64,000 nucleotides of DNA from Gemmatimonadota bacterium. GTDB taxonomy: Bacteria > Gemmatimonadota > Gemmatimonadetes > Palauibacterales > Palauibacteraceae. Positions 1-64,000 of the stretch are shown here, piece after piece. Within the stretch, counting starts at the first letter, position 1; the number at the start of each line of letters is the position of its first letter. Position numbers and translations under genes: made by a program. Below the pieces are notes generated by a model that was given only the letters and a program-made list of their open reading frames with translations, was not told where the DNA came from and did no database searches. The stretch covers positions 3,912,541-3,976,540 of the forward strand of contig OY762926.1 of assembly GCA_963666735.1 (NCBI GenBank), in the 5' to 3' direction.

Positions 1-39
1 CTCGCTCGAGCGGATGGCCGCGCCGGCGGAGACGGGCCC

Positions 40-1272
40 GTGAGCGGACGGGGACTCGCAGCGCTCGTCACGATGGTCGTCCTGGTCATGCCGGCCGCCT
101 GTGCGGAGGACCCGCTCTCCCTGGGCTCCGAGAAGGTTCCCGGCGCCGGCGTGGAGACGCGCGACGTCACCATCTCGGCTTCCGAACTGTTGTCCTGGCG
201 GGATACGACGCTGACCGGTTTCGCTCGGCCCTCCACCGCGCCGTTCGTGTATGTCTCCGCCGAGACGGACGTGTCGAGTCGCGGGCTCGCGCGCTTCGAC
301 GTCCCCGACACGGTTCGGACGTTCGTCGACACGCTGCCGGTCGCGAAGTTCGAGGAGGTGGAGTTCCTGCTTCGCTTCGACACGATCCGCTCCGAGTTCA
401 CGACCTTTCCGCTCACAGTCAAACTCGTCGAACTGGGGCAGCGTTTCGCGCCTCATGACGCGACGTGGGAGGAGGCCGCCGCCGGGGTCCCGTGGGCGGT
501 GCCCGGGGGCGACCTCGGGGTCGAGATCGCGTCGGCGGTGCTGGAGGCGGTCTCGGATACGCTCCTCATGACGCCGGCCGTGGCGGAGGATTCGTTGATG
601 AAGGCGTGGCAGCGGACGGACGGGGGCAACGGCTTCGCCATCGTGCTGGACGGCCCGGAAACGAAGCTCTGGGTGACGCAGATGGTCCTCCGATACGACC
701 CGACCCTCGTCGGGCGAACCCTTCCGGTACCCCAGTCCCAGTTGTGGGAAGAACACGCGTTCATCCTGGATCCTCCCCAGCCGCCGACGGGTACGGAGCT
801 TCGCGTCGGCGGTCTCCCCGCCTCGCGCATCTACTTCGAGTTCGTGCCGCCCGGAATTTTCGGGGAAGCAGCGCTTGAAGGGGCTACGGTCAGCCAGGCC
901 GAAGTCATCCTCCATCCCCTGGCCGCGCCCGATCCGTATGCGGCGGAGCGCAGCATCCAGGCCCGAAAGATCAGTCTGCTCGCCGACCCGTTCGAGGCCG
1001 GTGAAAAGACCCCGATCGGGAGCGGGGATCTGATCGCGACAACGCTCGATCCCGCCAGACTCCGCGAGGGTGAGCCGGTTCGCCTCGACATCACGCTCCT
1101 GATGGCGCGGGCTGTCCGGGATTCGCTGAGGCGCATCCGGATCGGCTTGCGGGCGGACCCGGATGCGCAGGCGCTGGGCTACTGGGAGTTCGGCTCCGCC
1201 GAGTCGCCGCCGGAATTCCAGCCGCGGGTCCGAATCGTATTCAGTTCGGCGCCCCGCTTCACGGTGCCGTGA
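40..1272 (+). CDS. hypothetical lipoprotein (signal peptide with lipobox-like VMPAAC); the stop overlaps the start of the next gene
   Basis: ORF track; N-terminal hydrophobic segment ending in Cys; 4-nt ATGA overlap with the downstream ORF. Confidence 0.45.
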   Translation: MSGRGLAALVTMVVLVMPAACAEDPLSLGSEKVPGAGVETRDVTISASELLSWRDTTLTGFARPSTAPFVYVSAETDVSSRGLARFDVPDTVRTFVDTLPVAKFEEVEFLLRFDTIRSEFTTFPLTVKLVELGQRFAPHDATWEEAAAGVPWAVPGGDLGVEIASAVLEAVSDTLLMTPAVAEDSLMKAWQRTDGGNGFAIVLDGPETKLWVTQMVLRYDPTLVGRTLPVPQSQLWEEHAFILDPPQPPTGTELRVGGLPASRIYFEFVPPGIFGEAALEGATVSQAEVILHPLAAPDPYAAERSIQARKISLLADPFEAGEKTPIGSGDLIATTLDPARLREGEPVRLDITLLMARAVRDSLRRIRIGLRADPDAQALGYWEFGSAESPPEFQPRVRIVFSSAPRFTVP

Positions 1273-2489
1273 TGCGGACCGTCCGAAGGTTCCGGGGCAG
1301 GGTCCGGGGAACGTGCCCGGGATGGGGCCGGGCCGGGTTCGTGCTCGCCGCGCTGGCGGCCTCGCCCGTTGCCCTCTCCGCCCAGACGCCGCTCACGGCG
1401 GTCGGCCTCGGCTATCCCGTCGCGCCCGTGGATGGCCGGTCGGCGGCGCTCGGTGGATCGGGCTCCGGCCTGCTCGGCGGATCATACAGCCTCACGAATC
1501 CGGCCGACCTGCTCCTTCACTCCGAACCCGGCTTCTCGGTCTCGCTGGCCAGCGAGGGTGTGACGCTGGAGGGCGAGAGCGCGTCGCTCGACACGGGGCG
1601 CGGGCGTTTCACGACGATCCGGGCGCTCGTTCCCTACAACGACTGGGCCTTCAGCCTGGCCTTCGGCGGCGAGTTCGACCAGGACTGGTCCAACATCCTG
1701 CAGGACACGCTGCGGCTGAACGATGGTTCGGTTCCCTTCGAGGAGACGCGCGAGCACAACGGCGGGATCAGCACGATCGATGCGTCGCTGGCGCGTCGCC
1801 TCGGGCCGCTGGGCATCGGGGTCTCGGCGCAGCGGCTGACCGGCTCGCTGCGGCAGTCGTTCTTCCGTCAGTTCGGCGATCCGATCGGAGGGGCGCCCAC
1901 GCTCGGCGGCATCGCGGGGGCGAGGGAGCTGTCGTGGCGAGCCTGGCGCTTCAGGGCGGGTGGATCGATCCGGCTGGGGGACCGCATCGTGGCGGGCGCC
2001 GCTCTCGGGACGGGAGGGACGCTGTACGCGACCCCCGAAGGGGCGGACGAGCCCGAGGCGGAGTTCGACCTGCCGACCTCGATCCAGCTCGGCGGCAGCG
2101 TGCGTGTGACGGACCAGATCCTCTTCACCGCTGGCGGCGGCCGGGCCGGGTGGTCGGCCGTGGGGTCGCGCGACGCGGTGGCCGGCTCCGCGTTCCAATC
2201 CCACGACATCGCATGGCTGGGCGGAGGGATCGAATACGGCGCGCTCTCCCTGCTCGGCGGAAGGCTGCCGCTTCGGGCCGGCTGGCGGAGGACGGGACTC
2301 CCGTTCAGCCGGGGTGCGGAAGCGCTCGACGAGTCCGCCTTCACCGGCGGTTTCGGCTGGGAGTTCCAGGATGGACTGGCAGTATTCGACCTCGCCTTCG
2401 AGAGGGGATCGCGCGGCGACGTCGCGGCGGCCGGCTTCGCGGAGAGCTTCCGGCGCGTCACGTTCTCCTTCTCCCTCCGCCAGCGCTGA
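1269..2489 (+). CDS. putative outer-membrane beta-barrel protein (signal peptide ending ALSAQ, alternating hydrophobic pattern, Gly/aromatic-rich)
   Basis: ORF track translation; signal peptide; beta-strand-like amphipathic periodicity; translationally coupled to the upstream lipoprotein. Confidence 0.4.
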   Translation: MMRTVRRFRGRVRGTCPGWGRAGFVLAALAASPVALSAQTPLTAVGLGYPVAPVDGRSAALGGSGSGLLGGSYSLTNPADLLLHSEPGFSVSLASEGVTLEGESASLDTGRGRFTTIRALVPYNDWAFSLAFGGEFDQDWSNILQDTLRLNDGSVPFEETREHNGGISTIDASLARRLGPLGIGVSAQRLTGSLRQSFFRQFGDPIGGAPTLGGIAGARELSWRAWRFRAGGSIRLGDRIVAGAALGTGGTLYATPEGADEPEAEFDLPTSIQLGGSVRVTDQILFTAGGGRAGWSAVGSRDAVAGSAFQSHDIAWLGGGIEYGALSLLGGRLPLRAGWRRTGLPFSRGAEALDESAFTGGFGWEFQDGLAVFDLAFERGSRGDVAAAGFAESFRRVTFSFSLRQR

Positions 2490-2496
2490 GCCACCC

Positions 2497-3876
2497 GTGG
2501 AGACGCCGAAGCTCGTCACCCTGAAGACGCCCGGCGCGGATCGCCCCCGCGGCCCCCGCCCGCTCGGGGGCCGGGTCTACATCGAGACCTACGGGTGTCA
2601 GATGAACATCAACGACACCGAGTTGATGGAGGGGCTGCTCGTCGACGAGGGCTTCGTGAGCGTGGATGCACCCGAGCGCGCCGATGTGATCCTCGTGAAC
2701 ACCTGCGCGATTCGCGAGCACGCGGAACGGCGCGTTCGGGGCCGGATCGGCGAGTTGCAGCGCCACCGCAAGCGGCATTCCGGACTCGTGCTCGGGGTGA
2801 CGGGCTGCATGGCGCAGCGGCTGGGCCCGAGGCTCATCGAGGAGGCGGCGGGCGTGGATCTGGTGGCCGGACCGGATGCGTACCGCGCCCTCCCGGAACT
2901 CATCGGTTCGATTCGGGCGAACGCGATCGAGCGCGGACAGACGCTGCTTGGACTCGACGCGGAGGAGAACTACGAGGGCGTGGACAGCGTGAGGCGGGAA
3001 GGCGTAAGCGCCTGGATCACCGTCCAGCGCGGCTGCGACCACCGCTGCACCTTCTGCATCGTGCCCTACGTGAGGGGACCCGAGAAGAACCGGACGCCCG
3101 AGGCGGTCCTCGCCGAGACCCGGCGCGCCGTGGAGGAGGGGTTCACCGAAGTCGTTCTCCTCGGACAGACCGTGAATTCGTACGAGTCCGGAGACTGGAA
3201 CTTCGCGACGCTGCTGCGGGCCGTGAGCCGCGCGGACGGCATCCGCCGCGTGCGTTTCACCTCGCCCCATCCCAACGATGTGACGCCGGAACTGCTCGAG
3301 GTGATGGCGGGCGAGCCGACGGTCTGCCGCCAGCTCCACCTGCCGGTGCAGTCGGGCTCCGACCGCGTGCTCAAGCGCATGGTCCGGCGCTACACGAGCG
3401 GGGGGTTTCTCGACAAGGTCGAGGCCGTCCGCCGCGAGGTTCCCGGCATCGCGCTCTCCACGGATGTGATCGTCGGCTTTCCGGGGGAGAGGGAGGCGGA
3501 TTTCGAGGCCACGCTGGAGCTGATGCGGGACGTGCGCTTCGACGATGCCTATCTGTACAAGTACTCGCTGCGCGAAGGGACACCGGCTACGCGCTTCCCG
3601 GCTGCGGATTTCGTGCCGCACGAAGTGGGTTCGCAGCGGCTGGAACGCCTGATCGGCGAACACCGCGCGATTCAGCGCGAGATCAACGAGTCCGAGGTGG
3701 GTTCGCGGCGCGAGGTCCTGATCGAGCGCTCGGCGCGCTCGCCGGGCGATGTGCTCGGCCGGACGGAGCAGAACAAGGTCGTCGCTTTCCCCGGAGACCC
3801 CTGCCGGATCGGCACGTACGCGCAGGTGCGCCTCACGGGGACGACGGGCGCGACCTTCATGGGACGGCCCTTCTGA
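2497..3876 (+). CDS. miaB: tRNA-i6A37 methylthiotransferase MiaB (radical SAM)
   Basis: N-terminal motif RVYIETYGCQMNINDTE and CxxxCxxC in the ORF track protein. The track ORF begins at 2314 inside the upstream gene; the in-frame GTG at 2497, just after the upstream stop, is the more plausible start. Confidence 0.85.
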   Translation: METPKLVTLKTPGADRPRGPRPLGGRVYIETYGCQMNINDTELMEGLLVDEGFVSVDAPERADVILVNTCAIREHAERRVRGRIGELQRHRKRHSGLVLGVTGCMAQRLGPRLIEEAAGVDLVAGPDAYRALPELIGSIRANAIERGQTLLGLDAEENYEGVDSVRREGVSAWITVQRGCDHRCTFCIVPYVRGPEKNRTPEAVLAETRRAVEEGFTEVVLLGQTVNSYESGDWNFATLLRAVSRADGIRRVRFTSPHPNDVTPELLEVMAGEPTVCRQLHLPVQSGSDRVLKRMVRRYTSGGFLDKVEAVRREVPGIALSTDVIVGFPGEREADFEATLELMRDVRFDDAYLYKYSLREGTPATRFPAADFVPHEVGSQRLERLIGEHRAIQREINESEVGSRREVLIERSARSPGDVLGRTEQNKVVAFPGDPCRIGTYAQVRLTGTTGATFMGRPF

Positions 3877-4229
3877 TGCGCTTCGTGATGCGGCTGCTCG
3901 CCTTCGTTGTCGTCATCCTCGCCGCGTTCTGGTTTACCGCGAGGAACGCGGGCGAACTCGTGAACGTCGTGTTGCCTTTCCTTCGCATTCGCGCGTCGCT
4001 CCCGCTCGTCGTCTTCGCCTGCATCCTCGGGGGGATGGGCCTCTCGGGCCTGCTCGCCTGGCGGGCCGAGCGCCGGACCCGGCGCCTGGCGGACCGGGCC
4101 GCGTCGGCGCGTCTCGCGCATGAGGCGCCCGCCTCCATGGAGTTCGCGATGGCGGCGGAGCCCCCGACGGCGGAGCCCCCGGCCCCGCCCGAGCCCCCGG
4201 AACGGTCGGAGCCGAGTCCGCTCCTCTGA
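3876..4229 (+). CDS. small inner-membrane protein, LapA-like (DUF1049-like), two TM helices
   Basis: The ATG at 3876 overlaps the miaB TGA (TGATG). Translation MRFVMRLLAFVVVILAAFWF...LVVFACILGGMGLSGLLAW followed by a Pro/Glu-rich tail. Confidence 0.5.
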   Translation: MRFVMRLLAFVVVILAAFWFTARNAGELVNVVLPFLRIRASLPLVVFACILGGMGLSGLLAWRAERRTRRLADRAASARLAHEAPASMEFAMAAEPPTAEPPAPPEPPERSEPSPLL

Positions 4230-4238
4230 CGCTCCGTT

Positions 4239-4271
4239 GGCGGACGGTTGACGGACGGTTGACGGACGGTT
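4239..4271. repeat. tandem repeat, 11-bp unit GACGGACGGTT x3
   Basis: Read directly: ggcggacggtt gacggacggtt gacggacggtt gatgg, lying between the LapA-like gene and comEC. Confidence 0.8.
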
Positions 4272-4377
4272 GATGGTCTCTCCGAGCGTAGAGGTGAACT
4301 CTGCGCCCGGAGGCTGATCGACGTCCCACTCCCTCTCGCCCCTGCTCCTGACGGCCCTGGCGCTCGCCGCCGGGGAT

Positions 4378-6750
4378 GTGGCCGGGCTCGCGCTCGCCCG
4401 AGCCGACGCCGTCGCTTTCCATGCTCCCGCGGCGCTCGCGGCGGGGCTCCTTTGCGTCATCGTCGGCCGGGCCGTGCTGCGGGCCGCCCGCCGGGCCCGC
4501 CCCGGCCGAGCCGGCGGCATTTCACCGCACGCGACGGTGGGTTTCTCGGTCGTGCTTGCCGCCCTCGCCGGGTTGCTGGCGGGTCTGCCGAGCGGCACGG
4601 CGGCGCTGGGGGCCTGCGTCGCCACGTTGGAGGCGGGCGCGCCGGTCGCGGTGGTCGGCACGCTCGCGGACGCGGCGCCGGAACGGCGGGCGGACCGGGA
4701 TGCCGGCCCGGTCCGGGTGTCGATCCGCGACGTCCACATCGTCTCGGGCGGGCGGATCTGCCGCCTGGGCGCGGTGCGCGCCTTCCTGCGGCCCGGAGCG
4801 GCGCACGAGGCGGGCACGGCGGTGCTCGCCCGGGGCACATGGCGCACGGCGGGCGGGACGAACCCCGAAGCGGCCCGACCCCGGCTGCCCCGTCCGCCCG
4901 CGACGATGGGCTGGATCGGTGGCGCGACGCTGGAGCCGCTGGATGTGCCGGCGAACGCCGTGGGCCCGCGCGGTCTCCGCCGCTGGATCATCGAGTGGCG
5001 CGCCGGGCTGCTCGCCCGGCTCGACGCCCGGCTCGCCCCGGAGCACCGGGCGATCGGCAAGGCTCTGCTGCTCGCCGACCGCAGCACCCTCGACCCTGTG
5101 ACGAGAGAGGCGTTCGTCGGGGCCGGGATCATCCACCTGCTCGCGATCTCCGGGCTCCACGTCGGCCTGATCGGGGCTTCGCTCTCCTGGCTCATCGGCC
5201 TTCGCGTGCGCGGTCCGCGCCGGCTGCTCTACGCCGCCGCCTGTACGAGTGCGTACGTATGCCTCATCGGCGCGCCTCCCTCGGCGGTGCGAGCGGCGCT
5301 GATGTTCTGGGGCTGGGCGCTCGCCTTCCGCCGGGCGCGCCCTGCGCGCATCAGCGATCTCGCGGCGCTCGCGGCGACGCTCGCCATTCTGGCCGACCCG
5401 CTCATCGTGACCGATCCGGGGTTCCAGCTCTCCTTCGCCGGTTTCACGGGCGTCGTGTTCGGGGGCCGCGTGCCGCTGCCGCGTTGGCTCTCCGCCCGGC
5501 GCCTGCGGGGCATCGGGCGGGCACTCGCCGTGAGTTGCGGCGCCTTCCTCGTCACGGCGCCCATCGCGGCCTTCCATTTCGACCGCATCGTCATCGCCTC
5601 GATCCCGGCCAGCGTGGTGGCGGGCGCGGTGGTGGGTCTCGCGCTTCCCGCCCTCGCGCTCACGCTGGTCCTGCCGTGGGGTCTCTGGGTGCTGTTCGCC
5701 GGCGCCGCGGACGTCGCGCTCGGCTGCCTCGCGGCGATCGCGTCCTTCTTCGCGGGGCTCCCGCTGAGCTGGGCGGGTCCCGGCCTCGGCCCCCGCGCGT
5801 GGGCGGTCGCGGCCGCGCTCGTCGCCCTCGCGCTCGACCGTACGCGCGCCCGGCGCGGCCTCGGCGTCCTCTCGGTCGGGGCCGTGCTGGCACTCACGGT
5901 CGCCTGGCCCCTCGTCAGGGCCGGCCTCGAGCGGGGCACGGCGCTCGTCTGCACCCTCGCCGTGGGGCAGGGGGACGCCGCCGTGGTGCGGACCGGCGCC
6001 GGCCGATGGCTCGTCTTCGACGCGGGCCCGGGCTCGGCCTTCCGGACGGCCGGCACGGCATCCGGCCCGCCGATGGCCGACGCGGGAGGCCGCGTCGTCG
6101 TGCCCTTCCTGCGCCGCATGGGCGCCCGGACCGTGGAGCTGTTCGCCATCTCCCATCCTCACCTCGACCACTACGGCGGCGCGGCCGCGGTGTTCGAGGC
6201 CCTGCGGGTCCGCCGTGTGCTCGATCCCGGCGTCCCGGAGCCCAGTTCCTCCTACCTCGCCTTCCTCGAACGGCTTCAGATGGAGGGCGCCACCTGGCAT
6301 GCGCCCCGCGCGGGAGACCGTCTCCGCATCGACGATGTCGAACTCGAGATCCTCTGGCCGGAGGGCCCGGCGGGCTCGGATGCGAACGAAGGCTCCCTCT
6401 CCTTCCGTCTCACGGTCGGCGGCTTCCGCTACGTGAACACGGGCGACGCCGGCGTCGAGGTGGAGCGCGAGATCCTGGAGCACCTTGCGCCGCTCCGTCC
6501 GGAGACGGATCTCCTCAAGCTCGGCCACCACGGCAGCCGGACTTCGAGTTCCGTCGAATGGCTGAGAGCGACGCAACCGGAAATCGCTGTGATCTCGGCG
6601 GGGACACGGAACCGGTACGGGCACCCGCACGCCGTGACGCTGGCGCGGCTCGACTCCGCCCGGGTACCGCGCGTGTGGCGGACGGATCTCCAAGGCTCCC
6701 TGTGCGTAGAGGTCGACGCACGCGGATGGAGGATCGCGGACGCGCCTTGA
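4378..6750 (+). CDS. comEC: DNA internalization competence protein ComEC/Rec2 (competence domain plus C-terminal metallo-beta-lactamase domain)
   Basis: Polytopic membrane N-terminal region; C-terminal ISHPHLDHYGG motif and LGHHGSRTSSS; the start (GTG 4378) is uncertain. Confidence 0.8.
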   Translation: MAGLALARADAVAFHAPAALAAGLLCVIVGRAVLRAARRARPGRAGGISPHATVGFSVVLAALAGLLAGLPSGTAALGACVATLEAGAPVAVVGTLADAAPERRADRDAGPVRVSIRDVHIVSGGRICRLGAVRAFLRPGAAHEAGTAVLARGTWRTAGGTNPEAARPRLPRPPATMGWIGGATLEPLDVPANAVGPRGLRRWIIEWRAGLLARLDARLAPEHRAIGKALLLADRSTLDPVTREAFVGAGIIHLLAISGLHVGLIGASLSWLIGLRVRGPRRLLYAAACTSAYVCLIGAPPSAVRAALMFWGWALAFRRARPARISDLAALAATLAILADPLIVTDPGFQLSFAGFTGVVFGGRVPLPRWLSARRLRGIGRALAVSCGAFLVTAPIAAFHFDRIVIASIPASVVAGAVVGLALPALALTLVLPWGLWVLFAGAADVALGCLAAIASFFAGLPLSWAGPGLGPRAWAVAAALVALALDRTRARRGLGVLSVGAVLALTVAWPLVRAGLERGTALVCTLAVGQGDAAVVRTGAGRWLVFDAGPGSAFRTAGTASGPPMADAGGRVVVPFLRRMGARTVELFAISHPHLDHYGGAAAVFEALRVRRVLDPGVPEPSSSYLAFLERLQMEGATWHAPRAGDRLRIDDVELEILWPEGPAGSDANEGSLSFRLTVGGFRYVNTGDAGVEVEREILEHLAPLRPETDLLKLGHHGSRTSSSVEWLRATQPEIAVISAGTRNRYGHPHAVTLARLDSARVPRVWRTDLQGSLCVEVDARGWRIADAP

Positions 6751-6811
6751 CGCGAAAAACCGCCCCTCCGTAACCTCTCAGCCCACCTTCCCCGAGCTCC
6801 GCGGAGCCACC

Positions 6812-7813
6812 TTGACCGGATCCATCGTCACCGTCGAGCACTTCATCGCCGAGCAGGAGCGCGAATATCCCCAGGCCACGGGCGCGCTGACAGACATCCT
6901 GCTCCAGATCAGCCTCGCCGCGAAGGTCATCTCCACGGCCGTGAACCGCGCGGGCCTCATCGACATCCTCGGCGTGAGCGGGAGCACGAACGTGCATGGC
7001 GAGGAAGTGCAGAAGCTGGACGACTACGCGAACGATGTCCTCGTGAGCCTGCTGGCGCGCTGTGGCAGCCTCAGCGGCATGGTGTCCGAGGAAGAGGAGG
7101 GATTTGTCCGCGTCCCCGAATCACGCGACCCCGGACCGTACATCATCGCCTTCGACCCGCTCGACGGAAGTTCGAACATCGACGTGAACATCTCCGTGGG
7201 AACGATCTTCTCCGTCTACCGGAAGCGGAGCGAGGGGCGCAAGGTGCGGAGACGCGACCTGCTTCAGCCGGGATCCGAACAGGTCGCCGCAGGCTACGTC
7301 CTGTACGGCTCCTCCACCATGCTCGTGTTCACGACCGGGGCGGGAGTACACGGCTTCACGCTCCACCCGGAGATCGGGGAGTTCCTCCTCTCGTACCGGA
7401 ACCTGCGCATTCCCTCGCCCGGCAAGAACATCTACAGCATCAACGAAGCCTACTTCGACAAGTGGACGCCGGGTCAGCAGCGGCTCGTGGAGCGGTTCCG
7501 CCAGCCTCCCCGCGACGCGCCGTCGTTTTCCGCGCGCTACGTCGGGTCCATGGTCGCGGACTTCCACCGCACCCTCCTCCGCGGGGGGATCTTCATGTAC
7601 CCGGGAACCGTCACCAAGCCGGAGGGGAAGCTGCGCCTGCTGTACGAGGTGGCTCCCATGGCCATGATCTGCGAGCACGCGGGCGGCCGGGCCACCGATG
7701 GTCGGCGGCGCATCCTCGACATCGAACCCGAGGGGCTTCATCACCGCGTGCCGACCTTCCTGGGCGCCCCCGGCCTCGTGGAGATGGCGGGGCGTTACTT
7801 GGCCGAGGACTGA
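6812..7813 (+). CDS. fbp: fructose-1,6-bisphosphatase class 1
   Basis: ORF track protein with the typical FBPase I N-terminus (TVEHFIAEQ...GALTDIL) and FDPLDGSSNIDVN metal-binding motif. Confidence 0.9.
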   Translation: MTGSIVTVEHFIAEQEREYPQATGALTDILLQISLAAKVISTAVNRAGLIDILGVSGSTNVHGEEVQKLDDYANDVLVSLLARCGSLSGMVSEEEEGFVRVPESRDPGPYIIAFDPLDGSSNIDVNISVGTIFSVYRKRSEGRKVRRRDLLQPGSEQVAAGYVLYGSSTMLVFTTGAGVHGFTLHPEIGEFLLSYRNLRIPSPGKNIYSINEAYFDKWTPGQQRLVERFRQPPRDAPSFSARYVGSMVADFHRTLLRGGIFMYPGTVTKPEGKLRLLYEVAPMAMICEHAGGRATDGRRRILDIEPEGLHHRVPTFLGAPGLVEMAGRYLAED

Positions 7814-7874
7814 CCCCGACGGGAACCCCGGCCCGCCAACCGACCGGGCCGGATGCAAGCGACGGAGCCGGATG

Positions 7875-7909
7875 CACGAAAGGGGGCCCGAAGGCCCCCC
7901 TCTTTCGTG
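7875..7909. terminator. bidirectional rho-independent terminator hairpin between convergent fbp and the TonB receptor gene
   Basis: CACGAAAG-GGGGCC-cgaa-GGCCCC-c-CTCTTTCGTG, a GC-rich stem followed by a T-run. Confidence 0.5.
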
Positions 7910-7962
7910 CTCGCCGCGGGAGTCGCCGCTGCCGCAGCTTCCTGCCGCAGCTTCCTACCACA

Positions 7963-10900
7963 TCAGAACGAGATCCGCGCCCCGAGCTGAAGCGCCCAGC
8001 GCGACAGAATGTTGTCGATCGAGTACACGTCCTCGATGTCGAGCACGCCGTTTTCGTCGAGGTCGCGCGGCGAGAAACGGACGACCGGCACACCCGTCTC
8101 CGAGTCGTAGCGCCGGAAGGACAGGATCGTGGAGGTTCCGAACTGCGTGTAACGCTGCCGGCCCCACTCGGAGTTCAGGAAGTTTCCGACGTTGATGAAG
8201 TCGAGCGTGACCTGGATGTTTCGGCTCCCCGGCCCGGGAAGCGGCACATCTTGCGCGATCCGCAGGTCGAGGCTGCGCACCCAGGGTTCGCGCGAAGAGT
8301 TCCGGCCCACGATCCCGCCGCGGTACTCGTCCAGCCCCGGGATGTCGCTTACGAACGCATCCCACGCGGCGAAGTCCATGCAGCCGCGGCAGTCCGTCTC
8401 GAAGATCGCGTCATCGGCATCGCCCGGCACGAAGGCCAGGTCGTTGAAGCGCCGCCCGTCGTTGTTCGCGTCCCCGAAGTAGGTCCAGCTGAAGGGCCGG
8501 CCCGCGCGGGCCTCGTAGAACGCCGTGATCGTCGTTCCGACGTTCTCGCTCCACTCGATGCGCTGCGAGAGCGAAGCGATGATCCGGTGCTTGATCTCGA
8601 AGTCCGCCGTTCCCTCGCCGGGGTTGTTCGGGTCGACGCCGATCTCGTTGTACTGGAAGTTCGAGATCGCGCGGCTGGACTGGCCGCTGTTCACGTCCGT
8701 GGCGTCCGTCCACGTGTAGGCGAGACTTCCGAACATGTTCGGAAGGAAGTCGCCGCCGAAGCGCTTCTGCAACTGCGTCGTGAACTGGATCTGGCGCCCC
8801 TGGTTCGTGTTGTCGAGCAGGAAGACGCCGGGCGAGAACTCCCGGTCCACGGGGTCGTCGGCGAAGAGCACGCGACCATCGCTCGTCCTACCCTCCGGCC
8901 GGATGCTGAGATCCTGGTAGAGGATGTCGTTGACGTTCTTCGTGTAGATCCCCTCGACCGTGAACACGACGCCGTCGCGCAACTCGCGGTCGATCCCGAT
9001 CGTGGTCCGCCAGGCCTGCGGGAACTTGAAGTCCGTGTCCGTGAGGTCGACTTCCGTCGTCGCGATCTCGGCGCCGGGTACCGGCACGGGGGTGGGGTCG
9101 CCCGTGAACGGCGGCGGGGTGCAGCCCCGCCATGTGGCGCAGTCGATGCGGATGAAGTCCATCCCCGTGTTCGAGTACTGGTTCGAGAGCCACACGAAGG
9201 GGTTGCGGCCCGTGAAGATGCCGGTTCCGCCCCGGAGCTGCGTCCGTCGGTCCTCGTCCAGCGCGGCGTTGAACCCGAGCCGCGGCGACCACATGACGTT
9301 GCCGCTCGGCACGTCGCTCGTATGCCGTCCGAAGGCGGCGTAGAAGTTCGGGTTCTCGAGCGGCGCATCGGGCATCGCCATGATGTCCGCGCGCAGCCCC
9401 AGCGTGATGTTCAAGCGGTCGCTCAGGTCGATCTGGTCCTGGCCGTAGAGGCCGAACTGCATCGCGGACCACGCCGCCCGCGGGAACGGATCCGAGAGCC
9501 GTGAGATGGACGCCCGGTACCGGGTCGCCATCCCGTTGCGGAAGTTATCGAGCGCGTTCTCGCCGTCGAACTCCCACTGCCCGAACGCGTCCTGGATGAA
9601 GAGGTTCGAGAACGAGTAGAACTCGTTGTGCGTCCCGAAGGTGAACGTGTGGTCGCCCCGGAAGAGCGTGAGGTCGTTGGTGATCTCGAACACGTCCTGG
9701 TCCAGCGCGTTCTGCTGCGAGAAGCGCTCGATCCCCATGGTCACGCTCTCGCTCTCGCCATCGTAGGGCTCGATGTCGACCTCCGGGAAGATCGCAAAGT
9801 CGGGGGTCCGCGCGTCGCGCTGACGCTGGTACGAGAGGCGGAACATGTTGGCGGTGGAGGCGCCCAGCCGGCTGTCGAGCTGGATCACCGTGGAATTGGA
9901 CACGGCGTCGAACGAATACCCCTGGCCGGGCAGTCCGATCTCGCCCGAGTGCCGGCTGATCCCCCGCTGCGAATTGGCGTTCACATGGTTGTGCCGCACG
10001 ATGAGGTGGTTGCTGTCCGAGAGGTTGAAGTCCAGGCGTGCGAAGAACTTGAGGTCGTCCGTCTCGCGCTGGAGACTCTCCTCGAAGCCTCCCGGGTTGT
10101 AGTTGTAGGCGGAGTTCGCGATATCGATGATGTCGTTGATCGTCCCCAGGTCGACATCGATCGTGTTTGTCTGGCTGCTGCCGAGGAGCCCGAGCGCCAG
10201 CGGGCGGCTCGACTGCTTGATCTCGCCGCTCGTGAAGAAGTGGATCTTGTCGCGCTGGATCGGCCCGCCCGCGCGGAATCCGGCCTGCAGTTCGCTGAAG
10301 TCGGTCAGCGGGTTGTCGTCAAGGTTGCCCGTGAAGCCCTGGTTCCGTCCGAAGGCGTAGCCCGAGGCGTCGAAGTCGTTCGTTCCCGAGCGCGTGACGA
10401 CGTTGATCGAGCCGCCGGTGAAGCCGCCCTGCCGCACGTCGAAGGGCGCGATCGCGACCTGGAACTCCTGGACCGCGTCAAGCGAGATCGGCTGCGAGTT
10501 GGCCTGGCCGCCGGGGGTGCCGCTGGCCGGGAGGCCGAACACGTCGTTCAGGATCGCGCCATCGACGGAGATGTTGTTGAAGCGGTTGTTCTTCCCGCCG
10601 ATGCTGATCCCGCCGATGTTCTCGCTGCTCCCGATGTTCGTGCCCAGCGCCTGAGGCGTGAGCCGCGCGAAGTCCTGAATGCTGCGGGCAATCGTCGGAA
10701 GGTTCTCGATCTCGCGCGTGGTCACGGTCTGCTGCGGCCCCGTGCGTCCGCTGGAGAGGATCGCGCCCCGTTCCGCCGTGACGGTGATTTCGCCCACTTC
10801 CACGGCCTCGACGCCGAGCACGAAGTCGATGCGCCGGTTCTCTCCCAGCGCGAGGACGAGGGCGTCGGCCGACTCGTCTCCGAAACCGATGAGCGAAACG

Positions 10901-11166
10901 GCGATCGCGTAGGGTCCGCCGACCCGCATGCCCGGGATGTTGAAGCGGCCGTCCACGCGGGTGAGCGTCGAATACGACGTCCCGCTGGGGCCGTGCACCG
11001 CGGTGACCACGGCGCTGGCGAGCGGCGCGAGATCCTGCCCGGTCACGCGCCCGTTGACGGCGGCGGTCGTGACGCCCTGGGCGAGCGCCCCGCACGGCGC
11101 GAAGAGGCCGCCGAGCGCCGCAAGGGCGGCGAACGCCGCGGCTCGTGGGGAGAGGTTGTATTTCAT
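7963..11166 (-). CDS. TonB-dependent outer-membrane receptor with N-terminal carboxypeptidase-regulatory-like domain
   Basis: Signal peptide MKYNLSPRAAAFAALAALGG; CarboxypepD_reg-like segment; plug and barrel; C-terminal ARISF. The start was trimmed to the ATG at 11166 (MKYNLS) rather than the track's 11244. Confidence 0.8.
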   Translation of the reverse strand: MKYNLSPRAAAFAALAALGGLFAPCGALAQGVTTAAVNGRVTGQDLAPLASAVVTAVHGPSGTSYSTLTRVDGRFNIPGMRVGGPYAIAVSLIGFGDESADALVLALGENRRIDFVLGVEAVEVGEITVTAERGAILSSGRTGPQQTVTTREIENLPTIARSIQDFARLTPQALGTNIGSSENIGGISIGGKNNRFNNISVDGAILNDVFGLPASGTPGGQANSQPISLDAVQEFQVAIAPFDVRQGGFTGGSINVVTRSGTNDFDASGYAFGRNQGFTGNLDDNPLTDFSELQAGFRAGGPIQRDKIHFFTSGEIKQSSRPLALGLLGSSQTNTIDVDLGTINDIIDIANSAYNYNPGGFEESLQRETDDLKFFARLDFNLSDSNHLIVRHNHVNANSQRGISRHSGEIGLPGQGYSFDAVSNSTVIQLDSRLGASTANMFRLSYQRQRDARTPDFAIFPEVDIEPYDGESESVTMGIERFSQQNALDQDVFEITNDLTLFRGDHTFTFGTHNEFYSFSNLFIQDAFGQWEFDGENALDNFRNGMATRYRASISRLSDPFPRAAWSAMQFGLYGQDQIDLSDRLNITLGLRADIMAMPDAPLENPNFYAAFGRHTSDVPSGNVMWSPRLGFNAALDEDRRTQLRGGTGIFTGRNPFVWLSNQYSNTGMDFIRIDCATWRGCTPPPFTGDPTPVPVPGAEIATTEVDLTDTDFKFPQAWRTTIGIDRELRDGVVFTVEGIYTKNVNDILYQDLSIRPEGRTSDGRVLFADDPVDREFSPGVFLLDNTNQGRQIQFTTQLQKRFGGDFLPNMFGSLAYTWTDATDVNSGQSSRAISNFQYNEIGVDPNNPGEGTADFEIKHRIIASLSQRIEWSENVGTTITAFYEARAGRPFSWTYFGDANNDGRRFNDLAFVPGDADDAIFETDCRGCMDFAAWDAFVSDIPGLDEYRGGIVGRNSSREPWVRSLDLRIAQDVPLPGPGSRNIQVTLDFINVGNFLNSEWGRQRYTQFGTSTILSFRRYDSETGVPVVRFSPRDLDENGVLDIEDVYSIDNILSRWALQLGARISF

Positions 11167-11307
11167 GGCATGCTCCTGCTTGAAAGAGGACGAATCCGGG
11201 CTCGGTGCGCCCGGGATCAAGCTACCTAAAACCACGCGCAACATCGCGTTCGAATGTAACGACGGCCGGCGGTTTGCGTAACGGGTGCAGAGCGCCGAAC
11301 GGGCACG

Positions 11308-12552
11308 CTATTCGTACCTCAGCGACTCCACCGGATCGAGCCGGGCCGCCTTGCGGGCCGGGAGGATCCCCGCCACCAGACCGATGGCCATGAGGATCCC
11401 CGCGCACACCGCCGCGATGGGGACGGAGAGCTTCGGGTTCACGATGTATTGCATGGCCGGATCGTCGATCGGCATCGCATCGACGCCGGCCACGAGGAGC
11501 GCCGCGATGCCGAGCCCCGCGAGGCCCCCGCCGACGGCGATGAGGATCGCTTCGAAGAGGAACTGGCTCACGATGTGCCGTTTCCTCGCGCCGACGGCGA
11601 GCTTGACGCCGATCTCCCGCGTCCGCTCCCGCACCACGACGTACATGATGTTCGCGACTCCGACCCCGGCCACGATCAGCGTGAAGGCGCCCACCAGTCC
11701 AAGGAAAATCTGGATCCCGAGGCCGATCCGGCCCACGATCCTTTCGTCCTCGATGAAGTCCCAGATCGCAAGCGCCCGTTCGTCCGCCGCGGCGAAGCTG
11801 TACCGGCCGCCGAGCACCCGGTACAGCTCCTGCTTGGCGATGGCCGCGTCCTGCACGTCACGCGGCCGCAGAAGCAGGTGGTTCACGAAATCCTGCCCGT
11901 AGATGCTCCGGAACGTGGAGGCCGGGATCACGGCCCGGTCCTCGTCCGGCCCGTTGTTGCTCGAGTCCTGGAACTTCGACTCCATCACGCCGATCACGCG
12001 GAACGGAAGTCCGTCCAGCGTCACCGTGCGCCCCGCGGGCGGCGCATCGCCGAACAGGCGCTGGGCGATGCCGTCTCCGAGGAACAGTACGCGCCGCTTC
12101 TCGTCGATGTCGCGCTGGTTGATGAACCGGCCGCCCGGAGCGGGGAACATGCGCCGCAACTCGGAGAAGACAGGGTTCACGCCCTCCATGTAGGTCGTCG
12201 TCTGGTTCTCCCCCACCTTCAGGTACGTCCGGCCCCGGCCGTAGGAGGGACTGCCCATCTCGAACTCCGGCACCGCGCGCAGAAGCAGGTCGAGATCTTC
12301 CTCCCGCAGCCGGATTCGCCGTCCCTTCGACAGCCCTTCGTGCTCCACGCTCGTCTGGCCGCCGTAGACCATGAAGATGCGTTCGCCGGCGTTGAGCAGC
12401 CCCGCCGAGAACTGGTTCCGGAGCCCCTGTCCGAACGCGAGCAGGAGCACGATCGAGATCGTCCCCCACACCACGGCGAAGATCGTGAGGAAGGCGCGGG
12501 TCTTCTGGGCCCGCAGGTCGCCGAGGAACTCTTCGAGGAGGATCTTCCACAT
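11308..12552 (-). CDS. ABC transporter permease, MacB/FtsX family (MacB periplasmic core domain plus FtsX)
   Basis: N-terminal TM helix, periplasmic domain, three C-terminal TM helices, typical MacB-like pattern. Confidence 0.8.
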   Translation of the reverse strand: MWKILLEEFLGDLRAQKTRAFLTIFAVVWGTISIVLLLAFGQGLRNQFSAGLLNAGERIFMVYGGQTSVEHEGLSKGRRIRLREEDLDLLLRAVPEFEMGSPSYGRGRTYLKVGENQTTTYMEGVNPVFSELRRMFPAPGGRFINQRDIDEKRRVLFLGDGIAQRLFGDAPPAGRTVTLDGLPFRVIGVMESKFQDSSNNGPDEDRAVIPASTFRSIYGQDFVNHLLLRPRDVQDAAIAKQELYRVLGGRYSFAAADERALAIWDFIEDERIVGRIGLGIQIFLGLVGAFTLIVAGVGVANIMYVVVRERTREIGVKLAVGARKRHIVSQFLFEAILIAVGGGLAGLGIAALLVAGVDAMPIDDPAMQYIVNPKLSVPIAAVCAGILMAIGLVAGILPARKAARLDPVESLRYE

Positions 12553-12605
12553 GAGTCAGACCGTTGGCGGAGGGAGGGCCGCCGACCGCCCGTCGGCGAA
12601 CCCGG

Positions 12606-13838
12606 CTAGTCGCGCAGACATTCGACGGGGTCGAGCGCCGCGGCGCGGCGGGCGGGGAAGAACCCGGCCAGCATCGCGATGGACGCGAGCAGCGCCATGG
12701 TCACCGCGGCCACCTGCAGCGAGATCGCCGGCGTCCCGACGAACTCCTGCATCGGGACCAGCGACATGAGTTTCACGATTCCGAGGGAGACGACGACGCC
12801 GAGCGCCGCGCCCGCGACCACGATGAGCATGCTCTCGGTGAGGAACTGCCACATGATGGAGCGCCGGGTGGCGCCGAGCGAGCGCTTGATCCCGATCTCG
12901 TTCGTCCGCTCGCGCACCACGATGTACATGATGTTCGCGACCCCGATCCCGCCCACGCTGAGCGTGAAGCTGCCGACGATCGCGAAGAAGATCTTGAACC
13001 CGAGGAAGAGGAACCCGAACATCCGTTCCCACCCGGCCGTGTCCCACACGCCCAGCGCGTCGTCATCCCCGGGGTTGAAGCGGTATTTCGCTCCAAGGAC
13101 CTCGTAGACCCGCGCCTCCACGGCCTCCGTCCGCGCCGCGTCCGCGGTCCGGTAGACGAGGTTGGAGACGAAGCGCGAGCCGAACAGGGCCGCGTGCGTG
13201 CCGGCCGGGATGAACACGCGGTCTTCGTCCCGCGAGTTGTACGACGAGTTCTGGATCTTTGGCTGGAGCACGCCGATCACGGTGAAGGGCGAATCGCCGA
13301 TCCGAACCTGCTCGCCGACGGGGTCCGCGTCCCCGAACAGGACGCGGGCGACTTCGTCGCCGAGAAACACGACGCGTCGCCGCTCCCGCTGGTCCCGCTC
13401 GTTGATGAAGCGGCCGCCCGGGAGCGGAAAGATGTTCCGCATCTCGCCGTAGATGGGGTAGATGCCGGTGATGTTCGGGTTCACTCCGTTGCGGCCGTAG
13501 CGGACGGGCGCCGCCCGCGTGGAGTACTCCGGGCTGATCATCGTGATGTCGGGGATCCGCCGGGCGAGAGTCTCCGCGTCCGCCTCCCGCAGCCGGATCG
13601 ACCGCCCCTCCCGGAACCCGGCGTGAGGCATCGTCGTGCGTCCGCCGAAGAGGATGACGATCCGGTCGCCCAGCCCGTGAAACCGCTTGATCGTCTGCCG
13701 CTCGAGCCCGACGGAGAAGGCGAGCAGCACGACGACGGCCACGGTGCCCCAGGTGATGCCGAGCACCGTGAGCGTGGTCCTGACGCGCTGGGCCGACAGA
13801 TCGGCCCACAACTGCCGTGCGGCGTCGAGCAATCTCAC
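12606..13838 (-). CDS. ABC transporter permease, MacB/FtsX family (paralog)
   Basis: Same architecture as the adjacent permease. Confidence 0.8.
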   Translation of the reverse strand: MRLLDAARQLWADLSAQRVRTTLTVLGITWGTVAVVVLLAFSVGLERQTIKRFHGLGDRIVILFGGRTTMPHAGFREGRSIRLREADAETLARRIPDITMISPEYSTRAAPVRYGRNGVNPNITGIYPIYGEMRNIFPLPGGRFINERDQRERRRVVFLGDEVARVLFGDADPVGEQVRIGDSPFTVIGVLQPKIQNSSYNSRDEDRVFIPAGTHAALFGSRFVSNLVYRTADAARTEAVEARVYEVLGAKYRFNPGDDDALGVWDTAGWERMFGFLFLGFKIFFAIVGSFTLSVGGIGVANIMYIVVRERTNEIGIKRSLGATRRSIMWQFLTESMLIVVAGAALGVVVSLGIVKLMSLVPMQEFVGTPAISLQVAAVTMALLASIAMLAGFFPARRAAALDPVECLRD

Positions 13839-13871
13839 CGGTCGCCGGCCTCGCCCGCCGTCACTCGGCGG

Positions 13872-14978
13872 CTACGTGATCTCGCGTCGCGGGGGCTCCA
13901 GCACGCGCTCGCCCTCCGCCAGTCCGTCCAGCACCTCGACGCTGATGCCGTCGCTCAGTCCGGTGCGGATCTCGCGTTCCTCCGTCTCCTCGGGTCCCAG
14001 CCGAACCGTGACGAGCGTGCGCTCGTCCTCGAACCGGACCAGGCGCTCCGGGATGACCAGCACGTCCGAACGGCGCTCGATGATCACGTGCGCGTTGGCG
14101 GAATAACCCGCCCGCAGCGCCGCGCCGTCCACCGGAACCACCGCGATCTCGACCGGGAAGAGCGTCGCGTTCTCCTCGTCGCGGCCCTTGAGCGAGATCT
14201 TCGTCAGCCGGCCCTCGATGCGCGCGTCCGGGAGCGCGCCGATCGTGATCTCCACCGGCATGCCCTCGGTCAGCCGCCCCACGTCGATCTCATCCACCGT
14301 GCCGCGGAAGAGCAGTTCGTCCATCTCCGCCATCGTCATGAGGGCGGTCCCTTCCTGGAACGTCGTCAGCGGGACGACGGGATCGCCGATCTCGACCATC
14401 TTCTCGAGGATGAAGCCCTGGATCGGGGAGGTGATGACCGTCTCGACGGCTTCGTCGCCGATGGTCACGCGGCCCTCGGAGAGGAGGGCCAGCCGTTCCG
14501 TCGCGATCTGGACCTGGAGCGAAGCTTCGTCGAACTGCCGGGCCACGGTCTCGTACTCCTCCTCGGACACGAAGCCGCGGCCGCGCAGCGCGGAGAGCCG
14601 GTCGCGCTGTCTCACGAGTTGCTGGAGTTCGATGTCCCGGAGTTCCACGTTGCGCCGGGCCTCGACGAGCTCGATCGGGGTGGGGTTGGGCTGGACCTCG
14701 ACGAGGGGCTGGCCCCGCCGGACGTACTCGCCGGGCTCCTTGAACATCCGCCGCACGACGCCCGCGAGCTGCGACTTCACGCTCACTTCCACCAGCGGCT
14801 CGATGCGTCCCACGGCGAGCGCCCGGTCCACGATCTCGCCGCGCTCCACGGCCACGGTGCCGGTCTCGCCATCTTCGCTGCCCCCGGCGCTCGATACCGC
14901 GAACGCCGTCGCTCCGAGCCCGCCGATCACCACCGTGCAGGCCAGTATCTTCGTGCCTCGCTTCATGCGAACCCGCAC
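13872..14978 (-). CDS. efflux periplasmic adaptor subunit (MacA/HlyD family)
   Basis: Signal/TM N-terminus, coiled-coil hairpin (NVELRDIELQQLVRQRDRLSALRGRGFVSEEEYE), beta-barrel and MP domains. Confidence 0.8.
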   Translation of the reverse strand: MRVRMKRGTKILACTVVIGGLGATAFAVSSAGGSEDGETGTVAVERGEIVDRALAVGRIEPLVEVSVKSQLAGVVRRMFKEPGEYVRRGQPLVEVQPNPTPIELVEARRNVELRDIELQQLVRQRDRLSALRGRGFVSEEEYETVARQFDEASLQVQIATERLALLSEGRVTIGDEAVETVITSPIQGFILEKMVEIGDPVVPLTTFQEGTALMTMAEMDELLFRGTVDEIDVGRLTEGMPVEITIGALPDARIEGRLTKISLKGRDEENATLFPVEIAVVPVDGAALRAGYSANAHVIIERRSDVLVIPERLVRFEDERTLVTVRLGPEETEEREIRTGLSDGISVEVLDGLAEGERVLEPPRREIT

Positions 14979-15003
14979 TCCTCCGCCGGGAATGAAACAC
15001 GTC

Positions 15004-15038
15004 GGCCGTCCGCCCCGCCGGCCGCGGGGCGGACGGCC
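15004..15038. terminator. palindromic hairpin (14-bp perfect stem) downstream of the pur/5'-nucleotidase operon
   Basis: GGCCGTCCGCCCCG ccggccg CGGGGCGGACGGCC; on the minus strand it is followed by a U-containing stretch. Confidence 0.45.
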
Positions 15039-15051
15039 CTACGCGTGGGCC

Positions 15052-16695
15052 CTACGGAGAGCGACCGGCGTCGGGTTTCGCGGGAGACTCGATCCAGCGG
15101 GGGGCGCGGGGGATGGGGAAGGGTTGGGGCTGTGCCTCCAGATAGGCGACGAGCGCCTCCAGGTCGGCGACTTCCATGGGGTCGATGACTTCGGCTTCGG
15201 CGAATGTGGTGTAGCCGCCGCCCCCGGTCGCGATGAAGTCGTTGGCCGTGACCAGATAGCGGCCCTCGGGCCTGAGCGGCGATCCATCGCCCAGCGTCAC
15301 GTCGAGAATCCGCTCGCCATCGGGCGCGGCCGGGTCGTAGCGGACGACGATGCCGCTCGCGTGCAGGTCCACCTCCCCGTCGCGCACGGAGTATTCGAGC
15401 GTCCGCAAGAGCTGCGCGCCGGTCATCGTGTGGCGGACCAGCATGTTGTTGAAGGGTTGGAGTTCGAAGAGGTCGGCGAAGGTGACCGGCCCCACCGGGA
15501 GGGACCGGCGGATGCCGCCGTTGTTCATGAGGGCGACATCGGACCCGCTCGCGTGCCGCTGCGCGTCGGCCACGATGCGGCCGAGCGGGAAGTCGCCGTC
15601 TCGCGGGGCGGGAAGCGCCTCGGGGAGGTCCACGATGACGCGGTCGACGAGGGCCGCGATTTCCGCGCTGTAGGAGGCGACGAGCCGCTCGACGTCCGGA
15701 TCCGGCGCGATCTCGTCCGCCCACACCTGTCGAATGCCGAGGCGGTGCGCGCTTACGGTCCCGTTCGCGCTCCGGTCGATGCGTCCGAGGCCGTACGCCG
15801 TCGTGTTCGCGTACGACTGGATGACGGGGACGCTCCGAACCTCCGTCTCCACGCGCGAGTGCGTATGTCCCGTGACCGCGTAGTCGAAGCGTTCCGTCGT
15901 CGCGGCCAGCGCGTCCAGGGCCGAGCCCTCGCACGCGGCGCCCGGAGCGTTCCCCGCCGCAGCGTTCCCCCCCGGAGCGTTCCCCGCACCGTCGTCGCAG
16001 AAGGCGCCTTCGTGCATCACCGCGACGACGAAGTCCGCGCCGGCCGTCCGCACCTCCGGGATGTAGCGGTCGAGCGCGTCGGAGATCGGCCGGAAGTCGA
16101 AGTCCGCCACGAGCGAGGGCCGGGCGACGACCGGCGTGGACGGCGTCGTCAGGCCGATGAAGCCGACCCGGATGCCGTCCCTCTCGATGATCGTCCAGGG
16201 CCGGACCCACTCGGGGTGCCGGCCGGTGTCCCTGAGGTAGATGTTCGCGCCGAGCATGGCGAAGTCCGCATCGGCCACGCGCTCCACGAGGACGTCGACT
16301 CCCCAGTCGAACTCGTGGTTCCCGATCGCGGCGGCGTCGTAGCCGATCCCGTTCATCGCTTCGATCGTCGAGCGCCCGTCCGTGAAGTTCGAGATCGGCG
16401 TGCCCTGCATGATGTCACCGCCGGAGACGACGAAGAGGGGGCACTCGGGCGTCGCGGAGCGCTCCCGCGCCACGTAGGCGGCGAGCGCGGCGGATCCGCC
16501 GACGGGGCGTCCGTCCGACCAGCTCTGTTCCGCCGGCAGCAGCCGTCCGTGCGTGTCGTTCGTGGAGAAGATCAGCGCGCAGGCCTCCGGGTCCGCGGGA
16601 GCGCACGCCGCCGCCGCCGCGATGACGGCGCAGAGCAGAGCGGGGAGGTAAGCGGGGAGAGCCGACCGGCAACGGGTGGCGGAGTGACGCGGCAT
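15052..16695 (-). CDS. bifunctional metallophosphatase/5'-nucleotidase (UshA-like), secreted
   Basis: Signal peptide; NDTHGRL and GNHEFD calcineurin-like motifs; C-terminal 5'-nucleotidase domain. The ATG at 16695 overlaps the purF stop (TGATG). The track ORF 15052..18066 is an over-extension. Confidence 0.8.
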   Translation of the reverse strand: MPRHSATRCRSALPAYLPALLCAVIAAAAACAPADPEACALIFSTNDTHGRLLPAEQSWSDGRPVGGSAALAAYVARERSATPECPLFVVSGGDIMQGTPISNFTDGRSTIEAMNGIGYDAAAIGNHEFDWGVDVLVERVADADFAMLGANIYLRDTGRHPEWVRPWTIIERDGIRVGFIGLTTPSTPVVARPSLVADFDFRPISDALDRYIPEVRTAGADFVVAVMHEGAFCDDGAGNAPGGNAAAGNAPGAACEGSALDALAATTERFDYAVTGHTHSRVETEVRSVPVIQSYANTTAYGLGRIDRSANGTVSAHRLGIRQVWADEIAPDPDVERLVASYSAEIAALVDRVIVDLPEALPAPRDGDFPLGRIVADAQRHASGSDVALMNNGGIRRSLPVGPVTFADLFELQPFNNMLVRHTMTGAQLLRTLEYSVRDGEVDLHASGIVVRYDPAAPDGERILDVTLGDGSPLRPEGRYLVTANDFIATGGGGYTTFAEAEVIDPMEVADLEALVAYLEAQPQPFPIPRAPRWIESPAKPDAGRSP

Positions 16696-18164
16696 CAGAC
16701 CGTCTGCAACGACTTCAATCGGTCCATGTCCACGAGCGGCGCGGCGTAGTTGCCGGTCCAGCAGGCGTCGCAGAAGGGCCCGTGATCCGCGACCGCGTCG
16801 CGCATGCCCTCCATGCTGAGATAGCCGAGCGAGTCGACCTTCAGATGTTGCCGGATCTCCTCGACCGTATGGGTAGAGCCGATGAGTTCCTCTTTCGTGG
16901 GCATGTCGATGCCGTAGTAGCAGGGGGAACGCACGGGCGGGGAAGCGACCCGGAAATGGACCTCCCGCGCCCCCGAGTCCCGCAGGAGCCGGACGAGGCC
17001 GCTGCTCGTCGTGCCCCGGACGAGCGAGTCGTCCACGACGATGATGCGCTTGCCGTCGACGAGTTCGCGCACGGGGTTGTACTTCACCCGCACCTTGAAA
17101 TCGCGCCCCGTCTGCGTCGGATGGATGAAGGTCCGGCCCACGTAGTGGTTGCGGATGAGCGCGAGTTCGAACGGGAGGCCGCTGACCTCCGAGTACCCGA
17201 GCGCCGCCGAGTTCGACGAGTCCGGCACCGCGAACACGCAATCGGCGTCGGCCGGGTGCTCGCGGGCGAGCTGGCGCCCGAACGCCCGCCGCGCCTCGTC
17301 CACGCTGCACCCCCACACGCGCGAATCGGGACGCGCGAAGTACACCAGTTCGAACAGACAGGCGCTGGGCTCGGCGGGGGGCAGCGGCCGGAGCGATTCC
17401 ACGTGGCCATCGCGGACCTTCAGCACTTCGCCCGGCTCCACGTCGCGCACGTAGGCGGCCCCGATGATGTCGAGGGCGCACGTTTCGGATGCGAAGACGA
17501 CGGCTTCGCCCCGCCTGCCCATGACCATGGGCCGGAAGCCGCGCGCATCGCGCGTGGCGTACACCGTGTCGCCGATGCAGAGGAGGAGGGAGAAGGCGCC
17601 GACGAGCTGCGAGAGCGCGTCGTCGATCTTGCCGTCGAGGTCGCGGTGCCGGGAGCGGGCGATGAGGTGGACGACGACCTCCGAGTCCGCATCGGTCTGG
17701 AAGATCGATCCGTCGCGCGCGAGCGAGCGCTTGAGCTGGTGCGCGTTCGTGAGATTGCCGTTGTGCGCGAGCGCGAGCGGCTTGTCCTCGTACTGCACGA
17801 GCAGCGGCTGCGCGTTGCGGAGGCTGGATCCTCCCGCCGTCGAATAGCGGACGTGCCCGATGGAGAGCGACCCCTCGAGGGCGCCGAGCACCTCGTCGTC
17901 GAAGACGTCCGCCACGAGGCCCATGCCCTTGTGGACCCTCGACCTGCCGGACCCGTCGACCGTGACGATCCCGGCGGACTCCTGCCCCCGGTGCTGCAGC
18001 GCGTACATGGAGAGAAACGCGAGTTCGGCGGCGGCGCCCGAGCCGCTGACCGCCACGATGCCGCACTCCTCCCGCGGCTTGTCCAGCTCGAACGCTCCGT
18101 CCGCCGCTCCGTCCGCCGCTCCGTCCGCCGCGCCCGCGGCGCCATTCGCCGGGAGTTTCCTCAT
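16695..18164 (-). CDS. purF: amidophosphoribosyltransferase PurF with a 33-aa N-terminal propeptide containing an (AADG)n repeat
   Basis: Catalytic CGIVAV after the propeptide; PRPP-binding motif; the start at ATG 18164 overlaps the purL stop. Confidence 0.9.
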
Positions 18165-20467
18165 GACGTGATTCCCGCCTCCTCGCTCATGCGGCGCGGG
18201 ATCGCCTCTTCGTAGATCCGCGCCAGTTCGGCGGCCGGCGGGGCGATCGCGTGGCCGGCGCCGGTCAGCCGGCACGGGCTGTCCGGCCCGTCCACGGCGC
18301 CCACGCGCGCCACGGGCACGCCGTGATGCCGCCCGTGCGCGACGATCCGCTCGCCCTCGCCGGGCCGGCACGTCAGCACGACGCGCGAGTGCGATTCGCC
18401 GAACCAGCGTCCCGCGGCCGACACGTTCGCCCCGGCGGGCGCCGCGTCGAGATCGACCGTGCAGCCGAGCGGCCCGCCCGCTGCCCGCACCGCGCACTCC
18501 GCAAGCGCGACGGCCAGCCCGCCGTCCGAGCCATCGTGCGCGGACGCGAACGCCCCGTCCGCCGCTCCCGCGACGAGAAGGTCGACGAGGGCCGCCGCCT
18601 CTTTCAGGTCCAGCGCGGGCGGCAGGCCCGCGACGACGCCGTGGCAGGCGGCGAGATACTCGGACCCTCCGATCTCATCGCGGGTGAGGCCCGCGACCCA
18701 GATCTCGTCCCCTTCGCGCTGGAACGCCGAGGGGACGCGCCGTTCGAGGTCCTCGATCACGCCCAGCATGCCGATGACCGGCGTGGGATAGACCGGCTGG
18801 CCCCCGGTCTCGTTGTAAAGCGAGACGTTGCCGCCCGTGACCGGCGTGCGCAGCGCGCGGCACGCCTCTCCCATCCCCTCGACGGCCCCGGCGAGCTGGA
18901 AGTACACCTCCGGCCGCAGCGGGCTGCCGAAGTTCAGGCAGTTCGTCACGGCGAGCGGGCGCGCCCCGGAGCAGGCCACGTTGCGCGCCGCCTCGGCGAC
19001 CGCCGCCCGGCCCCCGGTTTGCGGGTCGAGCCACGTGTGCCGCCCGTTCCCGTCCGTGGAGGCCGCGAGCGCGCGCCCCTCCGCGGGCAGCCGCAGCACG
19101 GCCGCGTCGGATCCCGGCCCCTCTAGCGTGTTCGTCTGCACCGTGGTGTCGTACTGCTCGTAGATCCAGCGCCGCGAGGCGATGGAAGGGGCGTCGAGCA
19201 GCGTCCGCAGCGCCGCGTCCACGTCCCGGTCCGCATCGAAGGAAGCGTATGCGGCGAGGTCCGCGGACCGGGCTTCGGCCACGGCCGGGCTCATGACGCC
19301 CTCGCGCACGTACGTCGGACAATCGTCCACCAGCGGCTTCACCGGGATCTCGACGCGAACGACGCCGTCTTCGCGCACCCGGAACATCCCGTCGTCCGTC
19401 ACCCGCCCGATCGTCGCCGCCTGCAGGTCCCAGCGCTCGAGCACCTCGCGCACGGCCTCCTCGTGTTCGGGCTTCGCGACGAGGAGCATCCGCTCCTGCG
19501 ACTCCGAGAGCAGCATCTCGTACGGCGTCATCCCCTCCTCCCGGACGGGGAGGTACGCCACGTCGATATCGATGCCGGAACCCGAGCGCGCCGCCATCTC
19601 CGTCCCGCTCGAGGTCAGGCCCGCCGCCCCCATGTCCTGGATGCCGACCAGGAGGTCCCGTTCGATGAGCTCGAGGCTCGCCTCGAGGAGGAGCTTCTCG
19701 GTGAACGGGTCGCCCACCTGCACCTGCGGGCGGCTGTCCAGCGCCTCTTCGTCGAGTTCCTCCGATGCGAAGGTCGCCCCGTGGATCCCGTCCCGCCCCG
19801 TGCGGGCGCCGACCGCCATCACCGGATTGCCGACGCCTTCCGCCTCCCCCCGGATAAGGCGCTCGAGCGGGAGGACCCCGATGCACATCACGTTGATGAG
19901 CGGGTTTCTCTCGTAGGCCGGGTCGAAGATCGCCTCGCCTCCCACCGTGGGTACGCCGACGCAGTTCCCGTAGTCGCCCACGCCGCGCACGACCCCATCG
20001 AAGAGGTAGCGCGATTGCGGGGAGTCGAGCGATCCGAAGTGGAGGCTGTCGAAGATGGCGATCGGCCGCGCTCCCATCGTGAACACGTCGCGCAGGATCC
20101 CGCCCGATCCCGTCGCCGCGCCCTGGTAGGGTTCGACGGCCGAGGGATGGTTGTGGGACTCGATCTTGAACGCGACGCCCCAGCCGCCGCCCACGTCGAT
20201 GACGCCGGCGTTCTCCCCCGGACCCTGAACGACGGCGGCGCTGTCCGTGGGCAGTGTGCGGAGCAGGGGCCGCGAGTTCTTGTACCCGCAGTGCTCCGAC
20301 CACATGGCGCTGAACACGCCGAGTTCCGTGAAGGTGGGTTCCCGCCCCATGAAACCGAGGATCTGCTCCCACTCCTCCGGACTCAGCCCGTGCTCCGCCA
20401 CGAGCGCGGCGCTCATGACGGGGTCGCCCGGCCGGGCCTCGACGCGTTCGAGCGAGGTCCGGGTCAT
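18161..20467 (-). CDS. purL: phosphoribosylformylglycinamidine synthase subunit PurL
   Basis: ORF track protein with typical PurL N-terminus and AIR-synthase-like domains. Confidence 0.9.
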
Positions 20468-21252
20468 GACGACACCCCCGCCCCCGCCACGGCTCCGGCG
20501 GCGAATGCCCGGGTCTCCGGCGGTGGTTGGTCGCTTCGACGCCCCCTCCCGCGGGAGACGGCCGCGAGCAGCGACCGGAACACGGCGAGTCCGTCCGTGT
20601 TGCCGAGGACCGACAGCGAATGTCGCTCCGGGTGCGGCATGAGCCCCAGGACGTTCCCCGCCGCGTTCATGATCCCCGCGATGTTGCGCGCCGAGCCGTT
20701 GGGATTCGCCGCGTCCGTCGCCTGTCCGCGCCGGTCGACATAGCGGAACACCACCCGGTTCTCCGCCTCGAGTTCGTCGAGCGTCGGGGCTTCCGCGACG
20801 AACTGGCCTTCGCCGTGCGCGATCGGGATGCGGAGCAGGTCGCCCTCGGCGTAGGCCGATGTGAACGGCGTCCCGGCGTTCTCCACGCGGAGCCCGACGT
20901 CATGGCAGCGGAAGCGCAGGTTCCGGTTCCGGACGAGGGCCCCCGGCAGGAGGTGCGCCTCGCACAGCACCTGGAATCCGTTGCAGATCCCGAGCGTGAG
21001 CCCTCCGGCGCGCGCAAAGTCGATCACTTCGCCCATGATCGGGCTGAAGCGGGCGATCGCTCCCGCCCTCAGGTAGTCCCCGTAGGAGAACCCGCCCGGC
21101 AGCACGACGACATCCACGCCCTCGAGGTCCGTGGACTTGTGCCACAGGTAGGTGGCGCGCTCTCCCAGCCCCTCCGTCACGGCCCGGTACACGTCCGCGT
21201 CGCAGTTCGAGCCCGGGAACCGCACGATGCCTACGTTCATCCCCGCCTTCAT
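20464..21252 (-). CDS. purQ: phosphoribosylformylglycinamidine synthase subunit PurQ (glutaminase)
   Basis: [11 protein letters not shown] and GICNGFQ motifs. Confidence 0.9.
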
Positions 21253-21256
21253 CCGT

Positions 21257-21517
21257 TTACCCCTCCCGCACGCGCACGACGTAGTCTTCGATGATCGGGT
21301 TCGCGATCAGTTGTTCGCACATCTTCTCCGTGGAGGCCCTGGCGGCCTCCGGCCCGTCGGCTTCGACCTCGAGACGGATCAGCCTCCCGGCGCGCACGGA
21401 GTGGACGCCCTCGTACCCGAGGTTGCCGAGCGCGCGGCGGATCGTCTCTCCCGCCGGATCGAGGATCCCCTCGCGCGGCGTGACCCGGACATCCACGGAC
21501 CAGACCCGGCTCCTCAT
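21257..21517 (-). CDS. purS: phosphoribosylformylglycinamidine synthase subunit PurS
   Basis: 86-aa C-terminal portion of track ORF 21257..22102 starting [26 protein letters not shown]; ATGA overlap with purC. Confidence 0.8.
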
Positions 21518-22467
21518 GAGGGCGCCTCGTAGAGTTCGTGGCCCGCGATGCGGCGGAAGGCCTCGAGATAGCGCTCCGAGGTCGTGCGGATGACCTCCTC
21601 CGGGAGCGCCGGCGCCGGCGGCGTCTTGTCCCATTCCCCGCGCCCGACGATCTCCTGCAGGTGGTCGCGCACCGGCTGCTTGTCGAGCGAAGGCTGGCCG
21701 CCTCCGATCCGGTACGAATCGGCGGGCCAGAAGCGGGACGAGTCGGGGGTCATCGCCTCGTCGATGAGGATGATCCGCCCGTCGGCCCCGCGTCCGAACT
21801 CGTACTTCGTATCGGCCAGGATGATGCCGCGCTCGCGGAGCGTGTCCCGGCCCGCGGCGTAGAGCGCGAGGCTGATGTCGCGCAGTTCCGTGGCGAGTTC
21901 CGTCCCCACGATGTCGCACATCTGCGCGAAGGTGATGTTCTCGTCGTGGAGTCCCTCTTCCGCCTTCGTGGAGGGCGAGAAGATCGGCTCCGGGTACGCC
22001 TCCGACTCCCGCAGGCCCTCCGGGAGAGGTTCGCCCGCGAGCGTCCCGTGGCGGCTGTACTCCTTCCACGCGGAGCCGGAGATGAAGCCGCGCACGATGC
22101 ATTCGACGGGCAGGGGACGCGCCTTCTCGACCAGCATGGCGCGATGTCCCAGGCTGTCGGCGATGCCGGCGAGCTCAGGCGCCGCCTCGGCGATGGCGGC
22201 CGGGTCGCTCGCGACGCGGTGGTTGCCGACGATGTCCGTCGTCCGGTCGAACCAGAACGCGGAGAGTTGGGTGAGCACGGCCCCCTTGTGGGGGATCGGG
22301 TTCGGGATCACGCAGTCGAAGGCGCTGATGCGGTCGCTGGCGACCATCAGGATCCGGTCGCCGAGGTCGTACATCGAGCGCACCTTCCCCTTGCGGAGAA
22401 GCGGCAGCGGCAAGTCGATCTCATGGAGTGCGGCCGGCGGGTTCCCGCCGAGCGTGGTCTGGGTCAT
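21514..22467 (-). CDS. purC: phosphoribosylaminoimidazole-succinocarboxamide synthase
   Basis: SAICAR synthetase motifs (GKVRSMYD, SDRISAFD). Confidence 0.9.
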   Translation of the reverse strand: MTQTTLGGNPPAALHEIDLPLPLLRKGKVRSMYDLGDRILMVASDRISAFDCVIPNPIPHKGAVLTQLSAFWFDRTTDIVGNHRVASDPAAIAEAAPELAGIADSLGHRAMLVEKARPLPVECIVRGFISGSAWKEYSRHGTLAGEPLPEGLRESEAYPEPIFSPSTKAEEGLHDENITFAQMCDIVGTELATELRDISLALYAAGRDTLRERGIILADTKYEFGRGADGRIILIDEAMTPDSSRFWPADSYRIGGGQPSLDKQPVRDHLQEIVGRGEWDKTPPAPALPEEVIRTTSERYLEAFRRIAGHELYEAPS

Positions 22468-22522
22468 GGCGTCCTTTCGAGTGTCGCTGGTGCGGGTCCG
22501 GGCGCGTTCCCGCGGGAACGCC

Positions 22523-23953
22523 TCATACGCGGACCTCCTCGGCGGGCCGCGGCGCGTCCGCGGCCTCGAACAGCGGGTCGATCCTTGTGGTCAGGAAGCG
22601 CTCCACCTGGCGGGCGGAGCGGCCGATGAGCCGGTGCGGGTCGGCCAGCGCGCGGAGATCCTCCATGCCGAGCCCGAAGGCGTCATCGGCGGCGATGCGC
22701 GCGAAAAAATCGTTGTCCTCCGCGCCCTCGTCGAGCCGTTCGCGCGCGGCGAGCGCGTGTCCCCGCACCCGTTCGTGCAGGTCCTGCCGGTCGCCGCCCC
22801 CCCGCACGCCCGCAATGAGGATCTCCTCGGTGACCATGAAGGGGAGGGCCCGGCCGAGCCGGCGCGCCACCACGGCCGGGTGAACGACGAGCCCCGCGCT
22901 CACGTTGCGGGCGAGGATGAGGAGCGCGTCCGCCGACAGGTAGCCCTCGGGGAGCGAGATGCGGCGGTTCGCCGAGTCGTCTAGCGTGCGCTCGAACCAC
23001 TGCACGGAGGCGGTCCACGAAGCGTCGAGTTCCAGCGTGCAGAGGTGCCGCGCCAGCGCGCAGATCCGCTCGCTCCGCATGGGGTTGCGCTTGTACGGCA
23101 TCGCCGACGAACCGATCTGCTGCTTCCCGAACGGCTCCTCGATCTCGCCGAAGGCCTGCAGGATCCGGATGTCGTGCCCGAAGCGGGCCGTCGAGGCGCC
23201 GATGCCGGCGAGCGCCGCGAGCGCCCGGTGGTCGACCTTCCGCGGGTAGGTCTGACCGATCACATCGTACGTGCCGGCGAAGCCGAAGCGCGCCGCGAGC
23301 CGCTCGTTGAGCCGGTCCACCTTCCCGCCGTCCCCGTCGAAGAGTTCGAGGAACGTCGCCTCCGTCCCCGTCGTTCCCCGGGCTCCCCGGAAGCGGAGTT
23401 CCGCCCGCACGGCCTCGATCTGCTCGAGGTCGAAGAGGAGATCCTGGAGCCAGAGGCAGGCGCGCTTCCCGATCGTCACGGGCTGGGCCGGCTGGAGGTG
23501 CGTGTAGCCGAGCGTGGGCTCGGCGGCCTGCTCGCGGGCGAAGGCCGCGAGGTCTTCGATCGTGCCCAGCAGCCGGTCGCGCACGATGTCGAGACCCTGC
23601 CGGTGCTGGATGAGGCCGTGGTTGTCGCCCACGAAGGCGCTCGTCGCGCCGAGGTGGATGTACTTGCGGGCTTCCGGGGCGACCTCGCCGAAGTGATGCA
23701 CGTGCGCCATGACGTCGTGGCGGAGGTCGCGCTCGATCACGGCGATCCGGTCGAGGTCGATCTGCTCCCGCGCCGCGTGCATCGCCACGATGGCGTCGTT
23801 GGGAATCTCGACGCCGAGGGCGCGCTCCTCCTCGGCGAGCGCAATCCACAGGTCGCGCCAGACGAGCGCCTGCATGCGAGGGGAGAAGATCGCCGCCATC
23901 TCGCTCGAGGCGTAGCGGTCGATGAGAGGATGTGGGTAGTGACGTTCCGCCAT
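22523..23953 (-). CDS. purB: adenylosuccinate lyase
   Basis: Lyase-1 fumarase-like signature; the start was trimmed to the ATG at 23953 (MAERHYPHPLIDRYAS). Confidence 0.9.
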   Translation of the reverse strand: MAERHYPHPLIDRYASSEMAAIFSPRMQALVWRDLWIALAEEERALGVEIPNDAIVAMHAAREQIDLDRIAVIERDLRHDVMAHVHHFGEVAPEARKYIHLGATSAFVGDNHGLIQHRQGLDIVRDRLLGTIEDLAAFAREQAAEPTLGYTHLQPAQPVTIGKRACLWLQDLLFDLEQIEAVRAELRFRGARGTTGTEATFLELFDGDGGKVDRLNERLAARFGFAGTYDVIGQTYPRKVDHRALAALAGIGASTARFGHDIRILQAFGEIEEPFGKQQIGSSAMPYKRNPMRSERICALARHLCTLELDASWTASVQWFERTLDDSANRRISLPEGYLSADALLILARNVSAGLVVHPAVVARRLGRALPFMVTEEILIAGVRGGGDRQDLHERVRGHALAARERLDEGAEDNDFFARIAADDAFGLGMEDLRALADPHRLIGRSARQVERFLTTRIDPLFEAADAPRPAEEVRV

Positions 23954-24044
23954 CAGGCGCGTAGTCCGGATCCAGCGGCCCACCCGGGGCGACCTCGGTC
24001 GCCGTAAGGTCGCAGTCTAGCCTCTCGGCGTCCCGCGCAAAAGT

Positions 24045-24061
24045 CCCGGAGGGGTCAGCGG
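24045..24061. repeat. 17-bp direct repeat CCCGGAGGGGTCAGCGG flanking the IS (putative target-site duplication, left copy)
   Basis: An identical 17-mer occurs at 25568..25584 immediately outside the IS inverted repeats. Confidence 0.7.
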
Positions 24062-25567
24062 TGTCAAACCGCAATAGAAATGTCCGGGGTTAGAGCGCAG
24101 TAGAAATGTCCTCCCCCGGCGGTTCGGTTCTGCCCCGCTCCGGGGCCGGTTCGGGGGAGCGGGGCGGTTCCTTCTCGTTGGATATCGCTTCTCGCTCGCG
24201 GCGGAGGTCTCGGCGCGCGACGGCCTGCTGGACGGAGGCTTGGAAGTGCTTGCGCCACGGGTGGTCCGGAGCTGGCTTCGGGGGCGCGGGCCTCGGCTTC
24301 GCCGGCTTGGCGGGCGCGGGAGGGGCCGGGGCCCGGCGCGCGGGTTCGAGCTCCAGATAGCGCTCGCCGAGGCGAAAGCGGGTCTGGCCGCCGAGGCGGC
24401 GCTCGACGATGATCTCGTCTCCGGGGGCGATGCCGGCGGCCTCGTTCTCCGGGATCTGCCAGTGGCGGTTCCGGAAGCGGATCGTGAAGTCGCGGGCCAC
24501 GACGCGGGTCTCCGTCTCGGCGAAGAGCGCCTCGAGGTCCACGCCGTCCGGGAGCGGGCGGTGCGCGTCGCGGGGGTCGGCGGGCTCGACGGCGAAGCGT
24601 TCGTTCCAGAACGGAACCCAGTAGTCCTGCAGGAAGCGGTTGGCCCCCTCCAGCGTGGCGATCCCCTCCACCCGCATCTCCCTGACCAGCCGATCCTGCG
24701 CGGTGCCGAAGCTCCGCTCGACCCGGCCCTTGGCCTGCGGGGAGCCCGCGAGGATCACCTCGACCCCCAACTCGCCCAACCCCCGGGCGATGATCGTGTC
24801 CGTGCGCTCCTCCTTCTTCGACAGCCACTGCCCGAAGTGTCCGGCGTGGTCGGTGTACACCGCCACCGGGCGGCCGTGGCGGCGCAGGTAGCCGATGATC
24901 GCCCGCCGGTTCTCCGCCCCGTCGTCGCGCGCCGCGAAGCGGGCCCATCATCAGCCGGCTCGTCGCGTCGTCGTGGATCGAGATCAGCACCTGTCCTCCC
25001 GCCGCCCGCTCCTCCAGCCACGGATGCACCGAGCTGTCCCACTGCCCCAGCTCGCCCAGCGCCGCCCGCCTCGGACGCCGGCGGCGGTGCTTCGCGCGCT
25101 TGCGGCGACGCTCCCACAGCCCGGCCTCCAGCATCCAGCACCGCAGCGTCTCCGCGCTCAGACGCAGCCCGAAGCGTCTTTCCAGGTGTTCCGCAAGCAG
25201 CGTCGGCCCGAAGTCCCGGTACAGCGGATCCCTCGCAACCTCCAGCGCCCGCTCCCGATCTTCCGCGCGCAGCGCCCGGTTCGACCGCCGTCCCCGCAGG
25301 CCGTGTACCGCCGCCGCATCGCCCTCCGCCTCGAACCTCCGGCGCAACCGGCGAAAATGCCGCCGAGTCACGCCGATCCGCTCCGCTCCCGCAGCGACCG
25401 TCAGCACTCCCTCGCTCACCTGTCTCAGCACCGAGATGCGATCCCGCTCCCTCAGACTCAAGTCCATCCGCTCCTCTCCCGGATCCCGTTCCGCCGTTGA
25501 CCGAACATGGACCGTAAGAGGACATTTCTACTTGGCTAAGGGGGGACATTTCTACTTTGGTACGACA
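24062..25567. mobile_element. insertion sequence, ISNCY family (IS1202 group), 1506 bp with imperfect terminal inverted repeats of about 24 bp (TGTC...GGACATTTCTA) and an internal second copy of GAGGACATTTCTACT
   Basis: The left end tgtcaaaccgcaatagaaatgtcc matches the reverse complement of the right end ggacatttctactttggtacgaca at 19 of 24 positions. It encodes a transposase with the DFGPT..ETLR.WM..GLW...GEL.Q.D.S.H.W...IDDATS..AVYTDHAGHF signature. Confidence 0.75.
24090..25467 (-). pseudogene. ISNCY/IS1202-group DDE transposase, split by a +1 frameshift at a GGG run near 24935
   Basis: The N-terminal HTH part lies in track ORF 24064..25467 (up to ...ISIHDDATSRLMMG) and the C-terminal catalytic part in track ORF 24090..24866 (ARFAARDDGAENRRAIIGYLRRHGRPVAVYTDHAGHFGQW...). 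Removing one G from ATGGGCCCGC restores a single frame of about 458 aa. Confidence 0.75.
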
Positions 25568-25584
25568 CCCGGAGGGGTCAGCGG
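25568..25584. repeat. 17-bp direct repeat CCCGGAGGGGTCAGCGG (right copy), which includes the stop codon of the DegP-like gene
   Basis: Identical to 24045..24061. Confidence 0.7.
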
Positions 25585-27080
25585 ACACGGAAAGGCTGGA
25601 GGTATCCGATCTCCGTCCCGCGCGCGATGTAGAGTTGCACCGAGCCGTCGCGGGACCGCGCGTAGTAGTCGAAGAGTTCGCCCGCGTCCTCGGCGGAGCG
25701 CACCTCGTTGCGGTTGATGCTGAGGATGACGTCGCCCTCTCGGAGCCTCGTCCCGCGAGCTTCCTCCCCGACGGAGGCGATGAGCGCGCCGGCGTCGACC
25801 CGCAGGTTGAGTTCCTGCTGGATCTGCGGCGTGACCGTGATCAGCCGGAGTCCCGCGAGGACTTCGATCCGCTCGGCCCGCCCCGTGGGTACCTCGTCCA
25901 GCCGGAATCGCGCCTGTAGTTCACGTCCCCCTCGGTGGAAGGTCACGTCCACCGTCGATCCCACTCCGGCGTCCACCAGTCCCACCTGCCAGTCGAGATC
26001 GTGATTGATGACGCGCCCGTTGAGCGTCACGATCTCGTCCCCCGCCCGCAGTCCGGCCGCGTCGGCCGGCGTTCCCTCAAGGACCTCGACGACGAGCGGC
26101 CGGCCGAAGACGGACTCGGGGTCGGGCCGGTCGGTGAGCACCTGAAGTCCCGCCCATGGCCGGCGCACGCGCCCGAACTGGAGGAGTTCCGAGGCGACGA
26201 CGAGCGCCCGGTCGATGGGGATCGCGAAGCCCATCCCCTCCGATCCCCCGGAGCGCGAGAAGATCGAACTGTTCACGCCGATGACGTCGCCTTCCGCGTT
26301 TGCCAGCGGGCCGCCCGAATTTCCCGGGTTGATCGACGCGTCGGTCTGGATCATGTCGGCGTAGAGCACCTCCTGGCCGCCCGCCGCCTGGATGTCGCGC
26401 CCGACGCCGCTCACGACTCCCGAGGTGACGGTCGCTTCGGTGTTGCGGAGGGCGTAGCCCGACGGATTCCCCAGCGCCACCGCGGGCTCCCCGATAAGAA
26501 GATTCGAGGACGTGCCCAGCGGAGCCGCCGGCACCCGGTCGGGAGGAACCCTCACGACGGCGAGGTCGGTGAGTTCGTCGAAGCCGACCACTTCGGCCTC
26601 GAACCGCTGCCCGACGCGGTCCACGACCTCGATTCGGTCCGCCCCGCTCACGACGTGTGCGTTGGTGATGATGGTGCCCGCGTCATCGATGGCGAACCCG
26701 GAGCCCAGACCGGCCTCGACCCGGGAACGGCCGCGCCGGTTGAAGAAGCGGTCGAACATGTCCTGCGACTGGACGGTCCGCTCCGTCCGAAGGCTGACGA
26801 CGGAGGGGAGCACGCGGACCGCGGCGATGACCGTGGGCGTCCGCCGGGCCCCGGAGATCTCGGCCACCGACTGGGGAGCGGTCCGGTCTGCGGGGTCCGC
26901 CAGGGACGTGCGGGCAAACGGGTTGTTCGCGGGCCGGCTCTCCTCCGGCTGCGGAGGCCCGTTCCCCAGTGTGGTGACGAGCGCCCCCACTCCGAGGCCG
27001 GCAAAGATCAGGACCGTGGCCGCGACGACTACGCGGGCGGCCGACACCAGCATTCTCCCGACCCGATTTCCCTCGTTCAT
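25578..27080 (-). CDS. periplasmic serine endoprotease, DegP/HtrA family (trypsin domain plus two PDZ domains)
   Basis: N-terminal TM anchor, catalytic triad region with GNSGGPL, C-terminal PDZ repeats. Confidence 0.85.
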   Translation of the reverse strand: MNEGNRVGRMLVSAARVVVAATVLIFAGLGVGALVTTLGNGPPQPEESRPANNPFARTSLADPADRTAPQSVAEISGARRTPTVIAAVRVLPSVVSLRTERTVQSQDMFDRFFNRRGRSRVEAGLGSGFAIDDAGTIITNAHVVSGADRIEVVDRVGQRFEAEVVGFDELTDLAVVRVPPDRVPAAPLGTSSNLLIGEPAVALGNPSGYALRNTEATVTSGVVSGVGRDIQAAGGQEVLYADMIQTDASINPGNSGGPLANAEGDVIGVNSSIFSRSGGSEGMGFAIPIDRALVVASELLQFGRVRRPWAGLQVLTDRPDPESVFGRPLVVEVLEGTPADAAGLRAGDEIVTLNGRVINHDLDWQVGLVDAGVGSTVDVTFHRGGRELQARFRLDEVPTGRAERIEVLAGLRLITVTPQIQQELNLRVDAGALIASVGEEARGTRLREGDVILSINRNEVRSAEDAGELFDYYARSRDGSVQLYIARGTEIGYLQPFRVR

Positions 27081-27173
27081 CTTCCCTCGCTCATGGACCC
27101 CGCTACCCGGTATACGATAACTGTACGCCGAACCACCCCGCAGGGTTCACGTCCAAAACCCGGCGATGCCCGC

Positions 27174-27986
27174 TCAATGCCCGCGGGCGGGGAGCCACGG
27201 GATCCCGGGGCCGGAATTCCATTCGCCGCCGTAGCGCACCCCCGTCAGGTAGAGTCCGCCGGGCGGGGCGGGGAAGACGGCCCGAGTCCCGGCCTCTCCC
27301 GCCAACAGTCGCTCGAAGTCCTCGAACGGTCGGCGCCCCGCGGCGATCTCCACGGAAGTCCCCACCAGGTAGCGCACCATGTGGTGGAGGAAGCGGTCGG
27401 CGACGATCTCGAAGAAGAGGAAGGGAGGACGATCGAAGCACCAGGCGGCGCTCGCGACGCGGCATCGCGTCCCCCGCCCGGGCTGCCCGGCGCGGGCGAA
27501 CCGGTCGAACGACCGTTCCCCGGGGATGGCCGCCGCCAGCCGGGCGAGCGCGTCGCGGTCGAGCGGCCGCCGCGGGATCCAGGCGCGGTCGCGCAGGAAC
27601 GGCCGCCTCCGGCCGCCCTCCGCGATCACGTATCGGTAACGGCGCCCCTCGGCGTCGAAGCGCGGATGGAAATCGGCCGCCGCGGCCCTCACCTTCCGAA
27701 CGGCGACGTCGTCGGGAAGGGTGGCCCCGAGCGCCCGGGCCAGTGCCTCCGGGCTCCAGGCGGGGGGCGGGCCGAACGCGATCTCCTGCGCCGTCGCGTG
27801 AACCCCCGCGTCGGTGCGGCCGGCGAGGTCGACTCGGACAGGCCCATCGAAGAGTTTTCCGAGCGCTTCCTCCACCTCGCGCTGGACGGTGCGCACTCCG
27901 GGCTGTAGTTGGGATCCGTGGAACGAGGTCCCATCGTACTCGGTCGTGGCCCGGAAACGGGCCGGCGGGGCCGTGGAATCCGACAT
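27174..27986 (-). CDS. truA: tRNA pseudouridine(38-40) synthase
   Basis: TEYDGTSFHGSQ and RTDAGVHA motifs. Confidence 0.85.
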   Translation of the reverse strand: MSDSTAPPARFRATTEYDGTSFHGSQLQPGVRTVQREVEEALGKLFDGPVRVDLAGRTDAGVHATAQEIAFGPPPAWSPEALARALGATLPDDVAVRKVRAAAADFHPRFDAEGRRYRYVIAEGGRRRPFLRDRAWIPRRPLDRDALARLAAAIPGERSFDRFARAGQPGRGTRCRVASAAWCFDRPPFLFFEIVADRFLHHMVRYLVGTSVEIAAGRRPFEDFERLLAGEAGTRAVFPAPPGGLYLTGVRYGGEWNSGPGIPWLPARGH

Positions 27987-28052
27987 GCGCGAAGATTAGC
28001 GACTTCCGGGCGGCGAGGGGAAACCGGCGAGGGGAAACCAGGAGGCATCGAG

Positions 28053-29066
28053 GTGACGAACACGATCCGGCGCGTCCTCTCCGGGGAAACCCTGGATGCG
28101 GCGACCGCCGAAGCCACGTTCGACCGCTTCATGAGCGGCGACGCCACGCAGGCGGAGATGGCCGCGCTCCTTGCGGCGCTCAGGATGCGCGGCGCAACGC
28201 CGGCGGAGGTGGCCGGGGGGGTCCGCGCGCTGCGGAAGGCCATGATCCCGCTCGCCCTCGACGACGATCGCATCATCGACACCTGCGGCACGGGCGGCGG
28301 CACGCTGACCACGTTCAACATCTCGACCGCCGCCGCCGTCGTCGCCGCGGCCGGCGGCGTCCGCATCGCGAAACACGGAAACCGTTCGTTCACCTCCAAG
28401 TGCGGCAGCGCCGACGTGCTCGAGATGCTCGGCATCCCCATCGAGCTTCCTCTGGAAGATGAGAAGCGGATGTTCGAGGCGACCGGGTTCGTGTTCATGT
28501 TCGCGCCGGCCCACCACCCGGCCATGCGGCACGTGGGCCCGGTCCGCGCCGCGCTCGGCGTGACCACGATCATGAACCTGCTCGGACCGCTCGCGAACCC
28601 GGCGGGCGTGCGCCGGCAGATCGTCGGCGTCGCCCACCGGGATGTTCAGCGCCTCGTCGCCGACGCCCTCCTCGAACTCGGTCACGTGCGCGCGCTCGTC
28701 GTCCACGGCGAGCCCGGCATGGACGAACTGAGTCCGCTCGGCCCGACCCGGGTCTTCCGCGTCGAGAACGGGACGCTGTTCGAATTCGAGGTTGCGCCGT
28801 CCGACTTCGGCTGGCCGGAATACGCGCCCGCCGATCTGGCCGGAGGCGAGCCGGAGGAGAACGCGGAGCGGGTCCGGCGCGTCATCGGCGGCGGCGAAGC
28901 CGGGGCCGGCCGCGCGGCCGTCGTGCTCAACGCGGCGGCCGCCTTCTGGGCCGCCGGCGCCGTGGACACCCTGGCCGCCGGCGTCGCCGCCGCCGAGCAA
29001 TCCATCGATTCGGGTGCCGCAGAAGCGCAACTTCAATCCCTGCAATCGTTTCAACCGAAAACGTGA
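28053..29066 (+). CDS. trpD: anthranilate phosphoribosyltransferase
   Basis: GTGGG and KHGNRS motifs; start chosen at GTG 28053, which lies 7 nt after an AGGAGG site at 28040..28045. The track ORF starts at 27909 inside truA. Confidence 0.9.
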   Translation: MTNTIRRVLSGETLDAATAEATFDRFMSGDATQAEMAALLAALRMRGATPAEVAGGVRALRKAMIPLALDDDRIIDTCGTGGGTLTTFNISTAAAVVAAAGGVRIAKHGNRSFTSKCGSADVLEMLGIPIELPLEDEKRMFEATGFVFMFAPAHHPAMRHVGPVRAALGVTTIMNLLGPLANPAGVRRQIVGVAHRDVQRLVADALLELGHVRALVVHGEPGMDELSPLGPTRVFRVENGTLFEFEVAPSDFGWPEYAPADLAGGEPEENAERVRRVIGGGEAGAGRAAVVLNAAAAFWAAGAVDTLAAGVAAAEQSIDSGAAEAQLQSLQSFQPKT

Positions 29067-29212
29067 CTCTTGTTGTGCCGGCGCGTGTGCCGGCGACGGG
29101 AACCTCCGCCCCGACGGTTTTTGTGGGAGGTGGGTGGCCGTCGGGACGGGAACTCTCGGGGAGTCGAGAGCGGTCCTCCGTCAGTTGCGGTGAGGTGTCT
29201 CGTTCCGGGCGT

Positions 29213-29821
29213 TCAGTAGCGCCGGATCACTCCGATCACCACGCCCTGGACCGTGACCTGCGATGGGTGCAGGTATAACGGCGTGAGCGCCGGATTCGCG
29301 GGCTGAAGCCGAACCTGCCCGTGCTCCAGGTAGATCTTCTTCATGGTGGCGTTCTCGCCGTCGACGAGCGCGATCACCATCTCGCCGTTGTGCGCCGTCT
29401 CCCGCGACTGGACGATGACGTAGTCTCCGTCGCGGATCTGTTCGTCGATCATCGAGTCGCCGCGGACCCGCAGCACGTAGTGTTCGCTCAGGGAACCGGA
29501 GATCATGTCTTCGGGAACGGAGACCGTCTCCTGCTCCTCGATGACCTCTATGGGCTGGCCGGCCGCCACGTTGCCGTACAGCCGCAGTTCGACCGCGGCG
29601 ACCTGGAGTTTTCCTTCCACCAGTTCGACCGACCGGCTTTCATTGTAGTTTTTTCGTATATACCCCTTCGCCTGCAGGTTCTCGAGATGTTCGTGGACCG
29701 TCGCGAGCGAGCGGTAGCCGAACTCCTCCGCGATCTCCTCGAAGCTCGGGGAATACCCGCGGAACCGTATGAAGCCCTCGAGGAAGTCCAGCATCTCGCG
29801 CTGTCGCTTCGTTAGCGCCAT
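29213..29821 (-). CDS. lexA: LexA repressor (SOS regulon)
   Basis: N-terminal winged HTH (MALTKRQREMLDFL), Ala-Gly cleavage site (VAAGQP), S24 peptidase Ser/Lys (GDSM ... MKK). Confidence 0.9.
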   Translation of the reverse strand: MALTKRQREMLDFLEGFIRFRGYSPSFEEIAEEFGYRSLATVHEHLENLQAKGYIRKNYNESRSVELVEGKLQVAAVELRLYGNVAAGQPIEVIEEQETVSVPEDMISGSLSEHYVLRVRGDSMIDEQIRDGDYVIVQSRETAHNGEMVIALVDGENATMKKIYLEHGQVRLQPANPALTPLYLHPSQVTVQGVVIGVIRRY

Positions 29822-29881
29822 CGTTTCTCCCTCCGCTCGTGCTTCCGCGCTTGCGCGGTCCGCCGCAGACCCTCGCCGCAG

Positions 29882-29925
29882 ACCGAATATTGTCCGAAGC
29901 TACCCGAATAAGGACCGAATTGCAA
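29882..29925. promoter_or_regulatory. cluster of four about 11-bp-spaced CCGAA(T/G) repeats in the divergent lexA/trpC intergenic region; candidate operator
   Basis: accGAATAttgtCCGAAGctacCCGAATAaggaCCGAATTg; in lexA orientation this reads as (A/T)TTCGG iterated with about 11-bp periodicity. No E. coli-type CTGT-N8-ACAG or GAAC-N4-GTTC box was found. Confidence 0.3.
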
Positions 29926-29996
29926 GCTTCCGCACGAACCGTCGCGACGGCCGGGGGTTTTGCGGCGGAATACCGACGGTCGCAGCTTGGCGCCCC

Positions 29997-30818
29997 ATGA
30001 CAGCTCACACGATTCTCGAAGAGATCCTCGCGGCGAAGCGGGAGGAGGTCGCGCGACTCCAGTTGTTCCGGAGCGCGATTCGCGGCCAGGCGGAGGAAGC
30101 CGCGCCCCCGCGCGGTTTCGAGGCGTCTCTGCGCCGGCCCGGGGAAGTCTCCGTGGTCGCGGAGTTCAAGCGCCGCTCTCCGTCCGCCGGCGACATCAAC
30201 CCCTACGCCCAGGCGGCGGGCGTGGCGAGCGTGTACGCCTCCGCGGGGGCGGCCGCGATCTCGGTCCTCACGGATGAACGCCATTTCGGCGGCTCGCTGG
30301 ACGATCTCAGGTCGGCGAAGGACGCGGTGGGGGTTCCCGTCCTCCGCAAGGATTTCACGCTGGATCCCGTCCAGTTGTACGAGGCGCGGGCCGCGGGCGC
30401 GGATGCGGTCCTGCTCATCGTGCGCGCGCTCGGCGACGCCCGGCTGCGGGAACTGCTGGAACTCGCGGCCGACATCGGCCTCGCGGCGCTCGTGGAGGCG
30501 CACGACGAGGAAGAGATGGAGCGGGCGCTCGAAGCCGGGGCCCGAATCATCGGCGTGAACGCGCGCGATCTCGCGTCCTTCAAGGTGGACCTCGAGCGCT
30601 CGCTGAGCCTGATCGCGGAGCTTCCGGCCGACGTCGTGGCCGTGGCGGAGAGCGGGATCCGGTCCGCGGAGGACGCGGCGGCGGCGGGCTCCGCGGGAGC
30701 CGACGCGGTTCTGGTCGGCGGCTGGCTGATGGCGGGCGATCCCTCGGCGGGGGTGGAGGCGCTCGTCGGCCATCCCAAGCGCCCCCGGAGCGCTCCGATG
30801 CCCCGGGGCACGCCGTGA
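29997..30818 (+). CDS. trpC: indole-3-glycerol phosphate synthase
   Basis: MTAHTILEEILAAKREEV start with EFKRRSPS motif; start trimmed to the ATG at 29997. Confidence 0.9.
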   Translation: MTAHTILEEILAAKREEVARLQLFRSAIRGQAEEAAPPRGFEASLRRPGEVSVVAEFKRRSPSAGDINPYAQAAGVASVYASAGAAAISVLTDERHFGGSLDDLRSAKDAVGVPVLRKDFTLDPVQLYEARAAGADAVLLIVRALGDARLRELLELAADIGLAALVEAHDEEEMERALEAGARIIGVNARDLASFKVDLERSLSLIAELPADVVAVAESGIRSAEDAAAAGSAGADAVLVGGWLMAGDPSAGVEALVGHPKRPRSAPMPRGTP

Positions 30819-31455
30819 ACGAGGTTCGGGTGAAGATCTGCGGCCTCAGGGACCCGCGGCACGCCGCCGCGGCTTCCCGCGCGGGCGCCGACTACATCGG
30901 CGTGGTGTTCGCGGGCCGCGTGCGGGAGGTCACTGCCGAGGAGGCCGGCGCGGTCGTGGCCGCCTTCGAGGGCGGCACGCGGGCCGTGGGCGTGTTCCTT
31001 GACGCGAGCCCGGCGGAGATCCTCCGGACCCGGGACGCTGCGGGGCTCCACGTCGCCCAGCTCGCCGGCGCGGAGCCGCCCGAAGTCTGCGATCGCCTGC
31101 GGGACGAGGGGTTGGGCGTGTGGAAGGGCCTCCGGCCCACGTCGAGCGCCGCGCTGGTCCGCGCGTGGGACGAGTACCGCGAGGCGGCGGACGCGATCCT
31201 CGTGGAGGGGTTCTCGCCGCGCGGACCCGGAGGTACCGGGACCGCCTTCCCGTACGAGTGGCTGTCGGAACTCGCGCGGGATGGGTGTGCCCTCGCGCTC
31301 GCGGGCGGACTGGAGGCGGCCACCGTGGCGCGCGCGATCCGTGACGCGCGTCCCGACATCGTCGATGTCTCCTCGGGCGTCGAGCGGGCGCCCGGCGTGA
31401 AGTCTCTCGAGCGGGTCCTCGAGTTCCTGGCCGCGGTGCGTCGCGGTCTCCCGGC

Positions 31456-31459
<4 letters not shown>
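30815..31459 (+). CDS. trpF: phosphoribosylanthranilate isomerase
   Basis: VKICGL...GADYIGVVF motif; GTG start overlapping the trpC stop. Confidence 0.85.
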
Positions 31460-32679
<1,220 letters not shown>

Positions 32680-32681
32680 CC

Positions 32682-33227
32682 ATGGCCTTCATCGACTATC
32701 CGGATCCGGCGGGAATCCCCGAGGCGGACCGCGTCCCGGACGACGACAACATCATCCGCATTCACGGCGTCCACAGTCGCGTCATCCGGCTCCACTACGA
32801 TCTCTACCGCGAACTCATGTACGGGCCCGGCCCCCTTTCCCGGATTCAGAGGGAGATGATCGCGGTCACCGTGTCGGGACTCAACGCCTGCCGTTACTGA
32901 ATTGTCCATCACGGAGAGGGTCTCCGTCGTCTGCTCGAAGTCGCCGGCGCCGGCCGTTCCAGCGAGGAGAACGAACGCCTGATCGCCGCCCTCGCGACGG
33001 ACCATGAGGTGGCCGAGGTGGACGATGCCGACCGGGCGATGCTCGACTATGCCGCGCGACTCACGCTCGCGCCCGGCGGCGTGAACGAAGCCGCCGTCGA
33101 CAGCTTGAAGGCGCACGGTTTCGATGATCGCGCGATCCACGATATCTGCGCGGTCACGGCCTACTATGCGTTCGCGAACCGGATCGCCGACGGACTCGGC
33201 GTCGAACTCGAAGACGAGGGAGGCTGA
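32682..33227 (+). CDS. carboxymuconolactone decarboxylase / AhpD-like (peroxidase-related) family protein with an in-frame TGA (32898..32900) at the second Cys of the CxxC...H redox motif; candidate selenoprotein, or a nonsense pseudogene
   Basis: The track splits it into 32682..32900 and 33009..33227, but 32901..33008 is open and in frame. The joined 181-aa product reads ...SGLNACRY[TGA]IVHHGEG...AMLDYAARLTLAPGGVNEAAVDSLKAHGFDDRAIHDICAVTAYYAFANRIADGLGV. A hairpin ACGGAG-aggg-CTCCGT begins 11 nt after the TGA. Confidence 0.55.
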
Positions 33228-33232
33228 CGGAA

Positions 33233-33922
33233 TTGGCCATGCTTCCGCCGACACCGCCGCCGCGCGGACCGGGCGCGCCGGGCGCCTCGACCGTTCCGGC
33301 GAATCTCGACCATCTGCTGCTGGGGACCGCCGATCTGGAGGAAGGGGTCGCGTGGGTGGCCGGCCGGCTCGGCGCCGAAGCCGCGTTCGGCGGGCGTCAC
33401 GAGAACCTCGGCACCGCGAACTACCTCCTCTCGCTCGGGGGCGACATCTATCTTGAGATCCTCGGTCCCGACCCTGAAGCGCCTCCCCGGGAAGCCCCGC
33501 TCCCGTTCGGGATCGAAGAACTCGACGAGCCCAGGCTCGTCACGTGGGCAGCCCGCGGAACGGACCTCGAGGCGCTCGTCGCGCGGGCATCGGGCCGGGG
33601 CGTGCCGCTCGGGCCGGTGCGGCCCGGCTCCCGGCTGCGGCCGGACGGCACTGAACTGCGCTGGGATATCACGGCCTTCGCCGCGTTCCTCCACGACGGT
33701 CTCGTACCTTTTTTCATCGATTGGGGAACGACGCCGCACCCGGCCCGCGCCACGCCGGCGGGGGGGCGGCTGATCTCGTTCCGGGCCGAACACCCGGATC
33801 CCCCGGCGGTACGATCCACCCTCGAGGCGCTGGATTTGGCGCTCGAAGTGGACGAGGGGCCGGAGCCCGCCCTCGTGGCGCGGATTCGCACCCTGGGCGG
33901 TGACGAAGTGGCGCTGCGCTAA
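33233..33922 (+). CDS. VOC (glyoxalase-like) family protein
   Basis: Glyoxalase-like domain pattern (HLLLGTADLEEGVAW ... YLEILGPDP). Confidence 0.55.
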   Translation: MAMLPPTPPPRGPGAPGASTVPANLDHLLLGTADLEEGVAWVAGRLGAEAAFGGRHENLGTANYLLSLGGDIYLEILGPDPEAPPREAPLPFGIEELDEPRLVTWAARGTDLEALVARASGRGVPLGPVRPGSRLRPDGTELRWDITAFAAFLHDGLVPFFIDWGTTPHPARATPAGGRLISFRAEHPDPPAVRSTLEALDLALEVDEGPEPALVARIRTLGGDEVALR

Positions 33923-33927
33923 CAGAC

Positions 33928-35283
33928 ATGTCTTCAAGTTTCGAGGCGATATTCATGGGATTCACGGGATTCATGCGATTCATGAACGACACAGATTGGG
34001 CAGACCAGGCAGATCAGGCATTTCTGGCACATCGGACTCGGCGGGCGACCGGCTTCGCCGCAGGCCTCCTGACGCTGGCTCTGGTCGTGGCCGGCTGCGT
34101 GGACGACCCGACGGACCCCACCGGGCCGCCGCCGGAGGAGGGCGGATCGATCACGCTGGCGGCGGCCGTCGCCGAGAGTGGGCGGCACGGTCCGGAGGGG
34201 ATCGAAGTCGCGCGCGGGTATCGTCTCGCCGTCGAGATCCTCAACGAGAACGGCGGGATTCGCGGCCGGCCGGTGCAACTGGAGATTCGTGACGACGGGA
34301 GCGACGCCCAGGCGAGCGCGCGCCTGTACGCCGAACTCATCGCGTCCGGCACCGTCGACGCCCTGTTGGGACCGTTCAGCAGCCCGATCACGGAAGCCGT
34401 CCTCGCCGTCACCGAGGCCGCGGGCGTGCCGATGGTGGCGCCCATGGCGGCGGCGCCCGCGATCTGGTCCGGGCGGCAGCGGCAATGGAGCGTGCAGTTG
34501 CTGACTCCGGGACCGACCTATCTGCGGGGCTCCGTGGAGGTGTCCGTGTTCGGCGGCGCGCGGACCGTAGCCATCGCGTACGAGGACACATCGTTTCCCG
34601 CATCGGTGATCGAGGGCGTGCGCGAAGCGGTCCGGCGTCATGGGCTGGAGGTCGTGCTGGACCGATCCTATGATGTCGGAACGGCCGACCACGAGGCGAT
34701 CGCCGCCGCGGCGCGGGACGCCGGCGCGGACCTCTTCATCGGCGGGGGCTACGTCGCCGACGCCGTCGGCTTCGCCACCGCGGCGCCCGCCGTGGGCTAC
34801 CGGCCGGTTCTCATGAGTCTGCTCGTCGGGCCCGGGCAGCCGCAGTTCGCGCAAGCGGTGGGTGCGGCCGCGCGGTGCGTCGCCGGCAACGCGCCGTGGC
34901 ACCCGGCCGTCGGGACGTCCGGGTTCATCGCGGACAACGAGACCTTCGTCCGCCGTTACGAGGCGGCGCACGGAGAGACGCCGGGCTACCACGCGGCGGG
35001 AGGCTTCGCGGCGGTGGAACTCATGGCGGAAGGGTTCGATCAAACGACCCCCGGGGCGGGCGACCCCGATCGCGCCGCGCTGCGCGACTTCCTGTTCTCG
35101 GCCCGGACCGAGACCATCGCGGGTCCGTACGAGGTCGTTCCCATCGGCGACGCGGAGGCCGGAGCCCAGCGCGGGCTCAAGGGGCTGCAGGTCCAGTGGC
35201 AGGACGACGGCGACGGCGGCCTCGCCCTCCGGATCGTTCACCCCTGGGCCGACGCCGACGCGACCCCCTGCTACATGCGCTGA
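33928..35283 (+). CDS. periplasmic substrate-binding protein of a branched-chain amino acid-type ABC transporter (PBP1/LivK-like); no permease or ATPase genes adjacent
   Basis: Signal/lipoprotein N-terminus; Leu/Ile/Val-binding protein family pattern (YRLAVEILNENGGIRGRPVQLEIRDD...LLGPFSS). Confidence 0.75.
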   Translation: MSSSFEAIFMGFTGFMRFMNDTDWADQADQAFLAHRTRRATGFAAGLLTLALVVAGCVDDPTDPTGPPPEEGGSITLAAAVAESGRHGPEGIEVARGYRLAVEILNENGGIRGRPVQLEIRDDGSDAQASARLYAELIASGTVDALLGPFSSPITEAVLAVTEAAGVPMVAPMAAAPAIWSGRQRQWSVQLLTPGPTYLRGSVEVSVFGGARTVAIAYEDTSFPASVIEGVREAVRRHGLEVVLDRSYDVGTADHEAIAAAARDAGADLFIGGGYVADAVGFATAAPAVGYRPVLMSLLVGPGQPQFAQAVGAAARCVAGNAPWHPAVGTSGFIADNETFVRRYEAAHGETPGYHAAGGFAAVELMAEGFDQTTPGAGDPDRAALRDFLFSARTETIAGPYEVVPIGDAEAGAQRGLKGLQVQWQDDGDGGLALRIVHPWADADATPCYMR

Positions 35284-35304
35284 CTACATGCGCTGATCGG
35301 GCCC

Positions 35305-35334
35305 GGTCGCGTCCGGTAGTACCTGGACGCGACC
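35305..35334. terminator. perfect 10-bp-stem hairpin between convergent genes
   Basis: GGTCGCGTCC ggtagtacct GGACGCGACC. Confidence 0.4.
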
Positions 35335-35356
35335 AAACCCGTCGCTTCTACGCCCG

Positions 35357-38300
35357 CTACCTCCCGCGGATCCCGGCGGCGGCGCCGGCGGCGTTCTCCT
35401 CCGCCGGCCGCTCCCTCTCGAGCGGTCGCGCCTCGGGGTAGATCTCGTCGAGCGTCATCCCGTCATACAGCCGTCCGTCCTTCATCACATAGTGGATGTC
35501 GACGGTGCTGCGCAGTTCGTCGAGCGGGTTCGAGTTGAGGATGACGATGTCGGCGAATTTCCCCTCCTCGATGCTTCCGAGCTCATCCCCGAACCCGATC
35601 GCCTCGGCGCCGAGGATCGTCGCGGCCCTCAGCATGTCGAAGTTCGACGCGCCGCCGGCCGCCATCGCCCACAACTCCCAGTGGTAGCCGACGCCCTGGA
35701 TCTGCCCGTGGCTCCCCACGGCCATGCGGGCGTCCGCCTCGAGCATCTTCTTCACGAACTCGCCGTGACGCGGGAAGACATACTCTTCCTCCAGGAACCA
35801 GCCGCCTTCTCCGGGACTCCCCCCGGCGCCGGGCCCGCGCCGCCGCGCCCGCGCGTCGATGTTCGCCTTGGGCACGAACGTCGCGAGCTTCTCGTCCCCG
35901 AGCACGTCCTCGTGCGTGTAGAAGTAGTTCTCGCCGAACGGGCCGCCGTACGAGACGAGCAGGGTCGGGCTGTTCGTCGTCTCCGACGTCTTGAACAGTT
36001 CGACCACGTCCGAGTAGATGGGCGCGATCGGGAGGTTGTGCTCGATGCCGGGGTATCCGTCGATCGCATGCGTGATGTCGATCTTGTAGTCGAGCCCGCC
36101 CTCCGTCGTGGGCATGAGTTCGAGGTCGCGCGCCGCCTGGATGATCCACTGACGCTGCTGGCGGTTGCCCGTCATGTACATCTTGAGCGTCTTCGTGTCG
36201 AAGTACTCCGCGTAGCGCCGCAGGATGGTCTTCGCGTGGTCCGCGTCGCGGAGGTTCTCGCCCGCGAACACGCCGGGTCCCGTCGAATAGATGCGCGGCC
36301 CGGTCATGCCGCCGGTCCGCACCCGGTCCGTGTAGCTGAGGATGTCGGTCGTCGCGGTCTGCGGATCGCGCGTCGTGGTGACGCCGTAGGAGAGCGTCGC
36401 GAGGTACTGCCACACCTCCTCCGGATGAACCTCCGGCACGAGCCACTGCGCGTGATAGTGGGTGTCGATGAAGCCGGGGACGAGCGTCTTTCCGCTCACG
36501 TCGATGACGGTGGCGCTGTCCGGGACCTCGACCGAGTCGGCGGGGCCCACGGCGACGATGCGGTTGTCCGTCACGAGTACCACGCCGTCCTCGATGATGC
36601 GCGGTTTCATGGCGGGTTCCGGCGGCTCCGCGGGGGTGTCCTCCTCCTCCGCGGCTTCGGCCGCGCCCTCCGCGCCCTCCGCAGCTTCGGCCGGCGTCTC
36701 CGCCGGATCGTCCGGGGCCGCCCCCGCCGTGTCCGCCGGCGCCCCCGCCGTATCCGCCGGCGTGTCCTCCGGGACCTCGGTCATGGTGATGATCCGCCCG
36801 CCGGTGAGCGCCACCGTGCCGCGCGGGATGTCCCGGGGCAGCTGCGCCTCGATCCGGCGCTCGTGCGCCTCGTACGTCTCCGTCGTGTCGGCGAGGACCT
36901 CCTCGTCGCCCGCCCGCACCGCGGCCGATTTCGCGGCCACCTCCTCCGCCGCCTGTCGGATCGAGTCGGCGCGGGCCAGCAACGAGTCCGCCTCGACTTG
37001 CACGGAGTCGGCCTGGAGTCGGGTGATCTCGTCCTCCAGCTCCTCCGGTACCTCCTCGTCGGCGTTCTCGAGGCTGTCCGCCTCGGCGCGCTTCTCCTTG
37101 AGGGTGTCGGTGACCGCCGCCGCCCTGACGCGCAGGAGGGCGCGCGCGTGGGCGGTGGCTTCCTCCTCCTCTTCCTCCGCCTCGACGCGGTCCAGGTCGT
37201 ACGTGAACAGCACGTTCCCCAGGGCCCAGTGCAGGGCGCCGCCGTCGGGCGCCCACGAGGCGAACTCACCGCCCACGTCCGTGACCTTGCGCACCGGCAC
37301 CGGGGCGTCGTCCACCCGGAACAGCGTGATCGTCGGCGGGGTGTCGCCGACTTCGGCCAGGTCCGCCACGAAGAGGTCCCGTCCGAACTGCACGAAGGCG
37401 CGGTCGCCCGCCGGCGACAGCACGATCAGGCCGGCCGGCTGCGGTCCGCCCGGCTCCGCCGGCGGGTCCGGGTCCGTGGGGTCGGGGCCCTGCCGCCAGG
37501 GGAAGACGCGTCGCGGCAGGAACTCCCACTCGTTCGGGTGCGGGTCGCCGATGCCGGCGATGCCCTGCCGCCCGCGCACGATCAGATGGCGCTTCACGTC
37601 CGTCCCGTCCCAGCGGAAGGACACCAGCCCCTCGACCGGGCTGTACGCGTAGATCCGGTCCGGATCGTCCGCCGCGAAATGGGGCACGTCGCGGAGTCCC
37701 GTGGGTGAGATGACCTCCGCCTCCGCCGGCTCGGTTCCCGCCGTCGGCACCCACACGAACTCGCCGCCGATGGGGCCGAAGAAGGCTCCGGCCGCTTCCT
37801 TGAGCTGCCGGGCGGCGCCTCGCGAGGCGACGATCCGCTCGCCGTCGGGGGACCAGGCGACGTTGTAATAGAGGGCCGCCGTGGCCGAGAGCCGGATCGG
37901 TTCGCCGCCTTCCACCGCGACCTTCATGATGTGGCCGCCGTCCGAGTCGTCCCAGGTCGTGTAGGCGATCCAGCGGCCGTCCGGCGACCACTGGGGATGG
38001 AACTCGCCCGCGTCGCCCTCGGTGAGACGCCGCGGCTCGCCGTCGGGCAGATCGCGGATCCAGAGGCGGTCGAAGGCCGTGAACACCAACTGGCCGCCGC
38101 CCGGGCCGACGACCGGACTCCGGATCTGGCTCGCCGTGACCATTGCCGTGGTGTCGATCTGGTACTCGAACTTCACCTGCGGGCCGACGTCGAGTTCGAC
38201 CTCCGCCTCGAACGGGATCTCCGTCGCCTCGCCCCCGTCCATGGGGACGTTCCAGATCTTGCCGCCATACGAGATCACGATCGCCGAACCATCCGGGAGG

Positions 38301-39229
38301 AAGGCGTAGCCCGGCATGACATCGAGAGGCGCCCGCGACTCCTGCTCGTCCCGCTGCACCGGATAGGCGAGCCAGCTCTCCTCTCCCGTCTCGAGGTCGC
38401 GCTTCCGGAGGCCCGTATCCGCGTTGTAGCGCGTGCCGTACACGAGCCAGCGGCCATCGGGCGAGATCGCCGGCCGGAACGCCGACCCGTAGCGGTTGGT
38501 CATGGTCGTCGTGGCGCCCGTCTCGCGGTCGTAGCGGTAGAGCTGGTAGAGGGGCAGCACCGCGTTGTACGTCCAGTCCCCGAAGCCCCCGGCGTACCAC
38601 ACGTAGCGCCCGTCCGGGCTGAACGCCGCGCCGATCCGCTTGAGGAAAGACGATCCCGGCAGCGGCAGGGGAGACCCGCGCTCGGCGTGGTACATCGCGA
38701 GGGACGCGACGCCGCCCAGCCCGTTCGAGCGGCTGGCCACGATGTAGACGCCGTCCGGGCTCCATTCGGGCGACAGCATGAGGCTGGACCCGCCTCCGGC
38801 CACGCGGGTCGTGTCCGTGAGGTCGAGGCGCATCTTCCACAGCGCATCGCCCCCGCTGCGGTCGGAGATGAAGGCCACCGACTCGCCGTCCGGGCTGAAG
38901 CGGGGCTGCGTCTCGTAGGCCATCCCCGTGAGCAGGGGCGACGCCTTCCCGCCCTCGATGGGCATCGTGTACAGATCTCCGAGGAGGTCGAAGACGATCG
39001 TCGTCCCGTCGGGACTCACGTCGAGCGAAATCCAGGTGCCTTCCGTCGCCGTGAAGCTCGCCGTGCGGGCACTTCGCAACGGGAGCGGCTGCCGGCCTCC
39101 GGGCCCGCCGGGGCCGATCATCACCTGGGCCGCCGCCGGCGCGGCGGCCGCCGAAGCCACGAGCGCGGCGAGCGCCGCCGCCCGCCCCATCCGTGCCAGC
39201 TTCTCGGTCCGCCTCCCGCGGGGGGTCAT
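35357..39229 (-). CDS. secreted giant PD40 (TolB-like) beta-propeller plus amidohydrolase-family protein, copy 1, with a roughly 130-aa acidic/coiled-coil insertion
   Basis: Signal peptide; repeated PD40 motifs (SPDG...VF); C-terminal amidohydrolase signature (GKTLVPGFIDTHYHAQW ... HG); the insertion is rich in E, D and A relative to copy 2. Confidence 0.75.
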   Translation of the reverse strand: MTPRGRRTEKLARMGRAAALAALVASAAAAPAAAQVMIGPGGPGGRQPLPLRSARTASFTATEGTWISLDVSPDGTTIVFDLLGDLYTMPIEGGKASPLLTGMAYETQPRFSPDGESVAFISDRSGGDALWKMRLDLTDTTRVAGGGSSLMLSPEWSPDGVYIVASRSNGLGGVASLAMYHAERGSPLPLPGSSFLKRIGAAFSPDGRYVWYAGGFGDWTYNAVLPLYQLYRYDRETGATTTMTNRYGSAFRPAISPDGRWLVYGTRYNADTGLRKRDLETGEESWLAYPVQRDEQESRAPLDVMPGYAFLPDGSAIVISYGGKIWNVPMDGGEATEIPFEAEVELDVGPQVKFEYQIDTTAMVTASQIRSPVVGPGGGQLVFTAFDRLWIRDLPDGEPRRLTEGDAGEFHPQWSPDGRWIAYTTWDDSDGGHIMKVAVEGGEPIRLSATAALYYNVAWSPDGERIVASRGAARQLKEAAGAFFGPIGGEFVWVPTAGTEPAEAEVISPTGLRDVPHFAADDPDRIYAYSPVEGLVSFRWDGTDVKRHLIVRGRQGIAGIGDPHPNEWEFLPRRVFPWRQGPDPTDPDPPAEPGGPQPAGLIVLSPAGDRAFVQFGRDLFVADLAEVGDTPPTITLFRVDDAPVPVRKVTDVGGEFASWAPDGGALHWALGNVLFTYDLDRVEAEEEEEEATAHARALLRVRAAAVTDTLKEKRAEADSLENADEEVPEELEDEITRLQADSVQVEADSLLARADSIRQAAEEVAAKSAAVRAGDEEVLADTTETYEAHERRIEAQLPRDIPRGTVALTGGRIITMTEVPEDTPADTAGAPADTAGAAPDDPAETPAEAAEGAEGAAEAAEEEDTPAEPPEPAMKPRIIEDGVVLVTDNRIVAVGPADSVEVPDSATVIDVSGKTLVPGFIDTHYHAQWLVPEVHPEEVWQYLATLSYGVTTTRDPQTATTDILSYTDRVRTGGMTGPRIYSTGPGVFAGENLRDADHAKTILRRYAEYFDTKTLKMYMTGNRQQRQWIIQAARDLELMPTTEGGLDYKIDITHAIDGYPGIEHNLPIAPIYSDVVELFKTSETTNSPTLLVSYGGPFGENYFYTHEDVLGDEKLATFVPKANIDARARRRGPGAGGSPGEGGWFLEEEYVFPRHGEFVKKMLEADARMAVGSHGQIQGVGYHWELWAMAAGGASNFDMLRAATILGAEAIGFGDELGSIEEGKFADIVILNSNPLDELRSTVDIHYVMKDGRLYDGMTLDEIYPEARPLERERPAEENAAGAAAGIRGR

Positions 39230-42200
39230 CGGTCACCTCCCGGGACTCCGGCGCCTACAGATGTCGTTACGGCGGGCGCGGTATCCCTCCACGCTTCGTT
39301 CGGGGCCGGCCGTTGTCGGGGCCACAGCTCATCGAGCGTGTCGCCATCGTAGAGTCGCCCGTTCATCATCACCTTGTCGATCGTGTTCGTGTTGCGGATG
39401 TTCGCGAGCGGGTCCGCGTCGAGGATCACGAGATCCGCGAGCTTGCCCGGTTCGATGGAGCCCAGGTCGCCGCTGAGGCCGATCGCGTCGGCCCCCATGA
39501 GCGTCGCGGCGCGCAGCGCGTCGTGCTCGTCCATGCCGCCGCTCTGGAGCGCCCACAGCTCCCAGTGATAGCCGAGTCCCTGCAACTGGCCGTGGCTGCC
39601 GACGCCGGTGTTCCCGCCGCCCTCGACGAGGTCCGCGAGCCACGCCGCGTGCTTCGGGAAGGCGTACTCCTCCTCGGCGAACCAGCCGCCCGGCCCCGGT
39701 CCGGTGAACAGCCCCAGACGCCGGGCCTTGATGTCGAGTTCCCGCTTCGGCGTGAAGTGCGTCAGCTTCTCATCGCCGAAGATGTCCCAGCGCGTGTAGA
39801 AGTAGTTCTCCGCCCACGGTCCCCCGTAGGAGACGAGGAGGGTGGGGGAGTTCACCGTACCCGACGTCGCGAACAGTTCCACGACGTCGTTGTACGCCGG
39901 AATGATCGGCATGGAGTGCTCGATCCCCGGATATCCGTCCATCGCGTGCGTCATGTTCAGGCGGTACTCGAGGCCGCCCTCGGTCGTGGGCATGAGCCCG
40001 AGTTCGCGCGCCGCCATGATGAGCCACTGCCGCTGCCGCCGGTTGCCCGACATGTACATCTTGAACGTCTTCGTGTCGTAGTACCGGCTGTACTTCCGCA
40101 GGACATCGAGCGCGTGCTCGTAGCTGCGGATGAAGTCGAACTGGAACACGCCGGGGCCCGTGTGGTAGACGCGCGGCCCCACCATCCGGCCCGCCCGCAC
40201 CATGTCCTCGTAGGAGAGCACGTCGGTGGTCGCCGTCTGCGGGTCGCGGGTCGTCGTCACCCCGTAGGCGAGGTTGGCCTGGTAGATCCAGGGCCGCGCC
40301 CAGTGGAAGTCCCACAGGTTCCACATGTGGGCGTGCGTGTCGACGAACCCGGGCACCACCGTCTTCCCGCTGATGTCGACGACCTGCGCGCCCTCGGGCA
40401 CTTCGCCCGGCCCCGCCCGCACCGAAGCGATCCGGTTGTCTGTGATCACGATGTCGGCGTTGTCCAGGATCTCGTCGCCGTTCATGGTGATCGCGCGCGC
40501 TCCGCGCAGGACCACCGTGCCGCGCGGAATGTCGCGCTCGGCCGTCACTTCGATCTGCTGTTCCGCCGGCGCGTAGGCCGTGTCGGCGAGGGCCGCGTCC
40601 AGATCGTAGGTGAACAGGGCGTTGCCCAGCGACCAGTGGATCGTGCGCCCGTCCGCCCCCCACACGGGGAATTCGGCCCCGAGTTCGTTGAGCTTCCAGG
40701 CGGGCACGCCCGCCGAGTCCGGCTTCGCGACATCGATTCGCGGGAGCGTGGCGCCGAGGTCCGGCACCGTGACCGCGTACAGGTCATCGCCGATGTGCGC
40801 CAGCGCGAGGTCGCCCCGCGGCGCCATGACGACCGACCCGGCCCCCAGTCGGAGGATGAGCTCGCGCGGCTCGTCGTGGTCGAAGGTCGGCGGCATGGGC
40901 AGGTCCGACCGGGGAGAGCGGTCGTACCGCCCGGCCCGCGACGGGACGCCGCCCGCGCCGAGGTTCGCCCGCGACGTGACCGCCAGGTGCTGCCGCCGGT
41001 CCGTGTCGTCCCAGCGGGCGGACGAGAGCGCGGTCGTCGCGATGGGCGGGATGGGCGACCCGGGCACCGCGTCGGCTCGTGCCAGACCGTAGTAGTAGAT
41101 GCGGTCCGGGTCCGAGGTGAAGTGCGGCTGCCGGCGTCCGCCCGTCGGCCCGATGCGGGTGAGTGCGCCGCCGTCCGCCGGGATCCAGACGAACTCCGAA
41201 TCCAGCCCGAATCCGATGAAGGGGTCGACGGCCTCCTGCACGTTCCGCCGCGAGGAGCGAATGGCCACGATGCGCCCGCCGTCGGGAGACCAGGCGGGTT
41301 GCTGATAGTAGGCCGGCTCCCGGGTGAGGCTCGTGCTCGCGCCGCCGTCCGCAGACACCCGGCGGATGTGTCCCTCGCCCGTGTCGTCATCCCACGTCAC
41401 GTACGCGACGGACCCTCCGTCCGGCGACCATACCGGGTGATACTCTCCCACGTCGTCGCCGGTGAGGCGGCGCGGGGTCCCGTCCGCCACGTCCGCGACG
41501 TAGAGCCGGTCCAGCGCGGTGAACGCCACGCGCGTCCCGTCCGGCGACGGCCGGGTGTTGCGGATCTGCTTCACGACGAAGGTCGGGGTGTCCTCGATCG
41601 GATACTCGAAATCGACTTCCGGGCCGACCGCGATCTCCGCGTTGACCGTGAACGGGATCTCGGCCGGCTCGCTCCCGTCGACGGGCACGCGCCAGATCCC
41701 GCCCCCGTAAGAGACGACGATCGCCTCCGAGTCGGGCGTGAACGAGTAGCCCGGCAGCACGTCCATGGTGGCCGTCGATTCCTGGTCGTCCCGCTGCACC
41801 GGGTAGGCGAGCCACCGTTCCTCGCCCGAGTCGAGTTCGCGCAGCCGGATCCCCGTCTCGGTGTCCTCGCGGGTGGCGTAGGCGAGCCATTCCCCGTCGG
41901 GCGAGAGGGCGGGGCGGAACGCGGAGCCGTACCGGCTCGTCATCGGCGTCCGGGTTCCCGTCCGGCGGTCGTAGACCCAGAGCTGGTACTGCGGGAAGAT
42001 CGCGTTGTACTGCCAGGTGCCGAGGCGTTGCGCGTACCAGATGTAGCGCCCCTCGGCGTCCACCGCCGCGCCCAGCATGCGTTGCGCCCCGCTCCCGCCG
42101 ACCATCTCGAGGCCGGTGCCGCCGTCCACGTGATAGAGCCAGAGCTTCTCGAGGCCGAAGAACGCCCGCGAGCGCGAGACGACGACGTACTTGCCGTCCG

Positions 42201-42642
42201 GCATCCACTCCGGCGAGAGGAAGACGCTCCCGATCCCCTTGCTGAGCTGCGTCGGCTCGCCCCCCTCCGCGTCCATGAGCCACACGTTCTCGTCGCCGCT
42301 GCGGTCCGAGACGAAGACGATCCGCGACCCGTCCGGACTGAAGCGCGGCTGCATGTCGTGCGGCAGGCCGCTCGTGAGCCGCGTCGCCTCGCCGCCCGCG
42401 ATGGGCATCCGGTAGAGGTCGCCCAGGAGGTCGAAGACGAGCGTCTGGCCGTCCGGACTCACATCGAGCGAGATCCAGGTCCCCTCGTTCGTCGTGAAGC
42501 GGGCCCAGCGTGCCGGTTCGAGGGGAAGACCCCGGTCGGGATCCTTCTTCTCCTCCTCCTGGGCCGCGACGGGCAGGGGTGCGAGCAGCGGTGCGAGCAG
42601 CAGCAGAGCGGCTGCCCAGCGGCGACAATGGAACGACAGCAT
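39226..42642 (-). CDS. secreted PD40 beta-propeller plus amidohydrolase-family protein, copy 2 (tandem paralog)
   Basis: Same architecture (GKTVVPGFVDTHAHMW); start trimmed to the ATG at 42642 (MLSFHCRRWAAALLLLAPLL signal peptide); its stop overlaps the start of copy 1 (ATGA). Confidence 0.75.
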   Translation of the reverse strand: MLSFHCRRWAAALLLLAPLLAPLPVAAQEEEKKDPDRGLPLEPARWARFTTNEGTWISLDVSPDGQTLVFDLLGDLYRMPIAGGEATRLTSGLPHDMQPRFSPDGSRIVFVSDRSGDENVWLMDAEGGEPTQLSKGIGSVFLSPEWMPDGKYVVVSRSRAFFGLEKLWLYHVDGGTGLEMVGGSGAQRMLGAAVDAEGRYIWYAQRLGTWQYNAIFPQYQLWVYDRRTGTRTPMTSRYGSAFRPALSPDGEWLAYATREDTETGIRLRELDSGEERWLAYPVQRDDQESTATMDVLPGYSFTPDSEAIVVSYGGGIWRVPVDGSEPAEIPFTVNAEIAVGPEVDFEYPIEDTPTFVVKQIRNTRPSPDGTRVAFTALDRLYVADVADGTPRRLTGDDVGEYHPVWSPDGGSVAYVTWDDDTGEGHIRRVSADGGASTSLTREPAYYQQPAWSPDGGRIVAIRSSRRNVQEAVDPFIGFGLDSEFVWIPADGGALTRIGPTGGRRQPHFTSDPDRIYYYGLARADAVPGSPIPPIATTALSSARWDDTDRRQHLAVTSRANLGAGGVPSRAGRYDRSPRSDLPMPPTFDHDEPRELILRLGAGSVVMAPRGDLALAHIGDDLYAVTVPDLGATLPRIDVAKPDSAGVPAWKLNELGAEFPVWGADGRTIHWSLGNALFTYDLDAALADTAYAPAEQQIEVTAERDIPRGTVVLRGARAITMNGDEILDNADIVITDNRIASVRAGPGEVPEGAQVVDISGKTVVPGFVDTHAHMWNLWDFHWARPWIYQANLAYGVTTTRDPQTATTDVLSYEDMVRAGRMVGPRVYHTGPGVFQFDFIRSYEHALDVLRKYSRYYDTKTFKMYMSGNRRQRQWLIMAARELGLMPTTEGGLEYRLNMTHAMDGYPGIEHSMPIIPAYNDVVELFATSGTVNSPTLLVSYGGPWAENYFYTRWDIFGDEKLTHFTPKRELDIKARRLGLFTGPGPGGWFAEEEYAFPKHAAWLADLVEGGGNTGVGSHGQLQGLGYHWELWALQSGGMDEHDALRAATLMGADAIGLSGDLGSIEPGKLADLVILDADPLANIRNTNTIDKVMMNGRLYDGDTLDELWPRQRPAPNEAWRDTAPAVTTSVGAGVPGGDR

Positions 42643-42787
42643 GCATCGACTCCGTTCGACGGGATTGCGGTTTGGACCCTTATGCTGTGAATGCTGTGGA
42701 CCGGATGATCGTACGTACGAGCGGTATAGTAGTGTCGGCTCGTAATCGCCACCAACCGTAATCGTCACCAACAAAAGGAAACGATTC

Positions 42788-43696
42788 TTGGGCAACCATC
42801 GGGACATCGCGCTGATCTCCGTCTCCATCGACCTCGGGGCCGGGCGCCGGGGCGTGGACATGGGCCCCTCCGCCCTTCGCATCGCAGGAATCAGCCGGGA
42901 GATCGAAGCCGTCGGGCACCGGGTCACCGAACTCGGCACGCTGACCGCCGGCGGGCTGGAGACCAGCGAGGCCGGCGAGAGCGAGCTGCGTTTTCTGGAT
43001 GAGGTCGCGGACGTCGCCGAGCGGACCCGGGCCCTGGTCCGCTCGGGTCTTGACCGGGGCTGCACGCCGCTCGTCCTGGGTGGCGACCACTCGCTCTCGA
43101 TCGGCTCCGTGGCGGCGGTCGCCGACCACTACCGCCCGCAGGGGGCGTCCATCGGCCTCATCTGGGTCGACGCCCACGCCGACATGAACCGTCCCCACAC
43201 CACGCCCAGCGGCAACATCCACGGGATGTCGCTTGCCGTCCTGCTGGGACACGGGGAGCCGAGGCTGACGCTCGGCCGGGCAAGCGTCCGCCCGGAGAAC
43301 GCGAGCGTCCTCGGCGCGCGGTCGCTGGATGCCGGCGAGAAGCGGCTCATCCGCGAGCTGGGCCTCCGCGTGTTCACGATGTCCGAGATCGACGAACGCG
43401 GCGTGGCGCCGTGCATGGACGAGGCGCTGGAGCGCGCCAATGCCGGGACTCGCGGCTACCACCTCTCCTTCGACCTCGACGCGCTCGATCCGCGGATCGC
43501 TCCGGGCGTGGGGACCCCGGTTCGCGGGGGACTGACCTACAGGGAAGGGCACCTCGTGTGCGAGAAGGCGTCCCGCTCCGGCCGGCTCCTCAGCCTGGAG
43601 CTCGTCGAACTCAACCCGGTCCTCGACGACCGCAACCAGACGGCCGAGTTGGGCGTCGGCCTCGTCGCCTCCGCGCTCGGCGCCACCATCCTGTAG
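42788..43696 (+). CDS. arginase/agmatinase-family ureohydrolase (arginase-like)
   Basis: GGDHSLSIG, DAHADMN and SGNIHGM manganese-binding motifs. Confidence 0.8.
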   Translation: MGNHRDIALISVSIDLGAGRRGVDMGPSALRIAGISREIEAVGHRVTELGTLTAGGLETSEAGESELRFLDEVADVAERTRALVRSGLDRGCTPLVLGGDHSLSIGSVAAVADHYRPQGASIGLIWVDAHADMNRPHTTPSGNIHGMSLAVLLGHGEPRLTLGRASVRPENASVLGARSLDAGEKRLIRELGLRVFTMSEIDERGVAPCMDEALERANAGTRGYHLSFDLDALDPRIAPGVGTPVRGGLTYREGHLVCEKASRSGRLLSLELVELNPVLDDRNQTAELGVGLVASALGATIL

Positions 43697-43796
43697 CCTG
43701 CATACGTTGCCCTGGACGCGAGCCGCCATTACGATGACCGCATCGACAGTCGTTGACATTGAGTCAATGTACATGCGATCCCGGAGGAACCCGGAC

Positions 43797-44018
43797 ATGG
43801 ATCAGATCACTGCGCGCGTCCCCCCTGCGATGGTCGAGGCCCTGGACGCTGCGGCATCAACGCTGAGGCGAAGCCGGGCGGATGTCGTTCGCCACGCCCT
43901 GGAGCGATACCTGGAAGATTTCGACGACCTGACGGTCGCCGTGGAGCGGCTGCGCGATCCCGGCGATCCCGTACTCGACTGGGATGAGGTCAGGGGTGGC
44001 CTACTCCGTTCGGATTAA
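43797..44018 (+). CDS. type II antitoxin, ribbon-helix-helix (RelB/ParD/CopG-like)
   Basis: A small acidic protein, MDQITARVPPAMVEALDAAA..., lying 5' of and overlapping a RelE/ParE-like ORF; GGAGGA RBS 8 nt upstream of ATG 43797. Confidence 0.6.
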   Translation: MDQITARVPPAMVEALDAAASTLRRSRADVVRHALERYLEDFDDLTVAVERLRDPGDPVLDWDEVRGGLLRSD

Positions 44019-44256
44019 GCGGAGCGCGGTCAAGGCGCTTGACCGGATTCCGCAGCGCGACCGCGTGCGCATCGTGGATGCCATCGACGGGCTGGGGGAG
44101 CATCCCCACGCGGGCAATCCCCTGAAGGGAGGTCTGCGCGGGCTTCGGCGCATCCGCGTTGGCGGTTACCGCGTAGTGTACGAGGTGCAGGATGCGGCGC
44201 TTGTCGTTCTCGTGGTACGGGTCGCACATCGCGGGACCGTCTACCGGCCCCTGTAA
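43984..44256 (+). CDS. type II toxin, RelE/ParE family
   Basis: ...NPLKGGLRGLRRIRVGGYRVVYEVQDAALVVLVVRVAHR matches the RelE/ParE C-terminal core; an alternative GTG start lies at 43996. Confidence 0.7.
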   Translation: MRSGVAYSVRIKRSAVKALDRIPQRDRVRIVDAIDGLGEHPHAGNPLKGGLRGLRRIRVGGYRVVYEVQDAALVVLVVRVAHRGTVYRPL

Positions 44257-44378
44257 GCTCCGTAATCCGGGATCCGTCGCAACCCCTTTCCGGCTGGCCG
44301 CTCCTTCGCGTATCTCCGATACTGACAGGTACCGACAGGTTCGACCCCGGGCCGGTCACGAAGCCGAAGGAGCGAAGG

Positions 44379-46457
44379 ATGAAGACGACGTTCGGATGCG
44401 CCGCCCTGTTGACAGCCATCGCCGCCGGAGCGCTCGCCGCGGACGCGGCGGCCCAGACCCGCCGGCTGTCGCTCGACCACTACATGGACATGGAGTCGGT
44501 CTCCAACCCCCGGATCTCGCCGAACGGATCGAAGATCGTCTACACCCGCGGCTGGGTGGACAAGGTCAACGACCGGCGCGAGTCGTCCCTTTACATGATG
44601 AACGCGGCCGGGAGCCGGAAGCGGGCGCTCGTCGACGGCGGCGGAGCGCGCTGGTCCCCCGACGGCACGCGCATCCTGTTCACGGCGGCGGGCGAGCCCT
44701 CCGGGAGCCAGATCTTCGTGCGCTGGATGGACGAAGAGGGCGCCACGACCCAGGTCACCCGCCTCGAGAACGGACCGTCCTCACCTCGCTGGTCGCCCGA
44801 TGGAGAGTGGATCGCCTTCACGAGCCGGGTGAACGACCGCGCGGACTTCGCCGGCGTGGACCTTCCCTCGCGGCCGGACGGAGCGACGTGGACCACCGGG
44901 CCGAAGATCGTCGAGCGCGCCGGCTACAAGCGCGACCGCCAGGGGTACGTCGACACCGGCTGGACGCATGTGTTCGTCGTCCCGGCGGACGGGGGCGCCG
45001 CCCGCCAGCTCACGACGGGGGACTGGAACCACGGCGGGATCGCCTGGAGCCCCGACGGGAGCGAGATCTACTTCTCCTCCTACCGGGCCGCCGACTGGGA
45101 CCGGCCCGAACACTGGCAGGAGTCCGAGATCTACGCGGTCTCCGTGGCCTCCGGCGCGATTCGCCAACTCACGGAACGGCGCGGCCCGGACGCGGGACCC
45201 GTGCCCTCGCCCGACGGCAGCCTCATCGCCTACAGCGCGGGGGACGAGCACCGCGACACCTACCGGAACAGCAGAATCCACGTCATGAACCGCGACGGGT
45301 CCGGCTCGCGGCTCATCTCCGGAGACTATGACCGGCAGTCCGGCGGCTTCCAGTGGGCGCCCGACGGGAGCGGCCTCTACTTCAACGTGAGCCGGGAAGG
45401 GTACCGGCAGCTCCACTTCGTCTCCGTCGATGGCGGCGTAACGCAGCTCACGGACGGGGCGCATCTCTTCTCCCTCTCCTCCTTCGCGGAGGACGGCACC
45501 GCGGTGGGCACGATCGCCGCGGACCACCAGCCCGGCGACCTCTATCGGTTCTCCCTCTCGACCCCGGGCGAGGTCACCCGCCTGACGGAGGTCAACGCGG
45601 ACGTGCTCCGCGGCCTGACCCTCGGCGAGGTGGAGGAGGTCTGGTACGAGTCGACCGACGGCTTCCGGATCCAGGGCTGGATCGTGAAGCCGCCCGACTT
45701 CGATCCGGATCGCAAGTATCCGCTCATGCTCGCCATCCACGGCGGACCGCACGGCATGTACAACGGCGGGTTCAACTTCGCCTTCCAGGAGCACGCCTCG
45801 AACGACTACGTCGTCCTCTACACGAACCCGCGGGGAAGCACGGGATACGGGACGGAGTTCGCGAACGCGATCAACCACGACTATCCGGGCGCGGATTTTC
45901 CCGACCTCATGGGCGGCGTCGACGAGATGGTGCGCCGCGGCTACGTCGACGAGGACAACCTGTTCGTGTACGGGTGCTCGGGCGGCGGCATCCTCACCTC
46001 GTATATCGTGGGGAACACGGACCGCTTCCGGGCCGCCTCCGCGAACTGTCCGATCGTGAACTGGATGTCCGCGATGGGGACGTCCGACGCCATCGGCTAC
46101 CTGCGCACCTTCGAGAAGCCCTTCTGGGAAGATCCGGAGGAGTGGATGGACCGGTCGTCCATCTTCTACGTGGGGAACGTGACGACGCCGACGATGCTGA
46201 TGACGGGGGAGATGGACCTGCGGACGCCGATGGGCCAGACCGAGGAGTTCTACCAGGCGCTTCACTATGAGGGCGTGCCGACGGTCATGGTGCGCTTCGA
46301 GGGGGAGTGGCACGGGACGAGTTCGCGCCCGTCGAATTTCCTGCGCACGCAGCTCTACCTGAGGAAGTGGTTCGAGCAGTGGGGGACGCAGCGCGCGTCG
46401 GTGACGACGGAGGATGGGGACGACGGGGGGGACGACGGGGAGGGCGACGGCTCTTGA
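44379..46457 (+). CDS. S9-family serine peptidase (prolyl oligopeptidase/acylaminoacyl peptidase-like) with N-terminal PD40 propeller
   Basis: Signal peptide; SPDG repeats; C-terminal GCSGGG nucleophile elbow and D/H triad region. Confidence 0.85.
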   Translation: MKTTFGCAALLTAIAAGALAADAAAQTRRLSLDHYMDMESVSNPRISPNGSKIVYTRGWVDKVNDRRESSLYMMNAAGSRKRALVDGGGARWSPDGTRILFTAAGEPSGSQIFVRWMDEEGATTQVTRLENGPSSPRWSPDGEWIAFTSRVNDRADFAGVDLPSRPDGATWTTGPKIVERAGYKRDRQGYVDTGWTHVFVVPADGGAARQLTTGDWNHGGIAWSPDGSEIYFSSYRAADWDRPEHWQESEIYAVSVASGAIRQLTERRGPDAGPVPSPDGSLIAYSAGDEHRDTYRNSRIHVMNRDGSGSRLISGDYDRQSGGFQWAPDGSGLYFNVSREGYRQLHFVSVDGGVTQLTDGAHLFSLSSFAEDGTAVGTIAADHQPGDLYRFSLSTPGEVTRLTEVNADVLRGLTLGEVEEVWYESTDGFRIQGWIVKPPDFDPDRKYPLMLAIHGGPHGMYNGGFNFAFQEHASNDYVVLYTNPRGSTGYGTEFANAINHDYPGADFPDLMGGVDEMVRRGYVDEDNLFVYGCSGGGILTSYIVGNTDRFRAASANCPIVNWMSAMGTSDAIGYLRTFEKPFWEDPEEWMDRSSIFYVGNVTTPTMLMTGEMDLRTPMGQTEEFYQALHYEGVPTVMVRFEGEWHGTSSRPSNFLRTQLYLRKWFEQWGTQRASVTTEDGDDGGDDGEGDGS

Positions 46458-47299
46458 GCGTTCCCGGAGGCACGGCGCCCGCCGCGGCCCCCGTCGCGGG
46501 CGCCGGATCGCGGATCGGGGGCGCGTTCGAGGGTCGTGAAGGGGGGGCGGCGTTCATCCCCTTTCTGTCGAGCGGGTTTCCGAGACCGGCGGACACCCCG
46601 CGGCTGCTCGAGCGGCTGGCGGGGGATGGCGCCGACATCATCGAACTCGGGATCCCGTTCAGCGACCCGCTCGCGGACGGGCCGACGATCCAGGCCGCGA
46701 GCTGGCGCGCGCTGGAGCAGGGCGTGACGGTCGAATCCACCCTGGAGCAGTTGGCCGGGATATCGGCCGACCTGCCGCCCGTCGTCGTCTTCTCCTACCT
46801 GAATCCGATCCTCCGCATGGGAGTGGAACGTTTCCTGGCGCGGGCGGAGGCCGCGGGGGCGGCGGGACTCCTCGTCACCGACCTTCCCGTGGGTTCGCAT
46901 CCGGAGCTGGAGCGGCGGTTGGCCGCCGGTCCGCTCGACCTCATCCCCCTCGCGGCCCCCACCACGCCGCGCGACCGCCTCGAGACCATCCTCGGCCACG
47001 CCTCGGGGTTCCTCTACTACATCTCCCGCCTCGGCGTGACGGGCGCGCGGAAGGCGCTGAACGCCGCGCTCGACGACCAGGTGAAACGGCTGCGCAAGAC
47101 GGTGCGCCTGCCGGTGGCCGTGGGGTTCGGGATCTCCACCCCGGAGCAGGCGGCGGCGGTCGCGGGCATGGCGGACGGCGTCGTCGTGGGGTCCGCGCTC
47201 ATCGCGGCGCTGGGCCGCGGCGAGGCCGCGTTCGGAGAGCTGTCCGCCGCGCTCGCCGCGGCCGTCCACCGCGACATCTTGAACGGAGCAGCCCGATGA
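46454..47299 (+). CDS. trpA: tryptophan synthase alpha chain
   Basis: AFIPFLSSGFP, ELGIPFSDPLADGP and GFGIS motifs. The start is uncertain: the only in-frame candidate after the upstream stop is the TTG at 46454, which overlaps the S9 peptidase TGA. Confidence 0.8.
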   Translation: MSVPGGTAPAAAPVAGAGSRIGGAFEGREGGAAFIPFLSSGFPRPADTPRLLERLAGDGADIIELGIPFSDPLADGPTIQAASWRALEQGVTVESTLEQLAGISADLPPVVVFSYLNPILRMGVERFLARAEAAGAAGLLVTDLPVGSHPELERRLAAGPLDLIPLAAPTTPRDRLETILGHASGFLYYISRLGVTGARKALNAALDDQVKRLRKTVRLPVAVGFGISTPEQAAAVAGMADGVVVGSALIAALGRGEAAFGELSAALAAAVHRDILNGAAR

Positions 47300-49722
47300 C
47301 GCCCACGAAGCCTGCCGCGATGATGATGATGATGAGACGGACTTTCGGGGTCGTGTTCGGGGCCGTTGCCGCGTGCGCGCCGGTGGCGGCGCAGGACGGC
47401 TTCGGTGCGGCGGTATGGGCGCCGGCGGCGGACGAGATCCTCGTCCTCAAGCCGGGGTTCGGTCGCGGGCCCGCGTCGGTGCTCGTGTTCGGGAAGGGCG
47501 ACTCCGGCTGGTCGCAGGTCCAGGAAGTGTGGTCGGCGGGTTCGCTGCTCGGCGAGTCGTTCGGCCGGACGATGGCGCCCGTGGAGGGCGGGTTCCTCGC
47601 CGCGAGCGGGGATCCGCAAGTGATGATCGGCGCGTACGGGTTCGCGCGCGGGGCGGACGGCGCCTGGGCGGAGTCGGGTGCCCTGCCGCTCCGCGCCGAG
47701 GCCGCCGCCGCGCCCGAAGAGATGAGCATGGGCCGCGTGATGGCGATCCTCCAGCCGCCCGCGCGCGTCGTCGCCGCGGACGGGGGCGTGGCGCTCGTCT
47801 CGGCGCCGGCCGGGCAGGGCGCCGGGACCGCGGTTCGGGTCTACGAGCGGGGGGCGGACGGCGCGTGGAGCGCGGCGGGCTTGCTGGAAGCCGAAGACCT
47901 CCGGGCCAACGCGCGCTACGGGGCGGCGATGGCGGTACGTGGCGGGTTCGCGGCGGTCGGGGCACCGGGGCAGGGAAGTTCGGGCACGGTGTACCTGTTC
48001 GCGCGCGGGGCGGACGGCGCGTGGAGCCGTGAGGTGGCGCTCGAGGCGCCCGCGCTCGGCCGGAGCACAGGGTTGGGCGCCAGCGTCCTCTTCACCGGCG
48101 ATGGCGAACTCGCCTTGGGCGCGCCCTCCGCGGAGGGGTCGGCCGGCCGCGTGGTGCTCTTCGCCCGGGAGGCGGGGGGCGACTGGGCCGAGGCGGCAAC
48201 GTTACTCCCGGAAGCTTCGGGACCGGGCCAGCGTTTCGGGACCGCGCTCGCCGCCGCCGGAGACGAACTGATCGTCGGGGCGCCCGGCGCGGCGGACGGC
48301 CGGGGCCGGGTCGACGCTTTCACCCGCGTGGACGCGGACGGTGAGTGGCGCGCCGGCCGTTCCTTCTCGCCCGAGGACGCCGCCCTCGTCGCGGGTTTCG
48401 GATCCGCCCTCGCCCTCCGCCCCGCCCTCGCCGTGGTCGGCAGCCCCGCGTCCGAAGGGAGCGGGGGGCTCGCCGCCGTGTACGAAGCGGCGGAGGACGG
48501 CTCCTGGTCGGAGCCGGTCTGGCTGCGGCCCGGGATTCCGCCCGCGGCGGTGACGTCGGCCGAGGTGCGCTGCGAGGGCGACCGCGCCGCGGGCTTCGAC
48601 TGCGCGGATGTCGACCTCCAGGCATACCTCCCCCTCGCCTCCATCGGCGCCGAACCCGGGGAGCGGGTGAGCGACGCCTGGGGCTGGACCGACCCCGAGA
48701 CGGGCCGCGAGTACGGCCTCGTGGGCCGCTCCGGCGGGGCTGCGGCCGTCGACGTCACCGACGCCGTCAACCCCGTGTATCTCGGCGTCATCCCCGCGAA
48801 CCGCAGCGGCGCCCGCGACCTCAAGGTCTACGCCGACCACCTCTTCTTCACCGGGGACGGGGCCGGCGCCCACGGCCTCGTCGTCTTCGATCTCACCCGC
48901 CTGCGCGACGTGGCGAATCCCCCCGTGGAATTCGCGCCCGACCTCCGCTGGGACGGGATCGGGAGCGCCCACAACCTGATCATCGACACCGGCGCGGGCA
49001 CCGCCTTCACCGTCTCCACGAGCGGAGACGGGCATACCTGCGGCGGCGGTCTCGTGATGATCGATATTCGCCAGCCGCTCGCGCCCGAGTTCGCCGGCTG
49101 CTACACGGACACCGAAGGGCTCATCTTCCAGGGGCGGACGCACGATGCGCAGTGCCTCGTGTACGACGGGCCCGACATGGACTACCGCGGCCGGGAACTG
49201 TGCTTCGCGTCGAACGAGACCGCGCTCCGGATCGTCGACGTCACGGACAAGTCGAACCCGCGCCCGATCTCGGCCGCCGCGTACCCCGGCGTCGCCTACA
49301 TCCACCAGGGGTGGCTGAGCGATGACCGGCGCCACTTCTACCTGGACGACGAACTCGACGAACTCGTCGGCACGACGGACCGAACGAAGACGATCGTGTG
49401 GGACGTGACGGATCTCGATGACCCCGTCGTGATCGCGGACTACTACGGACCCAACAACGCGACGGACCACAATCTCTACGTGAAGGGCGACCGGATGTAC
49501 CAGGCCAACTACCAGGCCGGCTTCCGCGTCATCGACATCAGCGACCCCGAGAACCTGCGGGAGGTCGGGCACTTCGACACGACACCGTACGGAGCCGATC
49601 CTCCCGGCTTCAACGGGGCGTGGACCGCGTTCCCCTACTTCGAGAGCGGGACCGTGCTCGTGACGAGCATGCTGGAGGGCGTCTTCCTTCTCAAGCCGAG
49701 GCGGACCGAACTCGTCCCCTGA
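47296..49722 (+). CDS. secreted protein with FG-GAP-like repeats (integrin-alpha-type propeller) and a C-terminal LVIVD-repeat (choice-of-anchor-B-like) domain
   Basis: Repeated ...GAP.../YGAA/FG motifs in the N-terminal half; C-terminal VDVTD / RIVDVTD / RVIDISD repeats. Start uncertain: it may be within the (ATG)5 run at 47320..47334, giving the signal peptide MRRTFGVVFGAVAACAPVAA. Confidence 0.6.
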   Translation: MTPTKPAAMMMMMRRTFGVVFGAVAACAPVAAQDGFGAAVWAPAADEILVLKPGFGRGPASVLVFGKGDSGWSQVQEVWSAGSLLGESFGRTMAPVEGGFLAASGDPQVMIGAYGFARGADGAWAESGALPLRAEAAAAPEEMSMGRVMAILQPPARVVAADGGVALVSAPAGQGAGTAVRVYERGADGAWSAAGLLEAEDLRANARYGAAMAVRGGFAAVGAPGQGSSGTVYLFARGADGAWSREVALEAPALGRSTGLGASVLFTGDGELALGAPSAEGSAGRVVLFAREAGGDWAEAATLLPEASGPGQRFGTALAAAGDELIVGAPGAADGRGRVDAFTRVDADGEWRAGRSFSPEDAALVAGFGSALALRPALAVVGSPASEGSGGLAAVYEAAEDGSWSEPVWLRPGIPPAAVTSAEVRCEGDRAAGFDCADVDLQAYLPLASIGAEPGERVSDAWGWTDPETGREYGLVGRSGGAAAVDVTDAVNPVYLGVIPANRSGARDLKVYADHLFFTGDGAGAHGLVVFDLTRLRDVANPPVEFAPDLRWDGIGSAHNLIIDTGAGTAFTVSTSGDGHTCGGGLVMIDIRQPLAPEFAGCYTDTEGLIFQGRTHDAQCLVYDGPDMDYRGRELCFASNETALRIVDVTDKSNPRPISAAAYPGVAYIHQGWLSDDRRHFYLDDELDELVGTTDRTKTIVWDVTDLDDPVVIADYYGPNNATDHNLYVKGDRMYQANYQAGFRVIDISDPENLREVGHFDTTPYGADPPGFNGAWTAFPYFESGTVLVTSMLEGVFLLKPRRTELVP

Positions 49723-49774
49723 CGGCGGACCCACTGCCGATGGCGGACCCACTGCCGATGGCGGATCCACTGCG
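49723..49774. repeat. tandem repeat, 18-bp unit GATGGCGGACCCACTGCC x about 3, immediately upstream of the CDGSH gene
   Basis: tgacggcggacccactgcc gatggcggacccactgcc gatggcggatccactgcg. Confidence 0.8.
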
Positions 49775-49780
49775 AATCAA

Positions 49781-50260
49781 ATGGGAGATCAGATGACGGC
49801 AAGAGGATGCATCGTTCACTGCGGCGGGGACGGCCCGCTCCTCGTTCGAAGTCCGCTCCTCGTGCGCATGCCGGGTGAGGAAGACGGAATCGCGAAGCCG
49901 AAGGCCGCCCTGTGCCGGTGCGGGAAGTCCGCGAACAAGCCGTTCTGTGACGGGGCGCACCGCGACATCGAATTCCGGGCCTCCGGACCGATCGACACGA
50001 CCCGCGCGACGTCCGAGTCGGAGCCGACGTTCGGGGAGGAGGCCGGAGGAGCGGCAGGAGAACCGGCAGGGGAAGCCGTCGTCACGGCGCACGCAAACGG
50101 TCCGTTGCACTTCGATGGCGTCGTGGAAATGAGCGGCGAGGGGCACGAGGGATCCGCCCGCTTCCTGCAGCCGTGGCTGTGCCGCTGCGGCGCCTCGAAG
50201 AACAAGCCGTTCTGCGACGGGTCCCACAAGGAGATCGAGTTCGAGGCGGAGGGCCTCTAG
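49781..50260 (+). CDS. CDGSH iron-sulfur domain protein (two CDGSH-type zinc-finger domains)
   Basis: Two copies of CRCG(K/A)SxNKPFCDG(A/S)H. Confidence 0.85.
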   Translation: MGDQMTARGCIVHCGGDGPLLVRSPLLVRMPGEEDGIAKPKAALCRCGKSANKPFCDGAHRDIEFRASGPIDTTRATSESEPTFGEEAGGAAGEPAGEAVVTAHANGPLHFDGVVEMSGEGHEGSARFLQPWLCRCGASKNKPFCDGSHKEIEFEAEGL

Positions 50261-50263
50261 GGC

Positions 50264-52606
50264 GTGGCCGGTCCGGGCTCGACCATCGAGCGGGGATCGC
50301 TTGCCGAACCGGGGTCGCTCGCCTTTTTTCCGCTCCTCTACATCGCGTGGGCCGACGGGGAACTCGCGGTCGAAGAACTGAAACTGCTGCGCGGACACCT
50401 GCGCGAGGCCGGGGTGCGCGAGGGAGCCCTCGCCGAGTGGTTCGACCCCGAAGCGCCACCGTCGGCGGAGCGGCTCCTCCACCTCCTCGATGACGTGCGG
50501 CGGCGGGCGGCGGAGGTCTCGCCCGAGCGAAGGCGATCTCTCACGGAACTCGGCATCGCGATTGCGGAGGCCGGCGGCAAACACCCGACGCCCGAAGAGC
50601 GTGCGGCCATCCTCCGCATCGAGGAGGCGCTGGGCCTGGGCGGTCCGGACGCGGTGGCGACGCTGTTCGATCCGGCGCGGCCGATCGCGCCGCTTCCCGG
50701 CGTCCAGCCCCGGTTCGATCCGGCGGCGATGGCGCGTTTCCTCGGAGGTCCGGCTCCGGAGACCCGGAAACGCGTGTGTGCGCTCCTTGCGGACGACCGG
50801 TTCGAGACGGCGGCCGGTCTCTCGACGGCCGACTACCGCGCCCAGGTCTCGGCGTGGTGCCGGGCGCTGGCCGACGAGGGACTCGGGGCCCTCGGCTACC
50901 CCGCGGAGTTCGGGGGCGGGAACGATCCCGCGGCCTTCATCGCCACCTTCGAGACGCTCGCCTTCTTCGACCTCAGCCTGCTCACGAAGTTCGGCGTCCA
51001 GTTCGGGCTCTTCGGCGGCAGCATCCACCAGCTCGGGTCCCGGCGACACCACGAGAAATACCTGAGAGATGCGGGGACGCTGGCGCTCCCGGGGTGTTTC
51101 GCGATGAGCGAGACGCTGCACGGGTCCAACGTCTACGACATTCAGACGACGGCGATCTACGACTCCGGGACGCGGGAGCTCGAGGTCCATACCCCGGTTC
51201 CGGGGGCGCGCAAGGACTACATCGGGAACGCCGCGCGGGACGGCCGGCTCGCCACGGTGTTCGCGCAACTGGAGGTCGAAGGGGAAGGGCGCGGCGTGCA
51301 CGCGATCCTCGTCCCCATCCGCGGCGAAGACGGGGAGACGCTGCCCGGGGTGACGATCGAGGACTGCGGCGAAAAGCTCGGCCTGAATGGCGTGGACAAC
51401 GGACGCCTCTATTTCGATCGTGTGCGCGTGCCGCGCGACAACCTCCTCGACCGCTTCGGGTCGATCGACGACGAGGGGGTCTATCGGAGTCCGATCGCGA
51501 GCCCGGCCCGGCGCTTCTTCACCATGCTCGGCACCCTGGTGAGCGGCCGCGTGGCCGTGGGCAGCGCGGCGCTCGGCGCGACGAAGGTCGCCCTCGCGAT
51601 CGCGGTCCGGTACGGGGCCCGACGTCGGCAGTTCGGGCCGCCCGGCGAGGCCGAGCGCATTCTGCTCGACTATCCCGCCCATCAGCGGCGCCTCCTCCCG
51701 CGCCTTGCCACGACGTACGCGCTCAACTTCGCGCTCCACGACCTGCAGGCGGAGTACCTGGCCTCGGCCACCGCGGCAGCGGAAGCGGGGGGCTCCGGCG
51801 AGCCGGAGACTGCGGGCGCGGCGGACCGGCGTCGGCTCGAGGCGGCCGCGGCCGGACTCAAGGCCTGCGCCACGTGGCATGCGACGGACACCATCCAGGC
51901 GTGCCGCGAGTCGTGCGGGGGGCGCGGCTACCTCGCGAACAACCGCTTCGCGGCGCTCAAGGCGGACAGCGACGTGTTCACGACCTTCGAGGGGGACAAC
52001 ACCGTCCTCATGCAGCTTGTGGCGAAGGATCTCCTCACGGGCTTTCGCCAGCAGTTCGGGGATCTCGGCGCGCTCGGCCTCGCGCGCTTCGCCGCTGGCC
52101 GCGCCCGCCGCGCCATCGCCGAGCGCAACTGGCTCATCTCACGGAAGACGAGCGAGGCGCACCTCCGTGACCCGGCGTTCCACGACGCGATTCTCGACGC
52201 CCGCCGCTCGGACCTCGTTCTGTCGCTTGCCCGGCGAGTCCGGCACCGGGTCGCGCGCGGGATGACGTCTTTCGATGCCCTCACCGATTGCCAGCATCAC
52301 GCGCTCACGGCCGCCCGGGCCCACGTCGAGTGCGAAGTCCTGCGCTCGATGGTCGCGGCCGAGCGGCGGACGCCGAGTTCGGGCGTCGCCGAGTGGCTCG
52401 AGCGTCTGCGCTCCCTCTACGCGCTGGCCACGATCGAGCGCGAGGCGGCGTGGTTCCTGGAGCAGGGCTATCTGGATCCGCCCAAGAGCAAGGCCATCCG
52501 CCGCGCGGTGACCGCGCTCTGCGCCGAAATCCGTCCCCAGGCCATCCCCCTCGTCGACGCGTTCGACGTCCCCCGATCCTGTCTCGAGGGCTCGATCGGC
52601 CTCTGA
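50264..52606 (+). CDS. acyl-CoA oxidase/dehydrogenase-family protein with an N-terminal TerB-like (DjlA-N-like) domain of about 125 aa
   Basis: N-terminus YIAWADGELAVEELKLLRGHL...PEERAAILRIEEALGL (two-repeat TerB-like); then the ACOX-type N, middle (CFAMSETLHGSNV) and C domains. Confidence 0.7.
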   Translation: MAGPGSTIERGSLAEPGSLAFFPLLYIAWADGELAVEELKLLRGHLREAGVREGALAEWFDPEAPPSAERLLHLLDDVRRRAAEVSPERRRSLTELGIAIAEAGGKHPTPEERAAILRIEEALGLGGPDAVATLFDPARPIAPLPGVQPRFDPAAMARFLGGPAPETRKRVCALLADDRFETAAGLSTADYRAQVSAWCRALADEGLGALGYPAEFGGGNDPAAFIATFETLAFFDLSLLTKFGVQFGLFGGSIHQLGSRRHHEKYLRDAGTLALPGCFAMSETLHGSNVYDIQTTAIYDSGTRELEVHTPVPGARKDYIGNAARDGRLATVFAQLEVEGEGRGVHAILVPIRGEDGETLPGVTIEDCGEKLGLNGVDNGRLYFDRVRVPRDNLLDRFGSIDDEGVYRSPIASPARRFFTMLGTLVSGRVAVGSAALGATKVALAIAVRYGARRRQFGPPGEAERILLDYPAHQRRLLPRLATTYALNFALHDLQAEYLASATAAAEAGGSGEPETAGAADRRRLEAAAAGLKACATWHATDTIQACRESCGGRGYLANNRFAALKADSDVFTTFEGDNTVLMQLVAKDLLTGFRQQFGDLGALGLARFAAGRARRAIAERNWLISRKTSEAHLRDPAFHDAILDARRSDLVLSLARRVRHRVARGMTSFDALTDCQHHALTAARAHVECEVLRSMVAAERRTPSSGVAEWLERLRSLYALATIEREAAWFLEQGYLDPPKSKAIRRAVTALCAEIRPQAIPLVDAFDVPRSCLEGSIGL

Positions 52607-52762
52607 CGGTGCTGCGTCCCGCACCCGCACTTCGTCCACACACGATGCATACTCAATTCGGGCGAACCGGCCGCTCGCATGGGCCGCACTCCCCGGTAGC
52701 CTCGATCTCCCGCTATCTTTCCAGCGCTTCCAGATTGAAGACACCAAGGCAGGAGGAATCTC

Positions 52763-53998
52763 TTGGGAAAAGGAAACGCATCCGTACCAAGGGCTATATT
52801 TGCCTTGTCGGTCCATTTGATGGCTGCGGGGTCCGTGCGCGGGCAGCAGGTCATCGAACTCCCCGCCCAAGACCTCTGGTTGGAGTCTGACTTCGAGGGA
52901 GTGTACCGAGTTGGCTCCTTCGACGGGCCAGAATGGCAGCAGTTCGGTATGGTCGCAGGTGTGGCATTCGATGCGGCCGGCACACTTCACATCCTCGATG
53001 GTCAGGCGGCACGTGCATTTGTCGTCGGCTTGGACGGCCAACTCATTCGCGAGTACGGCCAGGCGGGGGAGGGTCCGGGTGAATTCGAGGAAGCCGGCTG
53101 GATCGGTGTGGCCAGGGGCGGTCGCGCGATCATCTTCGATTTCCAACGCAACGGCTTCCATGTCTTTGATTCCGATGGCCTGATTGAGCGCTTGGTTCGG
53201 TTGCCGGGAGACTACAGCTTCATGCCGGAGCAACTGGACGTGCACGACGGGGACGGAATCAGCCTGGTTCCAAACGGTGCGGTGGGATCGGTGTCGCTGG
53301 CGGCGGCTTTGGCGGGGAGCCGTCCCGCGACCGCGGAGGGTACGCGGCCAGTCGTCCGGCTCGTCCTGGACGGTGACGGAATCCGGACGGACACCCTCGC
53401 CCTGGCATGGATGCCGGGTCCGGAGCAACGGCGTTTTCGTGCTCCGGACGGAAGGTATCGGGATAGAAGGTTGACTCCACCGTTGCTCGTCGGGGCTCTT
53501 CCCGGCGGTGGCGTGGTGTTTTCGGATACGTCTGCCTATCGCATCAGTATTGCGGATCCCGAAGGGACGATTGAACGCGTGCTTACGCGCCCGTTTGCTC
53601 CGAAGCCGATGACGGCCCGGATGCGCGAGGTTGCGAAGCAACGCGATATCGAGGCCTTCGAACGGGAGCTCCCGCGGCTGCGGAACACGATCAACATTTC
53701 AGATGACTTGGTCGCTCGCATGCGCGAACGGGAAGAGTCCTTCGAGTTTTTCCACGAGTTGTCGGTGATCCGAGAGCTACAGACCAGCCCGGACGGAATG
53801 ATCTGGATTCGGCGAAGTGGCGTCGATCCCATTGCCGTGGGACCGATCGATGTTCTTACCCCCGACGGTCGATATCTGGGCAGCTATCCGAGCGACCAGC
53901 CTATGCCGGCCGCTTTCGGTCCCGACGGACTGCTGGCTTTCATCGAGGCTGACGACCTGGGGGTGCAAACGGTGGTGGTGGCGCGATTGGACCTGTAG
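52763..53998 (+). CDS. secreted hypothetical beta-propeller-like protein, encoded in a lower-GC (about 56%) islet
   Basis: TTG start 7 nt after an AGGAGGA site; signal peptide; repetitive beta-rich sequence; local GC clearly below the roughly 70% flanks. Confidence 0.45.
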
Positions 53999-54042
53999 AC
54001 GGCGACGGAGGGAAACCGCCTTGATTCGGGCGGTTGACACGG

Positions 54043-54321
54043 TCGAAATCGGGCTTCTCCGTGTACGATATGGAGACGCTGCCGACCCGAGATTCCCAGC
54101 GTTACAAGCCGTTGTTCCGGGCGGATGTGATTCCGGTAGAGATCGTCCCCACCAGCGGGAATCATTCGCGGGAAGCTGGCTCACAATACCCGTGCGTTGG
54201 TGATCCGGCCATCCAGCGTCCTGTGGACGCGGAGGCTCAGCCCGCGCCCGTCGCCGTAGACTCCGGGCCTGCTGACCGTTCGCACGAACGCGGCGGAGAG
54301 TGTTCTGGGCCGCTTCGTCAT
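54043..54321 (-). pseudogene. remnant of a tyrosine integrase N-terminus (phage/P4-type Arm DNA-binding domain, DUF4102-like) with an in-frame TGA and 3' truncation
   Basis: Found by reading the minus strand; it is not in the ORF track because the first segment is 46 aa: MTKRPRTLSAAFVRTVSRPGVYGDGRGLSLRVHRTLDGRITNARVL*. A strong AAGGAAGGAA RBS precedes ATG 54321. The same frame continues as ...RLVTLGISGRQRLHIVHGEARF (track ORF 53884..54165) before running into the convergent gene. Confidence 0.45.
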
Positions 54322-54347
54322 GGAGTTCCTTCCTTATGGCATATCAC

Positions 54348-55367
54348 TTACGACTCCTCGATTCCGACGACTCGGGCTGACGGCGGGTCCGTGCCCCCGA
54401 GTTGAGCGGCGAGATCCAAGGCGTCGATCGGCCAATAGGAGCGCGGACGCGGGCGCCGGACGCCGGGTCGGCCCGCTTCGGGGCGGCAACGGAGGATCGC
54501 CGCGGTCCAGCGCGCGGGCACCGCCTCCAGCCCGTGGACCGCGCCCAGGAGCGCCCCGCAGATCGCGGCGTTCGTGTCGGTATCGCCGCCCCTCATCACG
54601 CTGTCGATCACGCCCTCTTCGAGCGATGGGGCATGCCGCAGCTGCCACAGCGCGTTGCGGAGCGCGATCAGGACCCAGCCCATGTGCGTCATGTAGTCTT
54701 CCGGGGGCCCGGCCGCGGCCTCCTCGACACACGCCCGCACCGCCGGGCATACCTCCTCCCTATTCGCCCATGTCACGATCCGGTCGTACAACCCGCGCGG
54801 CGTAGGACCGCGGTCGATGGCGTGAGCGAGCGCCATCGCGAAGAGGGCGTTCGCGTCGAGGCAGACCCGATTCGGGTGCGTGAGGCGGGCGTCTTCCCGC
54901 GCCCAGCGCGCGACCGTGTGGAGGGGGTGGGAGGCGCTGAAGATGCCCAGCGGGCTGATTCGCATCAGCGCCCCGTTGGCCTGGCTCTCGACGCGCGGGT
55001 TTCCGAGCAGGCTGTCCCGGATCGTCAAGCCGCAGTCGAACGGGCTCGAATGGAGCCACTCCACGTATGCGCCGTTCGCCGCCTCCGGGTCGTACGGGCC
55101 GCGGGCGATCAGCGTGCGGGCAAGCGCCAGCGCCATCTCGGAGTCGTCCGTGGGCTGTCCCGCCAGCGTGTCGAACGTGCCCCCGTCCTCGAGGTTGCGG
55201 ACTCCGTTCGGGTACAGGCGGCGGATGGCCTCGGGCGTCCGAAACTCGACGAGGCTGCCGAGCGAGTCGCCGGCGAGTTGCCCGATGAGGCAGCCGCGTG
55301 CGCGGTCGAGCTTCGGATTCCGGCCGCGGGACGTTCCCGCGGGAACGTCTGCCGACGGTCTGGTCAT
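54348..55367 (-). CDS. ADP-ribosylglycohydrolase family protein
   Basis: CLIGQLAGDSLGSLVEF and DDSEMALALA N-terminal motifs and C-terminal GGDTDTNAAICGALLGA; start trimmed to the ATG at 55367, which overlaps the upstream stop. Confidence 0.75.
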   Translation of the reverse strand: MTRPSADVPAGTSRGRNPKLDRARGCLIGQLAGDSLGSLVEFRTPEAIRRLYPNGVRNLEDGGTFDTLAGQPTDDSEMALALARTLIARGPYDPEAANGAYVEWLHSSPFDCGLTIRDSLLGNPRVESQANGALMRISPLGIFSASHPLHTVARWAREDARLTHPNRVCLDANALFAMALAHAIDRGPTPRGLYDRIVTWANREEVCPAVRACVEEAAAGPPEDYMTHMGWVLIALRNALWQLRHAPSLEEGVIDSVMRGGDTDTNAAICGALLGAVHGLEAVPARWTAAILRCRPEAGRPGVRRPRPRSYWPIDALDLAAQLGGTDPPSARVVGIEES

Positions 55368-57223
55368 TCCTCCTCCATGCGCCGGGCCATCGCCGTCACG
55401 AGATCGGAATCGGGTTCGACGAAGATCGTTTGAACGCGGCTCGGGGCCACCGTGCCCGGCGAAGACTTCCGCGGCTTGCGGACGTACTTGCGGCGGGTCC
55501 AGACGACCGGGGCCGTGCGGTTGTGGCGCGCGCCGCTGTGGACCGCCGCCGCGGTCGCGGCCTCGAGCAGGTCGCGCCGCGGCGGATTCTCGTCCTTGCG
55601 CCCCCAGCGCAGAATCACATGCGCGCCCGAGGCCTGGGAGGCGTGCAGCCAGATATCGTCCGGTGCCGCGTGGCGGAACGTGAGGTCGTCGTTGTCGCGA
55701 GCGCCGCGTCCGACCCGGATCTCCAGCCCGCCCGAGGACCGGAGCCGAGTGTAGGGTGCCCGGAGTTCCGGGCCGCCTGCCCGAGGCCCCCCCGCGCCGC
55801 GGCGCACCGGCTTCCCGCCCGCCGCGGCCCACAGGGCGTCCGACGGGCCGGAGCCGGCGAGCCGCTCGAGGTAGGCGTCGAACTCGGCCGTGCGCTCGCG
55901 GGCCGACGCGATTGCGTCGGGCAGCCGCGCCAGGGCGCGCTCCCGGCGCCGGGCCTCGTCGAAAAAAGCCTCCGCGTTGGCGACCACAGTGCGGGCGGGA
56001 TCGAGCGCGATCTCGCGCGGAGCGCCGCCGAAGTCCGGCAGGGTCACGGCGGCCGCGCCCTTCGGCACCTCGTCCTTGCGGGCGAGGAGGATCTGGCCGA
56101 GGAGGCGGGGCTCGCCCGGCGGACCGGCCGCGGCCAGCTGCCGCGCGAGCGCGGCGGCGCGGCGCCGGTGCCGCTTCCGACGGGCGCGGAGGCGCTTGCG
56201 GAGCTGCGCGGTTTCGTCTCCGTCATCGGAGGCGGCTGCGGGGAGGGCCTGGAGGGCGGGGGCGGGGCCGCCGCCGGGGGCGAGCAGTTGCGCGGCCGCG
56301 GTCAGCATCCCGGCGGCGGGTCCGCTGCCGGCCCCTACGGGGTGCGGATAGGGCTGGGGGCCCCACGGGCGGTCGAGCACGAAGGCCGGCCGGGTCGGCG
56401 GGCCCGGCGCATCGGACGCGTCCGGCCCGCGCGGGGGCGCCGCCGCGAGCGCGTGGAGGGCGCGATATCGCGCGTACGCCCCGGCCGGGTCGGCTGCGGC
56501 CAGGATCCAGTCCACGTTGAGCGCGCTCGTCCATGCCCACGTCCGCAGCACGGCCTGTCGGCGGTCAGCCTCGTCCCCGGCCGGCACGGCGGCCCATTCC
56601 GCTTGCGATGGCGGAGCGGCAACGGCTTGCCGCTCGGACGAGGGCGGCACATAGTGCGCCCCGCGCCGCAGCGAGCGGTCGCCCGCATCCCTCGCGAGGA
56701 GCGCCGCCTCGATGCGCCACTCAGGGTCGGAATCGACTCCGGTCTCCCCGGCCCCGGGTGCCGCGGCCCCGGGCGCCCCGGGCCCGGCTTCGGCGCCGCG
56801 GTCCTCCGTTCGCCGGCAATGTACGGCGTTCCAGCGGCGGTCCTGGAGTTCGATTGCGAGCATCTCCCACGGGCGTCCCCCCCGGTCTCCCAGCGTCAGG
56901 AGCAGGGCACGCTCGTCCGCCGGCGCCCGCGCGTCCAGGAGCGACAGCCGTCCGATCCGCACTGCTTTCCCCTCCACCCCCGAGGCCGGCGCGTCGGCCC
57001 CGAGCTCGAGGATGTACCCATGCAGCGGGTGCAGCATCGCGACGAGCCGCGACCCGTCCTCGAAGGCGAGTTCCACGGCGCGCCGCCCCGGCGCCATGCG
57101 GAGGCCGGCGATACGGACGCCCCGCCAGCGATCGAGGATCTCGCGGGCGAGGGTCCGGGCGAGGAGGGAGTCGTATCGGATGCCCATTGCAACTATATTC
57201 GGGAACCCGCGCGATCCCGACAA
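55364..57223 (-). CDS. NFACT-family protein (RqcH/FbpA-like: NFACT-N domain ... NFACT-R/DUF814 domain) with an Ala/Pro-rich low-complexity middle region
   Basis: N-terminus DSLLARTLAREILDRWRGVRIAGLRMAPGRRAVELAFEDGSRLVAMLHPLHGYI (NFACT-N-like); C-terminus LTFRHAAPDDIWLHASQASGAHVILRW...LLEAATAAAVHSGA (DUF814). The start may be M13 (ATG 57187). Confidence 0.6.
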   Translation of the reverse strand: MSGSRGFPNIVAMGIRYDSLLARTLAREILDRWRGVRIAGLRMAPGRRAVELAFEDGSRLVAMLHPLHGYILELGADAPASGVEGKAVRIGRLSLLDARAPADERALLLTLGDRGGRPWEMLAIELQDRRWNAVHCRRTEDRGAEAGPGAPGAAAPGAGETGVDSDPEWRIEAALLARDAGDRSLRRGAHYVPPSSERQAVAAPPSQAEWAAVPAGDEADRRQAVLRTWAWTSALNVDWILAAADPAGAYARYRALHALAAAPPRGPDASDAPGPPTRPAFVLDRPWGPQPYPHPVGAGSGPAAGMLTAAAQLLAPGGGPAPALQALPAAASDDGDETAQLRKRLRARRKRHRRRAAALARQLAAAGPPGEPRLLGQILLARKDEVPKGAAAVTLPDFGGAPREIALDPARTVVANAEAFFDEARRRERALARLPDAIASARERTAEFDAYLERLAGSGPSDALWAAAGGKPVRRGAGGPRAGGPELRAPYTRLRSSGGLEIRVGRGARDNDDLTFRHAAPDDIWLHASQASGAHVILRWGRKDENPPRRDLLEAATAAAVHSGARHNRTAPVVWTRRKYVRKPRKSSPGTVAPSRVQTIFVEPDSDLVTAMARRMEEE

Positions 57224-57314
57224 ACTCCGCGATCGAAACGAACCTCACGTGGACAAGCTTCACCCGATCATCCATGCGGCCGGCATCGAGGAGCGCGCGC
57301 CCGACTGGGCCGTG

Positions 57315-57854
57315 ATGAGCCCCGCGCGCATCAGCCACGCCAGGCGGGTCGGCCGGTTGATGCGGGACTGGGCGGACGCCCTCGGTCACGACAGGGAGAC
57401 GCGGATCCGCTGGCGCGCGACGGGCCTTCTGCACGACGCCTTCAAGGACGAAGCCGTGGAAGCCCTGCGTCCTCTGGTCGATGCGGCGGAGGAATGGCCC
57501 GACCCCCTCCTCCACGGACCGGCATGCGCGAACCGGCTGCGCGCGTCAGGCGTCGATGATGACCCGCTCCTGGGGGCCATCGCCTTTCACACCACGGGAC
57601 ACCGGGATCTCGACGCCCTCGGGCAGGCCCTCTACATGGCCGATTTCCTGGAGCCGGGCCGCATCGGCTCGGGTCGGGAGCGCGCCAGCCTGCGCCGCCG
57701 CATGCCGCACGAGTGGCCCGCCGTCCTGGTCGAAGTCGCGACCGTGAAGATCGGCATCCTCCTCGACTGCCTGATCCCCGTTTCCCGCGCGACCGCGGGA
57801 TTCTGGGAGGCGATCACCGGTCCGGTTGTCGCAAATCGCAAAACTGTTGATTAG
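57315..57854 (+). CDS. HD-domain phosphohydrolase (YqeK-like)
   Basis: H...HD motif (ISHARRVGRL...GLLHDAFKD); an alternative upstream ATG at 57180 would overlap the divergent NFACT gene start. Confidence 0.55.
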   Translation: MSPARISHARRVGRLMRDWADALGHDRETRIRWRATGLLHDAFKDEAVEALRPLVDAAEEWPDPLLHGPACANRLRASGVDDDPLLGAIAFHTTGHRDLDALGQALYMADFLEPGRIGSGRERASLRRRMPHEWPAVLVEVATVKIGILLDCLIPVSRATAGFWEAITGPVVANRKTVD

Positions 57855-57890
57855 ATTGCCGAAGGAGCAGCAGCACGGGTAGCACGCAGG

Positions 57891-58586
57891 ATGGTGCGAG
57901 GCACGGTGGCGGCCGGGTACGGTCGACGGGTGGATGGGTGGACGACGGGAGGCGACAGAGTGCTTTCGAGGTCCAGACGACGGTCCAGGCGGGAGACCCG
58001 GCGGGGTCCCGAGGGTCGTACCCCCTATCGCAGGCGGCAGGGTTCCCTTCAGCGAGTGACGGCCGCATTCCGGGGACTGATCACGACGGCGGTGCTCATC
58101 GGCGCCGGCGCTCTCATCGGTCTCTTCTGGGAGGAATGGAAGGTCGTGCGACTCGCGGTTCTGGCCGGGACCGGATCGGTGTCGGCCGCGACCACGGAGA
58201 GTGCGCCGGCGGGCACGGCGGCCGCGGGGAGTCCGGCAACGGCGGGTGCCGCGACGGGCGAGACTCCGGCGCGTGAGGACCTGACGAACCGGATCAAGGT
58301 CGAAGTCCTCAACGGGGCCGGAGAGAGAGGGCTCGCGCGCCAGTTCGCGGAGCGACTCCGGCTCCTCGGGTTCGATGTGGTGGCGACCGGTAACGCCGAC
58401 CACTTCGACCACGCGATCACACACGTCCTGGATCGGTCGGGCCGCCTCGGCGCCGCGGTGGAAGTCGCCCGCGAGCTGAGTACGGACTCGCTGGCCGTCG
58501 CCCTCGAGCCTGAACTCTACCTCGACGCGAGCGTGGTGGTGGGGAGCGACTGGGCCGGCCTGCTCGGAAACATCGGAAGGGACTGA
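57891..58586 (+). CDS. LytR_C domain-containing membrane protein
   Basis: N-terminal TM helix followed by Ala/Thr/Gly-rich linker and a C-terminal LytR cell-envelope-related domain (VEVLNGAGERGLARQFAERLRLLGFDVV); start uncertain. Confidence 0.5.
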   Translation: MVRGTVAAGYGRRVDGWTTGGDRVLSRSRRRSRRETRRGPEGRTPYRRRQGSLQRVTAAFRGLITTAVLIGAGALIGLFWEEWKVVRLAVLAGTGSVSAATTESAPAGTAAAGSPATAGAATGETPAREDLTNRIKVEVLNGAGERGLARQFAERLRLLGFDVVATGNADHFDHAITHVLDRSGRLGAAVEVARELSTDSLAVALEPELYLDASVVVGSDWAGLLGNIGRD

Positions 58587-58609
58587 GCGGGACCGGCAGC
58601 CACCGCCTG

Positions 58610-59680
58610 CTAGCTTTCCCGCGACAGGCGCAGTTGTCCGCAAGCGGCGGCGATATCTCGTCCCCGCGGTCTTCTCACCGCGTTGCCCACTCCCCGCGCG
58701 GCGAGCGCATCCGAAAAACTCGCGATCCCCTCGGCGGAACTCGGCCCCCACTCCGGACGCGAGGGGATGGGATTGAAGGGGATGAGATTCACGAAGCAGA
58801 TGAGCCCCCGCGCCAGCCCTGCCAGCGACTCCGCCAGCGCCGGGTCGTCGTTCACCCCCCGGATGAGCGTGTACTCGAAGCTGATGCGCCGGTTCTTGTA
58901 GCTTTGATACGTGCGCAGGGCGTCGAACAACTCCGGCAGCGGGTAGCGCTTCTCGATCGGCATCAGTTGCAGCCGCAGCTCGTGGGACGGCGCGTGCAGC
59001 GAGACGGCGAGTTCGAACGGCTCCGGCCGCCGGGCGAGTTCCAGGATCCCGGGGATGAGTCCCACCGTCGACACGGTGATCCGCCGCGCCCCGAGACCGA
59101 ACCCTCCGTGCAGGGACGCGAGCGATCCGATGACGCCGTCGAGGTTCGCCAGAGGTTCTCCCATCCCCATGTACACGACGTTGGAGATCGGGTTGGACGC
59201 CGGCCGCCCCATGTCCTCGCGCGCCACGCGCAGGGAGTCGCGGTACTGCGCCACGATCTCGGCCGTCCTCAACTGGCGCCGGAATCCGAAGCCGCCGGTG
59301 GCGCAGAAGCGGCACGCGAGAGCGCAGCCGGCCTGCGACGAAAGACAGAGCGTGAGGCGGTCGCGCGTCGGGATGAGCACGGACTCGACGCGCTCCCCGT
59401 CCTCGAGCCGCCACAGGTGCTTCACCGTACCGTCCTTCGAACAAGCGACGTAGTCCGGTTCGATCGGCGTGAGGGAGAAGGCCGCGTCCAGCGTTTCCCG
59501 AAGCCCGGCGGGGAGGTTCGTCATCTCGTCGAAGGAGCGCGCGCCCCGCTCCCAGACCCACTTCTCGACCTGCCGCGCCCGGTACGCCGGCTCTCCCCGC
59601 GCGGAGAAGAACTCCGCCAACCGTGCCCGCCCGCCGTCTCCCGACTCCGCGAGCAGTTCCGCTCGTGTGCCTTCCGTCAT
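58610..59680 (-). CDS. rlmN: 23S rRNA (adenine2503-C2)-methyltransferase / tRNA m2A37 methyltransferase (radical SAM)
   Basis: CALACRFCATG radical-SAM cluster motif and RlmN-typical N-terminus. Confidence 0.9.
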   Translation of the reverse strand: MTEGTRAELLAESGDGGRARLAEFFSARGEPAYRARQVEKWVWERGARSFDEMTNLPAGLRETLDAAFSLTPIEPDYVACSKDGTVKHLWRLEDGERVESVLIPTRDRLTLCLSSQAGCALACRFCATGGFGFRRQLRTAEIVAQYRDSLRVAREDMGRPASNPISNVVYMGMGEPLANLDGVIGSLASLHGGFGLGARRITVSTVGLIPGILELARRPEPFELAVSLHAPSHELRLQLMPIEKRYPLPELFDALRTYQSYKNRRISFEYTLIRGVNDDPALAESLAGLARGLICFVNLIPFNPIPSRPEWGPSSAEGIASFSDALAARGVGNAVRRPRGRDIAAACGQLRLSRES

Positions 59681-59840
59681 CCCCCGCTTCTTGCTGGCGC
59701 CCCCGAAAATCGGCTATCTTCCACGGCGTTCCCCACTTCTCGGAACCGGTTCCGAGCCGACTCTTTTTTCGCCGCGAGTTCTCCTGACCAAACTATCGCT
59801 ACCGACCGAACGGCGTGAGCCGGCCTCCCTCGAGACCGCC

Positions 59841-61645
59841 TTGCGCGACGCCGGCTGCGGGCAGGTCGAGGCCTCGTGGTCCGGACGCGAAGTCCGGGTC
59901 ATCGGGTGGGTACACCGCCGTCGCGACCTCGGAGGACTCTTCTTCGTCGATCTGCGCGACCGGACCGGCCTGCTCCAGTTGTCGTTCGGTCCGGAGTGGT
60001 CGGACGCCGCCAGCCTCGAACTCGTGGCGGAGTTGAACCCGGAGGATGTCGTGCGGGCCACGGGTGTCGTCGCGCCGCGCCCCGAGGCCAACCCGGACAT
60101 GCTCACGGGCGAGATCGAGATCCGCGTGTCGAGCTTTCGGCGGGTGTCCGTCTCCGATCCACTCCCGATCCTCGTCTATCAACCCCCGGACGAAGAACTG
60201 CCTTCGGAGGAACTTCGCCTCCGCCACCGGATCCTCGACCTGCGCCGTCCCGAGATGCAGCGCAACCTGAGGCTCCGGCACGTCGCCACCAACGCCGTAC
60301 GCGCCTCGCTCACCGAGCAGGGATTCGTCGAGATCGAGACCCCGCTCCTCACGCGGCAGACGCCGGAGGGGGCGCGGGACTACCTCGTCCCCAGCCGGGT
60401 CCACCAAGGCCGGTTCTTCGCTCTCCCGCAGTCGCCGCAGTTGTACAAGCAGCTTCTCATGTGCGGCGGCTTCGACCGTTACTTCCAGATCGCGAAGTGT
60501 CTCCGCGACGAGGATCTGCGGGCGGACCGCCAGCCGGAGTTCACGCAGATCGATGTGGAGATGGCGTTCGTCGAGCAGGACGATGTCTTCCGCGCCGCGG
60601 AGAAGATGTTCGCGCGCATCTGGCGGGACGGGCTCGAGCGGGACCTTCCCGTGCCCTTCCGGCGCCTGCCCCACGCCGAGGCGATGGAGCGCTACGGCAC
60701 GGACAAGCCGGACCTGCGCATCCCATGGGAGATTCGGGATTTCACGGGCGCGCTCACCGGCATCGGGTTCGGCATCTTCGACGGTGCCGCGAAGGCCGGC
60801 GGCCGCGTCCGGGGGCTCGTCGTGCCGGGCGGCGCGGCGCTTTCCCGCTCGCGCATTGCCCGCTATGACAAGCTCGCCCAGGAGGCCGGCGCGCGGGGCG
60901 CCCTGTGGCTGAAGCGGACTGCGGAGGGCTGGTCCGGTCCGCCCGCGAAGGTCGTGGGCGAGGAAGTCGCGCGCGCGCTCGAGGCGGAGTTCGGGGTCCG
61001 GGAGGGCGACCTCATCTTCTTCGTCGCCGGCCGCGACGGGGAGAGTTCGCCGGCCCTCGACCGGCTGCGGCGCGCGGCGGCCCGCGAACTCGGGGCCCTG
61101 GACGAGAGCGGAGAGGAATGGCTCTGGATCACGGAGTTCCCCCTCTACGACCGGGATCCCGAGACCGGTCTCCCCGTCCCGGCCCAGCACGCCTTCACGA
61201 TGCCGGCGGACCCCGACCCCGAGCGCCTGCGGGAGGACCCGCTCTCCATGAACGCGGTCGCGTACGACATCGTCTACAACGGGATCGAGTTCGGCAGCGG
61301 GAGCATCCGTTGCCACCTTCCCGAGGTTCAGCGCGTCATCCTCGAGGCGACGGGGCTCACGCCGGAGGAGGTCGAGGCGCGCTTCGGCTTCCTGCTCGAG
61401 GCGTTCCGCTACGGCGTCCCGCCGCACGGCGGGTTCGCGGTCGGCATGGACCGGGTGGTGGCCGAGATGGCCGGCTGCGCGTCGATCCGGGACGTCGTCG
61501 CGTTCCCGAAGACCGCGGCGGCCAGAGGGCTGCTCGAGCGGTCCCCATCGTCCGTGACCCCGGCGGAACTCGAGGAACTCGGGATCTCCGTGACCAGCGG
61601 GACGGGCGAGGCCGGCGAGACTGGAGGGACCGGAAGGAGCGGAAC

Positions 61646-61649
<4 letters not shown>
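59841..61649 (+). CDS. aspS: aspartate--tRNA ligase
   Basis: Class II aaRS motifs ([30 protein letters not shown]). The in-frame sequence after rlmN contains no ATG or GTG, so TTG 59841 (MRDAGCGQV...) is proposed; the track ORF 59469.. overlaps rlmN. Confidence 0.85.
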
Positions 61650-62706
<1,057 letters not shown>

Positions 62707-62710
<4 letters not shown>

Positions 62711-64000
62711 GTCTCTTCGGCCGCGTCCGAGAATACTTGCGCCCCGTGAACCGGCCGCCGGCCGGCGGCCGCCGGGACGCGTGGGTCCACCACGGATTCC
62801 GGGCCGGGATGGTCGCCGGCATCGCCCTCGCCGTCCCCCTGATGTTCCCGCAGAGCACGCCGACCGGGTTCGACGGCATCGACCCCGGCAGCGTCGCCCG
62901 GCAGACGATCAACGCCGACTTCGATTTCGACGTGCCCAAGGACTTGGACCGCCTCCGGGAGCAGCAGGACGAGGCGGAGGCGGCGGTGACGCCCAGGCTG
63001 CGGTTCGAGCCGGCGCGCGCGGACAGCAGCATCGAGCGCGTGAACGCCTTCTTCGCACAGCTCGATTCCATCATTCCCGCGGCGGAAGCGCGAGTCGCCG
63101 CGGATGGACTCCCGGCCGCCGCCGGCGCCGCGCTCGTCCGGGGCGAGGTCCGGCAGGTCGCGGGCGGGATCGGGATCGACCTCTCGGCCGAGGGGGTGAT
63201 CGACTCGCTCCAGGTCGAGTACCTCCTCGACGGGACGTCGCGCGGCCAGCTGCGCGATGAACTCGCGATGGCCTTCGAGGGCCTGCGCGAGGGTGTGATC
63301 CGCGGGAGCGAACTCGCGGACATCAGCTCCGTGAACGTCGTCGTGCGCGAGGGGTCGGCAGGCGACGACCGGGTGCGCCCCGTCGGGGAGCTCGTCAGGC
63401 TCGGCGACTTCACGCGGACGGCACGGGAGGGGGTGGGAGATCGGCTGCCGCCCGGGGGCGCGGCGCTCTTCCAGCAACTCGTCCTCGTGGGACAGCCGAC
63501 GCTGCGCATCGACCAGGACGCGACCCGGCAGGCGCGGGAGCAGGCCCGGGCCGCGATCCCCCAGGTCGAGGGCTTCGTGCTTGAGGGAGAGCGCATCATC
63601 ACCGAGAACACGGTGGTGACGGAGGAGGACCACCGCCGACTCCTCGCCTATCAGGCCCGGATCCTGGGCCGCGGGGGAGCGCGCACGACATCGGACTTCC
63701 TCCGCGGCGTGGGCATGGTCCTCCTCGTCGTGAGCATGCTCGGAATTCTCGTCTTCGCGACGTTCCGCTTCCGCCGCGACGTGTACGAGGATCTCCCCAG
63801 CTTCACCGTGTTGCTCGGGCTCGTCGTCATCGTGATGGCGTCGGCCGGGGCCGTGGCCGCCGCCGGGGGCTCGCCGGCGCTCGTGCCGGTCGCGTTGGCC
63901 GGCCTCCTCGCCGCGGCGCTGTTCGACAGCCTGCTGGGCCTCGTGGTCGTTTCGACGATCACCGGGATTCTCATGGGCCAGCCGTACTTCGCGGGACTCG
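62707..64000 (+). CDS. 7TM receptor with intracellular HD hydrolase (PgpH/YqfF-like), 5' part; continues beyond the window
   Basis: Translated by hand from TTG 62707: extracytoplasmic domain, then a hydrophobic 7TM start ([30 protein letters not shown]...). A phoH-adjacent position for this protein is conserved synteny. It is not in the ORF track because there is no stop within the window. Confidence 0.6.

Follow-up and report, generated by a model that had tools for sequence, protein, structure and literature searches.

The 64,000-nt stretch of Gemmatimonadota DNA analysed here (the window) carries an AhpD-like gene in which a single in-frame TGA takes the place of a catalytic cysteine codon. 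We consider it very probable that this gene encodes selenocysteine (Sec) at the TGA and that the hairpin lying just 3′ of this codon is a functional SECIS element.

A single AhpD-like gene spans an in-frame TGA

Translation confirms the proposal of the sequence-only reading that the frame 32682..33227 on the forward strand is open except at one TGA (Table 1). Across the internal stop the translation runs ...SGLNACRY-(stop)-IVHHGEGLRRLL..., and the residues that flank the TGA, QR-E58-MIAVTVSGLNA-C70-R-Y-[TGA73]-I-V-H-H77-GEGLRRLL, reproduce at the same spacing the E-x11-C-x-x-C-x3-H pattern of the AhpD core domain. H77 is invariant, and H76 almost so, in alignments A1 and A3. With Cys placed at the TGA for the scoring of profile matches, the window protein is recognized by Pfam CMD (PF02627) at 1.6e-10 (41.2 bits versus a cutoff of 23), by the NCBIfam family TIGR01926 (‘peroxidase-related enzyme’) at 117.2 bits versus a curated cutoff of 81.8, and, over residues 50–83, by TIGR00778 (ahpD_dom) at 43.5 bits versus a cutoff of 27.8. 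The best matches in the PDB (2pfx, 3c1l, 2prr, 6k40 and 2oyo; E-values of 5e-25 to 1e-16) align across the site, and all of them exhibit C-x-Y-C-x-x-x-H-G with Cys in the TGA column. Cys likewise occupies this column in the proteins P0004, P0005, P0007 and P0010 and in two homologous loci, as TGT in L086 and as TGC in L089. The replacement of the second Cys of the CxxC...H motif, noted earlier in NACRY-[TGA]-IVHH, is thus borne out by the Cys homologs and the PDB relatives.

In an independent metagenome assembly (L005, ERZ12815472) the whole gene is base-for-base identical, TGA included, and the TrpB encoded there is identical to the TrpB of the window. As the independent assembly is identical, an assembly or sequencing error is excluded as the source of the TGA. 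Judged by its sequence, 32682..33227 is a single gene for an AhpD-like thiol/selenol oxidoreductase (TIGR01926 / COG2128).

Table 1. Positions in the window of the predicted selenoprotein gene, its sites of interest and the flanking genes.
Feature	Position	Strand	Remarks
AhpD-like (TIGR01926, CMD fold) gene, predicted selenoprotein	32682..33227	+	181 codons; predicted Sec codon 73; true stop TGA 33225-33227
In-frame UGA (U73), predicted to be read as Sec	32898..32900	+	Aligns with the second Cys of CxxC
Active-site signature E58-x11-C70-x-x-U73-x3-H77	32853..32912	+	From the translation
SECIS-type hairpin (candidate) within the coding sequence	32911..32927	+	Stem 32911-32917 / 32921-32927; apical loop GGG 32918-32920
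trpB (PALP domain)	31456..32679	+	Upstream gene; ends in TGA
Glyoxalase_3-domain gene	33233..33922	+	PF13468, 1.1e-41; directly downstream

A hairpin downstream of the TGA is maintained beyond the needs of the peptide

Among 185,579 species-representative genomes scanned, 518 relatives were found, and the best 80 were kept. These 80 are spread over more than eight phyla and comprise Gemmatimonadota, Acidobacteriota/Thermoanaerobaculia, Planctomycetota, Calditrichota, Chloroflexota, Marinimicrobia/Fidelibacterota, Zixibacteria, Eisenbacteria, a Desulfosarcina MAG and others. The closest are themselves Gemmatimonadota (89%), the next being Ca. Palauibacter at 77–78%; one of these, L007 (77%), lies on the complete chromosome NZ_OZ250143.1. 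TGA is present in the column at all 80 of the best orthologous loci kept, so that alignment with homologs, which had been suggested as a check on the initial reading, gives TGA in the orthologs and Cys in the Cys-type homologs.

The hairpin begins 11 nt past the TGA. Both this offset and the inverted repeat ACGGAG/CTCCGT at 32911..32927 stand as first described by the sequence-only reading, but the loop given there as ‘aggg’ does not, as it comprises 5 nt, AGGGT. Two pairings may be drawn: a 6-bp stem of the repeat arms (32911-32916 and 32922-32927) closing an AGGGU loop, and a 7-bp stem that arises by pairing the A with the T of the AGGGT loop and leaves GGG. The energy of the hairpin is −8.4 kcal/mol for the 17-mer and −9.0 kcal/mol with its flanks. 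A 63-nt fold of the window sequence alone is not better than that of shuffled sequence (z = 0.86). As the isolated fold does not beat the shuffles, the hairpin must be judged comparatively.

A stem of at least 4 bp is found at the same offset in 77 of 81 distinct orthologs, the commonest forms being ACGGRG-[C/A]GGGN-CUCCGU. Unrelated stems occur at the same site, namely GGCUG/CAGCC (L042), UGGCCAA-GGUC-UUGGCCG (L061) and GUCGC/GCGGC (L073), and all three retain a GGU loop. By explicit pair counting in alignment A4, 75.6% of the cells are paired, whereas sliding the 3′ arm gives no more than 53.7%, and five pairs are changed on both sides versus 1.5 expected from shuffles. The compensatory variants include GC, AU, GU and CG at pair 17-27 and CG and AU at pair 20-24, and alignment columns 21–23 are G in at least 90% of the orthologs. 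Between the window (70% GC) and the much lower-GC locus L002, most wobble positions differ across the gene, yet the two hardly differ over the ∼47 nt that hold the TGA and the hairpin. RNAalifold, applied to the alignment of 81 sequences of 45 nt, returned an empty consensus structure, and Rfam, which holds no model for the element, gave no match at the gathering threshold over the window. A permissive Rfam scan of the element produced a lone match, to a viral frameshift element, which we regard as chance.

The stem codes for the conserved residues H-G-[A/E]-G-L-R, and its conservation is therefore partly at the protein level. As a codon-bias control, codon usage in the stem was set against that of identical amino acids at other positions of these 83 genes. 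Arg at the stem is encoded by CGT in 67 of 79 cases (85%, versus 10% elsewhere), Leu by CTC in 88% (33% elsewhere), Gly by GGA or GGG in 95% (40% elsewhere) and Ala by GCG in 97% (38% elsewhere). The two Cys homologs examined at the DNA level (L086, with TGT, and L089, with TGC) use other codons at these residues and are without the hairpin. These comparisons of sequence indicate that the hairpin structure is selected beyond what the peptide needs and is specific to the UGA forms.

Published criteria for a bacterial SECIS (bSECIS) specify a loop of 3–9 nt, an upper stem of 4–16 bp, 16–37 nt between UGA and loop, and a minimum free energy no higher than −7.5 kcal/mol; one or both of the first two loop nucleotides should also be G, and the loop should fit N1-G-[G/U]-N-N2, where N1 and N2 are pairable (PMC13188914). 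The window hairpin lies within all four. Its dimensions (7-bp stem with 3-nt loop, or 6-bp stem with 5-nt loop) are inside the size limits, A-G-G-G-U fits the loop pattern (N1 being the A and N2 the U), and the spacing of 16–17 nt (32901..32916/7) is at the lower bound of the range. Among the orthologs, 35 of 81 have an energy of −7.5 kcal/mol or lower when the uninterrupted upper stem only is counted, and most of the remainder have energies of −5 to −7.3 kcal/mol. The typical SECIS position and shape ascribed earlier to this hairpin are thus upheld by the bSECIS criteria, by synonymous constraint and covariation, and by its being missing from the Cys forms.

Searches for selenocysteine machinery and the improbable alternative of Sec-independent read-through

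ARAGORN, Rfam and Pfam searches, the last on ∼40 ORFs, revealed no selA, selB, selD or tRNA-Sec in the 64-kb window. ARAGORN found no tRNA-Sec in the window or in 87 loci, no Sec machinery was found within 10 kb of any ortholog (1.33 Mb of flanks), and tblastn with approximate E. coli SelD and SelA probes gave no match in the 1.33 Mb of window and loci. The sole AIRS-domain protein among the window ORFs is PurL, not SelD. As selA, selB, selC and selD are normally unlinked to selenoprotein genes, finding none near the orthologs is expected. Other candidates in the window for two ORFs of coding-like GC3 separated by nothing but an in-frame TGA proved to be off-frame artefacts only.

These negative searches in the window and the ortholog flanks are also what could be cited for a Sec-independent read-through, in which the hairpin would stimulate decoding of the UGA by a near-cognate tRNA (as Trp or Cys), for example in a lineage devoid of selABCD. 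We regard this as highly improbable. The hairpin has SelB-type features, its apical loop being GG(G/U) and its distance fixed, and the UGA itself falls in the catalytic Cys/Sec column. The element is, moreover, kept in more than 80 species, which can hardly all be without the machinery, and loss of the machinery would favour reversion to TGC or TGT, as seen in the Cys forms. The comparative evidence thus makes an absence of Sec machinery very unlikely. Decoding of the UGA as Sec, in turn, implies that a Palauibacterales-like Gemmatimonadota genome decodes selenocysteine; no published mention of Sec or selenoproteins in Gemmatimonadota or Palauibacterales was found, including in the ecogenomic description of the order (PMC10469786).

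The sequence 3′ of the TGA belongs to the same protein

A lone in-frame stop is the expected look of a pseudogene, here an ordinary Cys-type AhpD-like gene struck by a TGC/TGT-to-TGA nonsense mutation, and gene callers treat the family in this manner, splitting such genes into 72-aa and ∼105-aa pieces. The same nonsense mutation had been offered earlier as the alternative to Sec. Against it, TGA is found in 86 of 86 orthologous segments once the window and metagenome copies are added, across more than eight phyla, and the 101–119 codons 3′ of the TGA are intact and conserved in every ortholog. Versus the closest relatives (L006-L009), dN/dS is 0.06–0.18 upstream and 0.18–0.38 downstream of the TGA, and as it is low on either side, both halves of the gene appear to be translated. 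The substitution pattern indicates that the stretch 3′ of the TGA is translated and under purifying selection, and the hairpin is kept by synonymous constraint. The comparative data refute the pseudogene reading, to which we attach next to no probability.

No more credible is a pair of small genes, in which a 72-aa N-terminal protein would be followed by a separately initiated C-terminal one. Many orthologs do have a GTG, ATG or TTG 1–2 codons past the TGA, and public databases contain the corresponding products. In a search of 5.8 billion proteins the matches were of two kinds, full-length proteins of ∼180 aa and many fragments of 103–122 aa that start 1–2 codons past the TGA column as ‘(M)VHHGEGLRRLL’; classification of the best 120 matches gave 60 C-terminal fragments, 28 true Cys forms, 22 entries with ‘W’ and 3 with G at the column. 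However, the first in-frame ATG, GTG or TTG after the window TGA is at 33009, 36 codons on, and so a second gene could not make HHGEGLRRLL, the most conserved segment. The CMD fold and its E-x11-C-x2-C-x3-H site span the TGA position in all solved homologs, and a split would sever the active site between C70 and H77. The sequence-only reading had argued for one gene from the conserved downstream codons, and these, the low dN/dS on both sides and the lack of a start before 33009 support it.

The W and G entries among the best 120 homologs might suggest that TGA is reassigned genome-wide to Trp or Gly (code 4 or 25), but the ‘W’ of P0001 is a TGA at the DNA level that has no translation under table 11 and is therefore a gene-caller artefact on short contigs, the homologs have Cys rather than Trp or Gly in the catalytic CxxC, and these genomes use TGA as a normal stop (it terminates trpB, the window gene and 52 of 83 orthologs), which excludes codes 4 and 25 and leaves reassignment a vanishingly small probability. 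Public annotation routinely truncates the family, such that the gene is overlooked or wrongly counted in functional and pangenome analyses.

Proposed decoding and catalysis

In bacterial Sec insertion, SelB-GTP-Sec-tRNA(Sec) binds the apical loop of the SECIS and brings Sec to the UGA that occupies the A-site (PMC9312934). For the window gene, UGA codon 73 is predicted to be recoded in this way: the hairpin at 32911-32927 would display its apical GG(G/U) loop in the mRNA and act as the SECIS, recruiting SelB-GTP-Sec-tRNA(Sec) to a ribosome that has paused on this codon. On the AhpD paradigm, the product would have a C70-x-x-U73 selenenylsulfide redox centre, in which U73 would attack as the nucleophile and C70 would resolve to the selenenylsulfide, with E58 and H77 presumably in the positions of the AhpD proton relay. 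By analogy, the enzyme most likely recycles a peroxiredoxin or reduces hydroperoxides, with Sec as the attacking residue. For this gene, selenium incorporation, SelB binding, enzymatic activity and physiological substrate are what we infer.

Genomic context

The gene follows trpB directly, as had been noted, with a gap of 2 nt between the end of trpB and the ATG. Co-directional genes form a cluster of trpC, trpF, trpB, the ahpD-like gene, the Glyoxalase_3 gene and a gene for a periplasmic binding protein, with overlaps or gaps of at most 12 nt, and no terminator-like sites above chance were found in 29000-36000. Among the 81 loci, the order trpB / ahpD-like(Sec) / Glyoxalase_3 is seen in only six related marine Gemmatimonadota loci (L006-L008, L011, L013 and L014), and in L009 trpB lies 2.9 kb from the ahpD-like gene. 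In the other ∼70 lineages the gene is located elsewhere, and neighbour clustering over the 81 loci revealed no recurrent neighbour apart from the trp/Glyoxalase_3 genes of the Gemmatimonadota. Placement after trpB is thus specific to one marine Palauibacterales-like subclade of Gemmatimonadota. The earlier statement that the gene resides inside the trp operon holds for this small subclade only, and in the window itself trpA is at 46307-47299, ∼13 kb downstream of the ahpD-like gene; in relatives such as L002 and L011 it is ∼2 kb downstream. The interval between the cluster and the window trpA encodes the binding protein, two ∼1,280-aa PD40 + amidohydrolase proteins, an arginase and an S9 peptidase.

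The pair of Sec AhpD-like and Glyoxalase_3 genes is kept between trpB and trpA in 6–7 Palauibacterales-like genomes. Conceivably, this placement could be functional, the two enzymes shielding or processing an intermediate of Trp synthesis that is easily oxidized (indole or an aminoacrylate-type species), or else an inefficient mid-operon UGA/SECIS step could tie expression of the downstream operon genes to selenium supply. The two points in favour are the conserved synteny and the tight gene spacing, and we consider both possibilities unlikely.

The Cys form L086 has as neighbours genes for ECF sigma/anti-sigma factors, an AhpC-TSA/Redoxin-thioredoxin protein, a pyridine-nucleotide disulfide oxidoreductase and a second CMD protein. 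This neighbourhood fits an oxidative-stress role for the family.

Comparison with known systems

In SECIS elements of the E. coli fdhF type, the minimal upper stem-loop begins 11 nt after the UGA. The window hairpin resembles this type and the bSECIS model in being located within the ORF just 3′ of the UGA, in its small apical loop, where G fills the first two positions and G/U comes next, and in a spacing within 16–37 nt; the 17-nt minimal upper stem-loop and its onset 11 nt past the UGA are as in the fdhF type. It differs from that type in that the stem is very short (6–7 bp) and that neither a lower stem nor a bulged U is evident. The set of 81 sequences is unusually clean for so short a SECIS, combining stems of 6–7 bp with selection on synonymous codons in more than eight phyla, and may be used to benchmark SECIS predictors.

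Among the AhpD proteins, that of M. tuberculosis (CMD fold) has the active site E118-x11-C130-x-x-C133-x3-H137. The Glu, the two redox residues and the His are at identical spacing in the window protein, whose predicted Sec corresponds to the reactive second Cys. The two proteins are, however, distant: M. tuberculosis AhpD uses Cys, its partners AhpC and DlaT/Lpd have no genes beside that of the window protein, and the window protein belongs to the shorter TIGR01926 subfamily of ∼180 aa. Closer are 2pfx, 3c1l (Mlr4105), 2prr, 2oyo and 6k40, described as ‘uncharacterized peroxidase-related protein’ or AhpD, which are of the same length as the window protein and align with it column by column over REMIAV-VS-xN-C-x-Y-C-x-x-H-G. 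These are all Cys forms, without an assigned physiological substrate.

Sec in AhpD-like proteins is itself well documented, as the sequence-only reading had stated (PMC1088965, PMC2398784, PMC9312934, PMC13188914). In 2005, Sargasso Sea metagenomes revealed the AhpD-like protein (COG2128, CxxU) as a selenoprotein family new at the time; 27 sequences were reported, and the SECIS predicted for them has conserved G residues at its apex (PMC1088965). In the GOS survey, ‘AhpD-like 1’ ranked fourth in abundance among the families, its Sec forms numbering 299 and its Cys homologs 902 (PMC2398784), and reviews of 2022 and 2026 list an ‘AhpD-like protein, COG2128 (YciW) / TIGR01926, CxxU’ (PMC9312934, PMC13188914). 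The window gene thus belongs to a known family that is among the most abundant marine selenoproteins and has been catalogued since 2005. It shares with that family the same HMM assignment, CxxU in place of CxxC, a G-loop hairpin downstream, a marine/environmental origin and the coexistence of Cys homologs. The biological addition is accordingly small, and a specialist would not be surprised by it. Nothing essential sets the window copy apart other than its Palauibacterales-like host and its position between trpB and the Glyoxalase_3 gene, a context that is not described for the AhpD-like CxxU family. What is mildly new is the host lineage, the conserved insertion in the trp cluster and the extent to which the family is mis-annotated in public databases.

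Nucleotide-level constraint between the UGA and the hairpin

The spacer between the in-frame UGA and the stem of the SECIS-type hairpin was read from columns 10-15 of the ortholog nucleotide alignment (A4), which correspond to window positions 32907-32912. For the His residue encoded just ahead of the stem, on its 5′ side, 76% of the orthologs use CAT, whereas CAT accounts for 26% of the other His codons in the same genes, and columns 10, 11, 13 and 14 are invariant. Together, the CAT bias and the invariant columns indicate that the UGA-stem spacer is also under nucleotide-level constraint, which is unexplained by hairpin pairing.

Database annotation of the family

The AhpD-like Sec family is mis-handled in public protein collections. 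Among the 120 closest protein entries (P0001-P0120), 60 are C-terminal stubs that begin just past the TGA, some under the plain NCBI name 'peroxidase'. In a further class of entries the Sec column is occupied by Trp (22/120) or Gly (3/120), probably because the underlying contigs were translated with code 4 or 25. At the DNA level, checked for P0001, the W at this column is a TGA. At the protein level, a few entries have R, L or S instead.

Genomic context

The gene order in window 27909-35283 is trpD, lexA (opposite strand), trpC, trpF, trpB, the AhpD-like Sec gene and Glyoxalase_3, and the interruption by lexA is conserved in L002, a relative of lower GC content. The window has trpA ∼13 kb beyond the rest of the trp genes, versus within ∼2 kb downstream in L002 and a second relative, L011; in between are genes for a periplasmic binding protein, two tandem PD40/amidohydrolase proteins, an arginase and an S9 peptidase. 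Several long, high-GC3 ORFs of the window gave no Pfam match at E <= 1e-5, and its lowest-GC part is 52001-54000 (GC 0.647 versus ∼0.70). In a Thermoanaerobaculia MAG (L018), a 'tRNA-???' was called ∼1.5 kb away from the Sec-AhpD-like gene; it is probably a tRNA that has degenerated or was called wrongly.

Coordinates of features in the window and in retrieved loci
Feature	Location	Strand	Remarks
trpA	window 46307-47299		
Tandem protein 1	window 35357-39229	minus	∼1,280-1,290 aa; PD40 + amidohydrolase domains
Tandem protein 2	window 39226-43065	minus	∼1,280-1,290 aa; PD40 + amidohydrolase domains
Long high-GC3 ORFs	window 40-1272, 1269-2489, 24090-24866, 52763-53998, 62679-63611		no Pfam match
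'tRNA-???'	L018 3551-3622	(-)	ARAGORN; two-base anticodon (gc)
P0005	L086 1-20543		GCA_025357945.1; Cys-type homolog with its neighbourhood
P0008	L089 10001-10540		GCA_038228795.1; homolog
Mis-annotation	P0001-P0120; L088		P0001-P0120 are protein entries

Cys-type homologs

In P0008, the motif reads S-R-Y-C in place of C-x-Y-C; because the first (resolving) Cys is lost and the Cys at the Sec column is retained, its sequence suggests a one-cysteine variant of the AhpD-like family. P0005 is neighboured by two ECF sigma/anti-sigma pairs, a pyridine-nucleotide disulfide oxidoreductase, a second CMD-family gene and a 497-aa AhpC-TSA/Redoxin-thioredoxin protein, a neighbourhood of oxidative-stress type that contrasts with the trp genes around the Sec form.
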